Part shown: positions 1-64,000 of the stretch, piece after piece
Layout: the number at the start of each line of letters is the position of its first letter
Position numbering within the stretch: position 1 is the stretch's first letter
DNA from: Trypanosoma brucei
Taxonomy: Eukaryota
NCBI GenBank assembly: GCA_000002445.1
Contig: CH464491.1
Span: forward strand, 1,920,001 to 1,984,000
Length of the DNA: 64,000 nt
Direction of reading: 5' to 3'
The notes under the pieces: generated by a model
Seen by the model: the letters and a program-made list of their open reading frames with translations, nothing else
What the model was told of the DNA's origin: nothing
Database searches by the model: none
Position numbers and translations under genes: made by a program

Positions 1-1861
1 CCGTGTCTTGCAGATCATGCGGCACTGTACCCCGTCGCAATTCCTGTAACTGCTGGGCGAAAATACTACTCCCTTCCTGCCGCACAACCCGCTGGAGCTT
101 GAGCATTGCAAAATTACGGCGGAACACTGACGAGTGGACAAGCGATACGGAACAGATCGCACCCAGTTGGAGGAAATCACCAGACAAGATAACTTGCACG
201 CCACCGAAAGGTAAATCCACACCGTTCGCCCGGCGGAGCTGGAATTCAAGTGACTCAAATAGCTCCTTTGATAGCATGGAAACCTCATCTATGATAATCA
301 CATCGAACTCCTTCAACTCCGCTCGCCGTGTAAACTCACCATACACATTCACACCGAAGCAGTGATGTAGCGTTGCCCCATTCAAACGCCTTGCTGCTAT
401 GCCTGTTGTCGCTGTGGTTGCTACCGTAAGGCCTCGGCTGACAAGTTCTTGCCTTATTACCCGCAGAAGAAGAGACTTTCCAGTCCCTGCCCCTCCACCA
501 ATATACGTGTTGTAGCCGCGAAGCACAAAGTCTACTACACGCCTCTGTTCTTCGTTTAAGTCAGGGTAGCCAAGCAACCGTTCATGGTATGTCATTTCAC
601 CGTTTATAGCAACCTCATCGCCAGCCGGGTTCGCCTCTTCCGTTTTCGTGTCGGGTTCTCCCTTAGTAACGTTTGCCACGCACGAACGCTTCACACGCTG
701 GTAGTGCAGCTGTAGCAGCTCATGAACTCGGGATATCATCTCTTCCATAGGCTGGTCTTTTAGCAGTACGTGTTGTAATTGGTTAAAAAGGGAACTACGC
801 CACGCAGATGGCCAACTAACCTCTTTCTCACGGAGTTTATCACGAAACTCCACCAGTGCATGCGGATCAACTACGGAAAGCTCCTTCTCACTGGAACGAA
901 CTCCTACACCAAGTACAGAGAGCGCGCGGATACTGGCCGACGAGCTTTTCACTACCCGCTGAGTAAAAATATTGTACACAAGCGTGTCCCCTTCTTCCCA
1001 AGTAACGGTGCTACTGCTTCTCGCTAAAGGTGATTGTGCCACAACCACCGGTTGTTGCTGAACATATATCTGCTTTTCCTTAGTATCGGCAAGAGGGGCT
1101 GCGACCGTATCAGCCTCCAGTTTAACTAATATTTTCCTAGCCGGCCGTGATCCAAGAGAATATCCCTCTTGGTTTGCATTGCTGTGGCGTCCACATTCCC
1201 CACTACTACTCAGCACCCGGGCTATTGTACCAACCAACGTGTTGGAAGAGTCGGGAGGTTTATCACATTTTCCAGGAGTTCCCGTCCCAACCGAGTCAGC
1301 AGCAGCACCACCGCGTGTGGCTCGCCTAACGACACAAATGAGCGGCGGTTTCTCCACAGGAGGTCCAGGCGGAAGCGCTACCGTAGGAGCAGCTGCAACT
1401 CCGGATGTACTAACACCACTAACCTCAGCAACATCGACTGAGCTATTAATCCCACCAGCACCAACACCACCGCATCCAGTGGCAATGGTTGCGATACTTC
1501 TGCTTCCATGCCGTATGGGCACATCACCAGGCGTTGTCCAGCCGTTTAATGATCGTACATGTTGGCACCGACGAAGTCCAGCAGGGCTGGAGCCATGCCA
1601 CGTTCCCACGCTTGATGATGCGGTAACGGCGCAAGGCTCTTGCCCCGAAACCTGAGGAGGGTGACGTGAGAGCCGAACGGCTGAGGTGCGACACTTTGAC
1701 ATCCACGACGGTACCGCAATCAGTGATAACGGGGTAGACAACAATCGCGACTGGACGTGGCGGTTGTGGGAAGCTGGGAACAATTTTTCGTCGAGAAGCC
1801 TATGGTGGGAGGTGCGCATGAACCGCCCTAAACTGCTCCAAACTACCGTCTTTGAAGACAT
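1..1861 (-). CDS. PIF1-family 5'-3' DNA helicase, partial (C-terminus runs off the window). Has a ~420-aa N-terminal extension that begins [23 protein letters not shown].
   Basis: Hand translation of the minus strand is open from the first Met after an in-frame stop (codon 1859-1861) to position 1. Downstream of Met 593-595 it reads [11 protein letters not shown] (Walker A), [17 protein letters not shown] (motif II) and [14 protein letters not shown], the PIF1/RecD signature. This ORF is absent from the supplied track because it has no stop inside the window. Confidence 0.7.
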
Positions 1862-2406
1862 TGGTCCGACTGCACTATCACCGCAAACTGCTGTGGTTTA
1901 CTTGAAAAACAAACCCCAAACCACACGCTCACGTTAACCCGCTTTCTTTCCTCTTCTCCACGTGTCTTTCTTTTGTTTGCTTTCACACACCCTCCTCAGC
2001 TCTACGCCGATGTCTTAAGGTGTTAAATTCCGTTGTTTCTCTTTATTCCTTCTCCAATCTCACAGTCTTCCTGTATTTTCTTTTCTGTTTTTCTCTTCAC
2101 GGTAGCACGTCTGTCTCTTTTCCACTGCACACACCTTTGAATTGGGAATTTGTGAGTTAACCCGTCTGAGGAGATTATTTGAAAAAGGTACGGCCGCGAC
2201 ACGAAGTAACAATTTTAAAAATTCGGCCGTCTTATATATATACAAATGTAAATAAATAAATATATATATATATCTATGTCACTTCTATAAAAGATATGTG
2301 TCTATGAGCGTATGACGGGAGGTGCTGACTCGTGCCCTTCTTTCTTTTTTTACTTTGTTTCTCCACGAATAGGTGTACAAAACTCACACACCTTTTCCCC
2401 GTTATC

Positions 2407-2456
2407 CTCTGCCTCCTCCTTCGTCCCTTTTAATTTGAATGAAGGAGGAGGCAGAG
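2407..2456. repeat. perfect 16-bp inverted repeat (hairpin with 18-nt AT-rich loop) in the spacer upstream of the PIF1 gene
   Basis: ctctgcctcctccttc gtcccttttaatttgaat gaaggaggaggcagag. Confidence 0.9.
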
Positions 2457-3240
2457 AGTTTGTGCGGGTCTCTGAGTCTATATGGAGCCGCACAGCTTGT
2501 CGCCTGCGGCTGTCCGTGGGTGCGTTGGTGGTAGTAGTGGTGAGAATCCACTCTTACCTTTTTTCCCTCTTCTCGGACTGCGCTCTGTTTTACGCAGTTA
2601 CAGCTCCTACCCATGCACAATTATTGTTACTAACCCCTCTGTTGAGTGGGTTGCGGTCAAATGCAGTTCCTACCGCCTCCTGAGGGCTGCGGTATCACCA
2701 CTCGCCGCTGGAGCCTATATACACTGTTTCCGTTTATTTATTTATTGTTGTTGTTGTTCAAAAACAAATGAGGATAAACAGAGGCAAGAAGGTATATTTG
2801 CAGGTGGAGATTAAACAAAGCTGAGTGATGAGACAAAGAGTGGTCAATTTGCAGAGTACACATGAAACAACACCGCGGCCCCTTAGAAAGTCAAGCAAAA
2901 GTAGTCATAATCAAAGCAAATTCAACGCTTTTATTACACAAATGTAAACGTACTTTTGCCTCTCCCTTCCATTTGAGGGGGAATACGTATGTTTACAGCT
3001 AGTCTCCTCCAAATCTTATTAAAACAACTGAATGCCACGAAACGGTACACGCGGTTACAAAAAAGCAACAATGATACGGCGTTTGCACTTCACACTAAAA
3101 GCAACATTCTGTACATGAAGCATACCTCTCGGGAGTTCAAAAAAAAAAAAAACAAGAATCGGGAATAGATACCCCAATACGAGGAAAATTAAGGAACGAA
3201 AATTCAAAGTAATAGACCCCAAAACAGCTCCACACACGCA

Positions 3241-3283
3241 CATATATGTATATATATATATATATATATGTATATACATATGT
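3241..3283. repeat. (TA)n microsatellite
   Basis: catatatgtatatatatatatatatatatgtatatacatatg. Confidence 0.9.
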
Positions 3284-3629
3284 GCGTGAGACGAGAGAAA
3301 CGAAAAAGAAAAATAACCCCAAAAGTGATGTGAACTCTAGAAGTGGGAGCGTAGCAACGCTTAGCGCATGGTGGAGCTATGTTAGACCACAACTTTAACG
3401 CCTTTCTACCTTTGCTCAACCATTTGCAACAACAACATGTACAATTTTCAATTCCCGCGTGTGCTTTTCCTACACGTTTAATCGGTTTGTTTAACGGTAA
3501 CACCACTGGTCATGCTATATTTGCGGGGAAATGGGTACGCACGGGACTTCTCCCAATATTAAAAGATAAGGTGTAATTAACATGCAAACAACCAAGGAAG
3601 TAGACCTCCATCGAGGACATGTGGAGGTG

Positions 3630-6380
3630 TCAAACGGCAGGTGTTGCTTCCGCCCTTTCCTCACTCTCACGTCCAAAACATTGCGATGCGGCACCAGAAA
3701 CGGAAGCCCTCGCCCGCTTTTTCACGAACTTCGCAAATGTGAGAATGCTGTCAAGTTGCATCACCGAAAGCGCGTTCACAACGTAACCTGGAAGTAAACC
3801 CTCGGGGTCAGCTGCTATACATCGGGTCACTCGCACTCCTTCCAGACCATCATCACCAACTGCTACTTCAGCTAACACACCAAATGCGAAAACACGCGCA
3901 CGTACGAAACCTGCTAAAGTTGGTACCTCACTCGGAGCATCCACAGAAGTATGTAGAAACATGGGTTTACCTCCTTCGAGACCCATGGCAACGCGCTGAT
4001 CTTCGCTTGGGTAGAACGAGACGGCGGTACGTGTCACGACATCACGCGCCGAAATTCCCCAAAAAGGGGAACTAAACTTTGTGTGATAAATGTGAACGTC
4101 GGAAGATACCTTTCTCACCAGCACTTTTGCCTCCACCATGTTGTCCATTACACTAACCAAATGAGGGTCATTCACAACTGAATCCACATCCGCCAGGGTG
4201 GCTCGAGGAATGTGTACGACCACCTTTACCGCCTTTTTATCCGACCACTGCGTGTCTGCAGTCCACAGCGTCGCCCCTTTCTTTTGCGACACAAAATCCC
4301 ACTTGCACTTCAAGAAAATTTCCTTGATCACATATTCGGCTATCTGCAGTGCACCATTGTTTTCCTCACACTTGGGAATGTTCTCTGCTACCCCATCCTG
4401 CACATGTGCTGGGGGAGTGGTGCACACCGCAGAGCGGACAGGAGACACATGCAACGATGTGGTGCGCTGTCGGTCTTCTTTCGGTACCGCCGTGCGGATT
4501 TCAGCACCACTTGTACCGAGTAGCTCCACTATGGCATCCGCCTTACACGATAGTTGTTTAGTCAACTCGTGACGCGTACTTTCCGGAAGGTTAGTACTTG
4601 AAGTTATGGTATAGCAAGCGCGCAACCTAAGAGATCCGTCTTCACGCTCGGACCCAGCAATGTCGTAACTCCACGTTAGCAGGCCCTCATCTTTGGCAAA
4701 TCCAAGTAAGGAAGGCAGTGTGATGGGTGTTCTCATCGATTTGATGGCGGGGTCTGCTGAAGGTGGCGACTCCGCACTGCTCTCGGCGCCAGCCAAACTC
4801 TGCACTGCGCTTTGCTCTCCTTGCTGTGGTCCCACCGGGAAGTCAAGTCCACAGGAAGCATTCGTATCCGTACGCAGCGACTCCCGTGCACCGGCCAACA
4901 TGTACACTGTAGAGAGAGTGAACTCGCTTCCATCTTTAGTGCTTACAAGTGTTTGACGACTCAGCGTTTTGTTGCATCGGAAGAAATAGTTCCCCTGCCT
5001 CTCGCTACGCACTGCGTTAGCCAGTACGGCCTGTAGCGAGTTTACACTCCCCTGGGGGACATCAACCTCGACAAAGATCGTTGTCGTGTTCGTTGTGCCA
5101 CTTCTCTCCCAGGCTCCGCTGTCTCCCACCAAGCCGTCTCCCCGCAGCCATTCACGCGACCGTAGTGAAGGCGTTGATGGTTGGCGGTTTGCAAGTGAAT
5201 TGCGGTCGCAGCGTTCACCGAAGAAGGCGGTACCCCCTGCCGCTGCATTCGCTTCCCGTCGAACTGGACTCCCGGAATTGTGTCCGGAAAAGGCTCCGGT
5301 GCACACGTTACTACCCGACGAAAGCAGCGAGTAATTGAACCCACAACTCGCTGCAGACTCAGTTTTGGAGGAAAGGGGCTTCGTTCTTCTGACCAGTGGA
5401 GTCCCTATTAGCCGCCTGAATCCTGTGTGAAGGAGTGATGCAATTATCAGCGGCGGTATCACGTGCTCAAAAATATTAATCAACGTCCACTGCGGTGCCA
5501 ACCACACGACAAGCCAATGCAGACACACAACCCCAGACACGAAATGGATAACGTTTTTAGATACATTCATGACGAGAAAATTCGTCACATAAAGTATCCT
5601 AGCCTTCCCTTCCCTTTCTTCCTTTTCAGTCATAAACTGCCGACACCGCAGTAAACCCATTACCAGGGAAATGATAAAAATAAACGACCACTGCAATACT
5701 TGACACCACCACCCAGCAGCCACAACGGTCACATACGCAGCGGTCTCGAAAGGATGGGTCCAATCCCACATTTCCATGATACGTATGAGGCAGGCATCGT
5801 AGGCATCTGCGCTACTTCCCCCTTGTACGGGAAGACACGTGAACTGGGGGCTCGCACTCAGGTCGGAGAGTGGCGAGTACTCAGTTGCATTTTCCCACGC
5901 TAGATGGCTTCCCCCAATTCCTGTCCAGTTGGGGCAAACGGGGGAGCGCTGAAATGGGCTCAACTCACTCCCCTGATGTCCAATGGAGGAGGCGCTGCTC
6001 TGCTGGGAAACTCCAAGGCCCCAATTCCCGCCGCACGGAGGCATCCCCTTTGCCTTCAACTCATCCCAATCCCTCATGATTTCATCCCGTGAGTCAGACG
6101 TGGCCAACACCAGTCGCATACGGGGGCCTGTACTTTCCTCAGCAATGTTTCTCCCACTACCATCCGTCATCGACTGATAGTCTACCCGATTGGATGAGCG
6201 AATGATGCGATATTTCTTGAGATCCGCTTCACCGTAAAACAAGCGGTGGACGATTCGCTTGTTCTTTCGCATTCCCTCACAGGTGCGCTCTTGCACGCAT
6301 AACTGCATCTGAGGGCCTCCGGCAATAACTTCCCATGAGCGGAAAGACCTGGAAGGTACCGGGTGGTGTAGGATAGTCAT
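3630..6380 (-). CDS. hypothetical multi-pass membrane protein (916 aa) with a C-terminal START/Bet-v1-like lipid-binding-type domain
   Basis: 916-aa ORF. Hydrophobic helices around residues ~190-330 (VTVVAAGWWCQVLQWSFIFIISLVMGLL, VVCLHWLVVWLAPQW, IPPLIIASLLHTGF). A Ser-rich linker follows. The C-terminal block WTADTQWSDKKAVKVVVHIPRATLADVD...SPFWGISARDVVTRTAV resembles START-domain motifs. Confidence 0.6.
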   Translation of the reverse strand: MTILHHPVPSRSFRSWEVIAGGPQMQLCVQERTCEGMRKNKRIVHRLFYGEADLKKYRIIRSSNRVDYQSMTDGSGRNIAEESTGPRMRLVLATSDSRDEIMRDWDELKAKGMPPCGGNWGLGVSQQSSASSIGHQGSELSPFQRSPVCPNWTGIGGSHLAWENATEYSPLSDLSASPQFTCLPVQGGSSADAYDACLIRIMEMWDWTHPFETAAYVTVVAAGWWCQVLQWSFIFIISLVMGLLRCRQFMTEKEEREGKARILYVTNFLVMNVSKNVIHFVSGVVCLHWLVVWLAPQWTLINIFEHVIPPLIIASLLHTGFRRLIGTPLVRRTKPLSSKTESAASCGFNYSLLSSGSNVCTGAFSGHNSGSPVRREANAAAGGTAFFGERCDRNSLANRQPSTPSLRSREWLRGDGLVGDSGAWERSGTTNTTTIFVEVDVPQGSVNSLQAVLANAVRSERQGNYFFRCNKTLSRQTLVSTKDGSEFTLSTVYMLAGARESLRTDTNASCGLDFPVGPQQGEQSAVQSLAGAESSAESPPSADPAIKSMRTPITLPSLLGFAKDEGLLTWSYDIAGSEREDGSLRLRACYTITSSTNLPESTRHELTKQLSCKADAIVELLGTSGAEIRTAVPKEDRQRTTSLHVSPVRSAVCTTPPAHVQDGVAENIPKCEENNGALQIAEYVIKEIFLKCKWDFVSQKKGATLWTADTQWSDKKAVKVVVHIPRATLADVDSVVNDPHLVSVMDNMVEAKVLVRKVSSDVHIYHTKFSSPFWGISARDVVTRTAVSFYPSEDQRVAMGLEGGKPMFLHTSVDAPSEVPTLAGFVRARVFAFGVLAEVAVGDDGLEGVRVTRCIAADPEGLLPGYVVNALSVMQLDSILTFAKFVKKRARASVSGAASQCFGRESEERAEATPAV

Positions 6381-6692
6381 TCGGTGCCTCAGCTATCTCT
6401 TACTCCTTCACTACCCAGTCTGCATAATACAAGTTAAAGAAAATTGGACGTGTGGCAGCGAGAGACACAGGAAGCAAGTGATAGTTCGAAACGAGTTACA
6501 AGTATTTAATAGTGAACAACCCAGTTGGGTCACGTTGTCCAACGTTCTACTGGCTGCGGTTGGCACAATGAGGTAAACACAAGGTGTCGCAACGGCAACA
6601 ACGAAGACGAAGGGTGAGGAAAAATGAAAACACATCCTTGAGCGACAAATAGCAGTAATAACAAAAAAAGGAGTGTTCGGCCACATGCAGAA

Positions 6693-6709
6693 GGGGGAGG
6701 GGGGGGGGG
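6693..6709 (-). promoter_or_regulatory. C-rich polypyrimidine run on the sense strand ~310 nt upstream of the 916-aa gene, a candidate trans-splicing polyY signal
   Basis: Plus strand reads gggggaggggggggggg, so the minus-strand transcript reads C/T only. Confidence 0.3.
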
Positions 6710-6941
6710 AACGCAAATGTTTGTATGTGTACATCCGTGCACAATGTACAGTTACCCTCGTCCCCTCACCTCTAGTTACAACGTCTAATATACATTTTCA
6801 TTCCTACGACTTGCACGACGTACTGGAAACACGTCCACACGGGTAAAAACGGACGATTAACTGTAGGCGGTGAGCGACGTAAAACATGGTGTAGTGGTTG
6901 TGACGATAGGAAGAACACCGCCAACTTGTCACTCTCCCCAA

Positions 6942-9900
6942 TTATGTGTCGGATCCGTCATGCTTCGATTGGGGTAGGTGCTGCGACATAACCATCGCCA
7001 GACCCTCACTCCTGTGAGCCAGTGGGCGGAAAACACCCTTCATCAGGAATTTTTCCAACCTCTGTTCAAACGGAATAAGCGGATTAGGCTGATTGAAGTG
7101 ACACAACACGCACAAGAATTCGAGGAACCCATCATACAAAAGAAGGAAGAATTCCTTCACTTTAGTCGCCGATGCTCCCTCGAGTGTCGGGTCAAGGATG
7201 CTGACATTGCCACGGCGCCGCACAACGGGCACATCCCGCGGTCTCGAATCGTTCTCTCGGCGCCTCTCCTCCAGTAGCGCCTCATCAACCTTCTTGGACA
7301 CGCAGCAGGCCTTGAACAGGTCTGTGATGACGCTCTGGGAGATCTCAGAACTTGTTAACGCCGCATCACGGAGCATTTGAACGACCTGGTCCTTCTCTAT
7401 TCCTACGAGGCCACAAATATCTCTGGAGTACGTTGTGTGCAATACCTGCAAGACCTTGTTATGTCGCACCAAAACTTCATGTGCTCTGGCGTTGGCCCGG
7501 ATAGCCTTCATGATAGATGAAGGACGAATCATTGTCTCACCTACTTGGTGTGGGACCACCTGTCTAAAGTGAAAATCCCTGAGAGCGTCGCCAAGCCACG
7601 TAATGGTTGGTTCTGACTCGTTCTCTCCCTCCCCACCACCGCCTCGGTACACGGAAGGATACATCTCGTGGATGAGGAGAACTAACGCTGCAACGAACTC
7701 GGGAAAGAACATCTCATCGGAGAAATACGATAAAGGCATAGTTGAATACCCTGCGTCAGCCGGGTTAGGCTCTTCGAGTCTCGTATCCACGTCGACAAGC
7801 GAAGACATAACCATACAAAAGATATTTGTCACCTGCTCCAGATCTAACAGCGACGTCTCTGGGTCGTCAGGCGAAACGAGACCCACATCCATCAGTAGCA
7901 AACGCCAACTACCAAGATCGATCGCCGGCATAGCGCAGGTGTGTGAAAGCTTAGCACGCTGCAGAAATAGTTGCATGAGATCCGAACCACATGTTTCAAA
8001 CGACTTCAGAAGGCTTCCCTTGTTTTTAGTGGTGAAGAATCCTTCCGTGTTCCACTCATCTTCGGTCCACTCACCGACGCACTTCAAAACCCCAGTACCA
8101 ACTGCTGCGCGTATGGCGGCTTCTCTATCACGGAACATGGCCCGAATGCACGGTAATTCATCGGGAAAGACCCAGTCACCAACACGGTAAAGGCCAGCCT
8201 GCAGCGCGGCAACTGAACTCCGCCCCCCGGTGTATATTCCACGACTCATTCCACTGTAGGTGCGTACGGGAACAAGGCATGAAAGAATAATGTGCCAGCG
8301 ATGCTCCTGCAAGGACCGCTGCAAAGCAAGACCGAGGGTCCCAAGCATGTAAGCAAGATCGGGTGAGTCGAACGCCGTGCTAGGCCAGAAGTTACCGCGC
8401 AATATATAGGGATGCGCCATAGTGTTAATCAGCGGTTGGCAGTGCTTCAAGAAAAGTTGCCAAGGGCTTCGCTCGTCTTCTTCCAACTGGGCCAGAAATT
8501 TTCGTGCGAGGTGTTTCCCCTCATCTTCTAGTGGAAGTTGATCATCAGCCTGCGAATCAGAAAGTGGTACTGGTGAATCACTTTTAGTACTATCGGTTGA
8601 TTGCGTGTACGTGCCTTTGCTAAGAAGGTACATCATTGCGTCTCGTTCAATCATTGCACTTTGCTTCGCCTTATGGTTGAAGGGGTGCGAAAATCGTACG
8701 TACAACAGCGCGACTAAGGTTATTGTTGCACTTGTATCACCACGTGCCAGCGCGTGCGGGTCGATTATCTCATGCAAATCCACACGGTCAACGGGGGGCG
8801 GGGGCGTCATGCCAACAGCCTTCAGTGTTAGGTCATAAATGTGGTCCATGCGCTTCTGCACCATTGCATCTCCTGGTTGTCCGCCGGATGCCAGTAGCTC
8901 CCTTGCAAAGTGAAGCAATGCTGACATTCGATTCACTGACTTCATGCTCAGTAGATCACCGAAGCAGTCAGAGTATGTGGGAAAGGGTGTCTCCAGTTGA
9001 ACACGTTCGTGCATCAGCAGTCGCCGCCTTTGCTCCGGGAAATTACGACCCTCATTCCCTCCATGCTGACCCAAGTTGTTTGCATCGGTTGCTGTTTTGT
9101 TTTGGTAGCGAGGAAGGGCAAGATAAAACAGTAAACGACTAAGTAAAACACCGCTGCGTGCCTCTTGAGAGAAGCTGTAAAAGCGTGTGGAAAGGGCTCC
9201 ACCCTTTAAGTCGTCCAGCGACTCCAGGTCGTCAAGGCAGTTATTTGCCCAATCTCGTAATATTGTCTGAGAATCTGGCATAAAACGTGTGGAGGAGAGG
9301 ACAATGGGGGCCAATTTCCCATATAAGCGTTCCGCCTCTGCGCCTGGGGGTCCCGATGACAAACGGGACATGCCCTTACGGTAGTCGTCTTCCTCAACCT
9401 CACCGGTTGGTGATTGTCCTCTTTGTCTTTGCCCCGCACTCCCTACCCTGTCTCCACAGGAAGTTGTTTTGCTGGAGGCGTTCGTTACAACAGAGTTACC
9501 ACTACTTGGGAGAGCAGGGACAGGACTGGTACAGACTTTTCTTGAAGCCTGCTTCTGACGTGAGCCTCGGGAGTCATCGACCAACTCCGATAACGCTGTC
9601 GATGCACCGCAAATGTCTCCAATTACACGCAAAACAGTGCGTTGCCACGGCCGCTGCTCCTGGCATCGCAATCGGGATTTCAGTTGCGTATTGCGCCGCT
9701 CTAGTTCCCGTATATCGAGTTCTCTTTCCTGCACGATGTTGCAGTAGTGTAGTCGCATTTCTTCCGATTCCCGGAGACTTTCCTCCAAGCTGTAAACCTT
9801 TTCTTTTAAGGATTCATTCTCACGCTCCAGCTTCTGAATAATACGGTTCTGAACTGCTATCCCTTCACGCAGGTGCCCGCTGATTTTCTCCATGTCGTAT

Positions 9901-11942
9901 AGTTTCCTCAGCATCGTATCAAAAATGGCCGAAACTTGATTGCGTGCGGCAGTTCCGGCACTGCAGCTGCCTTCTAGCCACTTCATGGGTGTCGCTGAGT
10001 TATTTATTGAGATCGACAGAAAACCGGAAGGTGTCGCTGTTTGTTCCCACACACGTGTTGGCGTCTGCATATTCTCTAAGGACTGTTTCCATCCGGCTTG
10101 TTCACCATCAACCGCCTTGTCCCCTTCACCCTTTTCTGCTTCACTCTCCACGCCTTCCGATTTACCCCCCGAATCGGCCTTGGCCTTAGGCCTTGTATGG
10201 GTTGCCGTTTCAGCAAGCTTCAGAGCGACGAATTTACTCTGGTCGACAACTGCTGGCGAAGGACCCACAGCCTTTTCCTCCAGGCATGGAAACAGTTGCA
10301 TGTCGCGAGCCGCATGCTTGGCCTCGACAACAAACGTGTTATATTTTTGATTTACATCCTCAAGTCCTGTTGTAAAGCACCCCTCCTTGGTAACAATACG
10401 CCACTGACTGAAACACTTTTGCAGTTGTTTAGCATTGTGAAGACGTTTAAATATTTTGTCCAGTACAGCCGCTCCCAGCTCACGGCGTCGCTTCTCCAGC
10501 ATGCTCTGCCGCCACGTACGCCATGCCCATCTCTTCATGGCTTCCTCCATGTATCGCACATCTCCCTTTGCTTGTGTGGCAGAAGTCTCCATGTTTCGGT
10601 ATCTTAATAGATTGAGAGGAAGTGCGCTCAACTGATCAACCTGCTCGCCCAGGGCACCCGACCAAGGGAGGTGCTCCTCGCGGAGAGCGAAATTCTCGTA
10701 AACATGGGGTAAAATGTACTTGGTATAAAGCTGCAGAGCCCATGAAATACCCGGCGACAAGCTTTTTGCCTGGTCAAGAATACGCCATAGAAGCGCCACA
10801 CTAAGCGAAGTTTCTGCGGTAAGTACCGGTCCGAAACAGAGGTCATTGGGAATAGATGCGGCAGGCGGGTGCGATTCGGAAGCGTCCTCGACTTCTTCAT
10901 CGCGTTGCACCCTTCTCGGGGAGGCACACGCTGCAGACAGTTTGATCTGTGACCTCAGCATCGCTCCCAGGCTTCTGGAGGTACTCGGTGACGACGAAAG
11001 TGACATTGAAATACCGTAAACATCCTCGCTGACTTTCCCCTTCAGCAATATCAACAAATGCCTATGCATACCAGTTATAACGCGGTTGAACAGTCTTTCG
11101 TAAAGGCGCAGAGGAAATGCAACACCCCGTCCAGATACTGTGTAACCCCATGGCGCGTACTTGGGGCACCTGACGCCACCGACGGACAGCGGAGCCTGTG
11201 TTGCATGGGACGTTTCATACTTCTTCCTTTCCTCTGCCACGTCACTTTGCATACGCTCGACTTCTCGCATCATAATCGCTTCTTCCTCCGTGAGCGCTCG
11301 CCGGAAGTTGTTCCACAGTGGAGTGCGAAGGTTTTCCTCCATAGTGGCAATTTCTGCGAACTCTTCTCGAATCGCGTTACGGGACTCCCACATGGAGAAG
11401 AGGGTCTCATTTGCGGCGCGCTCTCTCTCTATGATCCGCTTTGATTCGGTAGAGGATGTCGCATACTTCACGGAGCACCCACCCATCGCGTTTACACCGG
11501 CAGCGAGACCTAGACAGGGAACCATTAGTAACTTCTTGGTCGGTTTGGAAACTACATCCGACCCACGAAGCATTGCGGGTCCTTGATCTTCTCTGTCTCC
11601 AACAAAAGCTGGAAAGAGATCCGGCTGTTGATTAAGCGCCGATTTCATGAGATTTGCAGCTACCTTTTGTGTCAGTTGCGTACGGCGTTTCCGTTCAGCC
11701 TCGGCGGATGCCAAATCAGTAGCGTTCGCAGATGCCAGTAGCCGACATTGTCGCGAGGATAATCGGTGCTTTGGGTCCTCCAACGACGGGAGCACGAGCT
11801 GAGAGCCGGTGCTTTCCTTCAACTCCGTTGGTTGTTGCTGTGGATGTGCTGGTGATGGACTTAACAGAGAAAAGCCGGAATGACGGCCAGTGGTATCTGC
11901 AGACGTCTTGTCATGCTCAAATAGGGGAGATTGATTCATCAA
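6942..11942 (-). CDS. large hypothetical protein (1666 aa) with a central coiled-coil region
   Basis: 5-kb uninterrupted ORF. Heptad-rich segment QNRIIQKLERENESLKEKVYSLEESLRESEEMRLHY...ELERRNTQLKSRLR. No catalytic motif recognised. Confidence 0.7.
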   Translation of the reverse strand: MMNQSPLFEHDKTSADTTGRHSGFSLLSPSPAHPQQQPTELKESTGSQLVLPSLEDPKHRLSSRQCRLLASANATDLASAEAERKRRTQLTQKVAANLMKSALNQQPDLFPAFVGDREDQGPAMLRGSDVVSKPTKKLLMVPCLGLAAGVNAMGGCSVKYATSSTESKRIIERERAANETLFSMWESRNAIREEFAEIATMEENLRTPLWNNFRRALTEEEAIMMREVERMQSDVAEERKKYETSHATQAPLSVGGVRCPKYAPWGYTVSGRGVAFPLRLYERLFNRVITGMHRHLLILLKGKVSEDVYGISMSLSSSPSTSRSLGAMLRSQIKLSAACASPRRVQRDEEVEDASESHPPAASIPNDLCFGPVLTAETSLSVALLWRILDQAKSLSPGISWALQLYTKYILPHVYENFALREEHLPWSGALGEQVDQLSALPLNLLRYRNMETSATQAKGDVRYMEEAMKRWAWRTWRQSMLEKRRRELGAAVLDKIFKRLHNAKQLQKCFSQWRIVTKEGCFTTGLEDVNQKYNTFVVEAKHAARDMQLFPCLEEKAVGPSPAVVDQSKFVALKLAETATHTRPKAKADSGGKSEGVESEAEKGEGDKAVDGEQAGWKQSLENMQTPTRVWEQTATPSGFLSISINNSATPMKWLEGSCSAGTAARNQVSAIFDTMLRKLYDMEKISGHLREGIAVQNRIIQKLERENESLKEKVYSLEESLRESEEMRLHYCNIVQERELDIRELERRNTQLKSRLRCQEQRPWQRTVLRVIGDICGASTALSELVDDSRGSRQKQASRKVCTSPVPALPSSGNSVVTNASSKTTSCGDRVGSAGQRQRGQSPTGEVEEDDYRKGMSRLSSGPPGAEAERLYGKLAPIVLSSTRFMPDSQTILRDWANNCLDDLESLDDLKGGALSTRFYSFSQEARSGVLLSRLLFYLALPRYQNKTATDANNLGQHGGNEGRNFPEQRRRLLMHERVQLETPFPTYSDCFGDLLSMKSVNRMSALLHFARELLASGGQPGDAMVQKRMDHIYDLTLKAVGMTPPPPVDRVDLHEIIDPHALARGDTSATITLVALLYVRFSHPFNHKAKQSAMIERDAMMYLLSKGTYTQSTDSTKSDSPVPLSDSQADDQLPLEDEGKHLARKFLAQLEEDERSPWQLFLKHCQPLINTMAHPYILRGNFWPSTAFDSPDLAYMLGTLGLALQRSLQEHRWHIILSCLVPVRTYSGMSRGIYTGGRSSVAALQAGLYRVGDWVFPDELPCIRAMFRDREAAIRAAVGTGVLKCVGEWTEDEWNTEGFFTTKNKGSLLKSFETCGSDLMQLFLQRAKLSHTCAMPAIDLGSWRLLLMDVGLVSPDDPETSLLDLEQVTNIFCMVMSSLVDVDTRLEEPNPADAGYSTMPLSYFSDEMFFPEFVAALVLLIHEMYPSVYRGGGGEGENESEPTITWLGDALRDFHFRQVVPHQVGETMIRPSSIMKAIRANARAHEVLVRHNKVLQVLHTTYSRDICGLVGIEKDQVVQMLRDAALTSSEISQSVITDLFKACCVSKKVDEALLEERRRENDSRPRDVPVVRRRGNVSILDPTLEGASATKVKEFFLLLYDGFLEFLCVLCHFNQPNPLIPFEQRLEKFLMKGVFRPLAHRSEGLAMVMSQHLPQSKHDGSDT

Positions 11943-12170
11943 CCTTCACCCCTTTGGTAAGATATCTAACTAACTGGTCCTATACTGACGCAGAATGCGG
12001 AATATAAAACAAGATTACGGCGAAATTTGAATTGAAAGATTTTTTCCAGAAAAAAGAGAGGAGTGCAGAAAAAAAAAAAAAGAAGAGCAGCTTACAATGT
12101 TAAAAAAATGCTTTCACAACTTTCCCCTCGTTGAAATGCATGGCAGTTTTAACTGATAGCCAACCGTCCT

Positions 12171-12869
12171 TCATCGCCTAACCACAGACGGAAAGAAGCC
12201 GAACACCCGCTGAGTTATTATGTACGCCACCACAAGAACAAAGCAGAAGAGAGAGACACGCAGCACAATATCATCCACAGTCTTTATGGATAATAATTTC
12301 CCCACCATCTTCTGGGCAATTTCAACAGTCGCATTGACATTCTGCAACGCACCATGCAGCACTTCTAGCGACTCCGAACTTCCCGCAAGCTCCTTGACAG
12401 CGCCCTGCACTTTATGGAGTTCAGCGTTCAGAATAGATCGCGTGTGCATGAGTGAACGCAATGCATTCACCTTTTCGGCGGCGCTTTCCTCACCGCTAGC
12501 CTCAACTGCAGCAGCCGCTGCTGGAAGAGCCCTGCAAATGGCAGCACGATGACTCTCAAGTTGTGCCACAAGTGTAACGAATGATGTGGGCAAAGCCCCT
12601 TCAGTCATTTGTTTCTTTTGTTGGTGGACCATTGCTATCACCTTAGCGAGTTCCTCTACTACATGCTGTGAGGTACCAATAACCGACATGGCAGCCCTGC
12701 GCGTATGTTGGGTGCGGGTGTGCTGATGTGTTTTTACAGCTCGATTTAACTCAGACAACTTGGAGCCCGCCCATCTCTCAAGAGCAATTAACAGCTCAAG
12801 CGAAAAGGTGTCTTTCTCCCCGGCGTCGCGCTGCATCACAGCCCTACTGTCATTTAAGTCTCTTTCCAT
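12171..12869 (-). CDS. tail-anchored coiled-coil protein, SNARE-like (232 aa)
   Basis: ORF ends with a single C-terminal transmembrane anchor (VSLFCFVLVVAYIITQRVFGFF) immediately after a heptad helical segment (ESLEVLHGALQNVNATVEIAQKMVGKLLSIK). This is the typical Q-SNARE layout. The assignment is architectural only. Confidence 0.5.
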   Translation of the reverse strand: MERDLNDSRAVMQRDAGEKDTFSLELLIALERWAGSKLSELNRAVKTHQHTRTQHTRRAAMSVIGTSQHVVEELAKVIAMVHQQKKQMTEGALPTSFVTLVAQLESHRAAICRALPAAAAAVEASGEESAAEKVNALRSLMHTRSILNAELHKVQGAVKELAGSSESLEVLHGALQNVNATVEIAQKMVGKLLSIKTVDDIVLRVSLFCFVLVVAYIITQRVFGFFPSVVRR

Positions 12870-13443
12870 TAGGGCAACAACACTACTACTCTCACTGCTT
12901 GTCCTGTGCTTTCCTAACTTCTTGTGACAGCTATATTTCCTGCAATATAGCCACCGCTAAGTACCGTGGAATCAATGAGCGTAAAAACAAAACGAAAAGG
13001 CGACGTGAAAACATAAGTCCAACGTTCCGTTTTCTTTTTTTGTTGAGGTCAAAATCGCGGATGCGTGCAAACAGAAGGTAATATATATTCGACCGAAGTG
13101 GTGTCTCTTTCCAACACCATATGCGTATATGCGTGTATGGCTACGGGCGTTTGCCCATGACCTGTGCGGGTTCACCTTTCCCACATTCATTTTGTGCTGC
13201 GTCCTGAAGGAAGCAGAAGGTAAAAAGCAACATTTTCTGCATTTACTCCATTCTCAAAACCTATCCCCTTACTTGCCTTTCGTTACATTGACGGTGTAGA
13301 ATGTTCTCCTCAATGTCTTCATTTTTCACCCAACTATGTCCGCCCCTAAAAGAACACAGGGCGAAGAGGCATATACTTTCTGTTGCAAATGCTCTTATTC
13401 ATTACTTCGGGGACGTGGTCCGCTTCTCACCGCCGCTGGTTCT

Positions 13444-14556
13444 TCACTCCCAAGGGATAAGTCGTTTCACTTCCTTTGGTGGTTTTCGCCCCTTGAAAAC
13501 ATCTACCAGTACTTCCACGTCGTCACTCGCGTTCGTCGCGTTGACGCTGTTGCCTAAAGAACCGGAGTCGTGGTGCTCCCCGCTGAGGATGTGGCAGCAA
13601 CTCGAGAAATCGCGCCCCCCAATACCTGAAGGAGATGAGCGACGATCAATATGGGAGTGCGAGGCTAACCGCTTATGGTCTGCCCGCGTCACGTTATGGG
13701 AACGACCACTGGATTCGGGGAACAACTGGTCAAAGCATGGTAGAAGTGATGGACCTGAGTCCATAAAGGACCGGTCATAGGAAACCGTTGACGCATACGG
13801 TTCCAGTAGCGCCGACCCAAGACACGATGCACATTGTTGCCCATTCAATGGTTTCGCTGTTTTCGCCGAATACCCTGATGAACTTGCGCATGCTGTGCAA
13901 TTGCCCCACGTCGTTCTCTTATCACGAGGAGGTCCACTGGGCGCAGAAGCAGCGGTGTCGTCTAAGGAAGAAGCGAAATGTGCTCGGTTGTTACTGTCAT
14001 TTTGTCTTCCCGATGATTTAGTTGTCCTGGAAGATGACCTTCGTTTCGTCCTGCAGTGGGGAGCCACATTTTGAAGTCGCTCCTTCGTCACCTTGCGTGC
14101 CTCCCTCTCAAACGTGCGCGCAACATGCTCTCGAGTGACGGCGCGGAGTCTGCTAACCAAAATATTTGCGAGTTGTTCATCCACCTGATGCAGATACAGT
14201 TCGAGAATATCCGCGACATAATTCTGTATGCTGTGTCTCCATTCCTCCGGAAGCGTGGAGGCTGCGCATTCTCCACTCTTGCAGTCCTGCGGCGCGGTGT
14301 CGCCTGTCGCTGCACTAAAGAATTCCCCGCTTGTTGGCATGTCGCCTCGCATGCCTCCTGGCTCCGTAACGAAGTTTGCTCCCCTGCTAAATCTTCCAAC
14401 ATGGACCCCTCCTCTTTCTAAAAGAACTTCTTTCAATTCCTTGATGTCTTGCTGCTGTGCGAGCACCTGGCTAGTCAGTAGGGCTACTATACGTTCAGTG
14501 CGTCCAAACATACCGCGCGGAGTGTCGGTGGGTGGCAACGTGGGAGCGCCACTCAT
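13444..14556 (-). CDS. hypothetical protein (370 aa)
   Basis: Uninterrupted minus-strand ORF in register with neighbouring genes. Coding-like composition. No recognisable domain. Confidence 0.5.
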   Translation of the reverse strand: MSGAPTLPPTDTPRGMFGRTERIVALLTSQVLAQQQDIKELKEVLLERGGVHVGRFSRGANFVTEPGGMRGDMPTSGEFFSAATGDTAPQDCKSGECAASTLPEEWRHSIQNYVADILELYLHQVDEQLANILVSRLRAVTREHVARTFEREARKVTKERLQNVAPHCRTKRRSSSRTTKSSGRQNDSNNRAHFASSLDDTAASAPSGPPRDKRTTWGNCTACASSSGYSAKTAKPLNGQQCASCLGSALLEPYASTVSYDRSFMDSGPSLLPCFDQLFPESSGRSHNVTRADHKRLASHSHIDRRSSPSGIGGRDFSSCCHILSGEHHDSGSLGNSVNATNASDDVEVLVDVFKGRKPPKEVKRLIPWE

Positions 14557-15505
14557 AACGCTTTGAGAAGATCAATTACACTTCACGAGGGGCAATGATG
14601 TATTTATCCTAAGCTCCAACAGTCCCTGGTGTAGTAAAAACGATGCAAAGTGGGTAAAGTGCAAAGAATCCAGATGAATACAAATACTTACCGGCTAACG
14701 TCTAACGGAAGACACTTACACAAAATACAGAGGGTGTGGAGACAGGTGCAAGTGAGAAGGGAGGCAAAATTTTCTTCACTACACCAAAGGTTAAGTAACG
14801 GTTAGAAAAATGTGAGCACCCCCGAAATATTAGAGGCGGAAAAAAAGGTATGAACAGGGCGCCGAGAGCCGCCTTGTACCTTCGTGAGATGCAAATCGCC
14901 CAACACTTAGAGTGCCCTTCCATTCCCCGCTACTGGAGGTCCTTTCCCAACAACTAATGCACGTTAATGTCATGTTTGTAAACAAGTGAACACGCGTATT
15001 CACAAATCTGTTAGTATATCTGAACATGCACGACCCCCCTCCCACGGGCGTTGCAAAGGTTCTACGAGGGTGAAGGTGAGGCAAAACAGACGAGCAAAGC
15101 GAGGACAAAGTGGAGTGGCAAAAGCACCTCTTGCAAGTTACCAGTGGCGGTGAACTCCACCAACCAGACAACTGCGATAAAGAGGCCGTGGGGAAAGGAA
15201 TAGTACAGGTCGCTAAAGGAAGCCACTGGACAACCAAAAGCATACCTGCAGCGGTGCAATCAAAATGAAAGAAAAATTTTGAGGCCACACAACCTGGGGA
15301 GAAGGAAATGCCCCGCAGTGGGTCACACAGTACCGGCAGCAGTAGTTGCGCGGAAAAAAAGGACAGAGCTGCCACGTGCCACACTATTCGGTAAACGGCA
15401 ACAGGGAACGCGTCCCCACCTCCATGCTGGCAATTGCTTGGTGCTTGCACACACATGTGTGTATATATTTGAACAAGATAATAATCGGAGAACAAAGCCG
15501 GAATG

Positions 15506-17134
15506 TCAATTCCACAAGACCAACCGCTTATCGTTACTTATGGTTGCCAGCACCGACGTTTCCCCCCTCTGTGCCCATGCAACACTTTTCACATGCTCTT
15601 GGTGAGCAGCCTCCAACTCAGCATCCATCACACGGCGTTCGTCCAAGTCAACGATTAACAGAGACCCACGTGAAGTACCCACTGCACAGAACCTCCCGCT
15701 GGGGCTCAGAGCAATCCTAGCGAGATGTGTGGAGGTACTTATATCCTCGCGCTCCACGCGGAACAACGCTTCGTCCATCCGACGTGTGTCTCTCACAGAA
15801 ATGGCGCCTCCTCGGCCAAGTGAGACACACAAGTTGTTTCTGACGACGCGCACGCACGTCGCTCCACCAGGATGGACGTTTTTGATTTCATCAGGGTTCC
15901 CACTTCGTCCACGGGAGTCCCATACACAGATGCTGCCATTGTAGTGTGCTGAAAGCAGATGAGAGTCGGCCACACACAAATCGTTGCAGCAGCTCGGGTT
16001 CAGCAAAGTTTTCTGTATGGTGGCTGACTGCAAGTCCCACAATCTAATTGAACGATCAGAGCTGGCGGTGTAGGCGTTTCTCTGGTCTGCTGAAAGGTAA
16101 GCGGCTGTAACCTTCTCCCTGTGACCAGTTAGTTCCGCTTTCCTCTGAGTCTTTGTATCCCAGATACGGACTACGCCGTCTGTACAACCAACTATCAGGC
16201 GGTCCCCAACACTGTCAATGCACAAAGGCACACCATCACTTGGGTGACACTGCAACGCGGCACCGCTACCACTGTCCCAGTACCTAATCATTCGATCCGC
16301 ACCACCAGTTACGATCCGCTCCCCGCCATTCGTTGCACACACTGCATGGATGAGCCGGTCACCGTGGGGATGTTCGGTCGTAAACATCACGCTGGAAGGC
16401 AATTTTGCAGCCTCCTGCACCGAAAATTCCTGGCGACATGTGTTGACGGGGTCCTTTTTGTGGGAAGAACGTGATACATCCACTTCCACCTCACCACGAC
16501 CTACACCAGAGCTGCCAACACAGCCCTTCTTCCGCATCGTGTTTAATTCATCATCGTACCCAAGTATTTTTTCCTGCATGTGCGCCATGGTTTCCTTCGC
16601 CGTTATCAACTCACGTACGCAGCGGTCCCGCTCGGCCAGTGCGGCGTTGAGTTTTGGCCTGACGATTTTGTTCTCCTCTTCGAGAGCCTTGTAGTTATTC
16701 GCAAGTCTCAGAAGCACTTCCTCAAGTTCCGTCTCGCGGTTCTTCAACTTCTTCACCTCCTCTTTGAGATTCGCGTTTTCTTCCGTCAGCCGCTTCACCT
16801 CACACTCGTTTTTGTAATAGTCCTTTTCATTTTTCAAACTCTCCTGCAGCTTCTCCTGCAGCTGGGCAACATTTGCTTCCAGCTGTTCTTCCCGGCCCGC
16901 GCGGCTAATAACCCCAGCAGAAGCAAGCTCGAGAGCCCGTACTTGCTTGACGAGTTCTTTGTTCTTTTCGTCGAGCGCCGTATTGTCACTTCGCAGGGTT
17001 TGCAGCGACTGTTGGAGCTTTAGCAACCGATTTTGTGCGAGGCGATGTGAACTGAACACGTGCTCCACAGACTGAATCTCCGCAGCATTGCGGCTGGCAA
17101 CCTGGCGGTTAATAATGCCAATCCATGACATCAC
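15506..17134 (-). CDS. coiled-coil plus WD40-repeat protein (ATG16-like architecture), 542 aa
   Basis: N-terminal ~200 aa heptad coiled-coil (LKEEVKKLKNRETELEEVLLRLANNYKALEEENK). C-terminal half has repeated WD-type units ending in WD/WN dipeptides (MIRYWDSGSG, VVRIWDTKTQ, SIRLWDLQSA, ICVWDSRGRS, RLVLWN). Confidence 0.75.
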   Translation of the reverse strand: MMSWIGIINRQVASRNAAEIQSVEHVFSSHRLAQNRLLKLQQSLQTLRSDNTALDEKNKELVKQVRALELASAGVISRAGREEQLEANVAQLQEKLQESLKNEKDYYKNECEVKRLTEENANLKEEVKKLKNRETELEEVLLRLANNYKALEEENKIVRPKLNAALAERDRCVRELITAKETMAHMQEKILGYDDELNTMRKKGCVGSSGVGRGEVEVDVSRSSHKKDPVNTCRQEFSVQEAAKLPSSVMFTTEHPHGDRLIHAVCATNGGERIVTGGADRMIRYWDSGSGAALQCHPSDGVPLCIDSVGDRLIVGCTDGVVRIWDTKTQRKAELTGHREKVTAAYLSADQRNAYTASSDRSIRLWDLQSATIQKTLLNPSCCNDLCVADSHLLSAHYNGSICVWDSRGRSGNPDEIKNVHPGGATCVRVVRNNLCVSLGRGGAISVRDTRRMDEALFRVEREDISTSTHLARIALSPSGRFCAVGTSRGSLLIVDLDERRVMDAELEAAHQEHVKSVAWAQRGETSVLATISNDKRLVLWN

Positions 17135-17747
17135 TAATCTGCCGCGGAAGTTACCCTTGAGTTGTCTTCGTATCGTATATCTCCTGTTGAAGTTGCTACA
17201 GGCTGTCCTTGTCCGCTCGTTTCTACGGAGGAAGAGAGGAATTCACCGCGACGCGGCAGACTGAAGGGATAAAAAGCTGGAAAAAGAAAAAGGCTTTGAG
17301 GAGGAGATGAACGAATGGCATTCATCCACAAAACAATAAAAATTCCCTCTCAAGCAATGGGCCGTGAATTCCCATAGCACATGTGTCCCTGAGTACTGCC
17401 GAAAGCGTAAGAGCTATAGAATAAGTAATGTACCCACCCCTAAACGAAATGCCAGAGACTGTTCCCAGTCGCGACACTATTTAGAACCCTCACTGGCGGT
17501 CATAATTCTCCCTTCCAAGTACGCACACACGCATACGAGAGTTCACTCGCCCCACCGCACCTGCATGGACCGATATATCACAAACACCTGTATTTAAAAA
17601 AGGGGGGGAGGGGGAGAAAAAGCAGTACACCCGTACCTTTTAGGAAGAATCAAACGACCAACTACTCTACTCCTCTTCAAATCACCCCCAAAACAGCAAC
17701 AACCCAACGCAAACGATGTTAGAAGGTAGAACGCATCCGGCACCGAA

Positions 17748-18914
17748 TCATTGGTAGGCCGTTAAATGTGTCGATACACCGAACTTGTAGACCTGATTAC
17801 GCAAGTATCCCATATCTTTAAGAAAGCCACAATACTTGTAAAACGGCCCCTGCCAATATGTGTAGTTGCCCAACATGTTGACGCGGCCGCAGAGAGGCAA
17901 TAACATTCGTTGGGGGCCACATATTAAAATCTTGGGACGTACAGGCTCACCAGTTTCTCCGTTCGTGACAACTGGTGGTGGAAGTGTTTTTCTCACAATG
18001 GTTGGGTCAATGTGGCCAAGGAAAACGTTTTCCCCGAGATGTAATCCATCATCAGCTGCCGGCCGCCCTAACGACATCACATCGTACTTCACCGAAATCC
18101 TTCCCGGGTTGCGCTTGGCATACGCTTCAAATGTACTACGAAATGGGATGTCCTTTGCTGTGTGGTGGCAATACAGAAACTTAAGTTGCGTGTTATCTTG
18201 CTTATCCTTATCCATCACATTCATCAGCTGCAACGCAATGGAAGCTCCAGAAGTGGTGCAAATAAGCCCCAACTCTCCGTAGGTATTGTTTTGGTAGGGA
18301 AACTCCCGCATCCACCGACCAAGGTACACCTGTTCACCCCGCTGAAGTGAGCGCAGCCGGGCGGCCATACGCCCTGGATCGCGCTCCTTTACGGCAAATT
18401 CGATAATACCCCGCTGCTGGGGATGACTTGTTGGTGTGAACCAACGGGTGACAGGAGTCATGGACCGCACAGTGCCGGTAGTGACTTGAACAGAGCTAAT
18501 TGGCTCGTAACCGCAGTAGTCGTAACTGTTGGGAAGGGCAAAACGGAAAAGAAACATGTCTGTCCCTTTGATTCGCTCTTTGTCAAGCAGAGTAACGGGT
18601 ACGTGCGGAGCAAAACGCGATCGCTTTGCTAGTGGTCGGTCATTCTGCAGCCGGACAAAGAAAAACTTGTACAACGAAAATGACACCCCAGTTGTGACAC
18701 CGAAAAACGCAGCGACACGAGCGGCATAGCCCGTATTCACATCGTTGAATGCTTTGCGGATAATTCCCGGTATGTCCTGGAGCGTGTAGGACCACCGCTG
18801 CGGTTGTTGGAGCTGCTGACGTTTCCGCCTGCGGGCTTCATGGTATTTGCTATCACTAAACGTAGAAAAACCAGATGAGGAAGTACCGCCCCCGTTACCA
18901 CTGCTGGGATCCAT
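17748..18914 (-). CDS. NADH-cytochrome b5 reductase-like FAD/NAD(P)-binding oxidoreductase with an N-terminal membrane anchor
   Basis: RWFTPTS matches the RxY(T/S)xxS FAD-binding motif. GELGLICTTSGASIALQLM matches the glycine-rich NAD(P) site. ILICGPQRM matches the CGP motif of ferredoxin-reductase-type flavoenzymes. Hydrophobic segment near the N-terminus (AARVAAFFGVTTGVSFSLYKFFFV). Confidence 0.7.
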   Translation of the reverse strand: MDPSSGNGGGTSSSGFSTFSDSKYHEARRRKRQQLQQPQRWSYTLQDIPGIIRKAFNDVNTGYAARVAAFFGVTTGVSFSLYKFFFVRLQNDRPLAKRSRFAPHVPVTLLDKERIKGTDMFLFRFALPNSYDYCGYEPISSVQVTTGTVRSMTPVTRWFTPTSHPQQRGIIEFAVKERDPGRMAARLRSLQRGEQVYLGRWMREFPYQNNTYGELGLICTTSGASIALQLMNVMDKDKQDNTQLKFLYCHHTAKDIPFRSTFEAYAKRNPGRISVKYDVMSLGRPAADDGLHLGENVFLGHIDPTIVRKTLPPPVVTNGETGEPVRPKILICGPQRMLLPLCGRVNMLGNYTYWQGPFYKYCGFLKDMGYLRNQVYKFGVSTHLTAYQ

Positions 18915-19670
18915 TTATTTTCCGGCAAAGAAAATATGGCCACCTTTCCGCCACAGTATTGCTTGCGTAGGTTAAGCACGGGTGTGGGAGGCATGCAAGA
19001 AAAGAAGATAGATGGTGTGGATAAAACATTCGACAGATACGCTCGGGGATAAGTCAACATAACAACTTCGAGGGAAATCCAACAACAGCAACGCTTTTTG
19101 GGCCACGGGTGACAAAACCACAACAACACACCAGTCAACAAAACTTTCCTCCCAGCACGCATTACCGCCATGGAAAAGACCACCATCCCTCCAAATGCAT
19201 GATGAGAAGGTTATCCCCAGTTATATGCGTCCGTAGAGCCTACAACCCTGACCATTTCCAGCTTTTCTTTCCCGGAAGATATGAGCATACAGATGACAAT
19301 GTGGAACATGGAAAGGGTCTCCTCATCTTTTCTTTTCTACCTCCTTAGCAGCATCGATTCCTTTGTTTTATTTTATTTTTTTTTCTTCACTGCCAATACT
19401 ATGAACGCACCCCATTTGAGCGAGCTCCGCTTCTACTAGTTCATCTTTTGGAGCATAAACACAACTGGAGAATGCACATGCAAGGGATTTACCCGTTTTC
19501 CAACCGTTAGACTGCTACGACAGCGCTCCGTTTACCCGAGGATGCTATTAAAAGACCTAAATGTGTTTGAGTTGTGACCCAACGCCCTCTTTCGTCCGCT
19601 AACTATATTTTTTTGATCGCTTTTCCTGCATTTCTACCAATACTACCAATATCATCATCACTATTACTAC

Positions 19671-21542
19671 TCACACTGAAGCGTGCGCGGAACCCGTTTC
19701 TGAAAGTTTCTGCATCAATTTTTTCGCCTCAGCTGATCCAACAACCTTTACGCTCTTTGCCTGATTCAGTGCGGCCTCAAGAGCGGGTTGAAGCTTTTCC
19801 GGATCAGCGTAGAGCATCGCTCGCTTTTGAAGTCCATCAATAATGATTTTACTCGCACTGGAACCAGAACCGACCACAACTATGTCCACAGAAGAGAGAT
19901 TAAAAGCGCTTGGCCTAACGGGATGGGATGCAAACACGTCTTTAGCCTTCGGAGACAAGAGATGTCCACCTGCCGCCGCCAGCGCTGTCACATCTTCCGT
20001 GTACGAATGTTTCCTCTTGTAGCCGAAACCAGATACATGGCGACGGCCGTAGTGACGGTGGGAGCGAGCATGAGGCATACCAACACGGCATGGAAGCGGT
20101 TTGTGAACACGATCGAGACTCTCTTCAACCAGGTCATGCGCACACGCCTCCACTTTACTCTTGGGAGCCGACACCACGTCCCACGCGCGAGAAATCCACC
20201 CGTCGCCTATCCGGTGGTGCCGTGCACCAAATATGTACTTCGAACTTCGGAGAATATCAGCCTCTCGTTCATTTTCACAAACAACTAATGTAAGGTGCTG
20301 CGCATCGGGACTAAGTATGCTCTCTGCTACCAGTGTGAGAAGACCTTTGTCATCAGCATAAAAGCCCCAACGCGCACAGAGGAAAGCGGTGGCATCAAGC
20401 AAAATGTCACAGCTTGGTTCTGCCGCAACAACGGCTTTCATAGGAATGCTATAGGGTTCCAGCGCTATAAACTTCGGGTGCTCAAGCCCCAAATCGCGTG
20501 GCCGCGGACCACCGAATTCCTCCACAATACGAGGACTCTCAAAATCCCAACTAGGAGCGTGATAAACAAGCACTCCCGGCCGCCGCCAACCCCATTCATC
20601 AATGGGAGACTGGGTGATGCGCTTCGACAGCATGATTTCCTGTTGTGCAACGTAGTTAAACTTGCGTATGGCTGCCAGTGAGGCGAAGTAAGCATGCGTT
20701 GGGTTATCGGTGATAATACGATACGGTGTGTTTGTTGATGGATGGCTTCCGAAGACGCCATCAATGAGGTAAAACCTCAAACCCTGTCCCAAGTGGTACT
20801 GTATCTCCCTTACGACGCGCTTGCCGTGAAGTCCATCGATTACCTTGAAACCGGGAAGTTCTGGATTCTTCAGCCGGCGATGCATCTGATGTTCCGGTGT
20901 ATGTGGAAACATGAAGTACTGTCGCGGCCTTTTCTGCTCTGCCTGATTGTTGCAGTTGTAGTAATAGTCCACAGACATGGCACCCGCTTTGTTGTGGCGT
21001 CTTCCCCATGCGCGACCTCGAACCTCATATGGCCGCAGATTATACTCTCCAACACCATACGTATAGCGCCAAACGCCCGACCACATACCTGCATTTGCAT
21101 AGTCGCCTACCTGTGACCAATTCGAAACCAGGGTGCTGCTGTTCGCGTTCCACCACGGACCAGGGTCCTCGTTTGTCTTGAGGAAAAGTGTTAGTGAATT
21201 ATAACCCCATTGGTACATGGTGCGGAGGTAATTCTTTGCTGGTGAACCAGGTGAAAGACGCGGGGCAACCTCGTGGCGGAAAATAGGTTTTCGCCGTTCT
21301 TCCTCTGCATCGGGGTTGCAGCAAATTTCATTTAGAATGGACATCTGCCCCGCGCTGTGGCCCGCTTGCGGCTTGAGAGCCTCCTGCATGTTGGCATACC
21401 GCACCCCGCGCCGCTGCGAATGATGAAGGAGTGCCACGCAGCTGTCACATGCGGTTAGTCGTACACCAGCACCGGAGAGGACTCTACGAAGCATACGTGC
21501 AGCCGATTCACTCAAACTAAATAAAACGTAAAGCGGCGACAA
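19671..21542 (-). CDS. hypothetical conserved protein (623 aa)
   Basis: Long uninterrupted ORF with balanced composition. No confidently recognised motif. Confidence 0.6.
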   Translation of the reverse strand: MSPLYVLFSLSESAARMLRRVLSGAGVRLTACDSCVALLHHSQRRGVRYANMQEALKPQAGHSAGQMSILNEICCNPDAEEERRKPIFRHEVAPRLSPGSPAKNYLRTMYQWGYNSLTLFLKTNEDPGPWWNANSSTLVSNWSQVGDYANAGMWSGVWRYTYGVGEYNLRPYEVRGRAWGRRHNKAGAMSVDYYYNCNNQAEQKRPRQYFMFPHTPEHQMHRRLKNPELPGFKVIDGLHGKRVVREIQYHLGQGLRFYLIDGVFGSHPSTNTPYRIITDNPTHAYFASLAAIRKFNYVAQQEIMLSKRITQSPIDEWGWRRPGVLVYHAPSWDFESPRIVEEFGGPRPRDLGLEHPKFIALEPYSIPMKAVVAAEPSCDILLDATAFLCARWGFYADDKGLLTLVAESILSPDAQHLTLVVCENEREADILRSSKYIFGARHHRIGDGWISRAWDVVSAPKSKVEACAHDLVEESLDRVHKPLPCRVGMPHARSHRHYGRRHVSGFGYKRKHSYTEDVTALAAAGGHLLSPKAKDVFASHPVRPSAFNLSSVDIVVVGSGSSASKIIIDGLQKRAMLYADPEKLQPALEAALNQAKSVKVVGSAEAKKLMQKLSETGSAHASV

Positions 21543-21598
21543 CGGGAGGGAAAGAAGAAGAGAACTAACACCCGTGCCAACGTATACCTAACTTGTTC

Positions 21599-21618
21599 AT
21601 ATATATATATATATATAG
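21599..21618. repeat. (AT)n microsatellite
   Basis: atatatatatatatatatag read directly. Confidence 0.9.
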
Positions 21619-23125
21619 AAATATGTAAGAAGAAGGACGGTGCATTAATGTGCAAAGGGGATGAACATGCAACACGTTTTGTTGCTGCAGGTGTTTGTGT
21701 GTATATGTGTGAGGCCAAAGTAGTTATTGCTCCACCAGTGACAATTAAACAGCTGTAGATGCTCCTGCATGGGTCTGTAATGCGTGATGAAATGCGAGGC
21801 GCATCCCACTGTTTGGTCACGTTTTGCGCCTGTTCCTAGGAAGACATTAAAGAGCGCCCATTAACCGCAAGAGAAGGATTAAAATAAAAAAAATAAATAC
21901 GAAAAAAAAACAGACAAAACACTGATTTGTAAGGAAGTTAACTCGTCATCCACCCACAAAAACATTCGCGCCGTTTGACAGTTAGAGACCATAAAGTGCA
22001 CAACCAAAAGTATGCGTTTCTAGAGTTGAGCTGCGTACGCTGTCCTACACGGAGTTAACCAGGGGTTATTTCGGACTTAGGTTGGAAAAAAAATTTTACT
22101 CTCAAAAGCAAAACAAAATAAGACAAGAAGAAATAAAAACGGCATGACACTACGAACATCGACACCTTATTCCTCTGTGTAGAGAAGGGTAAAGGAGAAG
22201 GAAAATGGAAGCCACCCGCAACTCACAACATTGCATGTGGTTATACGGGGCGGAAAAGACAAACACAGAAGTATGGGATGATTTTTTTTCCCCCCCCCGT
22301 TAGTGGTGATGAAGCGAGATGAGAATAAACGCGTTCGGTTACTCTGTGCGTTCATCTTCACTTTCTTTCCTCAAGAGGCGCATCATCTTTTCAATGTAAG
22401 AAAATGTTATCGCGCACGCACTCAGCAGTATGAAAGAATTCCGGGGAGCAATTTGCATGCCCTCTCCCCGATATCCTCCCCTCAGGCACGCTTAGAAAAG
22501 TTATATGAGTAAATGTTAAAAAAAAAAAAACAAAGGCATCATAAAGTCGTGCACACCTCTATCTTCTTCCCTTTTATCTCCTTTTCTTTTCTTTTCAAGG
22601 TAAATATATTAATCCGGCTTCTTTCCCCTCTTTCTTGTTATTATTTGTCTAATGTAACACCAAAGACCTGAATCCTTCTTAACACGTCGCCACTGCATCA
22701 GAGAGACGTGATCACACACGCTACAGAACGCAGGGGAAAAACATAAATATGTGCCCACACTTGCATGTTACAAAACGTGAAAAAGATGGATGCTTATGAA
22801 AAAAATAAAATAAAATTATGAACGAAACCTCCGTAGCGAGTTGGCGCGCGGTTAGTAACCCCCATTTTTCTTTTCCGCGGCGCAGCAAATGGGTAATTGG
22901 CCGCGGAGCAAGCGACTCTAAAAGAAGAAAAAATACACCGCTCACGAAATAACTGGCGTGGAGGAAGTGTAGGAGCAAAAAAAATAAAATAAAATAAAAA
23001 TAACAATAGATAATGAACGGTTTGAATTTTGGCAGTGAGTATAAAAAAAAAACAGAAAAGGCAAACGGTACAGTGATGGCGGCTGTCGCGCCGCAGGTAG
23101 CTGCACCTCATCACTTTTCCCGCCA

Positions 23126-23155
23126 ACACACACACACACACAGACACAGACAGAC
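23126..23155. repeat. (CA)n/(CAGA)n microsatellite
   Basis: acacacacacacacacagacacagacagac read directly. Confidence 0.9.
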
Positions 23156-23430
23156 GGAGTCGATAATTACACATCTTTGCTGCAGCATCAACCATCCCAT
23201 CTTCTGGTTTTCCATATGGCACCTTTCCCCTTCCTCTTTTCCTGACACATCGCTGCTGCAATGTAATGCTTTAATTTTACACCAACGACAACGATGGAAT
23301 ATTGCCGCGTTACATATTTTCTGCGCCCCACTACTGTGGACTCCCTCCACACACAAGCACAGAAGCCACTTGCATTGATGTCACCAATACCACTATTCCA
23401 CCACTGTGGTGATATATTTTTATGCCAAGC

Positions 23431-25257
23431 TCATGCAATCGTGGGGTTCCACCGTCTCGCGTGGTAAGTAGATTCTTGCACTTGGAGACAACCCTCCCCC
23501 GCTGGCGACGCATTTGCTTCACTGTAACTTATCAGCGAGTCGTACGGTGTGTTATTTGCCATTGGTGCTCTTTCCACAATATGCTCACGCGTTACCGGGT
23601 GGCCCCATGACTTGCACTGCCACGCAGAAGGCGGGCCAGCCGCCGGCGCCGGTCGATGCAAATCAAAAGGTAGTGGTGAAGTCGGTGCACTGCAGCCTCC
23701 AGGACACTTTTGAGACTCAGACGAGTTCATTACTTCACTCCTCTGCTTTGCGACATCCTGCCGGATCATTTTTTTCACACGGAGGCGCAGCTCCGATACG
23801 GTGGGGCGGTGCTCTGGAAGAGGAGAAAGCATCCACTGCAAAATCAATCGCCACGACTCAGGCACAACGTCGGGAATCACCACTGGGGATTGAAGTGTGT
23901 TTTGTATGTCCCCAATTGTTTTGAATGGAACCGATCCAACAAGTAGAGTGTAGAAGGTGACACCGAGAGACCAAACATCCATGGCGAACAGAAGTTGCTT
24001 CCGGACATCTGACTTTCCGCTTCTTCCGTTATGAACACTGTTAGCATTATTGGTGCCGTCAGCGCCCACATCACCCACGCAGGGTGATGGATCAACGCTG
24101 CAAAATACTTCCGGGGGCATAAACAACGGAGTCCCCTCGAAGCGGTGCAAACACATTTCGTCATCTCCGAGAATTGCCGCAACACCAAAATCAGAGATAA
24201 ACGCGCACTTCTTACTGTTGACGAGTATATTTTCAGGTTTGATGTCACGATGCACGATGCCGTGCCGCTGCAGATACTCCATTCCGGCGAGAATCTGGCG
24301 CGCATAATTAGTTAAGTCCTCAGGTGGGATCGGATCACAGTTCCCTTCTCTGTCTAGGCGGGCGATCGGGCCGTTGTCGATGTATTGCATGACAATGTAT
24401 AGCTTTTCAGTATCAGGATCATCGATAACCTCAAACAATGAGACAATACTCTTGTGTCGTAATTGCTTCATTACTCTGATTTCCCGCTGTAGAGCCTCCA
24501 TCCGAGCTGTTGCTGAATTACAAGCAGTCTCAATAGCTCGTCTTTTCTCCCTCGGTCGCGGGATAACTTTAATTGCTACGGACTCGTTACGCGAGAGACT
24601 GTACGCCAGCCGCACCTTACCTGAAGTTCCCTTTCCAACACTCTTCAGCAGAGCATATTCATTCAATATCGTGGTACCCTCAATCCAGTGCGATACGGAC
24701 GCATGTTTTGTGACCATGTCACCTCGCGGTATTAATAATGGCAATTTCCATTCCTCTTTAGATGAGTCATCACTACGCATAGAAAGTGATCCCAGCGGCC
24801 GCATAGCGCTGTAGTCTTCCGGATGAAGCGATGCCGGTGTTGGGGTGTCGGCGCACTCCGCCTGTTCGCTCATTTCCAGCGCTCTGGTTTGTGGCAGCAA
24901 GGCACTCAAGTCACTGAAAACATCAACACCATATACTGACAATGGCCATATGCCAATTTTACCTCCACCCATATATGTTGACAGCACCTGCGATTCTTTT
25001 GAGCGTGACGGGCTCGTTAATTCCTCGCCGCTTCGGTTGTGCGGTTTTGTACGAGTGGCTCGCAAGCGTTCTCCTACTGCAAGTTTTTGTGGTTCTGCAG
25101 GGGTACCTCCAGTTGATTCGCTCCCTTTGCTGTTAACATATTGGCTCCGTTCATCTCGTTTTGCCGAGTATACAGGAAGTCGCGCAGGAGCCGTGCCCAC
25201 ATCCGTCCATGAAAAAAGTAATGAGGAATCCTTCCCATCACCCTTGAAGGTGTTCAT
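23431..25257 (-). CDS. serine/threonine protein kinase, CaMKK-like (paralogue 2)
   Basis: Gly loop VGKGTSGKV, catalytic HRDIKPENIL, DFG, APE-like PPEV and DVWSLGVTFYTLL. The CaMKK-type signature LFEVIDDPDTEKLYIVMQYIDNGPI is present. The track ORF extends to 25332, but its first 25 codons (MFFACFVCFLLLLLLLFFSSSS) are translated poly-T spacer, so Met at 25255-25257 (MNTFKGDGKD) is the preferred start. Confidence 0.8.
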   Translation of the reverse strand: MNTFKGDGKDSSLLFSWTDVGTAPARLPVYSAKRDERSQYVNSKGSESTGGTPAEPQKLAVGERLRATRTKPHNRSGEELTSPSRSKESQVLSTYMGGGKIGIWPLSVYGVDVFSDLSALLPQTRALEMSEQAECADTPTPASLHPEDYSAMRPLGSLSMRSDDSSKEEWKLPLLIPRGDMVTKHASVSHWIEGTTILNEYALLKSVGKGTSGKVRLAYSLSRNESVAIKVIPRPREKRRAIETACNSATARMEALQREIRVMKQLRHKSIVSLFEVIDDPDTEKLYIVMQYIDNGPIARLDREGNCDPIPPEDLTNYARQILAGMEYLQRHGIVHRDIKPENILVNSKKCAFISDFGVAAILGDDEMCLHRFEGTPLFMPPEVFCSVDPSPCVGDVGADGTNNANSVHNGRSGKSDVRKQLLFAMDVWSLGVTFYTLLVGSVPFKTIGDIQNTLQSPVVIPDVVPESWRLILQWMLSPLPEHRPTVSELRLRVKKMIRQDVAKQRSEVMNSSESQKCPGGCSAPTSPLPFDLHRPAPAAGPPSAWQCKSWGHPVTREHIVERAPMANNTPYDSLISYSEANASPAGEGCLQVQESTYHARRWNPTIA

Positions 25258-26978
25258 TGATTTGTTGGAGGATGAAGAAAAAAACAACAACAACAACAAC
25301 AACAAAAAACAAACAAAGCACGCAAAAAACAAAAAAAAAGAGGAGGGAAGTGGTGGTTATCAGATAGCTAAATTGGTCACACCGTGCGATGGAGCCAAAA
25401 GCTTTCTGTACTTGCTCTTACGAGTATTTTTTCTCTCCTATGATCTTTTCTTCTAATTTGCCGCAGGTTGATTTCGGCTGTTTAAAATTAAAAACTATAG
25501 TCGCACAGCAAACGTACGCCGACCGTTCGTAGGCGCTGATGAAGATATGGAAAGGGTGGAAAGAAAAAAAAAGAAGAGAGAAGTCAGATAAGGTATTTTT
25601 AGAGTGGTATTTCTTGACATTGCAGAAAAGTGGACATAACAAATCATTAAATAAATAAAGTAGAATAATCATAATCATAATAATAATACGAATAACAATA
25701 AGAGAGCCGATGCAAGAAAAGAAAGGAAAACAATTTTTTTCATAACAATATTCGACAGCATACAACTCTTTACCGTAGCACATACGCACACACGTAAAGA
25801 GGAAGGAGGCGGCATCTTCTCAACGGGCCTCCGCAGAAGTGAAGCATAGTGGCATCATTCTATGAACAGTATCGAAAGGAACTGCTTTTTTTTCTTTCTT
25901 TTTTCTTTAAAAAAGAAAAACCTCTTTCCTCATCTCTCCTCCAAACACGTTTTCGTTTTCGTCTTCAGCTTCCTTTTTTTTTTCCACATCCTCTTCACCT
26001 TTTCAATTACTCCAAAATTTATTTATTTTTTTAAATCCACTTTAACAAGGTGCGACCGCTTCTTTCCCTTTCTCATTTTAACAAAAAAAAATTAAATAAC
26101 TAAATAATAAAACCTCTCGTTCTCAAAACACGCACGGGGAACAGGCAAAATGAAGGGAGGAAAATACGGGCGGGTTACGAAGCCCATGAGCAATGGAGTA
26201 GATATAATAAGGAAATTCCAAGTGGACATGAGACAAACTCGTGTGTGTGTGTGTGTATCAGGTGAAACAAAGAAATCATACGTGTGTATTAAAAAAAAAA
26301 AACAACAACAACAAAAGAAAGTAAAATATTGGTATGAAACAAAAGGGAATGTGTATAGCTTTACATCAGTGTTCCTTTGAGTGCATGTGTGAATGTTCAA
26401 GTGGGTAACCGCTACTGTGTTAAGATGAATATATTTAAATTCTGCATCATCTTCCAACTTTTGTTCGGTTGTGATGCTCCGCTTCACCAGAAAACAGCGA
26501 CTGAAGTAATTCCGCACAATAAAATTTACTTTGACGTGTACGCTCCCCCCCCCCTCCCTCCCTTCTTTCCTTCCGTCCTTCTTTCCTTTATTATTATTAT
26601 TATTTTTTTTTTTTGGTTTTAACCTCGCTTATTCTCTTCCTTTTTTTCCCCCTTCTCCATTCTCCTCGTTACTCCGCACCCACCCCTTTTTTGTTTATTT
26701 ATTTCCCTTCTGTAACGTTGCAAAAAAGGCCCTTAAAATAAGGAAACAAAAACAGGACTTGAGACAGAGTGACAAAAAGAGAGAAATTGAACTAAAATCG
26801 GGTACAATAAGGGAATGAAGGGGGAAGAGGAAAACAAAACAAAACAAAACAAAGAAGAATGGGGACTATTTCTACATCATGACGATAATAAAAATAATGA
26901 TGATAATAATAAAACATCGCAGGATAACGACGCCCCTCAAAACCTTATAGTTCTAGCAACAGATACAAACACACAAAA

Positions 26979-27015
26979 ACAGCTAATTAACATCTTATTG
27001 ATGTTAATTAGCTGT
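26979..27015. repeat. perfect 15-bp inverted repeat (hairpin, 7-nt loop)
   Basis: acagctaattaacat cttattg atgttaattagctgt read directly. Confidence 0.9.
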
Positions 27016-27678
27016 GTATTCCCCTCGTTTCGTTCCCTTTACTTCTTCAGAATTTCCTCTTTTTTTTTGTTTCCCCCTCCTTCCTAATCGTCCATTCGCT
27101 TGGTGTTTATTCATTATTTCCGTCGTATAGGCCTTTCGTGCTTACACATCAATAACCATTCTTAATCATTTTTTCTTTTCTTTTCTTTTTTCTCCTTCTT
27201 AAAAAAAAAAATTAACCACCTTTATTATTATTGTTATTATTATGATCTTACAATTATTGCAATAATGTCCTTCTCCCTTATATCTCTTTATCTTCTCATT
27301 CGCAATCCCGTAAGGCGTGTTACCACAACCTGTCACTACCACTTTTATTTTTATTATTATTATTATTATCATTTTTTTTCCTTGGAATTACAAGCAATTA
27401 TTCCCCTTCGTAATAATTAGATGAATTTGTGTTGTCTATTTATTCGCACACAATTAAAAAGGAAAAAAAAAGCAAAAAAACGGAAAGGCAGCACAAACCT
27501 AAACATATACATCTTACTTCTTCCTCTTCCTCTTTCTTTCTTTCTTTTTTTTTAAAAAAATGTTTCCTCCCGTCCCCCTTCTCATTCTTTTCTTTTTTTT
27601 TTTGTACGCATTGTTAATAATGGCATATTTCCCCACGTTTAAGTTCCTCCATCACAACTTTTGATACGAGAAACATTT

Positions 27679-27709
<31 letters not shown>
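27679..27709. repeat. (CA)n-(TA)n compound microsatellite
   Basis: cacacacacacacacatatatatatatatat. Confidence 0.9.
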
Positions 27710-28204
27710 TTTTTTTTATATACACATATATGTATATATATTTTAATTTAAATGTATATGCCACGCTACCATCAACGCGCACATCTTCATGAAATAAAAA
27801 ACTAAAAAAAAATCCACCAAAGCAAAAAAAAAAAAGAAAAGAAAAGAAAAGGAAGAGGCGGGAGGGGGGAGGGGAAAAAAATAAAAAAATACAAATGAGC
27901 ACTACTCCAAAAAGGCGGCGGCACTCATGTACGAAACCTTCCATTCTTCCATACAAACTCTCTTTTCCCCTTTTCCTTTACTTATTTCTTTGAAAACGTC
28001 TTTTATCTTTTCTTTCTTTTTTTTTTTTACATAAACTGCAGCAGTAGCAGTAGTGGTGGTGGTGGTGGTGTTTGTGGGGGAGAAGAAACATTAAAAAAAA
28101 AACAGAAACAGAAAAAAAAACAAAAGAGAAGATGATTGAGGGGAGCATCATCACGAAAAACGCAAGCATACGAAAAAAAAAATGTTAGCAGCTATATGAT
28201 TCAG

Positions 28205-28231
28205 TATATATATATATATATATATATATAT
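28205..28231. repeat. (TA)n microsatellite
   Basis: tatatatatatatatatatatatatat. Confidence 0.9.
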
Positions 28232-29372
28232 GTTTGTATAGCGTAAATCACAAGAACAAAAATACAAAAAAAAAAAGAGCAAAAAAAAAAGCCTTCAGCC
28301 CCAAGCACAGAAGGCGTTCGTTACATCAAACAGATTAAATAAGAGGAAAGGAAGGAGGAGAATGAGAGAGGGAGAAAAAAAAAAAGAAACTACAAGTGGA
28401 GATACAATAAATGACAAAATGAAAAGAAGAAGGAGGAAACCCACCGCACTGCAAAGGAAAAAGGAAAAAAAAGGAAAAAAAGGGAAAAGGGAAGGGAGGG
28501 AAAAAAAGAAACAAAAGAAATTCACTCAGGAGAGTTGGAGGAACGCACACGCACCCACCCCCCCAAAAAAAAAGAAAAAAAAAGGAAACAAGAAAGAGAA
28601 AGCCATACCACAACAGTACCCTTTCACTTGGTCTTTCAATCCCCTTTCTTGTTTTCTTTTTTTTTTTTTCACCCTCTCTTCGTTCCTCTAACGTTGGCGA
28701 TAACAAAAAAAAAGAACAGGTAAATGTGAGGGAGGAATGGAGGAGGAATAAGAAGGAAAAAAAAAGAAAACAAGAAAGCAACAACATCAATACTGTAAAC
28801 AGAACCAACCGTCATGCATTCGCACCTACAACAGCGCACCGAGGCATACCACAAGGGCTAATTTACAAATTACAATAACAAGGCAAAAAAAAAAAAGAAA
28901 GCGGGAAATTAATGGGGTTTCAACCACACTCCCGTCCGCTCAACTACGGCACTGAAAAGAAAAAGAAAGGACAACAAAATATCGCCTACACGATGCACAC
29001 ACAGTTCTTCTTTTTTTTTTTTCGCCCATTTTTTTTTTCCACGGCTCTGCATTCTAAACTCCATTTTCCTTTTCGACGATCTCTCGCGTTCGCCACCGTT
29101 GTAAGTTTCACATGCGTTTATACGGGGTACGTGATGGAAAAATAAAAGAAAAAAATGAGTGCTCGCATTCCATTCTTTAAAGGTAGTAGTAATAGTAGCA
29201 TTATGACCAGGGAGGTAAAAGGAAAAAAAAGAAAATGGGAGGGGAACAATAAAAGAAAAGAGCAGAGGAAGACTACGATTTATTGAAAGGCCCGAAAGCG
29301 GTCAAACCACACTTGCTGAAACCCAACGCTTTTCTTCCAACTATCTACCAACCCAACTTCCCATTAAATAAC

Positions 29373-31448
29373 TCACTCCTCGTCTCCTTTACAAGGCGTC
29401 TCTCCATCCCGTTTCTCTGGAGTACGAGGGAATAATGAGCCACATAATCCCGGCAAACAACCCGCTTCCTCTTTTTTACCTTTCGCACATCTTTGCTTTG
29501 ATAAGGAGTGCACTCCTAATTGTGGGGCGGAATTCCTCTTTATAGCACAGTTGCTCGTGAGAACCTCCTGATTTGGCAACGTACCACTGCCACCGTCAAA
29601 CTCCCTGTTGTGCACATCCCTTGGGGTGGTCGCCACCGACGGCGAGACATTTGTTTGATTTCCCCGTGGTTCGATGGGAGGTAATTCAACTTTTTCACAA
29701 AAAGGCATGTCATGACATTCCAAAGGGCTTCCACCGGGAGAAACAACACGCGTCGAACGCCGGCTCAGCCGTCTTACTGGTTTCATAACGGTACCTCCCC
29801 AATTCGAACCTGAGAGGGGTTCGACATCACCACTTTTTGTGGTTGCATTGAGTTTTAGCGAGGCGTCGAAGGGATTGTCAATCCACCTAGGACTCATGGG
29901 AAGCGAAATTGCAACCGAATTATCGCCGCTGCGTTCCCTTAACAACCACGAAACATCTTCAGCATCTTTTTCGGGTTCGGTTAATGTCAAGGCTTCCTCT
30001 ATATCCTTCTCCGTAACGCAAACCAAGGTGTCGTCACACGCGTCACCAGAACTCTTATTTTTGTGGATCATTGCCTTAAATGCTTCGACAGCATGGCATG
30101 CGGTTATGCGGTTCTTGGGGTCGCGATCAAGCATCCTACGAAGCAAATTTTCCCAGTCTTCCCCATACTCAGTTGGTATCACAGGAAGGTTGGAGTCCAT
30201 AATATCGTCTATATTAGAGAAGGGAAGTCTTCCGGTAAGAAGAATGTACAATGTGACACCCATTGCCCATACATCAACTGGTTTTGCATACGACCTATCG
30301 CCTTTCCAGATCTCAGGGGCAATAAACAATATTGTCCCCTTTGTGCCCTGTATAGGCATCCCTGGTCCACATGAGGCGTTGGCTCTACTGGCTGCTAAGC
30401 TTTCTTGCATTATTTGTTCTACCCTCTCCCGTGCGCTTACGTCAAAAACCTCAGCCACGCCAAAGTCCGCCAAATACGCTCTTCCTTCTTTACTAACGAG
30501 TATATTTTCCGGTTTGATATCTCGATGCGCTATTTTGTTTTTGTGCAGATAGTCTAATCCAGAAAAAATCTGCCGAGCGTACTTCGCGAGTTGTCCAGGA
30601 GGAATAGGTGTGCAGACCTCCTCCTCGGGATCGCCAGTGGGACTACACCTAATGCGGCCGATAGGTCCACCGTCGATGTATTTCATTACAAGGTAAATTT
30701 TTCTAGCACTGGGATCGTCAATAACCTCGTACAGTGGAACGATATGTTTGTGCTTCAGCTTCTTCATGAGCGCAATTTCCCGCTGCAAGGCACTAAATCT
30801 CTCCTGCGCTGCCGTTTGCAGGCCGAACCGCGTCTTTGCCACGGGTCGACACACTTGCTTAATAGCCACAAGCGTATCGGTCTGGGTGTTGTACCCCAAC
30901 TTCACCTTACCGAACGATCCCCTTCCGATTTCTTTGAGCACCTGGTAATTGTTTATAAACTTCCCGCCGTCATCTCTCTTATCCACTCGAAGTTCACCCG
31001 TAATGCGTGCCGACCGCTGCCGTGCAAGGCTACAACTGCTATTGAGTGAAGAAGTGCAGGACGCATTTGTTGCATTTGGAAGTACCTGTATGGGACAAAC
31101 TCCACATAGCGCCCCACCACGGCATGACCTGGATCCGGCTGTCTTTCGACTAGCGAAACTAACCAATGATATTATTTCGGGATCCGTGGCACCTTCACAC
31201 TCCCCATCAGGGAGACGGGAGGGGCATCGTAAATCCTGCCCTTTATTTTTCGCTTGCCAAATTTCAGAGAGACAAGATTCATTTCTAGTGATCTCCTTAT
31301 TGTACGAGTCACTACACCCATTGTCGGCCCCTTTAACCATATGAGACGAAAAACCGCGGCCTCTGTCCAGGCTGGCATTACTTCTTTGTTTCGGTGTCGC
31401 CATCGACAAAAAGTGGGGGAGCTGCTCCGTGCATTCCTCCTGAGTCAT
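29373..31448 (-). CDS. serine/threonine protein kinase, CaMKK-like (paralogue 1)
   Basis: IGRGSFGKVKL, VAIK, HRDIKPENILV, DFGVAE, APE (IAPEIW) and DVWAMGVTLYILL. CaMKK signature LYEVIDDPSARKIYLVMKYIDGGPI. The track ORF runs to 31604, but its N-terminal 52 codons include a translated (AT)n microsatellite (LYIYIYID), so Met 31446-31448 (MTQEECTEQ) is preferred. Confidence 0.8.
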   Translation of the reverse strand: MTQEECTEQLPHFLSMATPKQRSNASLDRGRGFSSHMVKGADNGCSDSYNKEITRNESCLSEIWQAKNKGQDLRCPSRLPDGECEGATDPEIISLVSFASRKTAGSRSCRGGALCGVCPIQVLPNATNASCTSSLNSSCSLARQRSARITGELRVDKRDDGGKFINNYQVLKEIGRGSFGKVKLGYNTQTDTLVAIKQVCRPVAKTRFGLQTAAQERFSALQREIALMKKLKHKHIVPLYEVIDDPSARKIYLVMKYIDGGPIGRIRCSPTGDPEEEVCTPIPPGQLAKYARQIFSGLDYLHKNKIAHRDIKPENILVSKEGRAYLADFGVAEVFDVSARERVEQIMQESLAASRANASCGPGMPIQGTKGTILFIAPEIWKGDRSYAKPVDVWAMGVTLYILLTGRLPFSNIDDIMDSNLPVIPTEYGEDWENLLRRMLDRDPKNRITACHAVEAFKAMIHKNKSSGDACDDTLVCVTEKDIEEALTLTEPEKDAEDVSWLLRERSGDNSVAISLPMSPRWIDNPFDASLKLNATTKSGDVEPLSGSNWGGTVMKPVRRLSRRSTRVVSPGGSPLECHDMPFCEKVELPPIEPRGNQTNVSPSVATTPRDVHNREFDGGSGTLPNQEVLTSNCAIKRNSAPQLGVHSLSKQRCAKGKKEEAGCLPGLCGSLFPRTPEKRDGETPCKGDEE

Positions 31449-31917
31449 TATACCCAGACAGTGCGTATTCCTTTTTTTTTTTGATTGCTGCGTCCTTCTT
31501 TGCGTCCTAAAGTTATCAATATATATATATATATATAGCACGTTTCCTCTCTTCTTTGAGTTGTAAACGCGCGTAATGGTCTTGGCGCCGCCGCTGTACT
31601 GCAAAATGCGGGCGTGTAAGTGTCCTTAGAGATACAAATAATCAAATAAATAATTATATAATTATATATATATGTACCCCCGCGAGGAGTCGGGATATAA
31701 CTTTCTTCCCTCCCTTATTTTTTTTTTCGTACCCACACACACCCTTTTCGTTTTTTCTTCGATTCCCTTACCAGATAAAAGAATGTATATAAGTTTTTTG
31801 TGTAATTACAATTAAGTATTTAGAACTGAAGGTATTCCCTTTTCTTTCCCTTAACTATGTGATGATACGTTTTCCCCCTTTTTACGCTGACGCACTTCCC
31901 TTTACTCACCTATATGT

Positions 31918-31942
31918 TGTTTTGTTTGTTTGTTTGTTTGTT
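31918..31942. repeat. (TTTG)n microsatellite
   Basis: gttttgtttgtttgtttgtttgttc. Confidence 0.9.
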
Positions 31943-32496
31943 CGTCTATTATTATTATTTCTTTTTTTTTTTTTCGTATTCTCGATGTCGGTTCTAGTCG
32001 CCAAATAAACTTCCCACTGCTTAAGCCTTCGTGTGTTCAAGTCAGTACACCGCCTTTACTCTTCCAGCCTCCGGTGTCGTGGTGGCCAAAACAATGAAAA
32101 CACTAATGAAAGCTCGCTAAATCGGATTATTATGCCAACAGTAGCAGTATCAATAACAGAAAAATGTATATTGTAATTATTTCTGCTTCAGCTACCGACA
32201 GGTTTGCAGTAGGCGGCGAATGAAAGAGGCAACCACTTGACAAAGCAGTTGCGCCTATGCGTGTGCGCTTATAAAAAGATATTGATGTCAAGAGGTAGAG
32301 AGAAGGCAATGAAAGGAAAGGAAAGGGAAGAAAGAAAAAAAAAAAAAAAAAGAGGCATAAAGGAAAGTAGAGTGTTGAGCAGTTTTAGTTACTCGGTTAG
32401 TTGTGAAAACAGTGGCAGTAATAATGGCAGAGTCCAGACACTTAACCGCATGAATATGAGGGGCGCCCCCGTAAGAGCATGTAAAAGGAGACATGT

Positions 32497-32522
32497 ACAC
32501 ACACACACACACACACACACAC
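32497..32522. repeat. (AC)n microsatellite
   Basis: acacacacacacacacacacacacac. Confidence 0.9.
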
Positions 32523-33309
32523 CGATATATGTAAATATACGGGTATGTATGCATGATGAGAGGTCTCACTAACTCCATCACAACAGTCAGCGAACATTCA
32601 AAATTTAACAAGCGTTATGGTTCTGCCTCAACAGGAAAATACGGTTCTCTCGCATCTTCGATGTTACAACACCGGCCTATTCTTAGAAACTAGGGACACC
32701 CAAATGAATAGAAGAGAGGGAGAAAAAAAAATATAATGAAGCAGCAGAACAACCAGTCAAGGAGAGAAAAAGGTCAATGAAAGAGGTACACGAAAAGAAA
32801 CAGGCAAATTCAGCAGAGCCACCGAACGTGTAAAATCAAATGTGGGAACAGGGAAGAAGGGTTGTGCAGGTGAGCTGAGCAGTTGAGAGCAAAACACTTT
32901 GAGGCGAGCTGAACACATCGCATTTACGGGCTAACGGGCACAGTAGGTAAGATACTGTAAAAATGGCACGCGTCGCCCCCTTCTTCTCCTCCCACGCAGA
33001 AAATGAAAGAGGATTATAGAGGTGTATGACCAGCGTCACTTTCCTGTTGTGTCACACACATGGCCATTGGGTGATCAATCCACGCTGTTTTTTTTTTTTG
33101 CGATCTCCCTTCTCGCCTCCCTCTTCTACCAATGCTCCTCTACCTCATATCAGGCCTCTTCTTCGCTCTTTACTTCCCATTCCACCCTTCTCCTCCTTCT
33201 TCCGCGGTTCTTTGCCTTCCCCCACCTTTAAAATTTTTTTTTCTTCCTTTGTTTGTTTTCCTCCTCACCAAATTCTGTCCACATTCTTTTTCCCACAGGT
33301 GCACGCGCC

Positions 33310-34053
33310 TCAATCCTCTTCGGCAAGGCGCCTTCTCCTTGCGGCCTCCTCCTCGCGCTCTTTTTCTACCTCAACGACGAACCTGTGCAATTCGGTGTCG
33401 CTCATGTAAGCCGCCTTACCGCGCTCCAGCACCAGGAGTTCAATGTTTTTCGACCCACTTTCAACAGCCTCAAGAAGCGCCTTAATTGCAAAGTGCACGC
33501 AACGATCCCGCGTCATGCCATCCTGATAGTTTTTTTCCATAAATTCGAGCACAACCTTGTCATTTCGGCCGATTGCTGCTGCATTCCACGCTGAACTCGT
33601 TCCAGACGGCTCCGTCTTCCACAACTGCGGCTGCCCATTTTCATTAAAGCCACCAATGATGGTTGAAACACCGTACGGTCTGCTGCCGCTTGATTGCGTA
33701 GAACGTTGCTGTACCCTTGCCACGTACCGCACGAGCAGGTCAACGTCAATGGCGTCTTCGTAGCTCAAGCGGAAGCGTTGACATTCCAGTTGTGCGTGAT
33801 TCACAACCACACGGGCGTCGGCAGAGAGACCTGCGGAAGCGAGATAAATATGCTCGTCAAGTTTGTATATTTTGCGTGTCGTACGGCTGTCCTGCAGTTT
33901 TTGCACTGATTTTTTCTCCACAGCAAAGATAATGCTGTCCTTCCCTTTCACACCAACTGCACAGAGACCCTTGCGAACGGCCTCTTGCGCATACTCAACC
34001 TGGAACAAATGTCCATCGGGACTAAACACAGTAATTGCGCGATCGTAGCTCAT
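33310..34053 (-). CDS. 20S proteasome subunit alpha type-7 (alpha4/PSMA7-type)
   Basis: MSYDRAITVFSPDGHLFQVEYAQEAVRKG is near-identical to the PSMA7 N-terminus. The rest aligns along the whole alpha-subunit fold (GGFNENGQPQLWKTEPSGT..., KALLEAVESGSKNIELLVL). Start placed at the second Met of the track ORF, which extends 14 codons further to 34095. Confidence 0.9.
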   Translation of the reverse strand: MSYDRAITVFSPDGHLFQVEYAQEAVRKGLCAVGVKGKDSIIFAVEKKSVQKLQDSRTTRKIYKLDEHIYLASAGLSADARVVVNHAQLECQRFRLSYEDAIDVDLLVRYVARVQQRSTQSSGSRPYGVSTIIGGFNENGQPQLWKTEPSGTSSAWNAAAIGRNDKVVLEFMEKNYQDGMTRDRCVHFAIKALLEAVESGSKNIELLVLERGKAAYMSDTELHRFVVEVEKEREEEAARRRRLAEED

Positions 34054-34515
34054 ACTATTTCGGATAAGTGTGTATACGTATGTACGTACGTGCAAGTAAT
34101 TAACAAATAGGCCTGCAGCCGCCTTCCTTCCTTTCCTTTCCTTGAGAACTTCCTTTTGTTACAACCGGTAAACCTTAGTTAATGTTTCCTCCAACTTCCT
34201 TCAAACCGCATAGAGTGCAAATGGGAGAATGCAATTTTAATTTAAAGTGAGAGGAGAATCAAAAAACTGAAAGCGATATGCAGAGAGGTCATACGCACAT
34301 GTTCAGACGTCCAAAGAAATACCAATGAGTACGGACCAATCGAAAGATAAGGGGAGAATACCGCGAGTCAACACAAACATTCATAATAAGTCCTATCCTT
34401 ACTATCTTTTTCTCCCTTTCCCCTCTTGTAAGTGTGATAGGACTCTGCGCTGATAGTTATGATTGAGGCCGTTGCGGACAAGTGGAACGGACGCACGTTT
34501 GCGGCCAGCAGTAAA

Positions 34516-35787
34516 CTAGCAGTGAACAAATGTTGGCACCACAGCGTAACCGAATGGGTCCACACCGTAAAAATCAACATCCCTCAGTGCCACTGCCCCC
34601 TCTGTTAAGAGGTGTACAGAACCTAAATAAAACCCCTCAAATTTGCACTCAAATTTGCAGTCCGAAGCCATGCAACTCTTCACTAGTTCCAGCAGGTGAG
34701 CCAAGCGTACATTACCTGCCACATCTGCTGCTGCGTCATTTGGTTGCAGCAAGCATCTCGACAAACGCAAGCGAGTGTTTACTGCGTACAAGAAAGCGTG
34801 ACCAAGATCCACTTCCGATTGCGTAATTATCACAACAGCCACGCGAAGGTCCTGCGCAACGCTCTTCATTGCGTTCATAAGCGCTGCAACGGCGTTGTGC
34901 CGTTCAATTACCTCCCCATCCATACCAGTAAAGGTCCGACGTACCATGGCGCTAAAATCATCCACCACCACGAGGCGTACGCCGTCATTCAGCATAATAT
35001 TCTCACGGAGAACAGGCATATGCTCCAGAAGCTGCCCGAGCGTTGGGATTGTTACTATTGCCAACTGTTGTAGCGCAGTTTCTGCATCTCCGCCAAACCT
35101 GTCGGGTTCAGCAGCATTGCTTCCATTGTTGTCACCTCTATATGTACCAAGTGTAGACCGTAGGTAACCGGCGGTGGCTCTGGTTGAAAATGGATGCTGA
35201 TTGCTGCTGATCCAAAGTGTATGATACTTTCCATTACCCCTGCCTTCTCTTGCCAGAGTTGCCGCACGCCCAGCGAGATTGAGCGCCAGGGCTGTCTTAC
35301 CCGTGCCACTTGCCCCGGTAATCTCCGTGACTAAGCCACACTTCACGCCGCCAGCAAGCACATCATCTAGACACTTATGGCCAGTGGATATCACCCCAAA
35401 ACAACTGGAGGAGAGTTGGTCTTCAACGGAAATGGGAAGAAGCGTGGAATCGGGAGAGTTAACGATGGTGTGGCTTATGTGTCTGTAGAGAAGCTCCACA
35501 TCATCCAGCGAGGCGTCTAGCATCTGTGAAACATCGCAAGGGGGTTGCAGTAGCACGTTTTCAAGACGCGTGCCGTTCCCATAACCTGGAAGGCCCTCCA
35601 ACTTCTTCAGCATAACTTGAACACGCTCCATTTGGAGTGGATCTGCTTCTTGTGTGGTAAGTTCATCAGAATCACTAAGATCTACTACAGGCTTCTGTGC
35701 CAAGTTGACGAAGTCATCCCCCTCATCATCATCATCATCAGAGTTGCTGTTTGCATAGTCATGTGCCACTGGCCAGAGTGCATCCAT
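34516..35787 (-). CDS. RecA/RAD51-family ATPase, divergent RAD51-paralogue-like
   Basis: Walker A in RAD51 context (GGVKCGLVTEITGASGTGKTALALNLAG). Hydrophobic stretch followed by DD (VRLVVVDDFSAMV), Walker-B-like. Acidic N-terminal tract (SNSDDDDDEGDDF). Confidence 0.65.
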   Translation of the reverse strand: MDALWPVAHDYANSNSDDDDDEGDDFVNLAQKPVVDLSDSDELTTQEADPLQMERVQVMLKKLEGLPGYGNGTRLENVLLQPPCDVSQMLDASLDDVELLYRHISHTIVNSPDSTLLPISVEDQLSSSCFGVISTGHKCLDDVLAGGVKCGLVTEITGASGTGKTALALNLAGRAATLAREGRGNGKYHTLWISSNQHPFSTRATAGYLRSTLGTYRGDNNGSNAAEPDRFGGDAETALQQLAIVTIPTLGQLLEHMPVLRENIMLNDGVRLVVVDDFSAMVRRTFTGMDGEVIERHNAVAALMNAMKSVAQDLRVAVVIITQSEVDLGHAFLYAVNTRLRLSRCLLQPNDAAADVAGNVRLAHLLELVKSCMASDCKFECKFEGFYLGSVHLLTEGAVALRDVDFYGVDPFGYAVVPTFVHC

Positions 35788-36133
35788 CCATTAACACTAC
35801 CCTCCCACTTCTACACAAATTAAAGTGAGGTAAAACAATAAGGTAAGTTACGCAAACATGCAAGCGCGAGCCGCCTTCGTTTCATTTTTCCGCGACTTAT
35901 AGGCGATTGCAGCTTCCACTCTATTATAGCTCACCCCCACCATGCATTCCCGTTTTTTTCGATATTATTAACGTAGAGAGGTACTGCAATAACCGAGTTA
36001 AAGGTTAAAAAACGAAACGTTTCAAATTGTGTGGTCTAACCTGTCGCCTCCTTGGTGAAGTGCATCGGTGCTGTACTGCAAGGACAAAAAAAAAAAAAGA
36101 AAAATACTCACGATCGCTATCATTGCCTTCTAT

Positions 36134-36517
36134 TCAGTTGTTCGTCAAAGTTCGCTCGAAGGCCTCGTTCATTTTCAGAGCCAGGTCTATATCCTTCTGC
36201 GTCACCCTATTCCCTGCATCGTGTGTTGTAAGCCGGACGGAAACCTTGTTGTACTTATTTTCCCAGGTAGGATGGTGCCCTGCGGCCTCACACTCAACAG
36301 CCACCGCGTTCATAAACTTAATGGCGTCCGAAAAATCCTTGAAAGTAAACTCCCGGTGGATAATACCGCTGTTGTTTCCGTCTACCCTCCACTCGGGCAG
36401 TTTTAACAGTGCACGTGATATGGCAGGAAAGGAAAGTGGTTGTGGACGCATGCAATAATAAACACACCGCCGCATTGTCTCAACAACCGGACTGATTGAA
36501 GAAAACATCGTTAACAA
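36134..36517 (-). CDS. pterin-4-alpha-carbinolamine dehydratase (PCD/DCoH family)
   Basis: LPEWRVDGNNSGIIHREFTFKDFSDAIKFMNAVAVECEAAGHHPTWENKYNKVSVRLTTHDAGNRVTQKDIDLALKMNEAF matches the PCD fold signature (FxFxxF, [EA]xxxxHHPxW, NxYN, L(S/T)THD). Confidence 0.8.
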   Translation of the reverse strand: MLTMFSSISPVVETMRRCVYYCMRPQPLSFPAISRALLKLPEWRVDGNNSGIIHREFTFKDFSDAIKFMNAVAVECEAAGHHPTWENKYNKVSVRLTTHDAGNRVTQKDIDLALKMNEAFERTLTNN

Positions 36518-36628
36518 TAAAAAAAAGAATGGAGAAAACCGTAGTCAAGAGTCATGATTTGCCAGAGGGCAACCGGAGAGAAAGTAATGAAAGCAGAAGG
36601 AACGATCAAAAGTAAGAGGTAAGCAGAA

Positions 36629-36659
36629 GTGTGTGTTTGTGTGTGTGTGTGGGGGGGGG
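36629..36659. repeat. (GT)n microsatellite followed by a G9 run
   Basis: gtgtgtgtttgtgtgtgtgtgtggggggggg. Confidence 0.9.
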
Positions 36660-36805
36660 TTAGGGTGGAAAGGGAGCTCGGCTCATGTCAGTGTGGAATT
36701 ATACGCACATTTGTACACTAGTTCCCTTTAGACATTGTTGGAGTGAAACAGGAAGGAAGGTAGCTGTTGAGCGGCATTCCACCAGCACATTTGTCCCTCC
36801 CCCGC

Positions 36806-37030
36806 TCATCGCCGTCTGCCTTTACTCACACGAGTGTCTGAACTACAGAGAATGGGTGAATCTCCTTCTATGAGCTGCTTTAGCGCTAGAAGCTCCTTCT
36901 CGTCCTCCACCATCTGTCGCAAAGTATCCTGCAGTCGATTCATCTCAACCTCCAGGAGTTCCATTTCATTCTCCAAGTGGTCCGCGAGCGCCCGCACGGC
37001 CGCACCGGTTTCTCTGGGTTCCACATGCAT
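36806..37030 (-). CDS. possible small coiled-coil protein (74 aa). Weak call.
   Basis: Only candidate ORF in a 1.45-kb gap between the PCD and PA-domain genes. Heptad-like sequence ENEMELLEVEMNRLQDTLRQMVEDEKELLALKQL. Could be chance. Confidence 0.2.
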   Translation of the reverse strand: MHVEPRETGAAVRALADHLENEMELLEVEMNRLQDTLRQMVEDEKELLALKQLIEGDSPILCSSDTRVSKGRRR

Positions 37031-37972
37031 CCCAAGTCAAACTGAAACAAGGAGATTCCAGGCAATGTCCAAACGCCGTTGATGTAATGATGTACGTGCT
37101 CCCTCTGTACGGTGTAGCAAGTGCAAATGAGCTTCCGCTACCTTTTTCGTTTTCTTTGTTTTTTCTTTTCGATTTTCCCGCACGCGCTGCAATGTTTACA
37201 GTTTTTTTCTTGTACTTTATTCAGTGGGGTAAAGAATCAACAGTGGAATAGAGTTATGAATAAAGGGGAGGTACGGCGAATCGTACACACAACGCAGAAA
37301 GCGACCCGTCCTTCTTACGGCAACAAGTGACGTGTAGCAGTGTGTGCACTTAGTTTGTGGTTTTTGGATCAGCAAGTTGGCACTCCAGAGATATTATCAT
37401 TAATATGGGTGATCATGTTACCCTTCCCCTCTCTTTCTTTCTTCTCTTTTCCAAGCAAAATTCTTGTCACTTACCAACTTGCTTCCTTCACACTAAAGCC
37501 TACGTTTACCGATAGGGGCTGCGTCCCACTTACAGACACCTTTCTACATAACCATGAGGCTGCATAGCACACACCTTTTCCGCTCCCTGCATCAGCGGTA
37601 CGCCCATTTCTCCAAATCCCAGCATCCACCGTCCTGTTTACTCCGAAACCCCTCGCCCATACGTGCGGCTCTCGCACTTTTCACCGCATGCAAAAGAACT
37701 GAAAGCTCGAAACGGCTCGGTCCACAACAGTGATGCAAGGTGCGATGCAACGCCTGAGAAATGTAAGCAATCAACGCGACGAGGACACCACTAAGAAAGA
37801 AATCTATCCAAATAAATAGCACGCGAAAAGAGGCCTAGTTGGCTCACGTGGGGTTCCTCCGTCGATTAATTACACATGTAGCGAATGAACCACCACCCAG
37901 TTCAAACATTTGCTGTCGATGAAGAAGGAACGCGCACGCAAGTACCCACACCACACGATGTTCCCCCCCCCG

Positions 37973-38488
37973 TCAAACGATATACCGAAGCACATCCAAC
38001 GGCGTACCAAGCGTAACCTCCACCAGGACATCGTTTTTCACAGCGTTTGTAATGGCATCGTAGTCCTTCGTTGTTATGCGCTCAACAGGAATATCCACCT
38101 CTGCTTCATCTGCAGAACCAACACCGTCGTTCGCCACAAGCAAACCAACGGCGCCCGCAGATTGGGCCCTCACGGCTTGTGTACCGTGTGAGCACTGACC
38201 ACCATGAGTCAGGAGTACCGCATCAACCCAGTGAGGATCCACTTTATCTCCGTTGCAAAGCGCACCCATTTCTACCAGAATAACTTTCCCATGATTATTC
38301 CTCCCCGTCAGAGGCGTGGTACCATAGTCAGGAACGGTGGACAACATGTTTCGCTTTGCGAGGTAGAGAGGTCGGTGGACTACGAGCGATGTGACTGGCA
38401 CCGCAGCACCGAGCAGAGCAACAACAATTGTGAAGACGACTCTCAACCACAGCGCCATCTTGTCCAGCCCCTCAGTAAAAATTCCCAA
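37973..38488 (-). CDS. PA (protease-associated)-domain-like protein with N-terminal signal/anchor (171 aa)
   Basis: N-terminal hydrophobic segment (MALWLRVVFTIVVALLGAAVPV). Central block GKVILVEMGALCNGDKVDPHWVDAVLLTHGGQCSHGTQAVRAQSAGAVGLLVAND resembles the PA-domain core (G-K-I-xL-x-RG-x-C-x-F...KxxxAQ-xAGA-x-GV-L-x). Confidence 0.5.
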   Translation of the reverse strand: MGIFTEGLDKMALWLRVVFTIVVALLGAAVPVTSLVVHRPLYLAKRNMLSTVPDYGTTPLTGRNNHGKVILVEMGALCNGDKVDPHWVDAVLLTHGGQCSHGTQAVRAQSAGAVGLLVANDGVGSADEAEVDIPVERITTKDYDAITNAVKNDVLVEVTLGTPLDVLRYIV

Positions 38489-39286
38489 TTCTTCAAACTT
38501 TGTGTATCGTATCTGTTATCCAAATCTCAACTTCTGCCCACTTTCAACATGCTACACACCCCATTGTACACATATGAAAAAGAGGGGAGCGCACCAAAGA
38601 GGAGTGAAAAAGTGACTGAATAAGCAGAAAAGGGCAAAACACGGTACACTCAGTCAAGGACTATGACCAACGGACAAATAACACACACAACATCCTCTTC
38701 ACCATTTCTGTTGCAATTCCCTAAATTTTCCGTTACTTCTCCCTGGAAGAGAAGCTCATACCCACGTACTAAAAGCAAAAAAAAAAATAATAAGAATGGA
38801 CGACAACTCACACGAAATACCTGCCACAAGTCGAAACTGACCCATCTCGAAAAAAAAAGGCAGGTGATGTTGAAAGATAAGCCACAACGCCACCCCGAAT
38901 ACAACCTCGTGCCATTACAAACATTTACTACAAATATCAAACGATAAGAGCCCTCCGGCGAAACATAATAATGAAAAAGAGAATGAACAGCGACAAAATG
39001 GTCGAGTAACAACACCAACTAAAAAAAAGCTAATCACTATCCCCACAATGACCAGTAGGAAAATTAAATGTGGGAAAACGAATGAGCCAGAAGCGACACA
39101 TTTGATAGTTTAAAAACGAAACTGAAGAAAAAAAAATACAACAAACGGAACCAGTACAGCAAACAAAAGATAAAAAAAAAATAGCACCACTCAAAAATAA
39201 TAGTAATAATAATATTGTTTAACGGTCGAAAGCACTTTATTAGCAACCATAAAGAAAAACACTTTTCTTAATGGTGCCTCAACCCC

Positions 39287-40546
39287 TCACAGTTCTCCCC
39301 TCTTGTTCACCTTGAGCAAGTTATGCCACATGTTGTGAGACTCATCAATCACCTTCATTGCGTATTCCTTGTCCTTGAATTCACCATCGAAAGCAAAATG
39401 GCTCGCTTCACCACCCTGACAAATCTTGTACACACGGAACCACTCACGGATGGCATCAAGACATCCAGGAAGGAACTTCGGTACGTCATGGATGTCTTTC
39501 ATGAAACGACATATAGGATCGTTGTGGGATATGCAAACAACTTTCCAATCCATCTTGCCCTCGTCAATCATTCCAAGCACACCTAGCACTTTTACTGCAC
39601 TCACCTGACCGACTTTGAATTGCGTCATCCCGATCTCAACAGCATCTACGGGGTCATTGTCACCAGTCACCCCAGCCTCGAATAACACCTCTGTGCTCTC
39701 CCATGTCTGTGGAAACGCACCATAGTTCCACATCATATCACCATGCTTGTAGAACCGAGGTACGCCATTCTTGATATCCTGCTTTATGGGATTAAATGAC
39801 TCTCCAGTCGCGATCTCAAACTTTGCGCGCGTCCACTTAGGGATCTCACAGATGAAATTGTAGCGATTCATTGGTGTCGCCTCGGGCTTTGTTCGCACAA
39901 GATCACGTACATACAGCGGGATGTCATGCCACGGCGATACCTGCCGCTCCCTACCGGTTTCCAAATCCCTGAAGAAGTACAGTACGCGGTAGCTGGGTGT
40001 GTACATTTCACCTTTCTCGTGCACAACCAACTGCTGCTGGTGATACGGCATGGAGAAATCGGCAGACACCATCGAGAAACATTTCGTCCTGGAATGTACA
40101 GGATGGGAACACCACCACGCCCAAAACTTCTCAAATGTCACGTGACCATCGATAGCATTGATTTCAGCTTTCATGGCCTTCACATCCCCATCGCTCATGT
40201 TACGGCCCAAGTACCTGCATACCTCTTCCACTTTGTCAGGCGTGAGGTAGCCAAGATGCGTCACATCGAATGCTGAGAATAATCGACTCATGATCTTTTT
40301 GATCATTGGTTGAGTGAAATCATCCTTATCGTAGGCGGCAAGATCCAGTTCGCTCACCTTCCGGTCAACCGCCTCCTGAATAGGCTCTGCGACGTCGGCC
40401 TCAGAACCCCTGCCGGTACTTATGTTGGTACCAAGTGATGCCGAGAAAGGCAGCCCCGCCACTTCGGCAGAAGCCAAATCTTGGGGAGACGTTCGATCAC
40501 TGCGCGAATCCACACCGTGTGTGTTGTTCATATCTACAGTTGGCAC
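39287..40546 (-). CDS. VSP1: soluble inorganic pyrophosphatase with N-terminal EF-hand domain (vacuolar/acidocalcisomal VSP1 type), copy A
   Basis: 419 aa. N-terminal EF-hand-like region (DKDDFTQPMIKKIMSRLFSAFDVTHLGYLTPDKVEEV; NMSDGDVKAMKAEINAIDGHVTFEKF). C-terminal family I PPase core (NFICEIPKWTRAKFEIATGE, KQDIKNGVPRFY, GDNDPVDAVEIG, VKVLGVLGMIDEG). 8 aa differences to copy B, clustered near both ends. Confidence 0.9.
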   Translation of the reverse strand: MPTVDMNNTHGVDSRSDRTSPQDLASAEVAGLPFSASLGTNISTGRGSEADVAEPIQEAVDRKVSELDLAAYDKDDFTQPMIKKIMSRLFSAFDVTHLGYLTPDKVEEVCRYLGRNMSDGDVKAMKAEINAIDGHVTFEKFWAWWCSHPVHSRTKCFSMVSADFSMPYHQQQLVVHEKGEMYTPSYRVLYFFRDLETGRERQVSPWHDIPLYVRDLVRTKPEATPMNRYNFICEIPKWTRAKFEIATGESFNPIKQDIKNGVPRFYKHGDMMWNYGAFPQTWESTEVLFEAGVTGDNDPVDAVEIGMTQFKVGQVSAVKVLGVLGMIDEGKMDWKVVCISHNDPICRFMKDIHDVPKFLPGCLDAIREWFRVYKICQGGEASHFAFDGEFKDKEYAMKVIDESHNMWHNLLKVNKRGEL

Positions 40547-40547
40547 T

Positions 40548-40570
40548 TTAAAAGGCGGAAGAGGGAAAGC
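40548..40570 (-). promoter_or_regulatory. polypyrimidine tract plus AG (candidate trans-splice acceptor) immediately upstream of pyrophosphatase copy A
   Basis: Sense strand reads tgctttccctcttccgcctttt aaAG tgccaactgtagat ATG. The identical element sits at 45382-45404 for copy B. Confidence 0.35.
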
Positions 40571-41898
40571 AATCGATTAAAACACAAAGTACATAGAAAC
40601 AACGACATATTCCGGCGTGATAGTTGTATCGCATACCAACTTCTTCCACTCCAAAATACTCGCAGCTTAGACACTCAAATGCTTTGCTTAGCGATGCTTA
40701 ACGCTGCCTGCATGCGCGCCAGAGTTCTTCTTCTGCTGTCGACCTCACTGGCTAGGCACACCCGAGTGGTAATATCGGTTGTTGTAACAAATGGAGTGGA
40801 AATTTCTTTAACCGTTACCAGTTAGTTGTCCCCTTCCTCACCATTACGCACCAAAGTCAGCTAACTATACCGTGTGGAGCAAATGAACTGACAAATAAAT
40901 GGAAGGTAAGCACTGATATAGAACAGTGAACCGTACTATCATTATAGGATGGCGTTCACCCACCGCGGTTCCACGGCGGCACCAACCTCTCTTCAGCCAT
41001 AACAAAATTCAAACTCACGAAGGTAATAACGTAGCTAGCTAAACATCTATGTTGTGCCAAGCCATTCACTGGCAGCTGAGGTGCTTCCCAGTAACGCGTG
41101 AGCCTCGTTGGTTTTCTTGGCTCAGCACCCTTTCGCGTAAGAGGTCTTGCAACCCAAATTGTCACCTTCAACTCCGAATACAGGAACATACCAGCGTGTG
41201 GTGCAAACCCACCATCTCAAGAGAAGAAAGGTGACTTCCCGAGTAATCTGGAGAGCAGACACCCTGAGAGAGATTATGCCACTTGACAGCTGCATCAGAA
41301 TAGCCACATGGCGCCAGCACACTCATGGGAGATTTGTGGTTATAATTGATATGCAAGACTGCCATCCCGGAGGAAACCGTTCGACCAGTGTCTGCATCTG
41401 CCGCAACCCACCATGTCCCGCAAACCGTTCACTGCATGCCACACTCCTCCACACAGCGTGGCGTTCTAACGCATGATACAGGGTTGATTTCGGACGGACA
41501 AGCGTACAAAAAAGAGATACGTTGAACGATGAAGATGGACCGCAGCTCCAGTGATGTACTGTCAGTGTCAGTGTCAGTTCTGTTGGCTGACGGTAACGGG
41601 TCAGTACAGCACTGTAATGTTGGCTTCCCTCCATCTGATCTTGTGGGTCCTCATCAGGTATTTGAAAGAGTCGAGCTTGTCGTGCTCATTAAAGGTCGTC
41701 ATGGGTAGAAAGAAGTGATGGACGCAGCACACTAAGCAAAACGCCAACGAGCTGGAGAGGCCATCAACACGCTCTCTCGGTCTTCCTACGTACACACTAA
41801 ATAACACAGGACAGCCAGTAGAAAAGCAACGGGCACTTAACCGTGAGTCTTTGGAGTTAACGCCTGGTAGTCGGTTAACCTCCATTACTAAGCACCCG

Positions 41899-43581
41899 TC
41901 AATATGCACATTTAGCACCTGAAACCTCACGCAGCGCATCTACGGACGAAAAATCGCCCCCCAAAAGCAGCTCCTCCACCTGCTCCATTCTCCCAGGAAG
42001 AAAAGGTACTTCCACTGCCTCACACACTTGCTGCACTGTACGCCCTGACTGTGGTGGGTACAACAGAACGACATGGCCCTCCTTCCCCATCCGCCCGGTG
42101 CGTCCCGCACAGTGAACAAATACAGAAGCTGGTGGGCATTCACCAAAGAGGATAACGTGTGTAACTTCATTTATGTGTATCCCACGACTAAGACTGTGGC
42201 TACTCACACCAACCAGTAGTAACCCTGTGTTCAACTTTTCGATAGAGCTGTTGTCCTTCACATAAACGTCCCCTTTACTTCTGCAAATGCGTTTTGGTTT
42301 TCCCTTTTCCGGGTCGAGTAACGTCTCTAATGGTGCTGCGATCTCCCGTTTGCCATTCCACCGTAACCACTTTTGTACCTCTGGGCTAGTGCTCTTCAGA
42401 GTATTTAATTGGTTAGTGACACTCCCCACCTCTTCCTGGGTTGTAAAAAGAAGTACACGCGGATTCGCCTCCTGTTTACATATTAACCGTAATATGAGTT
42501 CAAGAGAACGAGGGAGCGGATATGAGCGAGACTCCGAATAAAAGTAAAAGCTGATTGTTTGAGGAATAGTGTGCTCTACGAAGCTGGTAGTAAGCCTAAC
42601 TGCTTTGTCATTTCGCATCCACATATTAAGAGCCTGCGCCGTACGACCATCTATAGTCGCACTGGCTGCAACAATCTGAGCGGGAACCTCTTCACGACGG
42701 CTACGAAACAAGCGATCAACCAAGTTAATCCCACTGATGTGTTGCCGACCAAATCGGATGTTTCCAAATAAAACAATGTCGGCTTCATCCAAAATAACGC
42801 AGTCCACCTTTCGCCGCAGTTTCTCCCCAAGCAAGGTTGGACTGAAACGTAGCACATCGGCAACTCGCTGCGGGGTTCCCACCAACACATGAGGTTGAAT
42901 GTTATGTAGCTTGGCCAACTGCACTTCAAGCGTTATACTCTCGATAGCAACTTGAACAACCTGTTGAGTGGAGCCACAAAAATGGCGCAACCACTTGTCA
43001 TATTGAAGAGCCAATTCCTGAGTTGGGACAATAATGACAGTGTGAAGACGATAATTGATATTTTCACGAATTATTCGATTGGCACAGGCAAGTGCGATAC
43101 CAAAACTCTTTCCCGTCCCGGTTTCCGCGTGAGCGATGACATGTTTACCCTTCAGTAAGAGAGGAATGAGAGCTCCTTGTAACTCTGTGAGACGCCCGAT
43201 CCCCAGCTTCTTCAGCGCCACAACGAGTGAAATACATAATCCGGCCCCACGCGGAGCCGTTTGCGAAAAGAACAAGGGATGCGCCTCGTTGTTATTAGCT
43301 ATGTTCGCCGTCGTTGGACTTAACATTTGCGCAGAACCAAGTCGAAGTTGCACTGTCCTATGCCTCTGGGAGGCACCTGAATCCCGCGTCGCATCACGCG
43401 CGTAGAAAAACTTCTGGGATGGTGGAAGGTTAGCCGCATGCGCCTCACCACCCTGTCTCATATAGTCATCGAGAAGTGAACCAGCCGAACCGCCATACGC
43501 CGCCCGGGAACCCTTCAAATACTTCAGATATCGCACCCCAAAGGTTTTCATTAACGTTAGGCGGGTAAGCGAGGACGACAC
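41899..43581 (-). CDS. ATP-dependent DEAD-box RNA helicase (560 aa)
   Basis: Motif I AHAETGTGKS, motif II VILDEADIV (DEAD), motif III ASAT and motif VI HCAGRTGRMG. The N-terminal ~100 aa are basic and hydroxylated, a possible organellar targeting sequence. Confidence 0.85.
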   Translation of the reverse strand: MSSSLTRLTLMKTFGVRYLKYLKGSRAAYGGSAGSLLDDYMRQGGEAHAANLPPSQKFFYARDATRDSGASQRHRTVQLRLGSAQMLSPTTANIANNNEAHPLFFSQTAPRGAGLCISLVVALKKLGIGRLTELQGALIPLLLKGKHVIAHAETGTGKSFGIALACANRIIRENINYRLHTVIIVPTQELALQYDKWLRHFCGSTQQVVQVAIESITLEVQLAKLHNIQPHVLVGTPQRVADVLRFSPTLLGEKLRRKVDCVILDEADIVLFGNIRFGRQHISGINLVDRLFRSRREEVPAQIVAASATIDGRTAQALNMWMRNDKAVRLTTSFVEHTIPQTISFYFYSESRSYPLPRSLELILRLICKQEANPRVLLFTTQEEVGSVTNQLNTLKSTSPEVQKWLRWNGKREIAAPLETLLDPEKGKPKRICRSKGDVYVKDNSSIEKLNTGLLLVGVSSHSLSRGIHINEVTHVILFGECPPASVFVHCAGRTGRMGKEGHVVLLYPPQSGRTVQQVCEAVEVPFLPGRMEQVEELLLGGDFSSVDALREVSGAKCAY

Positions 43582-44112
43582 CTAAATGCATATAGCAAAA
43601 AAAAATACTAAAATCAAAGCAGACACTGAATATAAGGTAAGCTGTGATGGGGGGGGGGAGTCCAAGACTCCTTAAAAGTTACCGCATCCAACAGCATACG
43701 GTATTCAACACAAGCTAATTAATTGAAATGCTAAGCTCGAATTCAGCATGGAAATAAGTTAATCAAACAATATAACCTCAATAAATTTATGTATGTACAT
43801 GTATACCAAACAGCAAACCTCATAAAGAAAGTTTCCCTGTCAGCTGAACGTGTACAACAACTCGCAAAAAGGGAAACTACACACTGTCAACGGTGTCATC
43901 ACCCATCGCCGGAAAAAAAAAATTACACCATTAGTAGGGAAAATAATCGAAAATGGGAGTGTGGGAGGGGAAGCCGGGGCAAAACGAAGACACTAGTAGA
44001 AAAAAAACACATACCCCAACTACAACACAAATTATAACCAACAACAGCATGAGTTGAAGTGATACCGACAGCCCAACCAAGCATCCGTAAATATATCTAT
44101 TAAACAACTGTG

Positions 44113-45589
44113 TCAACCCCTCACAGTTCTCCCCTCTTGTTCACCTTGAGCAAGTTATGCCACATGTTGTGAGACTCATCAATCACCTTCATTGCGTATT
44201 CCTTGTCCTTGAATTCACCATCGAAAGCAAAATGGCTCGCTTCACCACCCTGACAAATCTTGTACACACGGAACCACTCACGGATGGCATCAAGACATCC
44301 AGGAAGGAACTTCGGTACGTCATGGATGTCTCTCAAGAAGTGACATATAGGATCGCTGTGGGATATGCAAACAACTTTCCAATCCATTTCGCCCTCGTCA
44401 ATCATTCCAAGCACACCTAGCACTTTTACTGCACTCACCTGACCGACTTTGAATTGCGTCATCCCGATCTCAACAGCATCTACGGGGTCATTGTCACCAG
44501 TCACACCAGCCTCGAATAACACCTCTGTGCTCTCCCATGTCTGTGGAAACGCACCATAGTTCCACATCATATCACCATGCTTGTAGAACCGAGGTACGCC
44601 ATTCTTGATATCCTGCTTTATGGGATTAAATGACTCTCCAGTCGCGATCTCAAACTTTGCGCGCGTCCACTTAGGGATCTCACAGATGAAATTGTAGCGA
44701 TTCATTGGTGTCGCCTCGGGCTTTGTTCGCACAAGATCACGTACATACAGCGGGATGTCATGCCACGGCGATACCTGCCGCTCCCTACCGGTTTCCAAAT
44801 CCCTGAAGAAGTACAGTACGCGGTAGCTGGGTGTGTACATTTCACCTTTCTCGTGCACAACCAACTGCTGCTGGTGATACGGCATGGAGAAATCGGCAGA
44901 CACCATCGAGAAACATTTCGTCCTGGAATGTACAGGATGGGAACACCACCACGCCCAAAACTTCTCAAATGTCACGTGACCATCGATAGCATTGATTTCA
45001 GCTTTCATGGCCTTCACATCCCCATCGCTCATGTTACGGCCCAAGTACCTGCATACCTCTTCCACTTTGTCAGGCGTGAGGTAGCCAAGATGCGTCACAT
45101 CGAATGCTGAGAATAATCGACTCATGATCTTTTTGATCATTGGTTGAGTGAAATCATCCTTGTCGTAGGCGGCAAGATCCAGTTCGCTCACCTTCCGGTC
45201 AACCGCCTCCTGAATAGGCTCTGCGACGTCGGCCTCAGAACCCCTGCCGGTACTTATGTTGGTACCATGCAATGCCGAGACAGGCAGCCCCGCCACTTCG
45301 GCAGAAGCCAAATCTTGGGGAGACGTTCGATCACTGCGCGAATCCACACCGTGTGTGTTGTTCATATCTACAGTTGGCACTTTAAAAGGCGGAAGAGGGA
45401 AAGCAATTGATTAAAACACAAAGTACATAGAAACAACGACATATTCCGGCGTGATAATTGTATCGCATACCAACTTCTTCCACTCCAAAATACTCGCAGC
45501 TTAGACACTCAAATGCTTTGCTTAGCGATGCTTAACGCTGCCTGCATGCGCGCCAGAGTTCTTCTTCTGCTGTCGACCTCACTGGCTAG
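44113..45589. repeat. segmental direct repeat copy B (1477 bp)
   Basis: Pairs with 39279-40755. The copies are near-identical: 8 aa-changing substitutions clustered near both ends of the CDS, and two mismatches were noted in the shared 5' flank (c/t near 40575/45409, g/a near 40630/45464). Confidence 0.9.
44121..45380 (-). CDS. VSP1: soluble inorganic pyrophosphatase with N-terminal EF-hand domain (VSP1 type), copy B
   Basis: 419 aa, identical to copy A except F33V, S36L, L37H near the N-terminus and K/E, N/S, R/H, M/L, K/R changes in residues ~385-395. Confidence 0.9.
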   Translation of the reverse strand: MPTVDMNNTHGVDSRSDRTSPQDLASAEVAGLPVSALHGTNISTGRGSEADVAEPIQEAVDRKVSELDLAAYDKDDFTQPMIKKIMSRLFSAFDVTHLGYLTPDKVEEVCRYLGRNMSDGDVKAMKAEINAIDGHVTFEKFWAWWCSHPVHSRTKCFSMVSADFSMPYHQQQLVVHEKGEMYTPSYRVLYFFRDLETGRERQVSPWHDIPLYVRDLVRTKPEATPMNRYNFICEIPKWTRAKFEIATGESFNPIKQDIKNGVPRFYKHGDMMWNYGAFPQTWESTEVLFEAGVTGDNDPVDAVEIGMTQFKVGQVSAVKVLGVLGMIDEGEMDWKVVCISHSDPICHFLRDIHDVPKFLPGCLDAIREWFRVYKICQGGEASHFAFDGEFKDKEYAMKVIDESHNMWHNLLKVNKRGEL

Positions 45590-45943
45590 ATACGCACGCA
45601 ATGCAACTCGAGCACACTGTAAGTTTTTTGCGCGAATTTCACTCTGCAGCAGTGCCACATGGCGGCCAAGTGCAATAACTTTCTGTTGAGTCGCAAAGGA
45701 AGCGGTGACAGCGCTATCCTCATCCACCGGCGTAGTTGTTACCTCGACAACTTGCACAAAGAGTTCTCTGAGCTCCCTTGTTCTCTCCAGAAGTTGTGAT
45801 ACGGTGGCCAACGCTCCCTGTTCCACGTGGTTTGCATCTTCACATCCATTTTTGTCCTTACCACTGTAGTTGTGATTCCGTGACATGAGTGCAACGTTCC
45901 GGAGCACCTCCGGGATGTGTTGCCACCGCAACTCTTCGGACAT
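45509..45943 (-). CDS. possible small helical protein (144 aa). Uncertain.
   Basis: ORF with coding-like composition (QLLERTRELRELFVQVVEV...). Its last ~27 codons lie inside the copy-B repeat flank, i.e. it spans the repeat/unique junction. An alternative overlapping 216-aa ORF in another frame was rejected. Confidence 0.3.
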   Translation of the reverse strand: MSEELRWQHIPEVLRNVALMSRNHNYSGKDKNGCEDANHVEQGALATVSQLLERTRELRELFVQVVEVTTTPVDEDSAVTASFATQQKVIALGRHVALLQSEIRAKNLQCARVALRAYLASEVDSRRRTLARMQAALSIAKQSI

Positions 45944-46854
45944 TGCTGTTGGTGCGTGCGCACAAGTTGCAGTACTGTTCTAAAACAAGGAGACATGAAC
46001 GAGAGGTAGAGGTTGAGGACACCATAGGGAAGGTGCGTGATCACAGTGCCGCTGAATTGCGCAATGCAAGAACCGATAATAATGAAAAAGATATGGTTTA
46101 ACGGCGTACACACCGCAACAGGCAGTTTCATCCTGGGTAAACAATCGATGGTGCTGCCATGTGCACACAGCAGAAATTTCCTCCCGGTATCAAGGCACAT
46201 GCACGAGCATCGTTTACACCAGAATCTATCGGATTTGACGTTCGACGACACATAAACGTGGAAAGAGTTTTTGTTACACTTTGAAGACAAATGAACAATT
46301 CTGCGCGCCCTGCCTCCGAAAAGGTGACAAGTTAAATACAGCGGCATCGGCACTTGCAAAGGCGCGAAGCTCAAAAAAAATTGAAACACTTATATCGGGA
46401 GGAAACCCCGAAACTAACGGGGCCCCATTTACTCCCCTTCCTCAGTTGTATAGCGGAAAACCAAACATAAAAAAGTTGGCTTGTGAGGATGAGCATCCCT
46501 ACCCCGTGTGTCTCCTCTTTACTAGAGGAACGCATTATGCTAGCTATGAAGTATATGTGTACCTTCCTTCTTTGCCTCAAGAATAGTGCACACCCCTGCA
46601 CGTCGTTAAGAAGAGAAAGATAATGTGCGGTGGTTTGAGTATAACAATTCAGGCCCCACGGGTATTTTACCACGAACAGTGAAAAGCGACTTACACACAC
46701 TAAGTATTATTCTTTTACCTTTACTCACGTGAAGGAGGCTCACTATCTTATCCCGCTAGAGTAGGTGGAATCCAGAGGGAGTCAAAGGGGCGCAGCGGAC
46801 ATCCCTTCGCCTCGCAACTACGACCAAATGACCACCAATACCTCACCCAGCTGA

Positions 46855-47466
46855 TCACCGAGCGCCGATGTGGGACGAACTTAAAACGCGGTTCATCCAC
46901 AGGCCGTCACCAAGGTGATGAATGTTTTCAATCCCCGGACCGTTATTAACTCTCTCTATTTCCTCTGATGACATCAGCATGCGACCAACGGCAATCGCAT
47001 GCTCCTTTTGTTCGACGTGGATGGCTACGATAGCTCCAGCAGCCAGTCCTGGTGTTATGTACCCGCCCTCCGATGTGAGACCAGGGCACATAACATTAGC
47101 CCCTGAAACAACATACTTGCAGCCACCAATATCTACCTGTTGTCGGGGCAAAATAAAAGGATACTTGTGCAACAACTTCAGATGGGGAATGTAGGGACTG
47201 TTATGATGCCTGAAGAATAGTACTTCTGGCTGCGAACTGACCAGTGTAACGCAGTGCACCTGGTCGTGGCAGCGTACCAACATGATATCCGCCTTCTTCG
47301 GCATGATATCCTCCCAGAAGTCTGCAAGCAGCGGGTACTGTTCAGTGAGTTCTCCGCGGATTTGAGACTGCTCTTTGTTGCTAATGTTGGCTATTTGTGC
47401 CACATTCTGCAATGTGAACTTCTTAAAGAGGTCGGCGGAAGACAAGTGGCGGTTCTCCTGTTGCAT
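46855..47466 (-). CDS. MCT-1/TMA20-family translation-associated protein with PUA domain
   Basis: LFKKF, IMPKKADIMLVRCHDQVHCVTLVSSQPEVLFFRHHNSPYIPHLKLLHKYPFILPRQQVDIGGCKYVVSGANVMCPGLTSEGG...IENIHHLGDGLW aligns nearly residue-for-residue with human MCTS1. Confidence 0.85.
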   Translation of the reverse strand: MQQENRHLSSADLFKKFTLQNVAQIANISNKEQSQIRGELTEQYPLLADFWEDIMPKKADIMLVRCHDQVHCVTLVSSQPEVLFFRHHNSPYIPHLKLLHKYPFILPRQQVDIGGCKYVVSGANVMCPGLTSEGGYITPGLAAGAIVAIHVEQKEHAIAVGRMLMSSEEIERVNNGPGIENIHHLGDGLWMNRVLSSSHIGAR

Positions 47467-47744
47467 ACCTCGTTCTCTTCTTTTCGGTGGCTGCGCGCTA
47501 AAGGTACTTACTAGGTATTCGGTGACGGGATGAAGGTGCGCTCAGAGTACAGTATGCAGCGGCAAAGGCAGGTACACAAGAACAGAACCGGCAGAAACAG
47601 GGGGGAAGTAGCGATGGCGTAATAGTGTTGACAGCAAACGTGAGTCCTTAGAGAATTAAAGCTCCCCCTCCCCCCGAGGGAGGGAATGCCGGGACTTTTG
47701 CGCTTATTTATCACACGCTCCGCCAGGGTAGTGTTAACAACAAT

Positions 47745-49373
47745 TTACAAGACAGCACTTGATATTGTCGAACCCTCTTCCTGATCTTCCTCCAACAGTA
47801 GTCGCAGTTCCTTTTGTGTCTCGAGCAACATCATCGACGAAGGTTGTATCTGCGACGAAATCTCGTGGATATCCGATTCACTATTGTCCCTACTTGCACA
47901 CTTGTGCTTTGGCAGTAGGCGCACCATTACAGGGCGTCCACATTTTTCACAGTTGACGAAGCGGTGGTCGCACTCTGCCTCGTGGTCGCTCAGTGAGGAA
48001 GGGGGAAAGCGCTGATTGCAGTGTCGACATGAACACTCCTTGCCATTTGTCGCAGCGCTCGACCCCAGTGGCGCGACGGACGAGGACGAGGAGCACTGTT
48101 GTTGCCGCAGTTGCTGCTGCTTTATCATAAACTCTTTGTTTAACCGCTCGGTCACTGTTACCACCTGGGAGTCTAACATCTGCTGCGCTTCCTCCTTCCA
48201 CTTGGCGAGAAACGTCTTGACCTCCTGAAGTTCCTGCTCCTTCTCCTTCGAAACAGAGTCACACAGATTGTTCATCCACTGTCCTACGCCTTGGACAATC
48301 GCCTTGGTTTCGTCCACATTAGACTTCATTGCATTGCTAAGAGATGAATGCACAGCTTCACAAGACATGGTTATTTGCCTCTGGGCAGCTTCTACCTCCG
48401 CCCGAAGCTTCTCTATGGCACCAACTGCTAGAACAACCTCTGGTTGAGCAGGCTCCTCACTCTTTCGGGGAGTGTGATGAAGGGACGGGGTTTTGGACAA
48501 TCGTACCCTCCTTTCTTCACCTTGTAGACACAGCAATGACTCCCGCTCCGCACAACAGGAAGTGGTATTACTAACGCTCAATCCACTGCAACTTTGACTA
48601 TGTCGGCGCAGTTGATCGTTTGGTGCGTCCAAGAGGACTTCTGTTCGGGTTTGTTTCAACATTTTCCCAAAATTGTGGCCTCTCTGCAAGTCGTTTCTAT
48701 CGGCTCCTTCCCGTTGCCTTTGGTGTGCCGGCGGTGAGGAGATACCGTTATCGGCTCGTTTTCCTGCTTTCATCCCTCCCTGTTTATGCTGCGCTGCCGC
48801 AAGAAGAGAAACATTTTCCTGAAAGAGCGTGCGCTCGTCCCGGAGCTCCTTCTCCAGACATCGCACCTTCGACTCCGCTTGTAAGGCTCGGGACTCTAAA
48901 GTCCGACACGTTACTTTGAGAGCATCACGCTCCTCCCGCAGCCTCGACTGTTCCCTACGTGACGCCTCCAGCTTCTCTTCCAGCCTCCCCATACTATTTG
49001 AACTGATTCGCTTAGCGGCGTCGCAGGTTCGCTTTTCGAGTAGCTCACCTTTCATTACAGATTGTGACCACAGGACAAACTGCAAAGAAAGCTGTAGGAG
49101 ACTCAGCAGCTGATGCATATCTGTTTCGCTTGTATTCGCAACCACCGCGGTGCTAACATCACACTCGGCAACAAGTGAAATCAGGTTCTTCATCAACTGC
49201 AAATCTGGTGCAACAGTATGATGGGCAGCAACGTTGACGCTGCGTAGATGTGCCCATGGTATGTCGCGCGTCCCAGCTATGTAGCGAAAAGCTCGAAGCT
49301 GCTCTTTCACACTCATGAATGCAGTAATATCGCTAATAGGCAAGTATCTGTAGCCCCGCAAATCAGTGGACAC
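47745..49373 (-). CDS. coiled-coil protein with C-terminal TRAF-type zinc-finger-like Cys/His cluster (542 aa)
   Basis: Long heptad region (LEEKLEASRREQSRLREERDALKVTCRTLESRALQAESKVRCLEKELRDE). C-terminal CSCRHCNQRFPPSSLSDHEAECDHRFVNCEKCGRPV spacing resembles TRAF-type zinc fingers. Confidence 0.65.
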   Translation of the reverse strand: MSTDLRGYRYLPISDITAFMSVKEQLRAFRYIAGTRDIPWAHLRSVNVAAHHTVAPDLQLMKNLISLVAECDVSTAVVANTSETDMHQLLSLLQLSLQFVLWSQSVMKGELLEKRTCDAAKRISSNSMGRLEEKLEASRREQSRLREERDALKVTCRTLESRALQAESKVRCLEKELRDERTLFQENVSLLAAAQHKQGGMKAGKRADNGISSPPAHQRQREGADRNDLQRGHNFGKMLKQTRTEVLLDAPNDQLRRHSQSCSGLSVSNTTSCCAERESLLCLQGEERRVRLSKTPSLHHTPRKSEEPAQPEVVLAVGAIEKLRAEVEAAQRQITMSCEAVHSSLSNAMKSNVDETKAIVQGVGQWMNNLCDSVSKEKEQELQEVKTFLAKWKEEAQQMLDSQVVTVTERLNKEFMIKQQQLRQQQCSSSSSVAPLGSSAATNGKECSCRHCNQRFPPSSLSDHEAECDHRFVNCEKCGRPVMVRLLPKHKCASRDNSESDIHEISSQIQPSSMMLLETQKELRLLLEEDQEEGSTISSAVL

Positions 49374-50181
49374 ACTCTCAAGGCGGCTATGTCAGTCTCC
49401 CGAATACCACTAAACGACTGCCACAATACTATGTCTTGATAGAGAAATAGAAGAACTACACATTTAAAGAATGCACTGCGATTTGCGCACGGAGCAGTAG
49501 CCCAATAGAACCAGATACACGGAATAATGGGGAGGCTACAAGGGGTTCACGGTGGACTGAGCAAACCCCTTTAGCAAACATAAGTTGCTACCAGAGTGAT
49601 CTATTCCACCCACTCACACACGCGGTGCAAAAAACAAAAAACGTCATCGTAATCCCGGCACCACCAAGCAAAGGGACAAAACACTCTGATCTTCGTGTAG
49701 AGCTTTTTCTTTTTACCTCACACAACGAGTAAGCAAAGCGTACAACCATGGAAAGAGCGGTTCTCACCCTAAACCAGGCCGTCACATAGCTGGTCCCCGC
49801 ACACACAGATATATGTGTTTTAATATAGTGTCAAAAACACTTGAGAGGGAGAAAGGGTTGAGGACAAAAAAATTGTTGGAAGGACATCCAATAAAAGGGA
49901 ACATAACCGAGTAAACGAAGCCAGCGAGAAAAACAACATGGGACGCAACTGAACGTCTAATAGAAAGAACCACCAACTCGGGTTGCAATGGGGGGGGGGC
50001 TTTCGAGACGTTGGCGGCCCCTCAGCACCCATCGGGAGTCACGGTACAAAAAGCAACGCTCAAGAAGGGAAGAACAACTCTGCACCTCGTTCTCGGATTT
50101 TCCAACGTTGCAAGAGTGCACGCCGCCACCTTGAGAGCAACCATCCGCGATGTTCAGCCCATCAACCGTCAGACATGGATG

Positions 50182-53100
50182 CTATAAAGTTCGCTTTAGC
50201 GCGGCCTCCTTATTTGCGATCCACGCTAACAGATCATCCGCAATTTGCGTCGGGTTCAGGGGGAACCGGTGAGCAACGGTCATCTCACTGATTGATGCTG
50301 CAATGCGCTGCTTCCACTGGGGTATATGGGTTGCGCAAATTTGTTCAAACTCCTTTACACAAGCGCGTAACTCAGTTAGGTCACTGGAGCCCCCATCCCC
50401 AATTCCAGCGTGAATGGCTTGTTCTATGTTCATTTGAGCAGTAATAGCAGCCTGAGTTATTACAGTACTTAACACACTGCGAGTAACAGACACTTGTAGC
50501 ACCGCCAATAGTTTTGGAATAGTTCCGATGATGAAATCCATTGCGGCAATCAGCCCTCCATTTTCTACATTTACTTCGTCACCACTAAAAACCGTCCCCA
50601 CTCCTGATTCTACACTATGGGAAACCGTACCCTGGCGGACTGCGACGAGCCGCTTCCAGTGATTTACGTCGGCTGTTGGTTTTAGCCGTTCTTCCACCTC
50701 CCTCATGAACGACGGGAGCAGCCTCCCGATACCATTCTGTACCTCCTTCGCGAAAAGGGACGACGATGAGTCGAGGAGTTGTGGCTCCCCTAGCTTCTTT
50801 CGTCTGTGTAGTCCGCCGTAGTCACCTGGCCAAGCAAGCACAAATTGCTGTTCCACACATGAGAGAATAATGGGCATGACAGCACACGATGTTACATACA
50901 CTGCAAGTTTCATCATTGCGTTACCTTCTACTGACGCCAAATGGCCTTGCATCACGCCCGCTACGGTGCGGAACAGTACGGAGAGGTACTTCAGCAACAT
51001 CTCATCCACGTTATTGAACTCGGACTGCCGCGCCACGGCTCCGTTGTTCACCTCAATTATAGAGTGGCAGCGCGCCAAGAACCGAAGCGCCGTTTCACCA
51101 ATTTTTGGGACGAGCAGAGCATATGGGAGTACGACTTCCCCAGCACTGAGGTCGCCAGAAGGGATGAAAAGTTCGATATCTTTGTAGCGGTCAAACGAGA
51201 ACCGCTTGACGTATGCGTTATATTCCTCGTCCGTTCCCACAGATATTGGCTGCAACGTGTCATTAGACACAATCTGTGATGCTTCCACACAGGCTTCCTG
51301 CAGCCATGTACTAATAATACTGTCGCTCATAACTTCCAACATACGTGAAACGATGACGGGACTTAGACGGACACTGACAACGGAGTCGACAGCGATATTG
51401 ACGAAACGTCGTAGCAAACGAAACACATCTACCACGTGCTCTGTGTAGTCGGGATCATTTGCCAGCGCTGATGTAACGCAACGTGCTCGCTCAGCTATGG
51501 CATGCGAAATTTGATCCCACATGCAAAGTACCTCCGCCGTTGACTGCATGTGTGGATCCGTAACGTGATATACAATGTCCTCAATAAGAATAAAGCCAAG
51601 GGCAGTGGCGCAATATGTGTTTAAATCCTCAACAAGTGCTTTTCCGCTAACCCCCTCCGTATGCAGAGGTGTGTCGTAAAGGTCGAGCTTCGCTTGTTGC
51701 GCGCGGCAATCTATGTAATAGTTTCGATAATACGCTCCACACCGAAGTTCCTCAAATACTTCCTGCATGGCGGCCCCTCGTAGCACCTTCGAAATACCCT
51801 CGGCTTCAGCGAATGGAGCCCGTCTAATGAACGCTGATGTACAGCTTAGCTCCACCCACCACTCACCCTCATCTGTCATGTGTAATTCCTTTTCTACAGA
51901 TCCGGGGTCCACGGTACCCCTCCATGTCATTGCAGCCGTGCCAATGGGCAGCGACATTTCACGCAGAAGTTTCAGCCACGCGTTGAGGTGCTGAATCGCA
52001 CATGTAAAGATCTCATGCGCTATCTGAGGTACACGCTGATTTATAACATAGTCACCTAAAGTATACTCAATTAGTGGTGTTGCCATCTGAAGGAGCTGCT
52101 TAAGTGAAACAACGGCACCGAGAAGCTGCTGCTGGCGGAGGCGCGCTTCAGTTGTTTCCAGATGCTCAGCAACCTCAAGAGCCCCATGCAGGAGCAGACG
52201 TACGCGCGCCACGTTATCCTTCACACGACGGGAGAGAGTGAGTTCTGCAGCCGCGACCTTCATGTCCATCGCGGAAGAACGGACAAGCTCAATGGCACCG
52301 CTGAGTTCCTGCCCAACTAGCTTAGCATCATCCTCAGAAATCGAAGTGCACTGACGTGCCGCCTGCAGAAACACCGGATAGTGACGTTCACAGAGCTTCT
52401 CTACCTGACCTTTATTCTCGTTAATGAAGGTCGCTATGTCTTCCAACAGAACATCTTCCTCATTCCTAATATACGCATTCTTCAAGGTGCTATAATCGGT
52501 AAACTCTCCATCGACAATTGATGTCACCGCCAGGTACCGTGACGGGGCTTTTTGAAACAAGCTACTCTGTTCCCCGTCGCGCTGCCGAGAGAGAGCGGCC
52601 CGCTGTTGTTGCCCCTGTCCCCACACAGGGCCCCCGTCCTCTTCTTCCTCTTCTTCCTCCTCTTCACTCTCCCCACTGTCGGGATCTTTTGAGGTAACAG
52701 CTTTTTCATCAGCATATAACTCCCGCATACTCACTGATTGTATTTCATCTTTAGCAAGTTGCTCCGCGCGTAACCGCGCGTCGCATGTGAGTTCCATTAG
52801 ACGTTGCTCGACTTCCCGCAAATCCACAAAGGCCGTTCCGAATAACATCACAGAACGGAAATCATCGCCAGATGCATTCTTCCCGTTGACTACGGCGCCT
52901 CCAGCACCATTTTCCGTTTCCTCAAAGTTGGTATCCGATTCAATAAGCAAGACGTTGTCCCGAAGGGATGCAGTTAAGCGGATATTGGGCCACCGTGCAT
53001 AGAAACGCATTCCCTTGACCTTTAGTAGGTAGAGATAAAACGGTGTTGCAGCAAGCAGCACCTTCTTCTTCCTTCCATGTCTGTGGATACGTAATGGCCC

Positions 53101-53202
53101 TTCCGTATGGTACACGAGGTGGGGACTGTCGTCCATGCTACGCAGAATAACCTGTAGCCGCTCATTGCGCTCAAGGTCCTCTATCCGCCCCATTTCTTCC
53201 AA
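50182..53202 (-). CDS. large hypothetical helical protein (1006 aa) with acidic Glu tract. Possible vesicle-tethering-type subunit (speculative).
   Basis: 3-kb ORF. The N-terminal ~100 aa have a basic PH-like character (RIHRHGRKKKVLLAATPFYLYLLKVKGMRFYARW). Poly-E (SGESEEEEEEEEEDGG) follows, then predicted long helical repeats. Confidence 0.65.
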   Translation of the reverse strand: MEEMGRIEDLERNERLQVILRSMDDSPHLVYHTEGPLRIHRHGRKKKVLLAATPFYLYLLKVKGMRFYARWPNIRLTASLRDNVLLIESDTNFEETENGAGGAVVNGKNASGDDFRSVMLFGTAFVDLREVEQRLMELTCDARLRAEQLAKDEIQSVSMRELYADEKAVTSKDPDSGESEEEEEEEEEDGGPVWGQGQQQRAALSRQRDGEQSSLFQKAPSRYLAVTSIVDGEFTDYSTLKNAYIRNEEDVLLEDIATFINENKGQVEKLCERHYPVFLQAARQCTSISEDDAKLVGQELSGAIELVRSSAMDMKVAAAELTLSRRVKDNVARVRLLLHGALEVAEHLETTEARLRQQQLLGAVVSLKQLLQMATPLIEYTLGDYVINQRVPQIAHEIFTCAIQHLNAWLKLLREMSLPIGTAAMTWRGTVDPGSVEKELHMTDEGEWWVELSCTSAFIRRAPFAEAEGISKVLRGAAMQEVFEELRCGAYYRNYYIDCRAQQAKLDLYDTPLHTEGVSGKALVEDLNTYCATALGFILIEDIVYHVTDPHMQSTAEVLCMWDQISHAIAERARCVTSALANDPDYTEHVVDVFRLLRRFVNIAVDSVVSVRLSPVIVSRMLEVMSDSIISTWLQEACVEASQIVSNDTLQPISVGTDEEYNAYVKRFSFDRYKDIELFIPSGDLSAGEVVLPYALLVPKIGETALRFLARCHSIIEVNNGAVARQSEFNNVDEMLLKYLSVLFRTVAGVMQGHLASVEGNAMMKLAVYVTSCAVMPIILSCVEQQFVLAWPGDYGGLHRRKKLGEPQLLDSSSSLFAKEVQNGIGRLLPSFMREVEERLKPTADVNHWKRLVAVRQGTVSHSVESGVGTVFSGDEVNVENGGLIAAMDFIIGTIPKLLAVLQVSVTRSVLSTVITQAAITAQMNIEQAIHAGIGDGGSSDLTELRACVKEFEQICATHIPQWKQRIAASISEMTVAHRFPLNPTQIADDLLAWIANKEAALKRTL

Positions 53203-53526
53203 CTAAGGGTTTTCAACACAAACACGAGCGACCCTGTTCAAAGGAGGGCAAGGTGTGAGAAGAAAATTTACGAAGGTAGGGTCACATAGCCCCTGAACCA
53301 AAACAAAGTAGAAGCAAAAATAATGAAGTATCTTTTTTTTCTATGTTGTACCACAATCATCACCGTGGTGCTGGATCACATAGCGGTCCTCTATGTATAA
53401 GGTTGATCTCCCCCAGGAATTTGCCCAGTGATGCCATTATTAATCTACACTGGTGCCCAGCCGTTGCTCGCTACCTGCACCACGTCCTTTTGATTTCCAT
53501 ACCACCAGGGAAATAGGGGTCATCCA

Positions 53527-55623
53527 CTAGCCTGTACAGCAGCACCGAGTCTTCTGTTTGCGCCGCACCTCCGCCGCGGGATGTTGTTCCGTTTCTGCAT
53601 TTCTCTGATTTGCAGGAGAAACACTAGGCTCCACACCTACTGAAGGTGAAGATGGCGGTGGTGCACGAGTGATGGAAGGATTCAAATCGCCCCTGATATC
53701 AATAACGGCATCGGGGCCCTTTGAACGCTGAGTACAGCTGTCAGAAACGCTCATGGCAAGTGGACCGTCCTCAGTCAGCCCATCAGGAGCACTGACTCGG
53801 CGTGTTCGTAGAGCCGCAGAGTCCTTTGAACGTGTTGTGCGAGTGGACGAATGACTTCCTCTGCGCCTGCTACCCCGATGCTTGCCGTCAGAAGCTTTTG
53901 ACCGCTGCGCCTTTGGTCGCGGCGCTCCTGACGCATGAGAGGGGCTGCGTGAGGGTCCCTCAACTAAGCTGTCAGGGGCAGTTGGCCGAGGTCCCTTAAC
54001 TTCTGAATTATATACGTTTTGAGCGATATCAGCGGTGTGACCATACGGTTCCGTCGAAGATGAGACATGGGCACCTACATTATCTGGTCCGCCATGTTCC
54101 CCAGAGGACCAACGCCAACTGTTTCGCAGAAGACTTTTAAACTCATTGGGTTCAACAACTAGTGAAGTTCGCAGATACCAAGGCGCAGTGCTCAGTGCAG
54201 TGGGTTGGGGGTTCGCAGTTTCATGCCCTAACATCTGAGATGCTAATTTGCGGCACCGCTCACTTTGTTGATTTAACATCAACCCCGACTTCATTGGATA
54301 GTCCACATTATCCATATTTGTGTCGTGCCCCGTACCACTAGTGTTGGTTCCTGGTATAGGGTTTGTTACATGCACCCGTATAGGGGGGCCAGCTGCCGCT
54401 TTTCCGTTCTTTGCGGAACAAATGCCATGCAGGTCTATAAAGACGCAGGCGGAGGCACCGCGTGGTTGTTCCGCGGTTGTAGCGGCGTTAAGGGGCTCTG
54501 TGGGACTACTCTCCGCTGCACTTGACACACTCATTACGGAAGGTGCAGCACTCCCAACATTCCTCTGCTCCTTTGTTCCCTCCCTCTCCCTTTCTTCGTT
54601 CCGCGCTTGATCTTTTTGTTCTTGTTGCTCGCCGGGCGCCGGTTTCGTATCAACCTTCGAATCACCTTCGTCTCTCTCTGTTTCACCCACCTTCATCAAG
54701 GGACGTGGCTCCCTGGGGGATCGAGGGGAGGACATACTTGACAAAGTCCCACTGAGACAAACGGGGCTTGAGACACCACATGACAAAGGGGCTTGTTCGT
54801 TCTCCTGTGCTCGATTGGAGTGTGTGTCATCGGATTCAACGGTTTGACCTGGGGCAATGCTTTCTACCTCCGTCCCTGGTTCCGTCTGTACACCGGTGTT
54901 ACAAACAAAGGATTGCCGTCTACTGGTCCCGATTCCCAACTGCTGCCGCTGTGCGGCCTCCTCCAGTAGCGACCTTAATGCCTCTTGAACGGGTGATGGG
55001 ACCGTGTAAGGCAGGGAGGGAGAGTATAAAGGCTGGAAACGCATAACGGGAGGCGATGGGTAACTCGCGGTCCCCATAGAGCGCTCGGGTGCCGGAAAAG
55101 TAATTTTAAGGGCACCCGAGCGCGGGGTCTCTGCTCCCTTTGAGGAAGGAACATACACGCAAACACGATTCATGCCATTCACCACTTCCACTGGCTCGCA
55201 AGTGACAAATTCGTCAAGGTTATTTTTCTCCGAGTTCCCTGAGTTACTGCTTCCAGCCGCCGATAATGGAGTACTTTCATTTTCGTTGCCCCTTTCATTT
55301 GGTGGAAATGGCGAACGCAGCATACGGCTGCGTGGCGTGGCATTCATATGGTTTTGCGTTGTCCTAATTTCTCTCTCAAACATTGGAAACTCAACAGGAG
55401 GCGATCGTATTCCCGTGCTCAGCTGGCGCCTTCTTCCAACACCGCTTTGCATGAGAGAAGACGTACAGCAGGAAACCGACGACCCACGTCTCACCAAGTC
55501 CTCATCATTGCCGTAGGGTGCTCTAATATCTTGACTCTTAGGCCCTTGCATACTCATAATGGACGACATTCGGTCATGAGTGCCCACTCCCTCGAACTGC
55601 TTCCCACGATACCGTTGCATCAC
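53527..55623 (-). CDS. Ser/Pro/Thr-rich low-complexity protein (698 aa)
   Basis: Long ORF strongly biased to S, P, T, R, G. No motifs. Retained because the frame is maintained over 2.1 kb in register with the transcription unit. Confidence 0.5.
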   Translation of the reverse strand: MMQRYRGKQFEGVGTHDRMSSIMSMQGPKSQDIRAPYGNDEDLVRRGSSVSCCTSSLMQSGVGRRRQLSTGIRSPPVEFPMFEREIRTTQNHMNATPRSRMLRSPFPPNERGNENESTPLSAAGSSNSGNSEKNNLDEFVTCEPVEVVNGMNRVCVYVPSSKGAETPRSGALKITFPAPERSMGTASYPSPPVMRFQPLYSPSLPYTVPSPVQEALRSLLEEAAQRQQLGIGTSRRQSFVCNTGVQTEPGTEVESIAPGQTVESDDTHSNRAQENEQAPLSCGVSSPVCLSGTLSSMSSPRSPREPRPLMKVGETERDEGDSKVDTKPAPGEQQEQKDQARNEEREREGTKEQRNVGSAAPSVMSVSSAAESSPTEPLNAATTAEQPRGASACVFIDLHGICSAKNGKAAAGPPIRVHVTNPIPGTNTSGTGHDTNMDNVDYPMKSGLMLNQQSERCRKLASQMLGHETANPQPTALSTAPWYLRTSLVVEPNEFKSLLRNSWRWSSGEHGGPDNVGAHVSSSTEPYGHTADIAQNVYNSEVKGPRPTAPDSLVEGPSRSPSHASGAPRPKAQRSKASDGKHRGSRRRGSHSSTRTTRSKDSAALRTRRVSAPDGLTEDGPLAMSVSDSCTQRSKGPDAVIDIRGDLNPSITRAPPPSSPSVGVEPSVSPANQRNAETEQHPAAEVRRKQKTRCCCTG

Positions 55624-56411
55624 TCATGCGGTGGCCTTTACCCTACGATTTGTTAGCTTTCAAGCATTTTTATGTGTTTCACGGAGGAAGCGGAGTGGAT
55701 TATGTTCCGGAGTTCACACAGCCAAGAAAATTGCGGTTTCACCACGAGCGCAAAGCTCATGAGTACAAAGATGCTGAAGGGAAAACACCAATATATAACT
55801 AACGAAAAGCAGTAAAGGGGACCGAGGGGGGGGTGTGCGGCGAGCTGAAAACATCAAAAAGAAAACACATGGCTGGTCGGAGGAAGGCGGCGGAGAGCAC
55901 CGCAACCTTTTGCCGCTCGCGAGAGTCTGACAAACAAAGGGAGCAATAAAGAAAAAAACAGAAAAGGAGGAAAGGTGGAGAACATGGGAGAAGACGAATG
56001 TGCGCATCCCGACAACTGAATGTCACTTCCCAATCCCTATACACACGCGTGCACACGCACTCACCTACGGTAATCTCCTTCCCTCTCCCCTTGCCCGACC
56101 TCTCCTCATGCGCTAGATTGCCTTCTTTATCCGTCTTCATTTTGCCCTGCTTTGTTTGTGTGGGCATGAGTCTTCCCTTCTTTAGATATAGCTCTACCAC
56201 CGCTCCACTACGATTCTTTGTAATTTTCCAACTGTTGACACCATACTTCCATAATAAAAGGGTTGAAGCTAGGGCGCACCAGAAAGCAAACAATAACATT
56301 TCCAATGAACAGTCGAACAGTGGGAAGAAAACGGTGAATAGGGAAGGAATGACCAGATTAAATTTTCCGGACGACTCTCTACCCCACACTTGGTAGAACC
56401 ACCTCCAGAAT

Positions 56412-57425
56412 CTACGAAGGTGTTTCTGGTTCCATCCAAATACGGGCACGGAATGTCTTGTACAGATCCCGTACGAGCACCCTGAAGTCGAGCCGCTGAT
56501 GTGCGCGATAATAAAAGGTAAGCTTTTTTCGGTCAAATTGATATTCCGCATCAACAATTAACATGGATAATCCGTGCTCTTCCACTTTCTTCTGCGCCAC
56601 TTCGACCGCACGGTCCTCCAATTCAGTCTGCACACCTTGAAGCTGCGACACCTCCAGTGCACTAGCCACACGTAATACACGGCCAACGCCTTCCGCCCAC
56701 TTCTTTTCGCCGCCGCAGTCCCGTTCGTCATGTGCCCATGTTCGCGTGACGAGTCCAATATCCTCACCACGGTCACCGCCCACTACTACATACTCCCCGG
56801 GGGAAACATACGTGGGGGATTCGAACTGGAGGACGCGCATCCGCTTAAACATGACAATGACCTGGCACGGGGCACTGTGATTCTTGGGTGGGGACCGGTT
56901 ACGTCTGTCCTCTGGGATTAGCTCGGGCGTGGGCCGTTTGCAGTCCTCGTCCCCAAGCACAATATCCCCGACATGGCCCTGCCATAGGGAGGGTGTTCCT
57001 TGATTTGTGTTGCCGTTGGTGCCCCGTGCAGCGCCAGCCACCTCGTCTATAATGCGGTCGTAATTCACTGTCGCGCGACTCACCGGGGGTGAGGCCATAG
57101 ACGGTGTGGCGCGCGACTTATCCTCAATGGCCACAGTTGGCCGGCTTGGAGTCACCATAAGTGAATCAAGGAGCTTCGCGTTGCTGTCCTCGTGGTGAGG
57201 ACTCACAGCAGTTTCATTGAGTAGGTCCTCAAGGCAATTAAAGCGACGGTCAACAACACCACGCGCGGTTTGTAGGCGCATGAGGCATTGGACGTACCAT
57301 TCCTCGACCAACCGCCTGGTTTCTTCGATGTCCTTGAGAATTGTTGCGGCCATAAAAACCGTTTTGTTTGAGTCCCTCCTCGCTAATTTGACGCAATACA
57401 CCGCCAAACTGGGAAACGACAACAA
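56412..57425 (-). CDS. PSP1 C-terminal domain protein
   Basis: Block FESPTYVSPGEYVVVGGDRGEDIGLVTRTW...LEVSQLQGVQTELEDRAVEVAQKKVEEHGLSMLIVDAEYQFDRKKLTFYY matches the PSP1-C signature (VExDRGxDLGxV ... EYQFDRxKLxFYY). Confidence 0.7.
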   Translation of the reverse strand: MLSFPSLAVYCVKLARRDSNKTVFMAATILKDIEETRRLVEEWYVQCLMRLQTARGVVDRRFNCLEDLLNETAVSPHHEDSNAKLLDSLMVTPSRPTVAIEDKSRATPSMASPPVSRATVNYDRIIDEVAGAARGTNGNTNQGTPSLWQGHVGDIVLGDEDCKRPTPELIPEDRRNRSPPKNHSAPCQVIVMFKRMRVLQFESPTYVSPGEYVVVGGDRGEDIGLVTRTWAHDERDCGGEKKWAEGVGRVLRVASALEVSQLQGVQTELEDRAVEVAQKKVEEHGLSMLIVDAEYQFDRKKLTFYYRAHQRLDFRVLVRDLYKTFRARIWMEPETPS

Positions 57426-57789
57426 TGTCCAAATAACGCAATCGCAGTAACCTTCTGCTCCTTAGTTTCGTGCCGTCTTAGAGACGGGGAAGTTTCTTCT
57501 GCCACCAGGTGAAACGGTAAGAAAAGCGTAAAACGCATCGATACACCAAACAAATGGAGATAGAATGAGAACAGTTACAAGAAAAGCACAGTCAGTTGTA
57601 GACAAGAGGGAGGAAAAGAAAGAAGAAAGATTTGGAGAACGTAAGGTAGCTATCGCTACATATGCGCTCACTGCTTCAAACCTCGCATTCTTTACTACCA
57701 CATTCGAAGTGCAGGAGTTCATGCCGCGGAGAGGGGAGAGGATCAAGTGTAGGCTACAGTAAATCTACCACACACGCGGAAGCGGAACG

Positions 57790-58689
57790 TCACCAAACAA
57801 CAAGTGGATCCTTGTCAACGGTAGAGGTGATGACGCTCACCTCTTCACCCATAGCTTTCTTTAATTTTGGTAACAGCTCACTACTCAGGTACCCACGTTC
57901 CGTGTTACTGTGTTCACATAATATCACCGCCTGTCCCTTGGCGTTGGCCGCGAGGACTTCGTGATGGCCCATTTCCCCGGCGAGAAGCACGTCTACGTGT
58001 TCCTTCAACCCACTGAAGACGCTACCACCACTTCCTGCACAAATGGCCACCCGCTCCACAGGTGTGTTTCCGGTCCAACAACTTGGCAGCGAAACCCGCA
58101 CAGTTGGAAGGCCTAACCCCTGTTTAATGTCCTGCACCAACGTATGTATCTCTTTGGGTCCGCTTAATGATACGATACGACCGATTCCGACCGTCGCATC
58201 AACTTTACCGCAATTTTTGTCTTGCATATAAATTTCGCAAGGCCGAATGGGGTAACATCTTCCCCTAGCATCGACAATGGAGGCGAGCCAATCATTTATA
58301 CCTCCTGAAACCGCATCCAATGAAGTGTGGGGAGAGTAAATGGAGGCTCCATGGCGTATGGTCTGCAGTATTATTTTCTGCTTGGGATCTGTCAGTGTCA
58401 GCCGTTTAAACGGTGTGAAGATGGGCGGGTGGTAGGCGATGATAACCTCAGCATTGTGGCGCAAACACTCTTCCATCACCTCAGGGGTGAGATCGATCGT
58501 CAGCACAACAACGCCTGAGTTGTTGCTCATGGGAGACTCCACCAGAACACCAACGTTATCCCAAGATCTATCAGCAAGGTGAAGTGGGGCGATCTCCTCC
58601 ATTACCCTTGCTACTCGACTGATAAGAGAAGTCATCTTTTTTCTTAGTACTTTCTTCTTTTTCTCTTTCAACCCCCGTAAGGGACCCAA
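57790..58689 (-). CDS. NIF3 (NGG1p-interacting factor 3)/YbgI-family dinuclear-metal-centre protein
   Basis: LADRSWDNVGVLVESP, VVLTIDLTPEVMEE, VIIAYHPPIF and a C-terminal GHHEVLA ... AVILCEHSNTERGYL are classic NIF3 family blocks. The more likely start is Met 58633-58635 (MTSLISRV). Confidence 0.8.
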   Translation of the reverse strand: MGPLRGLKEKKKKVLRKKMTSLISRVARVMEEIAPLHLADRSWDNVGVLVESPMSNNSGVVVLTIDLTPEVMEECLRHNAEVIIAYHPPIFTPFKRLTLTDPKQKIILQTIRHGASIYSPHTSLDAVSGGINDWLASIVDARGRCYPIRPCEIYMQDKNCGKVDATVGIGRIVSLSGPKEIHTLVQDIKQGLGLPTVRVSLPSCWTGNTPVERVAICAGSGGSVFSGLKEHVDVLLAGEMGHHEVLAANAKGQAVILCEHSNTERGYLSSELLPKLKKAMGEEVSVITSTVDKDPLVVW

Positions 58690-60267
58690 ACACGTGTGCG
58701 CAAATGGTGTGGACGCAGGAACCAGCAGGGAATTTTTCTTTTTCTAAAAGTCTCACACGAATGCAGCACCACGCTGGAGTCATGCAAAGCAAATAACGAA
58801 GGGTCAAAGATGGGCAAGAACACATCCAACAGGCACAACCACAATCCGTACATGTATCCCTACACCCCCACACATGTAAGTATACCGCCGACCGTGTTTA
58901 AAAAAAAAATCACAGCAAGCACGTGTAACACGGATACGAAGTGAGTGTAGGTTGACAAAGATCATGACACGGTACCACCTCAATCAGCAATCATCTTCCC
59001 CACCGATAACGGAAATAATGGGACTCCAATTATACAAAAATGCACACGCTCGCGCGCGCAGAAACAGAAGTTGTGAGGAAGAAACGCCGGGTTTGCTATC
59101 ACTCCTCATGATAATCTGAACAAAAAAAAAAAAGAACAAGTGGATGACCCCATCCGCAGTCGTGAATTAGTAACTGGGGGGGGGGGGGAACAACTAGTTT
59201 TTTTTTCGTAATGGCCCTCAGAAGCCCTTACGGCGGCCCATAGGGCGCTGGAACAAACCAAGAAAAGCAACATGGAAGTATAAATACACCCTCAAAAACA
59301 TGGAAGACCTACTTCACTATTGAGGGTCCCCGACCGTCAGTTACACAACTTTAGTAGAGCAAAAGTGACGACCTCGGTCGGCCCGTGCGCGACCGGGCCT
59401 AGCACATCAGAGCCACTGTCAAGACGAGAGACGCTTATACAAATACAAATGGTGTTATCTCCTCCCTCTCCCTCTCCCTCACAAAAACAACAACAACAAC
59501 AGCAGCACACTAACTTTAAAAAAAAAACATATCCACACGGAAAAAGTGAGCCCCTCTACCGTACAGCCATGTGACCGGCGCTCGAAAACTCGAGGAGGCT
59601 GAAAGGTTTAGCGCAACCCTCCTACCGCTTTCCGATCCCACATATGCTTCTGAAAACACTACAAACTGTTCGGCATTTATATGGGAAACGACAGGGTTAG
59701 GGTTAGGGGCGGTGCTGCGCTCAAGTTGTAAGGTGGTGCACGTTTTTGCGATTCAGTAGCACCACTAAAGTGAAAATAAAATAAACTAAAAGATCAACTC
59801 GAAGAAGAACAGCCGATAACAAAGGCAGATTCCGCTGCGGCAGGGCATTACCTTCACTCTGCCTCTCACGATGCTTATTGCGGAGAAGTCACAGAAAGGA
59901 ACCGTTTTTGCGAGCAAAGGAGCTGAATGAACGGGGGAATGAAGCGGAACAAACGGATTCATTAGCATGCTGCATCGATGGCAACTATCACCTGCTTTTA
60001 GTGCCAAGTACCCGCACAGTGTTGTAACACACGACTTCCTCACCAACGCCACTGCAATCACAATAACAGGTCCCGCAGAAGGAAGGCGCCCTTTAGGTCA
60101 TCACTCCCCGCACAGCAGTGCGTTATTCACAACGATCCAAACATATGAGCTCTCCACTGCGAGTCCGTTCTTCATACTCCTACTAGTCCACCCTTCCCTA
60201 ATTTCCTTCACGTATAATATATCCATCCTCTTCCATTTTGTTTCTGCCTATGTATATGCGTATGTTC

Positions 60268-61464
60268 CTAACGAGTGCGTTTCCGTTCCAAAAGGCGATA
60301 CGTATTGCTTCCAGGGAGTGACACTTCCTCCGGCTCACACGGTAGCGGCGATGTGGAAAACCATGAGTGTCCCAAAAGCTGGGAAGCGCTTTTCCTCGAG
60401 TTGGGCTCAAGCTGCAGCATCTCTCCCAAGAAGTCTATACTCTCATTACTCATGTTCACCATCCTACACCGTTCCTCAAAGTTCCTGGGTTGCCTCTTCG
60501 ACGGCCGTAACCGTGAACCACCAGCTGCACCATAGTACACTTCGCTTCTACTTGACGGTGAGCCAAGCATGTCAGTGATGGCCGCCAGCGCTTGCTGTTC
60601 ATTTCTAGCGTTGCTAAAAGCCTTGCCTCCGGTCAACATCTCATACAAAATACAGCCCGCTGACCATATATCAATCGATGAGTCATATTTAAACGAGCAC
60701 TGACCCCCTAGAAGAATTTCCGGAGGTCGATACGTGACCACGCACGGTGGACCCGTCAAACGTCCTTGCCACCTACGCGGCACGAACCGCGCCCAGCCAA
60801 AATCAACAATCTTCACTACCCCGTTGTCATCTAGCATAACGTTACTAGGTTTCAAATCGCGGTGAATAATGTTCCGCCTATGCAGGTACTCCAAACCACG
60901 GAGCAGCTGGCGAAAGACGCATTTAACCGTTGGTAAGGGCATGCGACCCAGGCTGGACTCGCCCCGAGGCCCCCTCATCTTCCATATGCGGATAAGGGAT
61001 ACTAGATCATGGGAAACGATGGGCATGCACATGTGAAGCATCCCATCTGACGTCAGATAGTAGTCGATAAGACGGACAACGTTTGGGTGGTCGATTTGAC
61101 TGAGTAGAATTACTTCGCGAAGGGTGGGCTGTGACAAGCTTCTCAATGCCGGCCCCGGTTTACCTAGCAACTCCATGCATTTTACCGTTAGATACGCTTT
61201 CCTCTCCGTGTCGTACACAATGAACACGCTGCCAAATGATCCCCGTCCGACCCTAATCACCCGCTCGTAACGTTTCCACAGTTCTTCCGCCTTCCAGATA
61301 CGCAAACCGCATGCTCCTTGGTCTAGTTGCGTCATCCAATGCGCGTAGCGATCTAGTATAGTGCGGTTAAATGCTCCGACACTGTTATCGTACGCATTGT
61401 CTGTGATACCGTTCCTTGTAAGCTCGCCATGTTCCTTTGCTTCACTATCTCCCTGCTGCTCCAT
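60268..61464 (-). CDS. cdc2-related protein kinase (CMGC/CDK-like)
   Basis: VGRGSFGSVFIV, cyclin-binding-helix analogue PTLREVILLSQ, HRDLKPSNVML, DFGWAR, YRPPEIL and DIWSAGCILYEML. Confidence 0.85.
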   Translation of the reverse strand: MEQQGDSEAKEHGELTRNGITDNAYDNSVGAFNRTILDRYAHWMTQLDQGACGLRIWKAEELWKRYERVIRVGRGSFGSVFIVYDTERKAYLTVKCMELLGKPGPALRSLSQPTLREVILLSQIDHPNVVRLIDYYLTSDGMLHMCMPIVSHDLVSLIRIWKMRGPRGESSLGRMPLPTVKCVFRQLLRGLEYLHRRNIIHRDLKPSNVMLDDNGVVKIVDFGWARFVPRRWQGRLTGPPCVVTYRPPEILLGGQCSFKYDSSIDIWSAGCILYEMLTGGKAFSNARNEQQALAAITDMLGSPSSRSEVYYGAAGGSRLRPSKRQPRNFEERCRMVNMSNESIDFLGEMLQLEPNSRKSASQLLGHSWFSTSPLPCEPEEVSLPGSNTYRLLERKRTR

Positions 61465-62034
61465 CTATACTCGGCAACTTCTGAACAAAATATATGAGCC
61501 GAACACACACGGAAGTACATGAAAACAAGGGGGATGGATGTGCAAATCAAGGAAGGGAGGGGCAGAGAGGCGAAAGTAACTGAAAGGACGTTCGCGGGTT
61601 GCCGAATGTGGGGGCAGTAATGTGATACAAGAATGTGCATGTGCCTGCGGAAGGAATTGATAAACAACAACAACATGAGCAAATATATTTCAAAGTTAGT
61701 AGAGCTGTAAAACAAATACAGGTGAGGTAAGGATGGCCTAACAGTCGTAAGCTCCCTCAGTAGCCAAAATGGTCACGGCTCCTGACACGGCAACCAACCG
61801 TGCCCTTACACGAATGTGCATAACTACCATTCGACGCAGGCTGGCCCTCAGCATACAATGGTCCCAATGCTACTAGTCACGGAACTAAAGGAAACAAAAT
61901 GTGGCACCCCCCCCCGTTTCCCTACCGCTGCCCCCGAAGACCCCTATTATTTAATTTTCACTTACTGACCCACGCTCACACCCGCAGAAATAGATTATTC
62001 GTATAAACACGTAAACCGCTTGTAATTGCTACGG

Positions 62035-63477
62035 TCACTCCCCCTTGTCGGGTGTCGTTCCCTCCGCCTGAGCGTTGTTCTCAAACCTTATCATCTCAAT
62101 TCCCATCATGTACGGGCGGAGTACATCGGGTATAACAACACCTTCCTCCGTCTGATAGTTCTCGCAAATACAGCACATAGTGCGTGTAATAGCACACAGA
62201 GTGCCATTCAGCATGTGACAGTACTCCTTCACATTCTGAGCGGCTGTACCACGCAGGTTTGGTCCATAACGGCAATTCACGCTTTGTGACTGGTAGTCGG
62301 TGCAATTGGAACATGACACTAGCTCACGGAACGCCCCAGACGCAGGGAACCAAGCCTCCAAATCGTACTTCTTTGCTGCGGCGTTGTTCAAAGCACCGGA
62401 GCAAATGTTAACGACGCGGTATGGCAGGCCGAGGCTCTTGTTAAATTCCTCAGAGGTTGTAATCATATCCTCTAAGTGGCGCCACGACTCCTCCTGCCGA
62501 GGTGAGCACACGACAAACTGCTCTATTTTATCAAATTGGTGCACTCGGAAAATACCGAGAGTGTCACGTCCATGAGCGCCAGCTTCCTTTCGGAAACACG
62601 TGGACATTCCGGCGTATTTCAAGGGTTCCTTAAGCTCCGTGAACCACCTTCCCCGGTGGTACGCGGCGATTGGCATCTCGCTGGTGGCGATCAAATACTT
62701 TTTGTCTCCGTCCCCAGATACCTGGTATAGCTCCTCGTCAAATTGGGAAAGCTGCGCCACCTCGCCCATGACGTCCCTGTTCAAGAAAAAGGGAGGATAG
62801 AATGGTGTGTAGCCCCGCTTGACGAGAAAATCAAGACTGTACGATACGAGAGCCACCTGCAGCTGAACGAGTCCGCCCTTCAACACGTAAGAACGGCCAC
62901 CTGCCATTGAGGTAACTGCCTTTGAGGTGTCCATCATACCAAGTCGCTCCATAATTGACACATGATTAAGCTTTGCCCGCTTCGTCGTATTCCCGAAGGT
63001 GCGCACCACAGTGTTACCAGTTTCTTCATCCTGTGCTATTGGCACTGACTCATGCAAAATGTTACCCACGTTAAGCATGAGTTTGTCCCGCTCCTCTTCC
63101 AGCTGTTGTGCTTCTTTTGCGAGGCCAGCCACTTGATCCGACAGGTCCTTCGACAACTGTTTCAGCTGCAGGACGCAAAGCTGCTCGACCTGTTCCCCCT
63201 TCAGCGTCCCATTTTCATACGCCTCCTTCACTTGCGGTGGGATCTCAGACGTATCACCATCGGCTTCCTTTGCTTTCTTTTTTGCTCCCACAGCTTTGCT
63301 GCAGATGTTGATCAGCTTCTTACTGGCCTCAGTGAGGAACTGGGTGCGGCGCCATTTTTTGTCCGCCTCTATAATAGCGTCAACAATGTCAGGATCGGCA
63401 AAACGGCGGCGCTGCGACTCGCGTATGATATTTGCACCCGTCTCGTCTCGAAACAGCTGTATATCAAGCACCATCAA
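62035..63477 (-). CDS. seryl-tRNA synthetase (class II)
   Basis: MVLDIQLFRDETGANIIRESQRRRFADPDIVDAIIEADKKWR matches the SerRS N-terminal tRNA-binding arm. The class II core (FRKEAGAHGRDTLGIFRVHQFDKIEQF, GYTPFYPPFFL) is typical of SerRS. Confidence 0.9.
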   Translation of the reverse strand: MMVLDIQLFRDETGANIIRESQRRRFADPDIVDAIIEADKKWRRTQFLTEASKKLINICSKAVGAKKKAKEADGDTSEIPPQVKEAYENGTLKGEQVEQLCVLQLKQLSKDLSDQVAGLAKEAQQLEEERDKLMLNVGNILHESVPIAQDEETGNTVVRTFGNTTKRAKLNHVSIMERLGMMDTSKAVTSMAGGRSYVLKGGLVQLQVALVSYSLDFLVKRGYTPFYPPFFLNRDVMGEVAQLSQFDEELYQVSGDGDKKYLIATSEMPIAAYHRGRWFTELKEPLKYAGMSTCFRKEAGAHGRDTLGIFRVHQFDKIEQFVVCSPRQEESWRHLEDMITTSEEFNKSLGLPYRVVNICSGALNNAAAKKYDLEAWFPASGAFRELVSCSNCTDYQSQSVNCRYGPNLRGTAAQNVKEYCHMLNGTLCAITRTMCCICENYQTEEGVVIPDVLRPYMMGIEMIRFENNAQAEGTTPDKGE

Positions 63478-63850
63478 GACGTTAAATTAAAAACGCACCG
63501 TCAATGTAGTTTAAAAAAAAATGAAGGATAGAAAGGATGCCCTCTAATAATTCGAATGCTTTTCAGAAAATGACCCCTATTTTTTTTGTGTGGCGAACCA
63601 TAAAAAAAGAAAATGGACAACATAAAGAACACGGTAATCTGATATTACTAGGTGCAAGAGATACGCAACGTACATCGGGGTATTACAAGTGCCTTCACAA
63701 AAAAAATAATAATGATAATTGAGGTGGTGCTCTGCACGGAGTGAATGCATTCCAGAAACGGTGACCTCGCTTTCTCACTGTAGCACCCGCATAGGCAAAC
63801 TTCCGCCCGACCTATGTACATGGATTTTTTCTCCCTCTCCCCCTGGGTCA

Positions 63851-64000
63851 CACCCCGTCATGAGAGGATTCCTCAGTTCCGACCAACTCTAGTAATTTCC
63901 CGCACATCTCGTCCGGTTTCAATGCGCCAGCAAGGCGCATAGTCACCAACACCGCCTCAACGAACTCAACAAACGTCAGGCGTCGCTCAGATGCGACAAG
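63851..64000 (-). CDS. possible C-terminal end (50 codons) of a further minus-strand gene entering from beyond the window
   Basis: Frame open from the window edge to a TGA at 63848-63850 (...FVEFVEAVLVTMRLAGALKPDEMCGKLLELVGTEESSHDGV*). Only 50 codons, so chance is not excluded. Confidence 0.25.

What the first reader, a model, noticed from the sequence alone, without database searches (positions are those of the whole stretch)
23431..31448. Two paralogous CaMKK-like kinases separated by a 4-kb gene-free low-complexity spacer
Both kinases carry the CaMKK-family hallmark EVIDDP...(K/D)xLY(L/I)VM(K/Q)YID(G/N)GPI and share domain order. They are clearly related but far diverged (an ancient duplicate). 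They are not adjacent. The ~4 kb between them (25333-29372) has no credible ORF on either strand, which is atypically long for a dense polycistron. Kinases in trypanosomatids are often post-transcriptionally regulated through very long 3' UTRs, so the spacer may be a giant regulatory UTR of the upstream kinase (29373-31448), or it may hide a non-coding RNA.
Basis: partly seen in the sequence, partly recalled or inferred. Interest (0 to 1): 0.5.

Follow-up and report, generated by a model that had tools for sequence, protein, structure and literature searches.

The report
Two known trypanosome kinases, long spacer
These are two already catalogued CaMKK-family kinase genes of Trypanosoma brucei chromosome 11, and the 4.1 kb of non-coding, repeat-rich DNA between them looks like the very long untranslated region typical of trypanosome kinase genes, so the finding is real but ordinary.

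Summary
The window is T. brucei TREU927 chromosome 11. The two ORFs are Tb927.11.6990 (23431-25257, minus strand, 608 aa) and Tb927.11.7010 (29373-31448, minus strand, 691 aa). Both have been listed as 'Other/CAMKK' in published kinomes since 2005.

Confirmed:
- They share 39% identity over the kinase domain.
- Their best solved-structure relatives are human CaMKK1/2.
- They fall in two orthologue clades that each contain Trypanosoma and Leishmaniinae, so the duplication is ancient.

The spacer (25258-29372, 4115 nt, 35% GC) is the longest inter-CDS gap in the window, about 7 times the median.
- It has no credible ORF. The reference annotation places a 150-aa ORF there (Tb927.11.7000), but it is a translated pyrimidine tract. 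Its frame breaks between T. brucei subspecies, and Kolev 2010 detected no transcript for it.
- No Rfam family, tRNA, conserved block or unusually stable fold was found.
- The spacer evolves faster than neighbouring intergenic DNA.

The region downstream of the first kinase at this locus is also the longest intergenic stretch in T. vivax, T. theileri, T. cruzi and L. mexicana.

Best reading: transcribed non-coding sequence, mostly the long polypyrimidine-rich 3' UTR of Tb927.11.7010. This is a known property of trypanosome kinase mRNAs. Transcript ends could not be mapped here.

The parts
29373..31448 (-). K2 = Tb927.11.7010 (old ID Tb11.02.4860), 691-aa CaMKK-family protein kinase; the upstream gene in the direction of transcription
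   Evidence: Exact match to XP_828773/EAN79661. CDS size of 2076 nt matches the entry in PMC5568443 S2 Table. The published bloodstream-form phosphosites S61, S602, S604 and T608 fall on S, S, S and T in this translation. Pkinase E 9e-53. Best PDB hits are CaMKK2 and CaMKK1.
25258..29372 (-). 4115-nt non-coding, low-complexity spacer. Inferred to be mostly the 3' UTR of K2, plus the 5' UTR of K1 and possibly ORF-less processing by-products
   Evidence: GC 0.355. Longest inter-CDS gap in the window. No credible ORF. No Rfam or tRNA hit. No block conserved with T. vivax, T. cruzi or T. theileri. 2.98% substitutions and 8 indel events/kb against T. b. gambiense, compared with 0.44-0.58% in the flanking CDS.
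27819..29272 (-). Polypyrimidine-dense first ~1.55 kb of the spacer: 13 tracts of 18-71 nt, each followed by an AG. These are potential alternative trans-splice and polyadenylation signals
   Evidence: 20 tracts of at least 15 nt make up 16.8% of the spacer, against 0-9.6% in all but one other inter-CDS gap of the window (the 231-nt gap 11940-12170 reaches 16%). The AT and GC skews agree.
28335..28787 (-). Annotated ORF Tb927.11.7000 / Tb11.02.4850 (150 aa, 'hypothetical protein, conserved'); judged spurious
   Evidence: Coordinates match Kolev 2010 Table S2, 'annotated ORFs not producing a detectable transcript'. 62% of residues are F, L, S or P. Frameshifting homopolymer indels occur in T. 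equiperdum and T. b. gambiense. The T. b. gambiense call is 132 aa with a different C-terminus. It is not called in T. equiperdum. There is no homologue in the syntenic spacers of other species.
27876..27891 (-). Two adjacent sense-strand UAUUUUUU motifs (the RBP10 recognition motif), about 1.5 kb downstream of the K2 stop codon
   Evidence: The motif definition and pull-down data are from PMC5568443. K2 mRNA was enriched only about 2-fold, below that study's 3-fold cutoff.
25549..25583 (-). 35-nt polypyrimidine tract followed by an AG 11 nt downstream; inferred trans-splicing signal for K1
   Evidence: There is no AG between the more proximal tracts (25267-25350) and the ATG at 25257. Logan contigs for K1 begin about 220 nt upstream of the ATG but show no spliced-leader sequence, so this stays an inference.
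23431..25257 (-). K1 = Tb927.11.6990 (old ID Tb11.02.4830), 608-aa CaMKK-family protein kinase; the downstream gene
   Evidence: Exact match to XP_828771/EAN79659. CDS size of 1827 nt and the 3' UTR sequence published in PMC5568443 match the window directly after the stop codon. Pkinase E 1e-48. Best PDB hits are CaMKK2 and CaMKK1.
21709..23430 (-). Annotated 1722-nt 3' UTR of K1, with four UAUUUUUU motifs; the mRNA is bound by RBP10
   Evidence: PMC5568443 supplements give the length as 1722/1723 nt with 4 motifs, and eluate/unbound ratios of 3.7 and 4.1. The four sense-strand motifs are found at 21888, 22800, 22928 and 22979.

Best explanation
The region holds two ancient paralogues of the CaMKK kinase family, Tb927.11.7010 followed by Tb927.11.6990. 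They lie head to tail in one RNA polymerase II polycistron on T. brucei chromosome 11. The 4.1 kb between them is transcribed but non-coding. It is divided up by coupled trans-splicing and polyadenylation. Most of it (up to about 3.6 kb) would be the long, polypyrimidine-rich 3' UTR of Tb927.11.7010, probably with several alternative poly(A) sites. The last 230-280 nt or so would be the 5' UTR of Tb927.11.6990. Such long UTRs are thought to keep kinase mRNAs scarce and to offer many binding sites for regulatory RNA-binding proteins. Shown here: gene identity, family, paralogy, age of the duplication, absence of coding or structured-RNA signals, and conservation of the length but not the sequence of the downstream region. 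Inferred: which transcript the spacer belongs to, and any regulatory role.
For: Identity and family:. Ancient duplication: the NJ tree has K1 and K2 clades that each contain Trypanosoma and Leishmaniinae, and reciprocal tblastn gives about 53% identity to the orthologue against about 38% to the paralogue. Non-coding. No ncRNA. RNA covers the spacer and behaves like K2 mRNA: in PMC5568443 S2 Table the unbound read density over 28335-28787 is 28-43% of that over the K2 CDS. Its RBP10 eluate/unbound ratio (2.0 and 1.7) matches K2 (1.8 and 2.2), not K1 (3.7 and 4.1). Kolev 2010 found no separate transcript for the ORF. Length is conserved: the region after the first kinase is the longest intergenic stretch of the locus in T. 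brucei (4115 nt), T. vivax (3039), T. theileri (3059), T. cruzi (1829) and L. mexicana (1998). Known precedent: kinase and RNA-binding-protein mRNAs often have multi-kb 3' UTRs against a median of about 400 nt (PMC6597758). Internal polypyrimidine tracts in long 3' UTRs are kept from being used as splice signals by DRBD18 (PMC9380746).
Against: No spliced-leader or poly(A) site was mapped here. The 13 strong polypyrimidine tracts followed by AG in the first 1.55 kb could instead truncate the K2 3' UTR to a few hundred nt and release the rest as ORF-less RNAs. Read density over the spacer is only about a third of the CDS density, although mapping in low-complexity sequence also lowers counts. 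The spacer is the fastest-evolving segment locally, so any function depends on length or composition rather than specific sequence. RBP10 binding of K2 mRNA is below that study's threshold.
Confidence: 0.6

Rival explanations
1. The spacer is mostly processed into one or more independent ORF-less, trans-spliced and polyadenylated RNAs (lncRNAs or processing by-products). Tb927.11.7010 would then have a short 3' UTR ending before the first used polypyrimidine tract.
For: There are 20 polypyrimidine tracts of at least 15 nt, 13 of them within 1.55 kb of the K2 stop codon, each followed by an AG. Clayton 2019 describes such extra processed RNAs from intergenic regions. More than 1400 lncRNAs are reported for T. 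brucei, according to the abstracts listed. Read density over the spacer is lower than over the K2 CDS.
Against: Kolev 2010 lists the only annotated feature there as having no detectable transcript. The RBP10 pull-down ratio of spacer reads tracks K2. There is no sequence conservation or structure. This rival is not mutually exclusive with the best explanation.
Confidence: 0.25
2. The spacer contains a real small protein-coding gene, Tb927.11.7000 (150 aa).
For: It is annotated as 'hypothetical protein, conserved' in the reference genome, and a 132-aa version is annotated in T. b. gambiense. It lies on the transcribed strand. Some reads map to it.
Against: 62% of residues are F, L, S or P, translated from pyrimidine tracts, and GC is 0.37. 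Several indels that are not multiples of three separate T. b. brucei, T. equiperdum and T. b. gambiense, while the flanking kinases are at least 99% identical. It is not called in T. equiperdum. There is no homologue in the syntenic regions of T. vivax, T. cruzi or T. theileri. No transcript was detected for it.
Confidence: 0.03
3. The spacer hides a structured small RNA gene (snoRNA cluster, tRNA, snRNA or an siRNA-generating hairpin).
For: There are sub-threshold Rfam 'miRNA precursor' matches at 28565-28786 (best 31.8 bits against a gathering score of 85) and a 27-nt, 93% complementary inverted repeat at 28644-28670 / 28752-28778.
Against: All Rfam hits are far below their gathering scores and come from poly(U)/poly(A,G) complementarity. 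The fold of 28540-28800 is no more stable than shuffled sequence (z = -0.68). There are no tRNAs. No trypanosome snoRNA family scored at E of 1 or better. There is no cross-species conservation.
Confidence: 0.03
4. The spacer is the decayed remnant of a lost gene (for example a third kinase copy) or of a mobile element.
For: Gene content at this locus has changed during evolution. T. theileri keeps only K2, Leishmania keeps only the K1-clade gene, and Novymonas has an extra K2-like copy.
Against: blastx of the spacer against 125 related kinases gives no hit at E of 10 or better. There are no non-trivial repeats, only low-complexity families. The T. theileri spacer likewise shows no K1 remnant. 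Retroelement libraries were not available to search.
Confidence: 0.05

Closest known systems
Human CaMKK1/CaMKK2, and the wider CaMKK-like upstream kinases of AMPK/SNF1 (yeast Sak1/Tos3/Elm1, plant GRIKs; this wider grouping is from my own knowledge)
   Same: Catalytic domain with VAIK, HRDIKPEN and DFG. The CaMKK-specific block EV(L/I)DDP..(L/I)Y(M/L/I)V....GP(V/I). CaMKK2 and CaMKK1 are the top four PDB matches for both kinases, 5-6 orders of magnitude ahead of AMPK, SNF1 and MARK.
   Different: About 39-45% identity only over the N-lobe and core. The segment between the beta3 lysine and helix alphaC is roughly 13-15 residues shorter than the human Arg/Pro-rich insert. K2 has an insert of about 28 aa in the activation segment. 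K1 has an insert of about 39 aa after the APE motif. Both have long, unrelated N- and C-terminal extensions, and no recognisable calmodulin-binding segment was identified. Substrates are unknown.
Published T. brucei kinome entries Tb927.11.6990 (Tb11.02.4830) and Tb927.11.7010 (Tb11.02.4860), class Other/CAMKK (Parsons 2005, PMC1266030; Jones 2014, PMC3894213)
   Same: They are these very genes, with exact protein matches and matching CDS lengths, UTR sequence and phosphosites.
   Different: Nothing. Those papers do not comment on the tandem arrangement or on the spacer.
Multi-kb 3' UTRs of trypanosome regulatory-protein mRNAs (RBP10 8.5 kb, ZC3H20-22 over 4 kb, DRBD12; kinases as a class)
   Same: Several kb, low complexity, many internal polypyrimidine tracts, downstream of a kinase gene, and containing RBP10-type motifs.
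   Different: For this gene the 3' end has not been mapped in anything I could read. There are only two RBP10 motifs, and RBP10 enrichment is only about 2-fold.
T. brucei intergenic lncRNAs such as grumpy (PMC9200285)
   Same: It would be an ORF-less Pol II transcript arising next to a regulatory gene inside a polycistron.
   Different: No evidence here for a discrete transcript, for conservation or for structure. The lncRNA catalogues could not be consulted because their supplements are not held.

Membership tests
CaMKK family (Other/CAMKK) | Complete eukaryotic protein kinase catalytic domain with catalytic motifs | tested here: met
   Pfam Pkinase E 1.1e-48 (K1) and 9.1e-53 (K2). VAIK, HRDIKPEN and DFG are visible.
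CaMKK family (Other/CAMKK) | Closer to CaMKK1/2 than to any other kinase family | tested here: met
   The top four PDB sequences for both are CaMKK2 or CaMKK1 (E 4e-38 to 6e-33). The next families, SNF1, AMPK and MARK, score E 5e-31 to 6e-27. This was tested only against solved structures, not against a full kinome phylogeny.
CaMKK family (Other/CAMKK) | Signature block EV(L/I)DDP...LY.V.....GP(V/I) following helix alphaC | tested here: met
   It aligns residue for residue with human CaMKK1 and CaMKK2.
CaMKK family (Other/CAMKK) | Arg/Pro-rich insert between the beta3 lysine and helix alphaC | tested here: inconclusive
   Both have extra residues with an RP motif (K1 has IPRPREKRR, K2 has CRPVAKTR). 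However, they align with few or no gaps to chain 6cmj_A, which has a shorter segment at this position, and need a gap of roughly 13-15 residues against wild-type-length chains.
CaMKK family (Other/CAMKK) | Autoinhibitory, Ca2+/calmodulin-binding segment C-terminal to the kinase domain | not tested
   No tool here scores calmodulin-binding sites. The PDB constructs matched cover only the kinase domain.
CaMKK family (Other/CAMKK) | Phosphorylates the activation-loop threonine of CaMKI/IV or AMPK/SNF1-type kinases | not testable with these tools
   This is a biochemical property. No published substrate was found for either gene.
CaMKK family (Other/CAMKK) | Assigned to the family in curated kinetoplastid kinomes | tested here: met
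   Parsons 2005 supplement rows 91 and 93, and Jones 2014 supplement file 3.
Long regulatory 3' UTR of a trypanosome kinase mRNA | Physically part of the mature mRNA of the upstream CDS | not testable with these tools
   Only indirect evidence: read density and RBP10 pull-down ratio over 28335-28787 resemble K2, and no separate transcript was seen in Kolev 2010.
Long regulatory 3' UTR of a trypanosome kinase mRNA | Multi-kb, non-coding and low-complexity, with internal polypyrimidine tracts | tested here: met
Long regulatory 3' UTR of a trypanosome kinase mRNA | Carries known regulatory protein-binding motifs, or is bound by regulators | tested here: inconclusive
   Two sense-strand UAUUUUUU motifs. 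RBP10 enrichment is 1.8-2.2-fold, below the 3-fold cutoff used in PMC5568443.
Structured ncRNA gene (Rfam families, tRNA) | Match to a covariance model at its gathering score, or a tRNA prediction | tested here: not met
   Best Rfam hit is 31.8 bits against a gathering score of 85. ARAGORN found 0 genes.
Structured ncRNA gene (Rfam families, tRNA) | Sequence or structure conservation across species, or a fold more stable than shuffled sequence | tested here: not met
   Only microsatellite matches to other trypanosomes. Fold z = -0.68. Highest local divergence.
Protein-coding gene (Tb927.11.7000) | Reading frame preserved among close relatives, and homologues elsewhere | tested here: not met
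   Frameshifting indels in T. equiperdum and T. b. gambiense, and no tblastn hit beyond low complexity in T. vivax, T. cruzi, T. theileri, Novymonas or L. mexicana loci.

The most novel reading that the evidence does not exclude
The unusually long, polypyrimidine-dense non-coding tract after the first CaMKK gene is kept long across trypanosomatids even though its sequence turns over quickly. It could be a regulated alternative-processing hub. Stage-specific masking or unmasking of its many internal splice and poly(A) signals, for example by DRBD18- or PTB-type proteins, would set the 3' UTR length and hence the dose of Tb927.11.7010. It might also release a lncRNA that acts on the neighbouring paralogue during differentiation.
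Probability: 0.12. Interest if true: 0.4.

Novelty: already known. Interest (0 to 1): 0.12.

Why it matters
There is little new here. The two genes are catalogued CaMKK-family kinases, and long 3' UTRs on trypanosome kinase mRNAs are a published generalisation. Three by-products are modestly useful:
- Evidence that the annotated gene Tb927.11.7000 is spurious.
- The observation that the long region downstream of this kinase locus keeps its length, but not its sequence, from T. brucei to Leishmania.
- A record of lineage-specific loss of one or the other paralogue.

If CaMKK-like kinases are the unidentified upstream activators of trypanosome AMPK in quiescence and differentiation signalling, control of their dose through this UTR could matter. 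That link is speculative.

Tried and rejected
1. Rfam cmscan at E of 1 or better over 21000-34000, and ARAGORN over the whole window. Only far-sub-threshold plant and animal miRNA models hit poly(U)/poly(A) complementarity. The candidate hairpin at 28540-28800 folds no better than shuffled sequence.
2. blastn of the spacer against the orthologous spacers of T. vivax, T. theileri, T. cruzi and Novymonas. Only (TAA)n-type matches were found.
3. blastx of the spacer, and of the T. theileri spacer, against 125 related kinases to look for a decayed copy. Nothing was found.
4. Repeat search. Only low-complexity families were found, with no dispersed or mobile-element-like repeat.
5. Gene-specific 3' UTR, poly(A) or lncRNA data.
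   - Supplements of Siegel 2010, Guegan 2022, Bishola Tshitenge 2022 and the ZC3H28 paper are not held.
   - The Kolev 2010 tables that are held are truncated. They list no novel chromosome 11 transcript at 1.945-1.949 Mb, which proves nothing.
6. Logan contigs for K1 (L009, L010) were inspected for a spliced-leader junction. They start 218-226 nt upstream of the ATG but carry no spliced-leader sequence, so the result is inconclusive.
7. Exact look-up of the 150-aa ORF in the protein collection. It is not present.
8. Exact look-up of K2 on contigs of TREU927 itself. It is not on record. T. b. gambiense and T. equiperdum were used instead.

Full report
**What the window is.** Both kinase ORFs match proteins of Trypanosoma brucei brucei TREU927 exactly (XP_828771 and XP_828773). 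An annotated ORF in Kolev 2010 Table S2 (Tb11.02.4850, chromosome 11 v4, 1,948,335-1,948,787) coincides with window ORF 28335-28787. So window coordinate + 1,920,000 gives the chromosome 11 coordinate. All real genes in the window are on the minus strand, forming one Pol II polycistron.

**The two kinases.**
- K1 is 23431-25257 on the minus strand, 608 aa. The ORF extends to 25332, but the annotated start is the ATG at 25257.
- K2 is 29373-31448 on the minus strand, 691 aa.
- Each has a full protein kinase domain. They align at 39% identity over 332 residues, E 4e-64.
- K1 is Tb927.11.6990 (old ID Tb11.02.4830). Its CDS length of 1827 nt and its published 3' UTR sequence match the window directly after the stop codon.
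- K2 is Tb927.11.7010 (old ID Tb11.02.4860). Its CDS is 2076 nt, and the published bloodstream-form phosphosites Ser61, Ser602, Ser604 and Thr608 fall on S, S, S and T in my translation. The K2 protein is therefore expressed.
- Both are two of the four 'Other/CAMKK' kinases in the TriTryp kinome (Parsons 2005) and in the kinome RNAi screen of Jones 2014.
- Independently, the four best solved-structure matches of each are human CaMKK2 and CaMKK1, ahead of SNF1, AMPK and MARK by 5-6 orders of magnitude.
- The insert between the beta3 lysine and helix alphaC is shorter than the human Arg/Pro-rich insert. K2 has an extra ~28 residues in the activation segment, and K1 has ~39 after the APE motif. 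A calmodulin-binding segment was not assessed.

**Age of the duplication.** In a neighbour-joining tree of 26 relatives (no bootstrap), K2 groups with T. congolense, T. vivax, T. theileri, T. melophagium, T. cruzi, Novymonas and Lotmaria proteins. K1 groups with T. vivax, T. cruzi, T. conorhini, Leishmania and Novymonas proteins. Reciprocal tblastn gives about 53% identity to the orthologue against about 38% to the paralogue.

The K2-then-K1 tandem is present in T. b. gambiense, T. equiperdum, T. vivax and T. cruzi. T. theileri has only K2 at the locus. L. mexicana chromosome 11 has only the K1-clade gene there. Parsons places the K2 orthologue on L. major chromosome 35.

**The spacer: what is observed.** 25258-29372 is 4115 nt at 35.5% GC, against about 50% in the coding sequences. 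It is packed with microsatellites and homopolymer runs. It is the longest of 26 inter-CDS gaps in the window. The next longest (1936 and 1861 nt) are the other flanks of the same two kinases, and the median is about 570 nt. It also has the highest load of polypyrimidine tracts. There are 20 tracts of at least 15 nt, making up 16.8% of its bases. Thirteen lie in the first 1.55 kb after the K2 stop codon, each followed by an AG. A purine-rich centre follows.

**Is there a gene in it?** The reference annotation says yes: Tb927.11.7000, 150 aa, at 28335-28787 on the minus strand, 'hypothetical protein, conserved'. I judge it spurious, for these reasons:
- 62% of its residues are F, L, S or P, translated from pyrimidine tracts.
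- The homologous stretch in T. equiperdum and T. b. gambiense differs by many homopolymer indels that are not multiples of three. The flanking kinases are at least 99% identical.
- The T. b. gambiense gene call is 132 aa with a different C-terminus.
- T. equiperdum has no call there.
- No similar ORF exists in the syntenic spacers of T. vivax, T. cruzi or T. theileri.
- Kolev 2010 lists it among annotated ORFs that produce no detectable transcript.
- Every other ORF of at least 40 aa in the spacer is of the same low-complexity kind.

**Is there an ncRNA or a relic?** I found no sign of one.
- No Rfam family comes near its gathering score. The best is 31.8 bits against 85, from plant miRNA models hitting poly(U)/poly(A,G) complementarity.
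- There is no tRNA, and the candidate hairpin is no more stable than shuffled sequence (z = -0.68).
- No block is conserved with other trypanosomes.
- Against T. b. gambiense the spacer shows 2.98% substitutions and 8 indel events/kb. The two kinase CDS show 0.44-0.58%, and the other intergenic regions 0.7-2.2%. Part of the central peak may be misalignment within repeats.
- No trace of a decayed kinase copy was found.

**What it most likely is.** In trypanosomes every base between two coding sequences of a polycistron is transcribed. Polyadenylation of the upstream mRNA is coupled to trans-splicing of the downstream one (PMC6597758, PMC9380746).
- The two polypyrimidine tracts closest to the K1 ATG have no AG before the ATG. 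The likely K1 acceptor signal is therefore the 35-nt tract at 25549-25583, with an AG 11 nt downstream. That would give a 5' UTR of about 230-280 nt; this is an inference.
- Everything upstream of that, up to about 3.6 kb, is available as the 3' UTR of Tb927.11.7010.
- Indirect data support that reading. In the RBP10 pull-down of Mugo and Clayton 2017, unbound-fraction reads per nt over 28335-28787 are 28-43% of those over the K2 CDS. The eluate/unbound ratio there (2.0 and 1.7) matches K2 (1.8 and 2.2) rather than K1 (3.7 and 4.1).
- The spacer carries two sense-strand RBP10 motifs (27876-27891). The annotated 1722-nt 3' UTR of K1 carries four and is RBP10-bound.
- Clayton's 2019 review states that mRNAs for RNA-binding proteins and protein kinases often have 3' UTRs several kb long, against a median of about 400 nt. 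It proposes that length lowers abundance and multiplies regulatory binding sites.
- Internal polypyrimidine tracts in such UTRs are reported to be shielded from the splicing machinery by DRBD18.
- The main rival, not exclusive, is that some of the 13 proximal tracts are used. That would give K2 a short UTR and release ORF-less RNAs. I could not map transcript ends, so I put about 0.6 on the long-UTR reading and about 0.25 on separate RNAs.

**A small extra.** The region downstream of the first kinase is the longest intergenic stretch of the ~20-kb locus in every genome I fetched: T. brucei 4115 nt, T. vivax 3039, T. theileri 3059 (even without K1), T. cruzi 1829 and L. mexicana 1998. It is polypyrimidine-dense in each. 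There is no sequence similarity between them. Length and composition, not sequence, are what persist. These figures rest on other groups' gene calls and on one locus per species.

**Verdict.** No hidden gene or RNA was found. Interest is low.

Noticed in passing
window 28335-28787 (-): The reference gene Tb927.11.7000 ('hypothetical protein, conserved') looks like a spurious call. It is a translated polypyrimidine tract, its frame breaks between T. brucei subspecies, and Kolev 2010 detected no transcript for it. It is a candidate for removal from the annotation.
   Followed up: yes
L004 12218-15276 (T. theileri); L008 (L. mexicana chromosome 11): The paralogues have been lost differentially at this syntenic locus. 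T. theileri keeps only the K2 orthologue, with a 3-kb non-coding stretch where K1 would be and no detectable remnant. L. mexicana keeps only the K1-clade gene; Parsons 2005 places the K2 orthologue on L. major chromosome 35.
   Followed up: partly
L006 2408-3607, 10001-13597, 22902-23597 (Novymonas esmeraldas): Novymonas has two K2-like kinase genes plus a K1-clade gene on one contig, with 9.3 kb and no ORF over 264 aa between the second and third. Lotmaria also has two K2-clade proteins. This points to extra duplication in some Leishmaniinae.
   Followed up: partly
window 39287-40531 and 44121-45365 (-): Two copies of a 414-aa EF-hand pyrophosphatase, 98% identical, flank a DEAD-box helicase gene (41899-43551). 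One is presumably acidocalcisomal VSP1, Tb927.11.7060. This is a recent or homogenised duplication.
   Followed up: partly
window 27258-28257: The central part of the spacer shows 5.5-6.7% substitutions against T. b. gambiense, about ten times the CDS rate. This is probably microsatellite slippage and alignment noise in (TA)n, (CA)n and homopolymer runs.
   Followed up: partly
window 21495-23430 and 31449-33309: The other flanks of the two kinases (1936 and 1861 nt) are the second and third longest inter-CDS gaps in the window. The K1 3' UTR has four RBP10 motifs and its mRNA is RBP10-bound, which suggests developmental regulation of K1.
   Followed up: partly
window 55799-56551 and 56412-57353 (-): Two ORFs of at least 250 aa overlap by about 140 nt in different frames on the coding strand. 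This could be a start-codon mis-assignment or a frameshift. It was not examined.
   Followed up: no
L009/L010 (Logan contigs ERR7929164, ERR7929162): Two independent run assemblies of K1 from another T. brucei strain (609-aa variant) both begin within 8 nt of each other, about 220 nt upstream of the ATG (window ~25483-25491). This could reflect a nearby trans-splice site, but no spliced-leader sequence is present.
   Followed up: partly

What the first reader, a model, noticed from the sequence alone, without database searches (positions are those of the whole stretch)
39279..45589. Segmental duplication: two near-identical EF-hand pyrophosphatase (VSP1-type) genes as 1477-bp direct repeats bracketing a DEAD-box helicase gene
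Two 1477-bp blocks (39279-40755 and 44113-45589, offset 4834 bp) are almost identical and carry both the full 419-codon CDS and 209 bp of 5' flank. The 3.36 kb between them, containing the DEAD-box helicase, is unique. Identity ends abruptly at both repeat edges, and the 3' flanks (future 3' UTRs) are unrelated. The two copies can therefore share an upstream splice signal but be regulated differently through distinct 3' UTRs. Such repeats are also substrates for unequal crossing-over that would delete or amplify the helicase.
Basis: seen in the sequence. Interest (0 to 1): 0.6.

Follow-up and report, generated by a model that had tools for sequence, protein, structure and literature searches.

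The report
Known duplicated trypanosome VSP1 pyrophosphatase genes
The repeat is real, but it is the already annotated and published pair of Trypanosoma brucei acidocalcisomal pyrophosphatase (VSP1) genes, which have near-identical coding regions, different 3' UTRs and opposite life-cycle-stage expression, so the finding is correct but ordinary.

Summary
Window 39279-40755 and 44113-45589 align without gaps over 1477 bp with 15 mismatches (98.98%), and similarity stops abruptly at both edges. The 3357 bp between them is unique and encodes a DEAD-box helicase.

The window is T. brucei brucei TREU927 chromosome 11. The two genes are Tb11.02.4910/Tb927.11.7060 (copy A) and Tb11.02.4930/Tb927.11.7080 (copy B). 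All genes here are on the minus strand.

Jensen 2009 describes two linked VSP1 genes with almost identical coding regions, reciprocal stage regulation and divergent 3' UTRs. Urbaniak 2012 confirmed this at protein level: copy A is higher in procyclic forms, copy B in bloodstream forms.

Corrections:
- The protein is 414 aa, not 419.
- The shared 5' flank is 224 bp. It includes the last 81 bp and the poly(A) site of the upstream gene.

Additions:
- The gene order is shared with T. vivax, whose two copies are 99.4% identical, although orthologues between species are only about 71% identical in nucleotides. This points to an old duplication kept uniform by gene conversion.
- Two short islands of amino-acid differences are the same in T. 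b. brucei and T. b. gambiense.
- I found no real copy-number variant. The apparent deletion in T. equiperdum OVI is an assembly collapse.

The parts
39279..40755 (-). Repeat copy A (1477 bp): 224 bp 5' flank, VSP1 CDS and 8 bp after the stop codon
   Evidence: Ungapped 98.98% identity to 44113-45589 with abrupt edges
44113..45589 (-). Repeat copy B (1477 bp), upstream in the direction of transcription
39287..40531 (-). VSP1 copy A CDS, 414 aa plus stop = Tb11.02.4910 / Tb927.11.7060 (XP_828778, Q384W5). Higher in procyclic forms.
   Evidence: Exact match to database entries; ID-to-accession link in PMC3022644; Pfam Pyrophosphatase E=2.5e-42 and EF-hand_7 E=4.5e-4, the latter below Pfam's cut-off; log2 PCF/BSF +2.0
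44121..45365 (-). VSP1 copy B CDS, 414 aa plus stop = Tb11.02.4930 / Tb927.11.7080 (XP_828780, Q384W3). Higher in bloodstream forms.
   Evidence: Nearest solved structure is 5CUY, full length, E=2e-295; it differs from copy B at one residue, L406R. 2-fold up in cultured bloodstream forms; log2 PCF/BSF -4.1
41899..43551 (-). DEAD-box RNA helicase CDS (550 aa from the first ATG; Tb927.11.7070), single copy between the repeats
   Evidence: Pfam DEAD and Helicase_C; motifs AETGTGKS, DEAD and SAT present; the 550-aa product is annotated in other assemblies
45509..45943 (-). Upstream 144-aa conserved gene 'S' (XP_828781, Tb11.02.4940). Its last 81 bp (45509-45589) lie inside repeat B.
   Evidence: orthologous to the T. 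cruzi 140-aa gene directly upstream of VSP1, E=1e-21. Published poly(A) site is 32 nt after the stop, at window 45477
40675..40755 (-). Orphan copy of the last 26 codons and stop of gene S, in the 5' flank of copy A
   Evidence: No mismatch to 45509-45589; tblastn with T. cruzi S residues 111-139, E=3e-7
40546..40572 (-). Predicted trans-splicing signal of copy A: 23-nt polypyrimidine tract followed by AAAG, 14 nt before the ATG. The identical sequence in copy B is at 45380-45406.
   Evidence: Read from the sequence. Inference only; no mapped splice site was found.
38700..39286 (-). 3' UTR of copy A (587 nt to the predominant poly(A) site). Unrelated to the copy B 3' flank. Holds three UAUUUUUU motifs starting at 39183, 39138 and 38789.
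   Evidence: Kolev 2010 Table S13; motif scan
43552..44120 (-). Intergenic region after copy B, containing its 3' UTR (end not mapped). Its only UAUUUUUU (43607) is 56 nt before the helicase ATG.
40434..40447 (-). Paralogue-specific island 1, codons 29-33 (A: F..SL; B: V..LH). Copy B equivalent: 45268-45281.
   Evidence: Four-way alignment of T. b. brucei and T. b. gambiense copies
39498..39556 (-). Paralogue-specific island 2, codons 326-345 (A: K,N,R,M,K; B: E,S,H,L,R). Copy B equivalent: 44332-44390.
   Evidence: At N337, R342 and K345 copy B departs from residues that are invariant or nearly so in the other trypanosomatids aligned.

Best explanation
This is the known two-gene VSP1 locus (vacuolar/acidocalcisomal soluble pyrophosphatase) of Trypanosoma brucei chromosome 11. 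In the direction of transcription (minus strand) the order is PUA gene, S, VSP1-B, DEAD-box helicase, VSP1-A, PA-domain gene.

The duplication is old. It arose before the African (salivarian) trypanosomes diverged, during a rearrangement of an ancestral order PUA, helicase, LRR gene, S, VSP1, PA.

Since then, repeated gene conversion between the two copies has kept the CDS and 224 bp of 5' flank almost identical. That flank holds the splice-acceptor signal and a fragment of gene S. Everything from 9 nt after the stop codon onward is unrelated.

Trypanosome genes are transcribed polycistronically and controlled mainly through their 3' UTRs. The two different 3' UTRs therefore give opposite stage expression: copy A is higher in procyclic (insect) forms and copy B in bloodstream forms.

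A likely part of the mechanism is that the three UAUUUUUU motifs in the copy A 3' UTR recruit the bloodstream-specific repressor RBP10.

Shown: the repeat and its edges, gene identities, synteny, identity within species compared with divergence between species, and the published reciprocal regulation.

Inferred: gene conversion as the homogenising process, the 3' UTRs as the cause of the regulation, and RBP10 involvement.
For: - **Repeat and edges:**
- **Identity of the locus:** exact protein matches to T. b. brucei TREU927 entries. Published poly(A) coordinates fit a window offset of exactly 1,920,000 for two separate genes.
- **Published regulation:** Jensen 2009; Urbaniak 2012.
- **Synteny:** T. 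cruzi and Leptomonas have a single VSP1 in the order PUA, DEAD, LRR, S, VSP1. T. brucei, T. b. gambiense, T. b. equiperdum and T. vivax have PUA, S, VSP1, DEAD, VSP1, PA. The T. congolense contig shows DEAD, VSP1, PA.
- **Concerted evolution:** the T. vivax copies are 99.4% identical over 1572 bp. T. brucei and T. vivax CDS are 71% identical, with synonymous sites saturated (pS 0.72), against pS 0.019 between the two T. brucei copies.
- **Recent homogenisation:** at three 5'-flank sites both copies carry one base in T. b. brucei and both carry another in T. b. gambiense.
- **Exchange between copies:** the cloned TbVSP1 sequence AAP74702 is a B/A mosaic.
- **RBP10:** three UAUUUUUU motifs in the mapped copy A 3' UTR and none in the probable copy B 3' UTR. 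RBP10 binds procyclic-specific mRNAs through this motif (PMC5568443). VSP1 mRNA was enriched 2.8x and 2.6x in the RBP10 pull-down.
Against: - Two independent recent duplications, one in T. brucei and one in T. vivax, are not strictly excluded. The repeat edges differ between the species (T. vivax: 209 bp 5' and 118 bp 3').
- The second T. congolense copy could not be placed on a contig.
- No experiment read here swaps the 3' UTRs. Jensen et al. say only 'may potentially be traced'.
- The RBP10 pull-down counted coding-region reads, which cannot separate the two copies.
- What raises copy B in bloodstream forms is unexplained.
Confidence: 0.85

Rival explanations
1. The repeat is a recent, lineage-specific segmental duplication in T. 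brucei. A 1.48-kb copy of S-tail plus VSP1 was inserted downstream of the helicase, and the 1% divergence is simply time since the event. No gene conversion is involved, and T. vivax duplicated independently.
For: The edges are sharp and no similarity remains in the flanks. The S-gene fragment travels with copy A, as expected if a block was copied from B to A. The T. vivax repeat has different edges.
Against: - The derived gene order (S moved ahead of the helicase, LRR gene absent, VSP1 on both sides of the helicase) is shared by T. brucei and T. vivax. It differs from both outgroups.
- Three sites changed in parallel in both copies since T. b. brucei and T. b. gambiense split, which needs exchange between the copies.
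- The differences are strongly clustered rather than spread as a clock would give (0 of 200,000 permutations reach the observed clustering).
Confidence: 0.1
2. The repeat is an assembly artefact: one VSP1 gene was duplicated by misassembly around the helicase.
For: One public assembly (T. equiperdum OVI) shows a single hybrid VSP1 at this locus.
Against: - That assembly has 10-N gaps exactly at the junctions, and the helicase piece sits about 50 kb away. It is the one that is misassembled.
- Three independent assemblies show the same two-copy structure, one of them gap-free.
- The copies carry fixed differences, and proteomics detected 4 and 3 copy-specific peptides with opposite regulation.
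Confidence: 0.01
3. The two copies are functionally distinct isoenzymes. The eight amino-acid differences in two islands are kept by selection against conversion, so the duplication serves enzyme specialisation as much as regulation.
For: - The island differences are identical in T. b. brucei and T. b. gambiense, while the surrounding sequence is homogenised.
- All eight codons with fixed differences change the amino acid. dN/dS is 0.4-0.7 between the copies and below 0.1 between species.
- Copy B replaces R342 and K345, invariant in all other trypanosomatids aligned, and N337, conserved in all but T. vivax.
Against: - dN/dS does not exceed 1, and the counts are small (8 non-synonymous against 3-5 synonymous steps).
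- Island 1 lies in a poorly conserved N-terminal stretch.
- T. b. brucei and T. b. gambiense are very close, so conservation between them is a weak test.
- No biochemical comparison of the isoforms was found.
- This reading is compatible with the main explanation rather than exclusive of it.
Confidence: 0.3

Closest known systems
T. brucei VSP1 gene pair Tb11.02.4910 / Tb11.02.4930 (Tb927.11.7060 / .7080), as described by Lemercier 2004, Jensen 2009 and Urbaniak 2012
   Same: It is this locus. The proteins match exactly, and the published description matches: near-identical coding regions, divergent 3' UTRs and reciprocal stage regulation.
   Different: Nothing differs in kind. The papers read here do not describe the exact repeat edges, the S-gene fragment inside the repeat, the shared T. 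vivax architecture or the two islands of differences.
Concerted evolution of tandem gene arrays in T. brucei (Jackson 2007, PMC1855330)
   Same: Duplicates cluster by species rather than by position. Gene conversion homogenises coding sequence and some flank. Copies with remodelled UTRs can acquire separate regulation.
   Different: VSP1 is not mentioned in that paper's main text (0 hits for 'pyrophosphatase' or 'Tb11.02'). There, copies separated by unrelated genes tended to escape conversion and keep orthology. Here the two copies stay 99% identical despite an intervening helicase gene.
T. brucei phosphoglycerate kinase genes PGKA/B/C
   Same: They are related genes that are differentially stage-regulated (PGKC down and PGKB up in procyclic forms), and the proteomics paper uses them alongside VSP1 as a test of separating highly similar proteins. 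That they are linked genes in one polycistronic unit, regulated through their 3' UTRs, is my own background knowledge.
   Different: The PGK isoforms differ in localisation signals and are adjacent (background knowledge). The VSP1 copies differ by only 8 residues and bracket an unrelated gene.

Membership tests
Family I soluble inorganic pyrophosphatase (PF00719), trypanosomatid acidocalcisomal VSP1 subgroup | Pyrophosphatase catalytic domain | tested here: met
   Pfam PF00719 E=2.5e-42 (copy A) and 4.7e-42 (copy B), covering profile positions 2-152 of 153. Matches yeast PPase structures at E about 1e-58.
Family I soluble inorganic pyrophosphatase (PF00719), trypanosomatid acidocalcisomal VSP1 subgroup | N-terminal EF-hand-like extension | tested here: inconclusive
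   EF-hand_7 at residues 85-141 scores 21 bits, E=4.5e-4, below Pfam's 30-bit cut-off. Several orthologues carry a precomputed PF13499 hit. Calcium binding was not tested.
Family I soluble inorganic pyrophosphatase (PF00719), trypanosomatid acidocalcisomal VSP1 subgroup | Identity with the experimentally characterised TbVSP1 | tested here: met
   Both copies fall in the same 90% cluster as AAP74702 and PDB 5CUY/5C5V. 5CUY matches copy B over the full length at E=2e-295 and differs from it at one residue.
DEAD-box RNA helicase (intervening gene) | DEAD and Helicase_C domains with motifs I (AxxGxGKS/T), II (DEAD) and III (SAT) | tested here: met
   Pfam DEAD E=1e-25 and Helicase_C E=3e-7. AETGTGKS at residue 142, DEAD at 255 and SAT at 297.
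Concertedly evolving duplicate pair (gene conversion) | Paralogues within a genome are more similar to each other than to positional orthologues in other species | tested here: met
   T. brucei A/B 99.0% and T. vivax A/B 99.4% in nucleotides, against 71-75% nucleotide identity between species with saturated synonymous sites.
Concertedly evolving duplicate pair (gene conversion) | The duplication predates the species split (shared architecture) | tested here: met
   The derived order PUA, S, VSP1, DEAD, VSP1, PA is present in T. brucei and T. vivax, against the single-copy order in T. cruzi and Leptomonas. The T. congolense upstream copy was not recovered.
Concertedly evolving duplicate pair (gene conversion) | Direct trace of conversion: parallel lineage-specific changes in both copies, or mosaic sequences | tested here: met
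   At three 5'-flank sites T. b. brucei has A/A, T/T, G/G in its two copies and T. b. gambiense has C/C, C/C, C/C. Clone AAP74702 is a mosaic, although a PCR chimera is not excluded.
3'-UTR-driven stage regulation through RBP10 | UAUUUUUU motifs in the 3' UTR of the procyclic-enriched mRNA, and RBP10 binding | tested here: inconclusive
   Three motifs in the mapped copy A 3' UTR and none in the probable copy B 3' UTR. The pull-down enrichment of 2.6-2.8x rests on coding-region reads, which do not separate the copies.

The most novel reading that the evidence does not exclude
The VSP1 pair is an ancient salivarian duplicate in which selection shapes the gene-conversion tracts. Conversion is tolerated across the CDS and splice signal and stops within 8 nt of the stop codon, which preserves two regulatory 3' UTRs. 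Conversion is also excluded from two short islands that encode stage-adapted residues, including replacement of the otherwise invariant R342 and K345 in the bloodstream isoform. The locus would then be a compact natural example of selection holding conversion boundaries, producing two biochemically tuned isoenzymes.
Probability: 0.25. Interest if true: 0.35.

Novelty: already known. Interest (0 to 1): 0.12.

Why it matters
VSP1 is reported as essential for T. brucei virulence in mice (title of Lemercier 2004, as cited) and has been pursued as a drug target, with inhibitor series and solved structures.

The practical consequences of the repeat:
- Coding-region reads and probes cannot tell the two genes apart. 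Mugo & Clayton's table gives nearly equal read counts for both.
- Assemblies can collapse the locus, as in T. equiperdum OVI.
- Cloned sequences can be A/B chimeras, as AAP74702 appears to be.

As biology, it is one more example of a familiar trypanosome pattern: duplicates homogenised by conversion and given separate regulation by their 3' UTRs. It does not open a new question.

Tried and rejected
- **Remnants between helicase and copy A.** I looked for traces of the ancestral LRR and S genes in the 1.37-kb spacer, using tblastn at E up to 50. Only the 81-bp S tail already inside the repeat was found. A 13-residue S-tail-like stretch ending in a stop in the T. congolense spacer (E=0.077) is too weak to use.
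- **Second T. congolense copy.** P0131 is not on record on any contig, so only two protein entries differing by one residue are known.
- **Natural deletion or amplification of the helicase.** T. equiperdum OVI looked like a deletion but is an assembly collapse with N-gaps.
- **Mapped splice sites.** Siegel 2010 has no held supplements. The Kolev 2010 and Nilsson 2010 supplements give poly(A) or expression data for 4910 and 4940 only. The splice acceptor therefore remains a prediction.
- **dN/dS above 1 between the copies.** Not met; the values are 0.42-0.70. My first impression that every difference was non-synonymous overstated the case.
- **Jackson 2007.** No mention of this pair in the main text.
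- **tRNA genes.** None in the window.
Full report
**1. The observation**

An ungapped comparison at offset 4834 shows that window 39279-40755 and 44113-45589 are 1477 bp long and differ at 15 positions (98.98% identity). In the 50-bp windows immediately outside both edges, identity falls to 0.16-0.44.

BLASTN with 7-nt words finds this single alignment and only chance 12-21 nt matches between the flanks. No third copy exists in the 64-kb window. The 3357-bp spacer is unique.

All ORFs here are on the minus strand. Each repeat carries a pyrophosphatase ORF, and the spacer carries a DEAD-box helicase ORF (Pfam).

Two details need correcting:
- The 419-codon figure counts from an upstream GTG. 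The annotated, published and crystallised protein starts at the first ATG and has 414 residues.
- The repeat therefore consists of 224 bp of 5' flank, 1245 bp of CDS including the stop, and only 8 bp after the stop.

**2. What and where it is**

Exact-sequence look-up places both proteins in Trypanosoma brucei brucei TREU927 chromosome 11:
- Copy A is XP_828778 / Q384W5.
- Copy B is XP_828780 / Q384W3.
- The 144-aa ORF just upstream of copy B (45509-45943, here called S) is the annotated conserved hypothetical XP_828781.

PMC3022644 links Q384W5 to Tb11.02.4910.

Published poly(A) coordinates (Kolev 2010, Table S13) fit the window with an offset of exactly 1,920,000, checked on two genes:
- Tb11.02.4910 has its predominant poly(A) site at 1,958,700 with a 587-nt 3' UTR. 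This places the stop at window 39287.
- Tb11.02.4940 has its site at 1,965,477 with a 32-nt 3' UTR. This places the stop at window 45509.

The closest solved structure, 5CUY, matches copy B over the full length and differs from it at one residue.

**3.

Jensen et al. [quoted passage not shown] Urbaniak et al. 2012 (PMC3344917) separated the two proteins by 4 and 3 unique peptides. They measured log2 procyclic/bloodstream ratios of +2.0 for 4910 (copy A) and -4.1 for 4930 (copy B).

The acidocalcisome proteome paper lists both gene IDs under one protein name.

**4. Anatomy beyond the literature read here**

The outermost 81 bp of the repeat's 5' flank are the last 26 codons and stop of gene S. 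In copy B they belong to the intact gene. In copy A (40675-40755) they are an orphan fragment with no mismatch.

The mapped poly(A) site of S (window 45477) lies inside repeat B.

An identical 23-nt polypyrimidine tract followed by AAAG lies 14 nt before both ATGs. It is the probable spliced-leader acceptor. This is an inference; I found no mapped site.

**5. Age of the duplication**

The gene order in the direction of transcription is:

| Species (locus) | Order |
|---|---|
| T. cruzi (L004/L005), Leptomonas pyrrhocoris (L006) | PUA, DEAD helicase, LRR protein, S, VSP1 (single); the PA-domain gene follows VSP1 in T. cruzi |
| T. b. brucei, T. b. gambiense (L001), T. b. equiperdum (L009), T. 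vivax (L003) | PUA, S, VSP1, DEAD, VSP1, PA |
| T. congolense (L002, 6.7-kb contig) | DEAD, VSP1, PA |

The two T. vivax copies are 99.4% identical over 1572 bp, covering 209 bp of 5' flank and 118 bp of 3' flank. Copy B there has a 1-bp deletion at codon 82, which may be a sequencing error.

Between species the CDS is only 70-75% identical, and synonymous sites are saturated (pS 0.72-0.80). Between the two T. brucei copies pS is 0.019.

The simplest reading is a single duplication and rearrangement before the salivarian trypanosomes diverged, followed by continuing gene conversion in each lineage. This is the behaviour Jackson 2007 described for T. brucei tandem arrays.

The four-way alignment of T. 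b. brucei and T. b. gambiense copies gives direct traces of recent homogenisation. At three 5'-flank sites both copies share one base in one subspecies and both share another base in the other.

The originally cloned TbVSP1 sequence (AAP74702) has copy B residues at codons 29-33 and copy A residues at codons 326-345. It is either a natural recombinant or a PCR chimera.

**6. The differences that persist**

Eleven nucleotide positions are paralogue-specific in both subspecies. They fall in two islands, codons 29-33 and 326-345. None of 200,000 permutations clustered as tightly. All eight affected codons change the amino acid.

By Nei-Gojobori counting, dN/dS is 0.42 for all differences and 0.70 for the fixed ones. 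Between species it is below 0.1. The ratio is raised but does not exceed 1.

In island 2, copy A keeps the residues found in other trypanosomatids: N337 in all but T. vivax, and R342 and K345 in all. The bloodstream-enriched copy B has S, H and R at these positions.

This is compatible with isoform specialisation, but the evidence is thin.

**7. How regulation probably works**

The copy A 3' UTR, as mapped by Kolev et al., contains three UAUUUUUU motifs. The region after copy B has one, 56 nt before the helicase ATG and probably outside its 3' UTR.

Mugo & Clayton 2017 show that the bloodstream-specific protein RBP10 binds procyclic-specific mRNAs through this motif and represses them. Their pull-down table lists VSP1 as enriched 2.8x and 2.6x. 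That value rests on coding-region reads, which cannot separate the copies.

RBP10-mediated repression of copy A in bloodstream forms is therefore a reasonable but unproven step. The cause of copy B's bloodstream enrichment is unknown.

**8. Unequal crossing-over**

The repeats are valid substrates in principle. However, three T. brucei-group assemblies keep the full arrangement with identical repeat edges.

T. equiperdum OVI appears to have S, a hybrid VSP1, then PA, with no helicase. That hybrid gene contains a 10-N gap exactly at island 2. The helicase-bearing piece (window 44144-41041) sits about 50 kb away behind another 10-N gap. This is an assembly collapse, not a natural deletion.

**9. 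Verdict**

The additions made here are the exact edges, the S-gene fragment, the shared T. vivax architecture implying old duplication with conversion, the conversion-resistant islands and the RBP10 motif asymmetry. These are refinements within a well-known trypanosome pattern.

Novelty: already known. Interest: low.

Noticed in passing
L007 11613-11622 and L008 5397-5406 (T. equiperdum OVI, GCA_001457755.2): This public assembly collapses the two VSP1 repeats into one hybrid, split gene with a 10-N gap. It places the helicase-bearing segment (window 44144-41041) about 50 kb away on the same scaffold. The result mimics an unequal-crossover deletion but is a misassembly.
   Followed up: yes
P0007 (GenBank AAP74702), compared with window 39287-40531 and 44121-45365: The originally cloned TbVSP1 protein is a mosaic: copy B residues at codons 29-33, copy A residues at codons 326-345, plus R411M. 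It is either a natural recombinant allele or a PCR chimera of the two genes.
   Followed up: partly
window 45477 (inside repeat B); equivalent position 40643 in repeat A: The upstream gene S has a published 3' UTR of only 32 nt, so its poly(A) site lies inside the repeat. The helicase mRNA may therefore use the same signal in repeat A. That would give it a 3' UTR of about 1.26 kb containing the orphan S fragment.
   Followed up: partly
L003 10244 vs 5782 region (T. vivax, GCA_021307395.1): The upstream T. vivax VSP1 copy has a 1-bp deletion at codon 82 and is annotated as two fragments (89 and 311 aa). It is either a true pseudogene or a long-read indel error.
   Followed up: no
L009 15189-16661 (T. 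b. equiperdum, GCA_003543875.1): No gene is called for VSP1 copy A, and the helicase is called short (445 aa). The DNA is nevertheless colinear with the window at 99.1%. The alignment has small indels, which suggests assembly indel errors.
   Followed up: partly
window about 25400-29300: An AT-rich stretch of about 4 kb (GC 0.34 at 26-28 kb) has few ORFs and several A-rich or TA low-complexity repeats. It lies between two minus-strand ORFs and is probably a long intergenic or UTR region.
   Followed up: no
L004 8062-9099 (T. cruzi) and L006 6832-8025 (Leptomonas): A 345-397 aa gene (faint LRR_6 Pfam hit in T. cruzi, none in Leptomonas) lies between the helicase and S in both outgroups. It has no detectable counterpart anywhere in the 64-kb T. 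brucei window, so it was lost or moved in the salivarian lineage.
   Followed up: partly

What the first reader, a model, noticed from the sequence alone, without database searches (positions are those of the whole stretch)
39287..45380. Mosaic divergence between the pyrophosphatase copies: substitutions cluster at both gene ends, with an identical core
The 8 amino-acid differences fall in two short clusters. One is at residues 33-37 (F/V, S/L, L/H). The other is at residues ~385-395 (K/E, N/S, R/H, M/L, K/R; nucleotides 39480-39560 vs 44314-44394). The intervening ~1 kb, containing the catalytic PPase core, is identical. This is the footprint expected from a gene-conversion tract homogenising the centre while the ends drift, or from selection on terminal regions, e.g. 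an EF-hand/targeting segment or a C-terminal tail.
Basis: seen in the sequence. Interest (0 to 1): 0.5.

Follow-up and report, generated by a model that had tools for sequence, protein, structure and literature searches.

The report
Gene-converted pyrophosphatase twins with divergent islands
Two copies of the Trypanosoma brucei acidocalcisomal pyrophosphatase gene (VSP1) are kept about 99% identical by repeated copying between them, except for two short patches that stay different in every strain examined; this is a clean example of a known process in known genes.

Summary

**The genes.** The window is T. brucei TREU927 chromosome 11. Copy A (39287-40531, minus strand) is Tb11.02.4910 / Tb927.11.7060. 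Copy B (44121-45365, minus strand) is Tb11.02.4930 / Tb927.11.7080. They flank a DEAD-box helicase gene.

**The differences.** A 1478-bp repeat holds 15 differences.
- Eleven sit in two islands, of 14 nt (F/V, S/L, L/H) and 59 nt (K/E, N/S, R/H, M/L, K/R).
- Chance gives this clustering with P about 1e-4.
- The second island is at residues 326-345 of 414, inside the catalytic domain. It is not at 385-395 or in a C-terminal tail.
- Sequence is identical again beyond both islands, so "ends drift" does not fit.

**Gene conversion.** T. vivax has the same pyrophosphatase-helicase-pyrophosphatase order. Its two copies are 99.4% identical to each other but only about 71% identical to the T. brucei copies. 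That is concerted evolution by gene conversion.

**The islands.**
- All 11 island sites are copy-specific and fixed in three brucei-clade genomes, while neighbouring sites were converted in a strain-specific way.
- The islands carry about 20-fold higher silent divergence than the rest of the gene, and an excess of amino-acid changes.
- Published work shows A is the procyclic-enriched isoform and B the bloodstream-enriched one, with unrelated 3' UTRs.
- The most likely reading is that selection holds the islands against conversion. This is not proven.

It is a new example of a known kind.

The parts
39287..40531 (-). VSP1 copy A coding sequence (Tb11.02.4910 / Tb927.11.7060; 414 aa from the ATG; the ORF opens at GTG 40546). 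Reported as the procyclic-enriched isoform.
   Evidence: Exact match to XP_828778.1 / Q384W5. Pfam PF00719. PDB 5C5V carries this type. Gene-ID mapping. Expression.
44121..45365 (-). VSP1 copy B coding sequence (Tb11.02.4930 / Tb927.11.7080; 414 aa). Reported as the bloodstream-enriched isoform.
   Evidence: Exact match to XP_828780.1 / Q384W3. PDB 5CUY carries this type at both islands. Expression.
39279..40756 (-). Repeat unit at locus A (1478 bp). It runs from 8 nt after the stop codon to about 225 nt upstream of the ATG. The flanks are unrelated beyond both ends.
44113..45590 (-). Repeat unit at locus B (offset +4834). Its 5' end overlaps the last 26 codons of the upstream 144-aa gene.
40434..40447 (-). 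Island 1 in copy A: 4 differences in 14 nt (F29, S32, L33 in 414-aa numbering). The copy B equivalent is 45268-45281 (V, L, H).
   Evidence: Copy-specific and fixed in 3 genomes.
45268..45281 (-). Island 1 in copy B.
39498..39556 (-). Island 2 in copy A: 7 differences in 59 nt (K326, N337, R342, M344, K345). Copy A mostly keeps the ancestral residues.
44332..44390 (-). Island 2 in copy B (E326, S337, H342, L344, R345). These states are mostly derived, and fall at positions conserved in other trypanosomatids.
41899..43581 (-). Unique DEAD-box helicase gene lying between the two copies.
45509..45943 (-). 144-aa gene upstream of copy B. It is the orthologue of the ORF that sits directly upstream of the single-copy T. 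cruzi pyrophosphatase gene.
40678..40806 (-). Relic of the last 43 codons of the 144-aa gene, upstream of copy A. The last 26 codons are identical to the intact gene and the rest has decayed. The original duplication therefore reached further 5' than today's identity boundary.
38489..39278 (-). Copy A 3' UTR and intergenic region. It is unrelated to that of copy B.
43582..44112 (-). Copy B 3' UTR and intergenic region. It is unrelated to that of copy A.

Best explanation
**What it is.** An old segmental duplication of the VSP1 pyrophosphatase gene, made before the salivarian trypanosomes diverged, put one copy on each side of a DEAD-box helicase gene.

**How it works.** Recurrent non-allelic gene conversion has since kept the coding region and about 225 nt upstream of the ATG (1478 bp in all) nearly identical within each species. 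The 3' UTRs are unrelated from 8 nt after the stop codon, and published work shows reciprocal stage-specific expression (A procyclic-enriched, B bloodstream-enriched). Two short internal islands, of 14 nt and 59 nt, have escaped homogenisation for much longer than the rest of the gene. The likeliest reason is that selection keeps isoform-specific residues and removes haplotypes in which conversion erased them. Linked silent differences then hitch-hike with those residues.

**Shown:**
- concerted evolution;
- sharp tract boundaries;
- recent strain-specific conversions;
- island fixation in three genomes;
- elevated silent and replacement divergence inside the islands.

**Inferred:**
- that selection, rather than chance, protects the islands;
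- that the island residues change enzyme behaviour in a stage-relevant way.
For: 1. **Shared synteny with species-wise grouping.**
   - T. brucei and T. vivax both show PUA gene, 144-aa ORF, pyrophosphatase, helicase, pyrophosphatase, PA-domain gene. The T. congolense contig, which starts just upstream of the helicase, shows only helicase-pyrophosphatase-PA.
   - T. cruzi has a single copy.
   - The T. vivax copies are 99.4% identical over 1572 bp.
   - In the identity matrix and NJ tree, paralogues group by species.
2. **Sharp boundaries.** Identity falls from about 99% to background within a few nt at both ends.
3. **Ongoing conversion.**
   - Sites -135, -36 and -5 carry strain-specific states that both copies share: one state in TREU927, another in DAL972 and L002.
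   - The derived L406 (CTC) is in both TREU927 copies. DAL972 B and L002 B keep the ancestral CGC, so a third island (S398A, L406R) exists in T. b. gambiense but was erased in TREU927.
4. **Fixed islands.** All 11 island sites are copy-specific in TREU927, DAL972 and GCA_003543875.1. The 4 non-island differences are private to TREU927 copy A.
5. **Older islands.** Silent divergence (pS) is 0.20-0.24 in the islands and 0.011 elsewhere. Counted as silent differences per silent site, this is 3/14 against 2/245, Fisher P=0.0012.
6. **Excess of replacements.**
   - Fixed paralogue differences have N:S = 8:3, against 119:193 for copy A versus T. congolense (P=0.028).
   - In the pyrophosphatase domain the ratio is 5:2 against 39:126 (P=0.0125).
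7. **Changes on both lineages in island 2.** Copy B has about 6 and copy A has 2. This fits a long-unconverted island better than a single mutational burst. Copy B's H342 and R345 replace residues that are nearly invariant across the other trypanosomatid sequences aligned.
8. **Expression.** Reciprocal regulation is reported at the mRNA level (PMC2771046). It is also reported at the protein level from isoform-unique peptides: log2 procyclic/bloodstream is +2.0 for Tb11.02.4910 and -4.1 for Tb11.02.4930 (PMC3344917).
Against: - The counts are tiny: 8 replacement and 3 silent changes. pN/pS is 0.5-1.15, which is not significantly above 1 and equals what unselected mutation would give.
- Most replacements are conservative (K/R, M/L, N/S).
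- Only three independent brucei-clade assemblies were available, so fixation across the species is not established.
- Island 1 lies in a poorly conserved N-terminal stretch, where relaxed constraint alone could allow fast change.
- No biochemical difference between the isoforms was found in the papers I could read.
- A deposited clone (AAP74702) combines B-type island 1 with A-type island 2. If it is real and functional, the islands need not be co-selected.
Confidence: 0.5

Rival explanations
1. Neutral islands. Gene conversion is real, but the islands are simply places that short conversion tracts have missed. They then become self-protecting, because a dense patch of mismatches triggers mismatch-repair-dependent heteroduplex rejection and ends tracts. 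No selection on the residues is needed. Redundancy between the two copies relaxes constraint.
For: - Concerted evolution and strain-specific conversions are shown.
- pN/pS in the islands (0.5-1.15) is what unselected change would give.
- The replacements are mostly conservative.
- Islands come and go between strains. The island at residues 398/406 is present in DAL972 and absent in TREU927.
- From my own knowledge, not checked here: mismatch repair is reported to suppress recombination between diverged sequences in T. brucei.
Against: - The same codons are under strong purifying selection between species: pN/pS is 0.03-0.10 in the island 2 window.
- H342 and R345 replace nearly invariant residues.
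- Each isoform is the main one in a different life stage, so redundancy is limited.
- Both islands are fixed in all three genomes, while flanking sites were converted.
Confidence: 0.3
2. Clustered multi-nucleotide mutation. Each island arose in one or two error-prone repair or templated-patch events on a recently homogenised background, and was then fixed by drift or hitch-hiking.
For: - The spacing is very tight: 4 changes in 14 nt, and 4 changes within codons 342-345.
- Adjacent double changes occur within single codons (codons 37, 331 and 347 of the ORF).
- N:S of 8:3 matches unselected mutation.
Against: - Polarisation with T. congolense, T. vivax and T. cruzi puts changes on both copies within island 2. 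Codon 326 is CAG in the outgroups, AAG in A and GAA in B. Codon 342 is CGC in the outgroups, CGT in A and CAC in B. Separate events in both genes at the same place would be needed.
- No donor sequence for either patch exists in the 64-kb window.
- T. vivax also concentrates 3 of its differences in the same N-terminal region.
Confidence: 0.12
3. A simply recent duplication with random substitutions, or an assembly or sequencing artefact.
For: Overall identity is about 99%. Near-identical repeats are prone to mis-assembly, and the T. equiperdum OVI assembly is visibly collapsed here.
Against: - The arrangement is shared with T. vivax.
- The clustering has P about 1e-4.
- The same island states appear in three independent assemblies, in PDB entries 5C5V and 5CUY, and as isoform-unique peptides.
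Confidence: 0.03

Closest known systems
T. brucei phosphoglycerate kinase genes PGKB/PGKC (and the THT1/THT2 hexose transporter array)
   Same: Linked paralogues are partly homogenised by gene conversion. They keep isoform-specific segments and are stage-regulated (summarised in PMC1855330).
   Different: - The PGK isoforms differ by large features, such as a C-terminal glycosomal extension and charge, and sit head-to-tail.
- Here only 8 residues in two tiny islands differ.
- The copies are separated by an unrelated helicase gene, and the whole 3' UTR is different from 8 nt after the stop codon.
Concerted evolution of T. brucei tandem gene arrays (Jackson 2007, PMC1855330)
   Same: Paralogues are more alike within a species than orthologues are across species. 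Conversion tracts have detectable boundaries.
   Different: - That survey does not mention this gene pair (no hit for 'pyrophosphatase' or 'Tb11.02.49').
- It reported that copies separated by unrelated genes and carrying unique UTRs tend to retain orthology rather than converge.
- This pair converges despite both features.
Islands of divergence under conversion-selection balance in duplicated genes (for example primate opsin, gamma-globin and RH gene pairs; the Innan/Teshima models). Cited from my own knowledge, not checked here.
   Same: A homogenised background carries short, sharply bounded patches that hold the functional differences and show elevated silent divergence.
   Different: The functional importance of the island residues has not been demonstrated for VSP1.
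TbVSP1, the acidocalcisomal / vacuolar soluble pyrophosphatase (PDB 5C5V, 5CUY; Lemercier 2004 as cited in PMC2771046)
   Same: These are those genes. Copy A residues 73-414 are identical to 5C5V. Copy B differs from 5CUY at one residue (L406R).
   Different: No difference in kind. In the papers I could read, the two genes are described as almost identical and reciprocally regulated. None describes the island pattern.

Membership tests
Kinetoplastid acidocalcisomal soluble pyrophosphatase (VSP1; Family I PPase with an N-terminal EF-hand-like domain) | Family I inorganic pyrophosphatase domain | tested here: met
   PF00719, E=2.5e-42, 144.7 bits against a cut-off of 23.5, residues 232-407.
Kinetoplastid acidocalcisomal soluble pyrophosphatase (VSP1; Family I PPase with an N-terminal EF-hand-like domain) | Identity with the experimentally characterised TbVSP1 | tested here: met
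   Exact matches to XP_828778.1 and XP_828780.1. PDB 5C5V is identical to copy A over residues 73-414. 5CUY is B-type with one further difference.
Kinetoplastid acidocalcisomal soluble pyrophosphatase (VSP1; Family I PPase with an N-terminal EF-hand-like domain) | N-terminal EF-hand pair | tested here: inconclusive
   PF13499 scores 21 bits, below the 30-bit cut-off. There are weak calmodulin hits over residues 74-145.
Kinetoplastid acidocalcisomal soluble pyrophosphatase (VSP1; Family I PPase with an N-terminal EF-hand-like domain) | Conserved metal and phosphate ligands equivalent to yeast D147, D152 and K154 | tested here: met
   The alignment to yeast PPase shows D-E-G-x-x-D-W-K conserved in both copies. 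Only the position aligned with yeast E150 differs between them (K versus E).
Concerted evolution by non-allelic gene conversion | Paralogues closer within a species than orthologues between species, despite a shared (older) duplication | tested here: met
   Synteny. Identity matrix and tree. T. vivax pair 99.4% identical.
Concerted evolution by non-allelic gene conversion | Lineage-specific variants shared by both copies | tested here: met
   Sites -135, -36 and -5. The derived L406 is present in both TREU927 copies.
Concerted evolution by non-allelic gene conversion | Non-random (mosaic) distribution of differences, with sharp tract boundaries | tested here: met
   Permutation tests. Boundaries. 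A decayed relic lies beyond the 5' boundary.
Concerted evolution by non-allelic gene conversion | Direct observation of conversion events in pedigrees or cultures | not testable with these tools
   Needs experimental lines or population long-read data.
Selection-maintained divergence islands (conversion-selection balance) | Islands fixed and copy-specific across populations | tested here: met
   All 11 sites are copy-specific in 3 of 3 usable brucei-clade assemblies. The sample is small.
Selection-maintained divergence islands (conversion-selection balance) | Higher silent divergence inside the islands than outside | tested here: met
   pS 0.20-0.24 against 0.011. Fisher P=0.0012.
Selection-maintained divergence islands (conversion-selection balance) | Replacement excess relative to the orthologue background | tested here: inconclusive
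   N:S is 8:3 against 119:193 (P=0.028), and 5:2 against 39:126 (P=0.0125). However, pN/pS is not above 1, so relaxed constraint fits equally well.
Selection-maintained divergence islands (conversion-selection balance) | Island residues cause a functional difference between the isoforms | not tested
   Both isoform types have been crystallised, but coordinates could not be compared here. The AF2 model was unusable (pLDDT 41.9).
Stage-specific isoform pair regulated through distinct 3' UTRs | Unrelated 3' UTRs | tested here: met
   Identity ends 8 nt after the stop codon.
Stage-specific isoform pair regulated through distinct 3' UTRs | Reciprocal expression in the bloodstream and procyclic stages | not testable with these tools
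   Taken from the literature: PMC2771046 and PMC3344917.

The most novel reading that the evidence does not exclude
The two islands are adaptive. The bloodstream isoform (B) carries a derived patch, E326 in the metal-binding hairpin plus S337, H342, L344 and R345, that tunes the enzyme to the mammalian stage. The procyclic isoform (A) keeps the mostly ancestral patch. Selection continuously purges gene-conversion events that would erase the difference. VSP1 would then be a minimal, experimentally tractable case of conversion-selection balance in a drug-target enzyme whose two isoform types have both been crystallised.
Probability: 0.4. Interest if true: 0.5.

Novelty: new member of a known kind. 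Interest (0 to 1): 0.33.

Why it matters
- VSP1 is reported to be needed for T. brucei virulence in mice and has been pursued as a drug target. Most work treats the two genes as one protein.
- The isoforms differ only at 8 residues in two fixed patches, one of which touches the active-site hairpin. Each patch type belongs to a different life stage.
- Inhibitor and structural studies should therefore state which isoform they use. PDB 5C5V is A-type and 5CUY is B-type.
- For genome evolution, the pair shows concerted evolution persisting across an intervening unrelated gene and despite unrelated 3' UTRs. It also offers a simple system for testing whether selection can hold tiny islands against gene conversion.

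Tried and rejected
- **Third donor copy.** I searched the window for a donor for either patch and found only the two loci.
- **'Recombinant' haplotypes as direct evidence of exchange.** The T. equiperdum OVI proteins (FSL+ESHL..., and KNRMK+ARR) come from a collapsed assembly. It has an N gap inside island 2 and lacks the helicase, so I rejected them as evidence. The Lemercier clone AAP74702 (VLH+KNRMK) could be a PCR chimera and was left undecided.
- **AlphaFold2 model.** A model from a 13-sequence alignment, meant to place the island residues, gave mean pLDDT 41.9 and was unusable. No fold search was run.
- **Structural papers.** The two TbVSP1 structure papers (PMC4683271, PMC4874902, and their DOIs) are not held.
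- **T. congolense upstream copy.** The contig starts 629 nt before the helicase, so the B position cannot be seen. Two T. congolense protein records differ by one residue (V246L), and both carry Q, N, R, M, K at island 2.
- **UAUUUUUU-type motif counts in the 3' regions.** Copy A has 3 and copy B has 1. This is too weak to use.
- **Independent duplications in T. vivax and T. brucei.** Considered and rejected as unparsimonious, given the identical gene order.
Full report
**What is there**

The region holds two 419-codon ORFs on the minus strand: copy A at 39287-40546 and copy B at 44121-45380. They are exactly 4834 nt apart. A 560-aa DEAD-box helicase ORF (41899-43581) lies between them.

Both translate to a Family I inorganic pyrophosphatase (PF00719, E=2.5e-42). 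A weak EF-hand-like region lies N-terminal to the catalytic domain.

From the ATG at ORF codon 6, the 414-aa proteins are exact matches to T. brucei brucei TREU927 proteins:
- Copy A is XP_828778.1 (Q384W5), which corresponds to Tb11.02.4910 / Tb927.11.7060.
- Copy B is XP_828780.1 (Q384W3), which corresponds to Tb11.02.4930 / Tb927.11.7080.

The gene-ID mapping comes from PMC3022644. This protein is the acidocalcisomal, or vacuolar soluble, pyrophosphatase TbVSP1. PDB 5C5V has the copy A sequence. PDB 5CUY has the copy B island residues plus one further difference, L406R.

**Checking the observation**

An ungapped comparison shows a 1478-bp repeat, 39279-40756 in A and 44113-45590 in B. It starts 8 nt after the stop codon and ends about 225 nt upstream of the ATG. 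Both flanks drop to background identity within a few bases.

There are 15 nucleotide differences.

| Position | Differences | Effect |
|---|---|---|
| ORF nt 100-113 (14 nt) | 4 | F34V, S37L, L38H |
| ORF nt 991-1049 (59 nt) | 7 | K331E, N342S, R347H, M349L, K350R |
| ORF nt 219 and 876 | 2 | silent |
| 5' flank | 2 | non-coding |

The eight amino-acid differences and the nucleotide coordinates are therefore correct. The residue numbers 385-395 are not. In 414-aa numbering the second cluster is at 326-345.

The clustering is significant.
- Uniform null: 7 or more differences in 60 nt, P=8.5e-5; 4 or more in 15 nt, P=0.003; longest identical run of 656 nt, P=0.002.
- Null weighted by between-species variability: P=2e-4 and P=5e-3.

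The phrase "both gene ends" is misleading.
- After cluster 2 come 69 identical codons and 8 identical nt beyond the stop codon.
- Before cluster 1 come 99 identical ORF nt. Upstream of those lie about 210 nt with only two differences.
- The clusters are internal islands in a homogenised repeat, not drifting ends.

**Orthologue test: concerted evolution**

I fetched the loci that encode the orthologues.

| Species | Gene order |
|---|---|
| T. cruzi | PUA, helicase, LRR, 140-aa ORF, pyrophosphatase, PA (single copy) |
| T. theileri | same order as T. cruzi, with three tandem pyrophosphatase copies |
| T. brucei (TREU927, DAL972) | PUA, 144-aa ORF, pyrophosphatase, helicase, pyrophosphatase, PA |
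| T. vivax | same order as T. brucei (its 144-aa orthologue lies upstream of the first copy) |
| T. congolense (contig starts just upstream of the helicase) | helicase, pyrophosphatase, PA |

From established phylogeny (my own knowledge, not checked here), T. vivax is the earliest-branching salivarian trypanosome. The split arrangement therefore predates the salivarian radiation.

Even so, the T. vivax copies are 99.4% identical over 1572 bp. In the coding region the T. vivax pair is 99.7% identical and T. brucei A/B are 99.0% identical, while between-species identity is only 67-75%. An NJ tree groups paralogues by species. This is the classical signature of concerted evolution. It excludes a recent duplication with random substitutions.

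A relic of the last 43 codons of the 144-aa gene lies upstream of copy A, at 40678-40806. Its last 26 codons are identical to the intact gene and the rest has decayed. The original duplication therefore extended further 5'. Today's 5' identity boundary is a conversion boundary, not the edge of the duplication.

**Conversion is ongoing, but the islands are spared**

I aligned six brucei-clade copies: TREU927, T. b. gambiense DAL972 (L001), and GCA_003543875.1 (L002).
- All 11 island sites are copy-specific and fixed in all three genomes.
- The 4 non-island differences in the window are private to TREU927 copy A.
- Sites -135, -36 and -5 show one state in both TREU927 copies and another state in both copies of the other two genomes. 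This points to at least one conversion after these lineages split.
- At the 3' end, DAL972 B and L002 B carry A398 and R406. Codon 406 is CGC in these copies and in T. congolense, T. vivax, T. theileri and T. cruzi, so R406 is ancestral.
- Both TREU927 copies, and DAL972 A, carry the derived L406 (CTC).
- T. b. gambiense therefore has a third island that an A-to-B conversion erased in TREU927.

It also shows that islands can be lost, while islands 1 and 2 persist in every genome examined.

**Nature of the islands**

I polarised the changes with T. congolense, T. vivax and T. cruzi codons.

| Codon (414 numbering) | Outgroups | Copy A | Copy B |
|---|---|---|---|
| 326 | CAG (Q) | AAG (K) | GAA (E) |
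| 337 | AAC (N); GGC (G) in T. vivax | AAC (N) | AGC (S) |
| 342 | CGC (R) | CGT (R) | CAC (H) |
| 344 | ATG (T. congolense) or CTG (T. vivax, T. cruzi) | ATG (M) | TTG (L) |
| 345 | AAG (K) | AAA (K) | AGA (R) |

- In island 2, copy B carries about six derived changes and copy A carries two.
- R342 and K345 are nearly invariant across the other trypanosomatid sequences aligned.
- Within the island, both copies share many derived silent states relative to T. congolense. The island therefore began to diverge after the brucei-congolense split.
- In island 1, copy A looks derived (F29, S32), while B's L32 and H33 resemble the outgroups.
- Nei-Gojobori counts give pS of 0.24 and 0.20 in the islands against 0.011 elsewhere. 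As silent differences per silent site this is 3/14 against 2/245, Fisher P=0.0012.
- pN/pS is 1.15 in island 1 and 0.49 in island 2. For orthologue comparisons over the island 2 codons it is 0.03-0.10.
- Fixed paralogue differences have N:S = 8:3, against 119:193 for copy A versus T. congolense (P=0.028). In the pyrophosphatase domain the ratio is 5:2 against 39:126 (P=0.0125).
- The islands are therefore older than their surroundings and enriched in replacements. The numbers are small, and pN/pS does not exceed 1.
- Aligned to yeast pyrophosphatase, residue 326 corresponds to E150. That position lies between the ligands D147 and D152/K154 in the D-E-G-x-x-D-W-K hairpin. Residues 337-345 correspond to yeast 161-169, the loop before the following helix.
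- T. vivax also concentrates three of its few differences at codons 21, 29 and 37. This parallels island 1.

**Functional context from the literature**

- Jensen et al. [quoted passage not shown] The genes are reciprocally regulated, possibly through their divergent 3' UTRs.
- Urbaniak et al. 2012 (PMC3344917) separated the proteins by isoform-unique peptides. Log2 procyclic/bloodstream is +2.0 for Tb11.02.4910 (copy A) and -4.1 for Tb11.02.4930 (copy B).
- The gene pair, its near-identity and its reciprocal regulation are therefore known.
- I found no description of the island pattern or of concerted evolution at this locus. Jackson's 2007 survey of T. brucei tandem arrays does not mention it.
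- That survey noted that copies separated by unrelated genes and carrying unique UTRs usually retain orthology. This pair behaves differently.

**Interpretation**

The best-supported model is:
1. An ancient duplication.
2. Recurrent non-allelic gene conversion over the coding region and 5' UTR.
3. Unrelated 3' UTRs that give stage-specific expression.
4. Two short islands held apart, most probably by selection for isoform-specific residues (confidence about 0.5).

The main rival is that the islands are neutral leftovers stabilised by mismatch-dependent rejection of heteroduplex (about 0.3). Clustered multi-nucleotide mutation is less likely, because changes lie on both lineages within island 2 (about 0.12). 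Artefact and recent duplication are excluded.

**What led nowhere**

- There is no third donor for either patch in the window.
- The T. equiperdum OVI locus is a collapsed assembly, with an N gap inside island 2 and no helicase. Its hybrid proteins are unreliable.
- The AAP74702 clone is a B/A hybrid of uncertain authenticity.
- The AF2 model was too poor to use.
- The two TbVSP1 structure papers were not available.

**Verdict**

Gene conversion is confirmed. The "centre converted, ends drifting" geometry and the proposed targets of selection are not. This is a new, tidy example of a known phenomenon in already characterised genes. Its practical consequence is for how TbVSP1 isoforms are treated in structural and inhibitor work.

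Noticed in passing
window 40678-40806 (minus strand): A pseudogene relic of the 3' end (last 43 codons) of the 144-aa gene at 45509-45943 sits upstream of pyrophosphatase copy A. The last 26 codons are identical to the intact gene and the rest has decayed.
   Followed up: yes
L005-L009 compared with window 37000-47500: T. cruzi and T. theileri have an LRR-protein gene between the helicase and the 140/147-aa ORF. No trace of it was found in the T. brucei, T. vivax or T. congolense loci. The salivarian rearrangement that moved the pyrophosphatase copies to either side of the helicase coincided with loss or relocation of that gene.
   Followed up: partly
L009 5293-11248 (T. theileri): T. theileri carries three head-to-tail pyrophosphatase copies that are 93.8-97.5% identical. 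This is an independent amplification at the ancestral position.
   Followed up: partly
L010 9035-9044 (T. equiperdum OVI, GCA_001457755.2): The assembly is collapsed. Locus B is joined to locus A through a 10-N gap inside island 2, and the helicase gene is missing. This produces two truncated annotated pyrophosphatase proteins (345 aa and 94 aa).
   Followed up: yes
L002 about 14606-16083 (GCA_003543875.1) and L004 5537-6780 (T. vivax): One copy in each assembly carries a 1-nt deletion that breaks the reading frame: coding nt 1192 in L002 copy A, and nt 244 in the upstream T. vivax copy. I could not decide whether these are real pseudogenisation or sequencing errors.
   Followed up: no
window 40532-40546 and 45366-45380: The mechanical ORF starts at a GTG five codons upstream of the ATG. 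Deposited proteins and PDB 5CUY start at the ATG (414 aa).
   Followed up: yes
protein P0126 (AAP74702.1 / Q7Z029): The originally cloned TbVSP1 sequence combines B-type island 1 (V, L, H) with A-type island 2 (K, N, R, M, K), plus R411M. It is either a natural recombinant allele from another strain or a PCR chimera of the two genes.
   Followed up: partly
window 39926-40276 and 44760-45110 (plus strand): An identical 116-aa antisense ORF lies inside both pyrophosphatase copies. It is probably a by-product of the repeat. I found no evidence that it is a gene.
   Followed up: no
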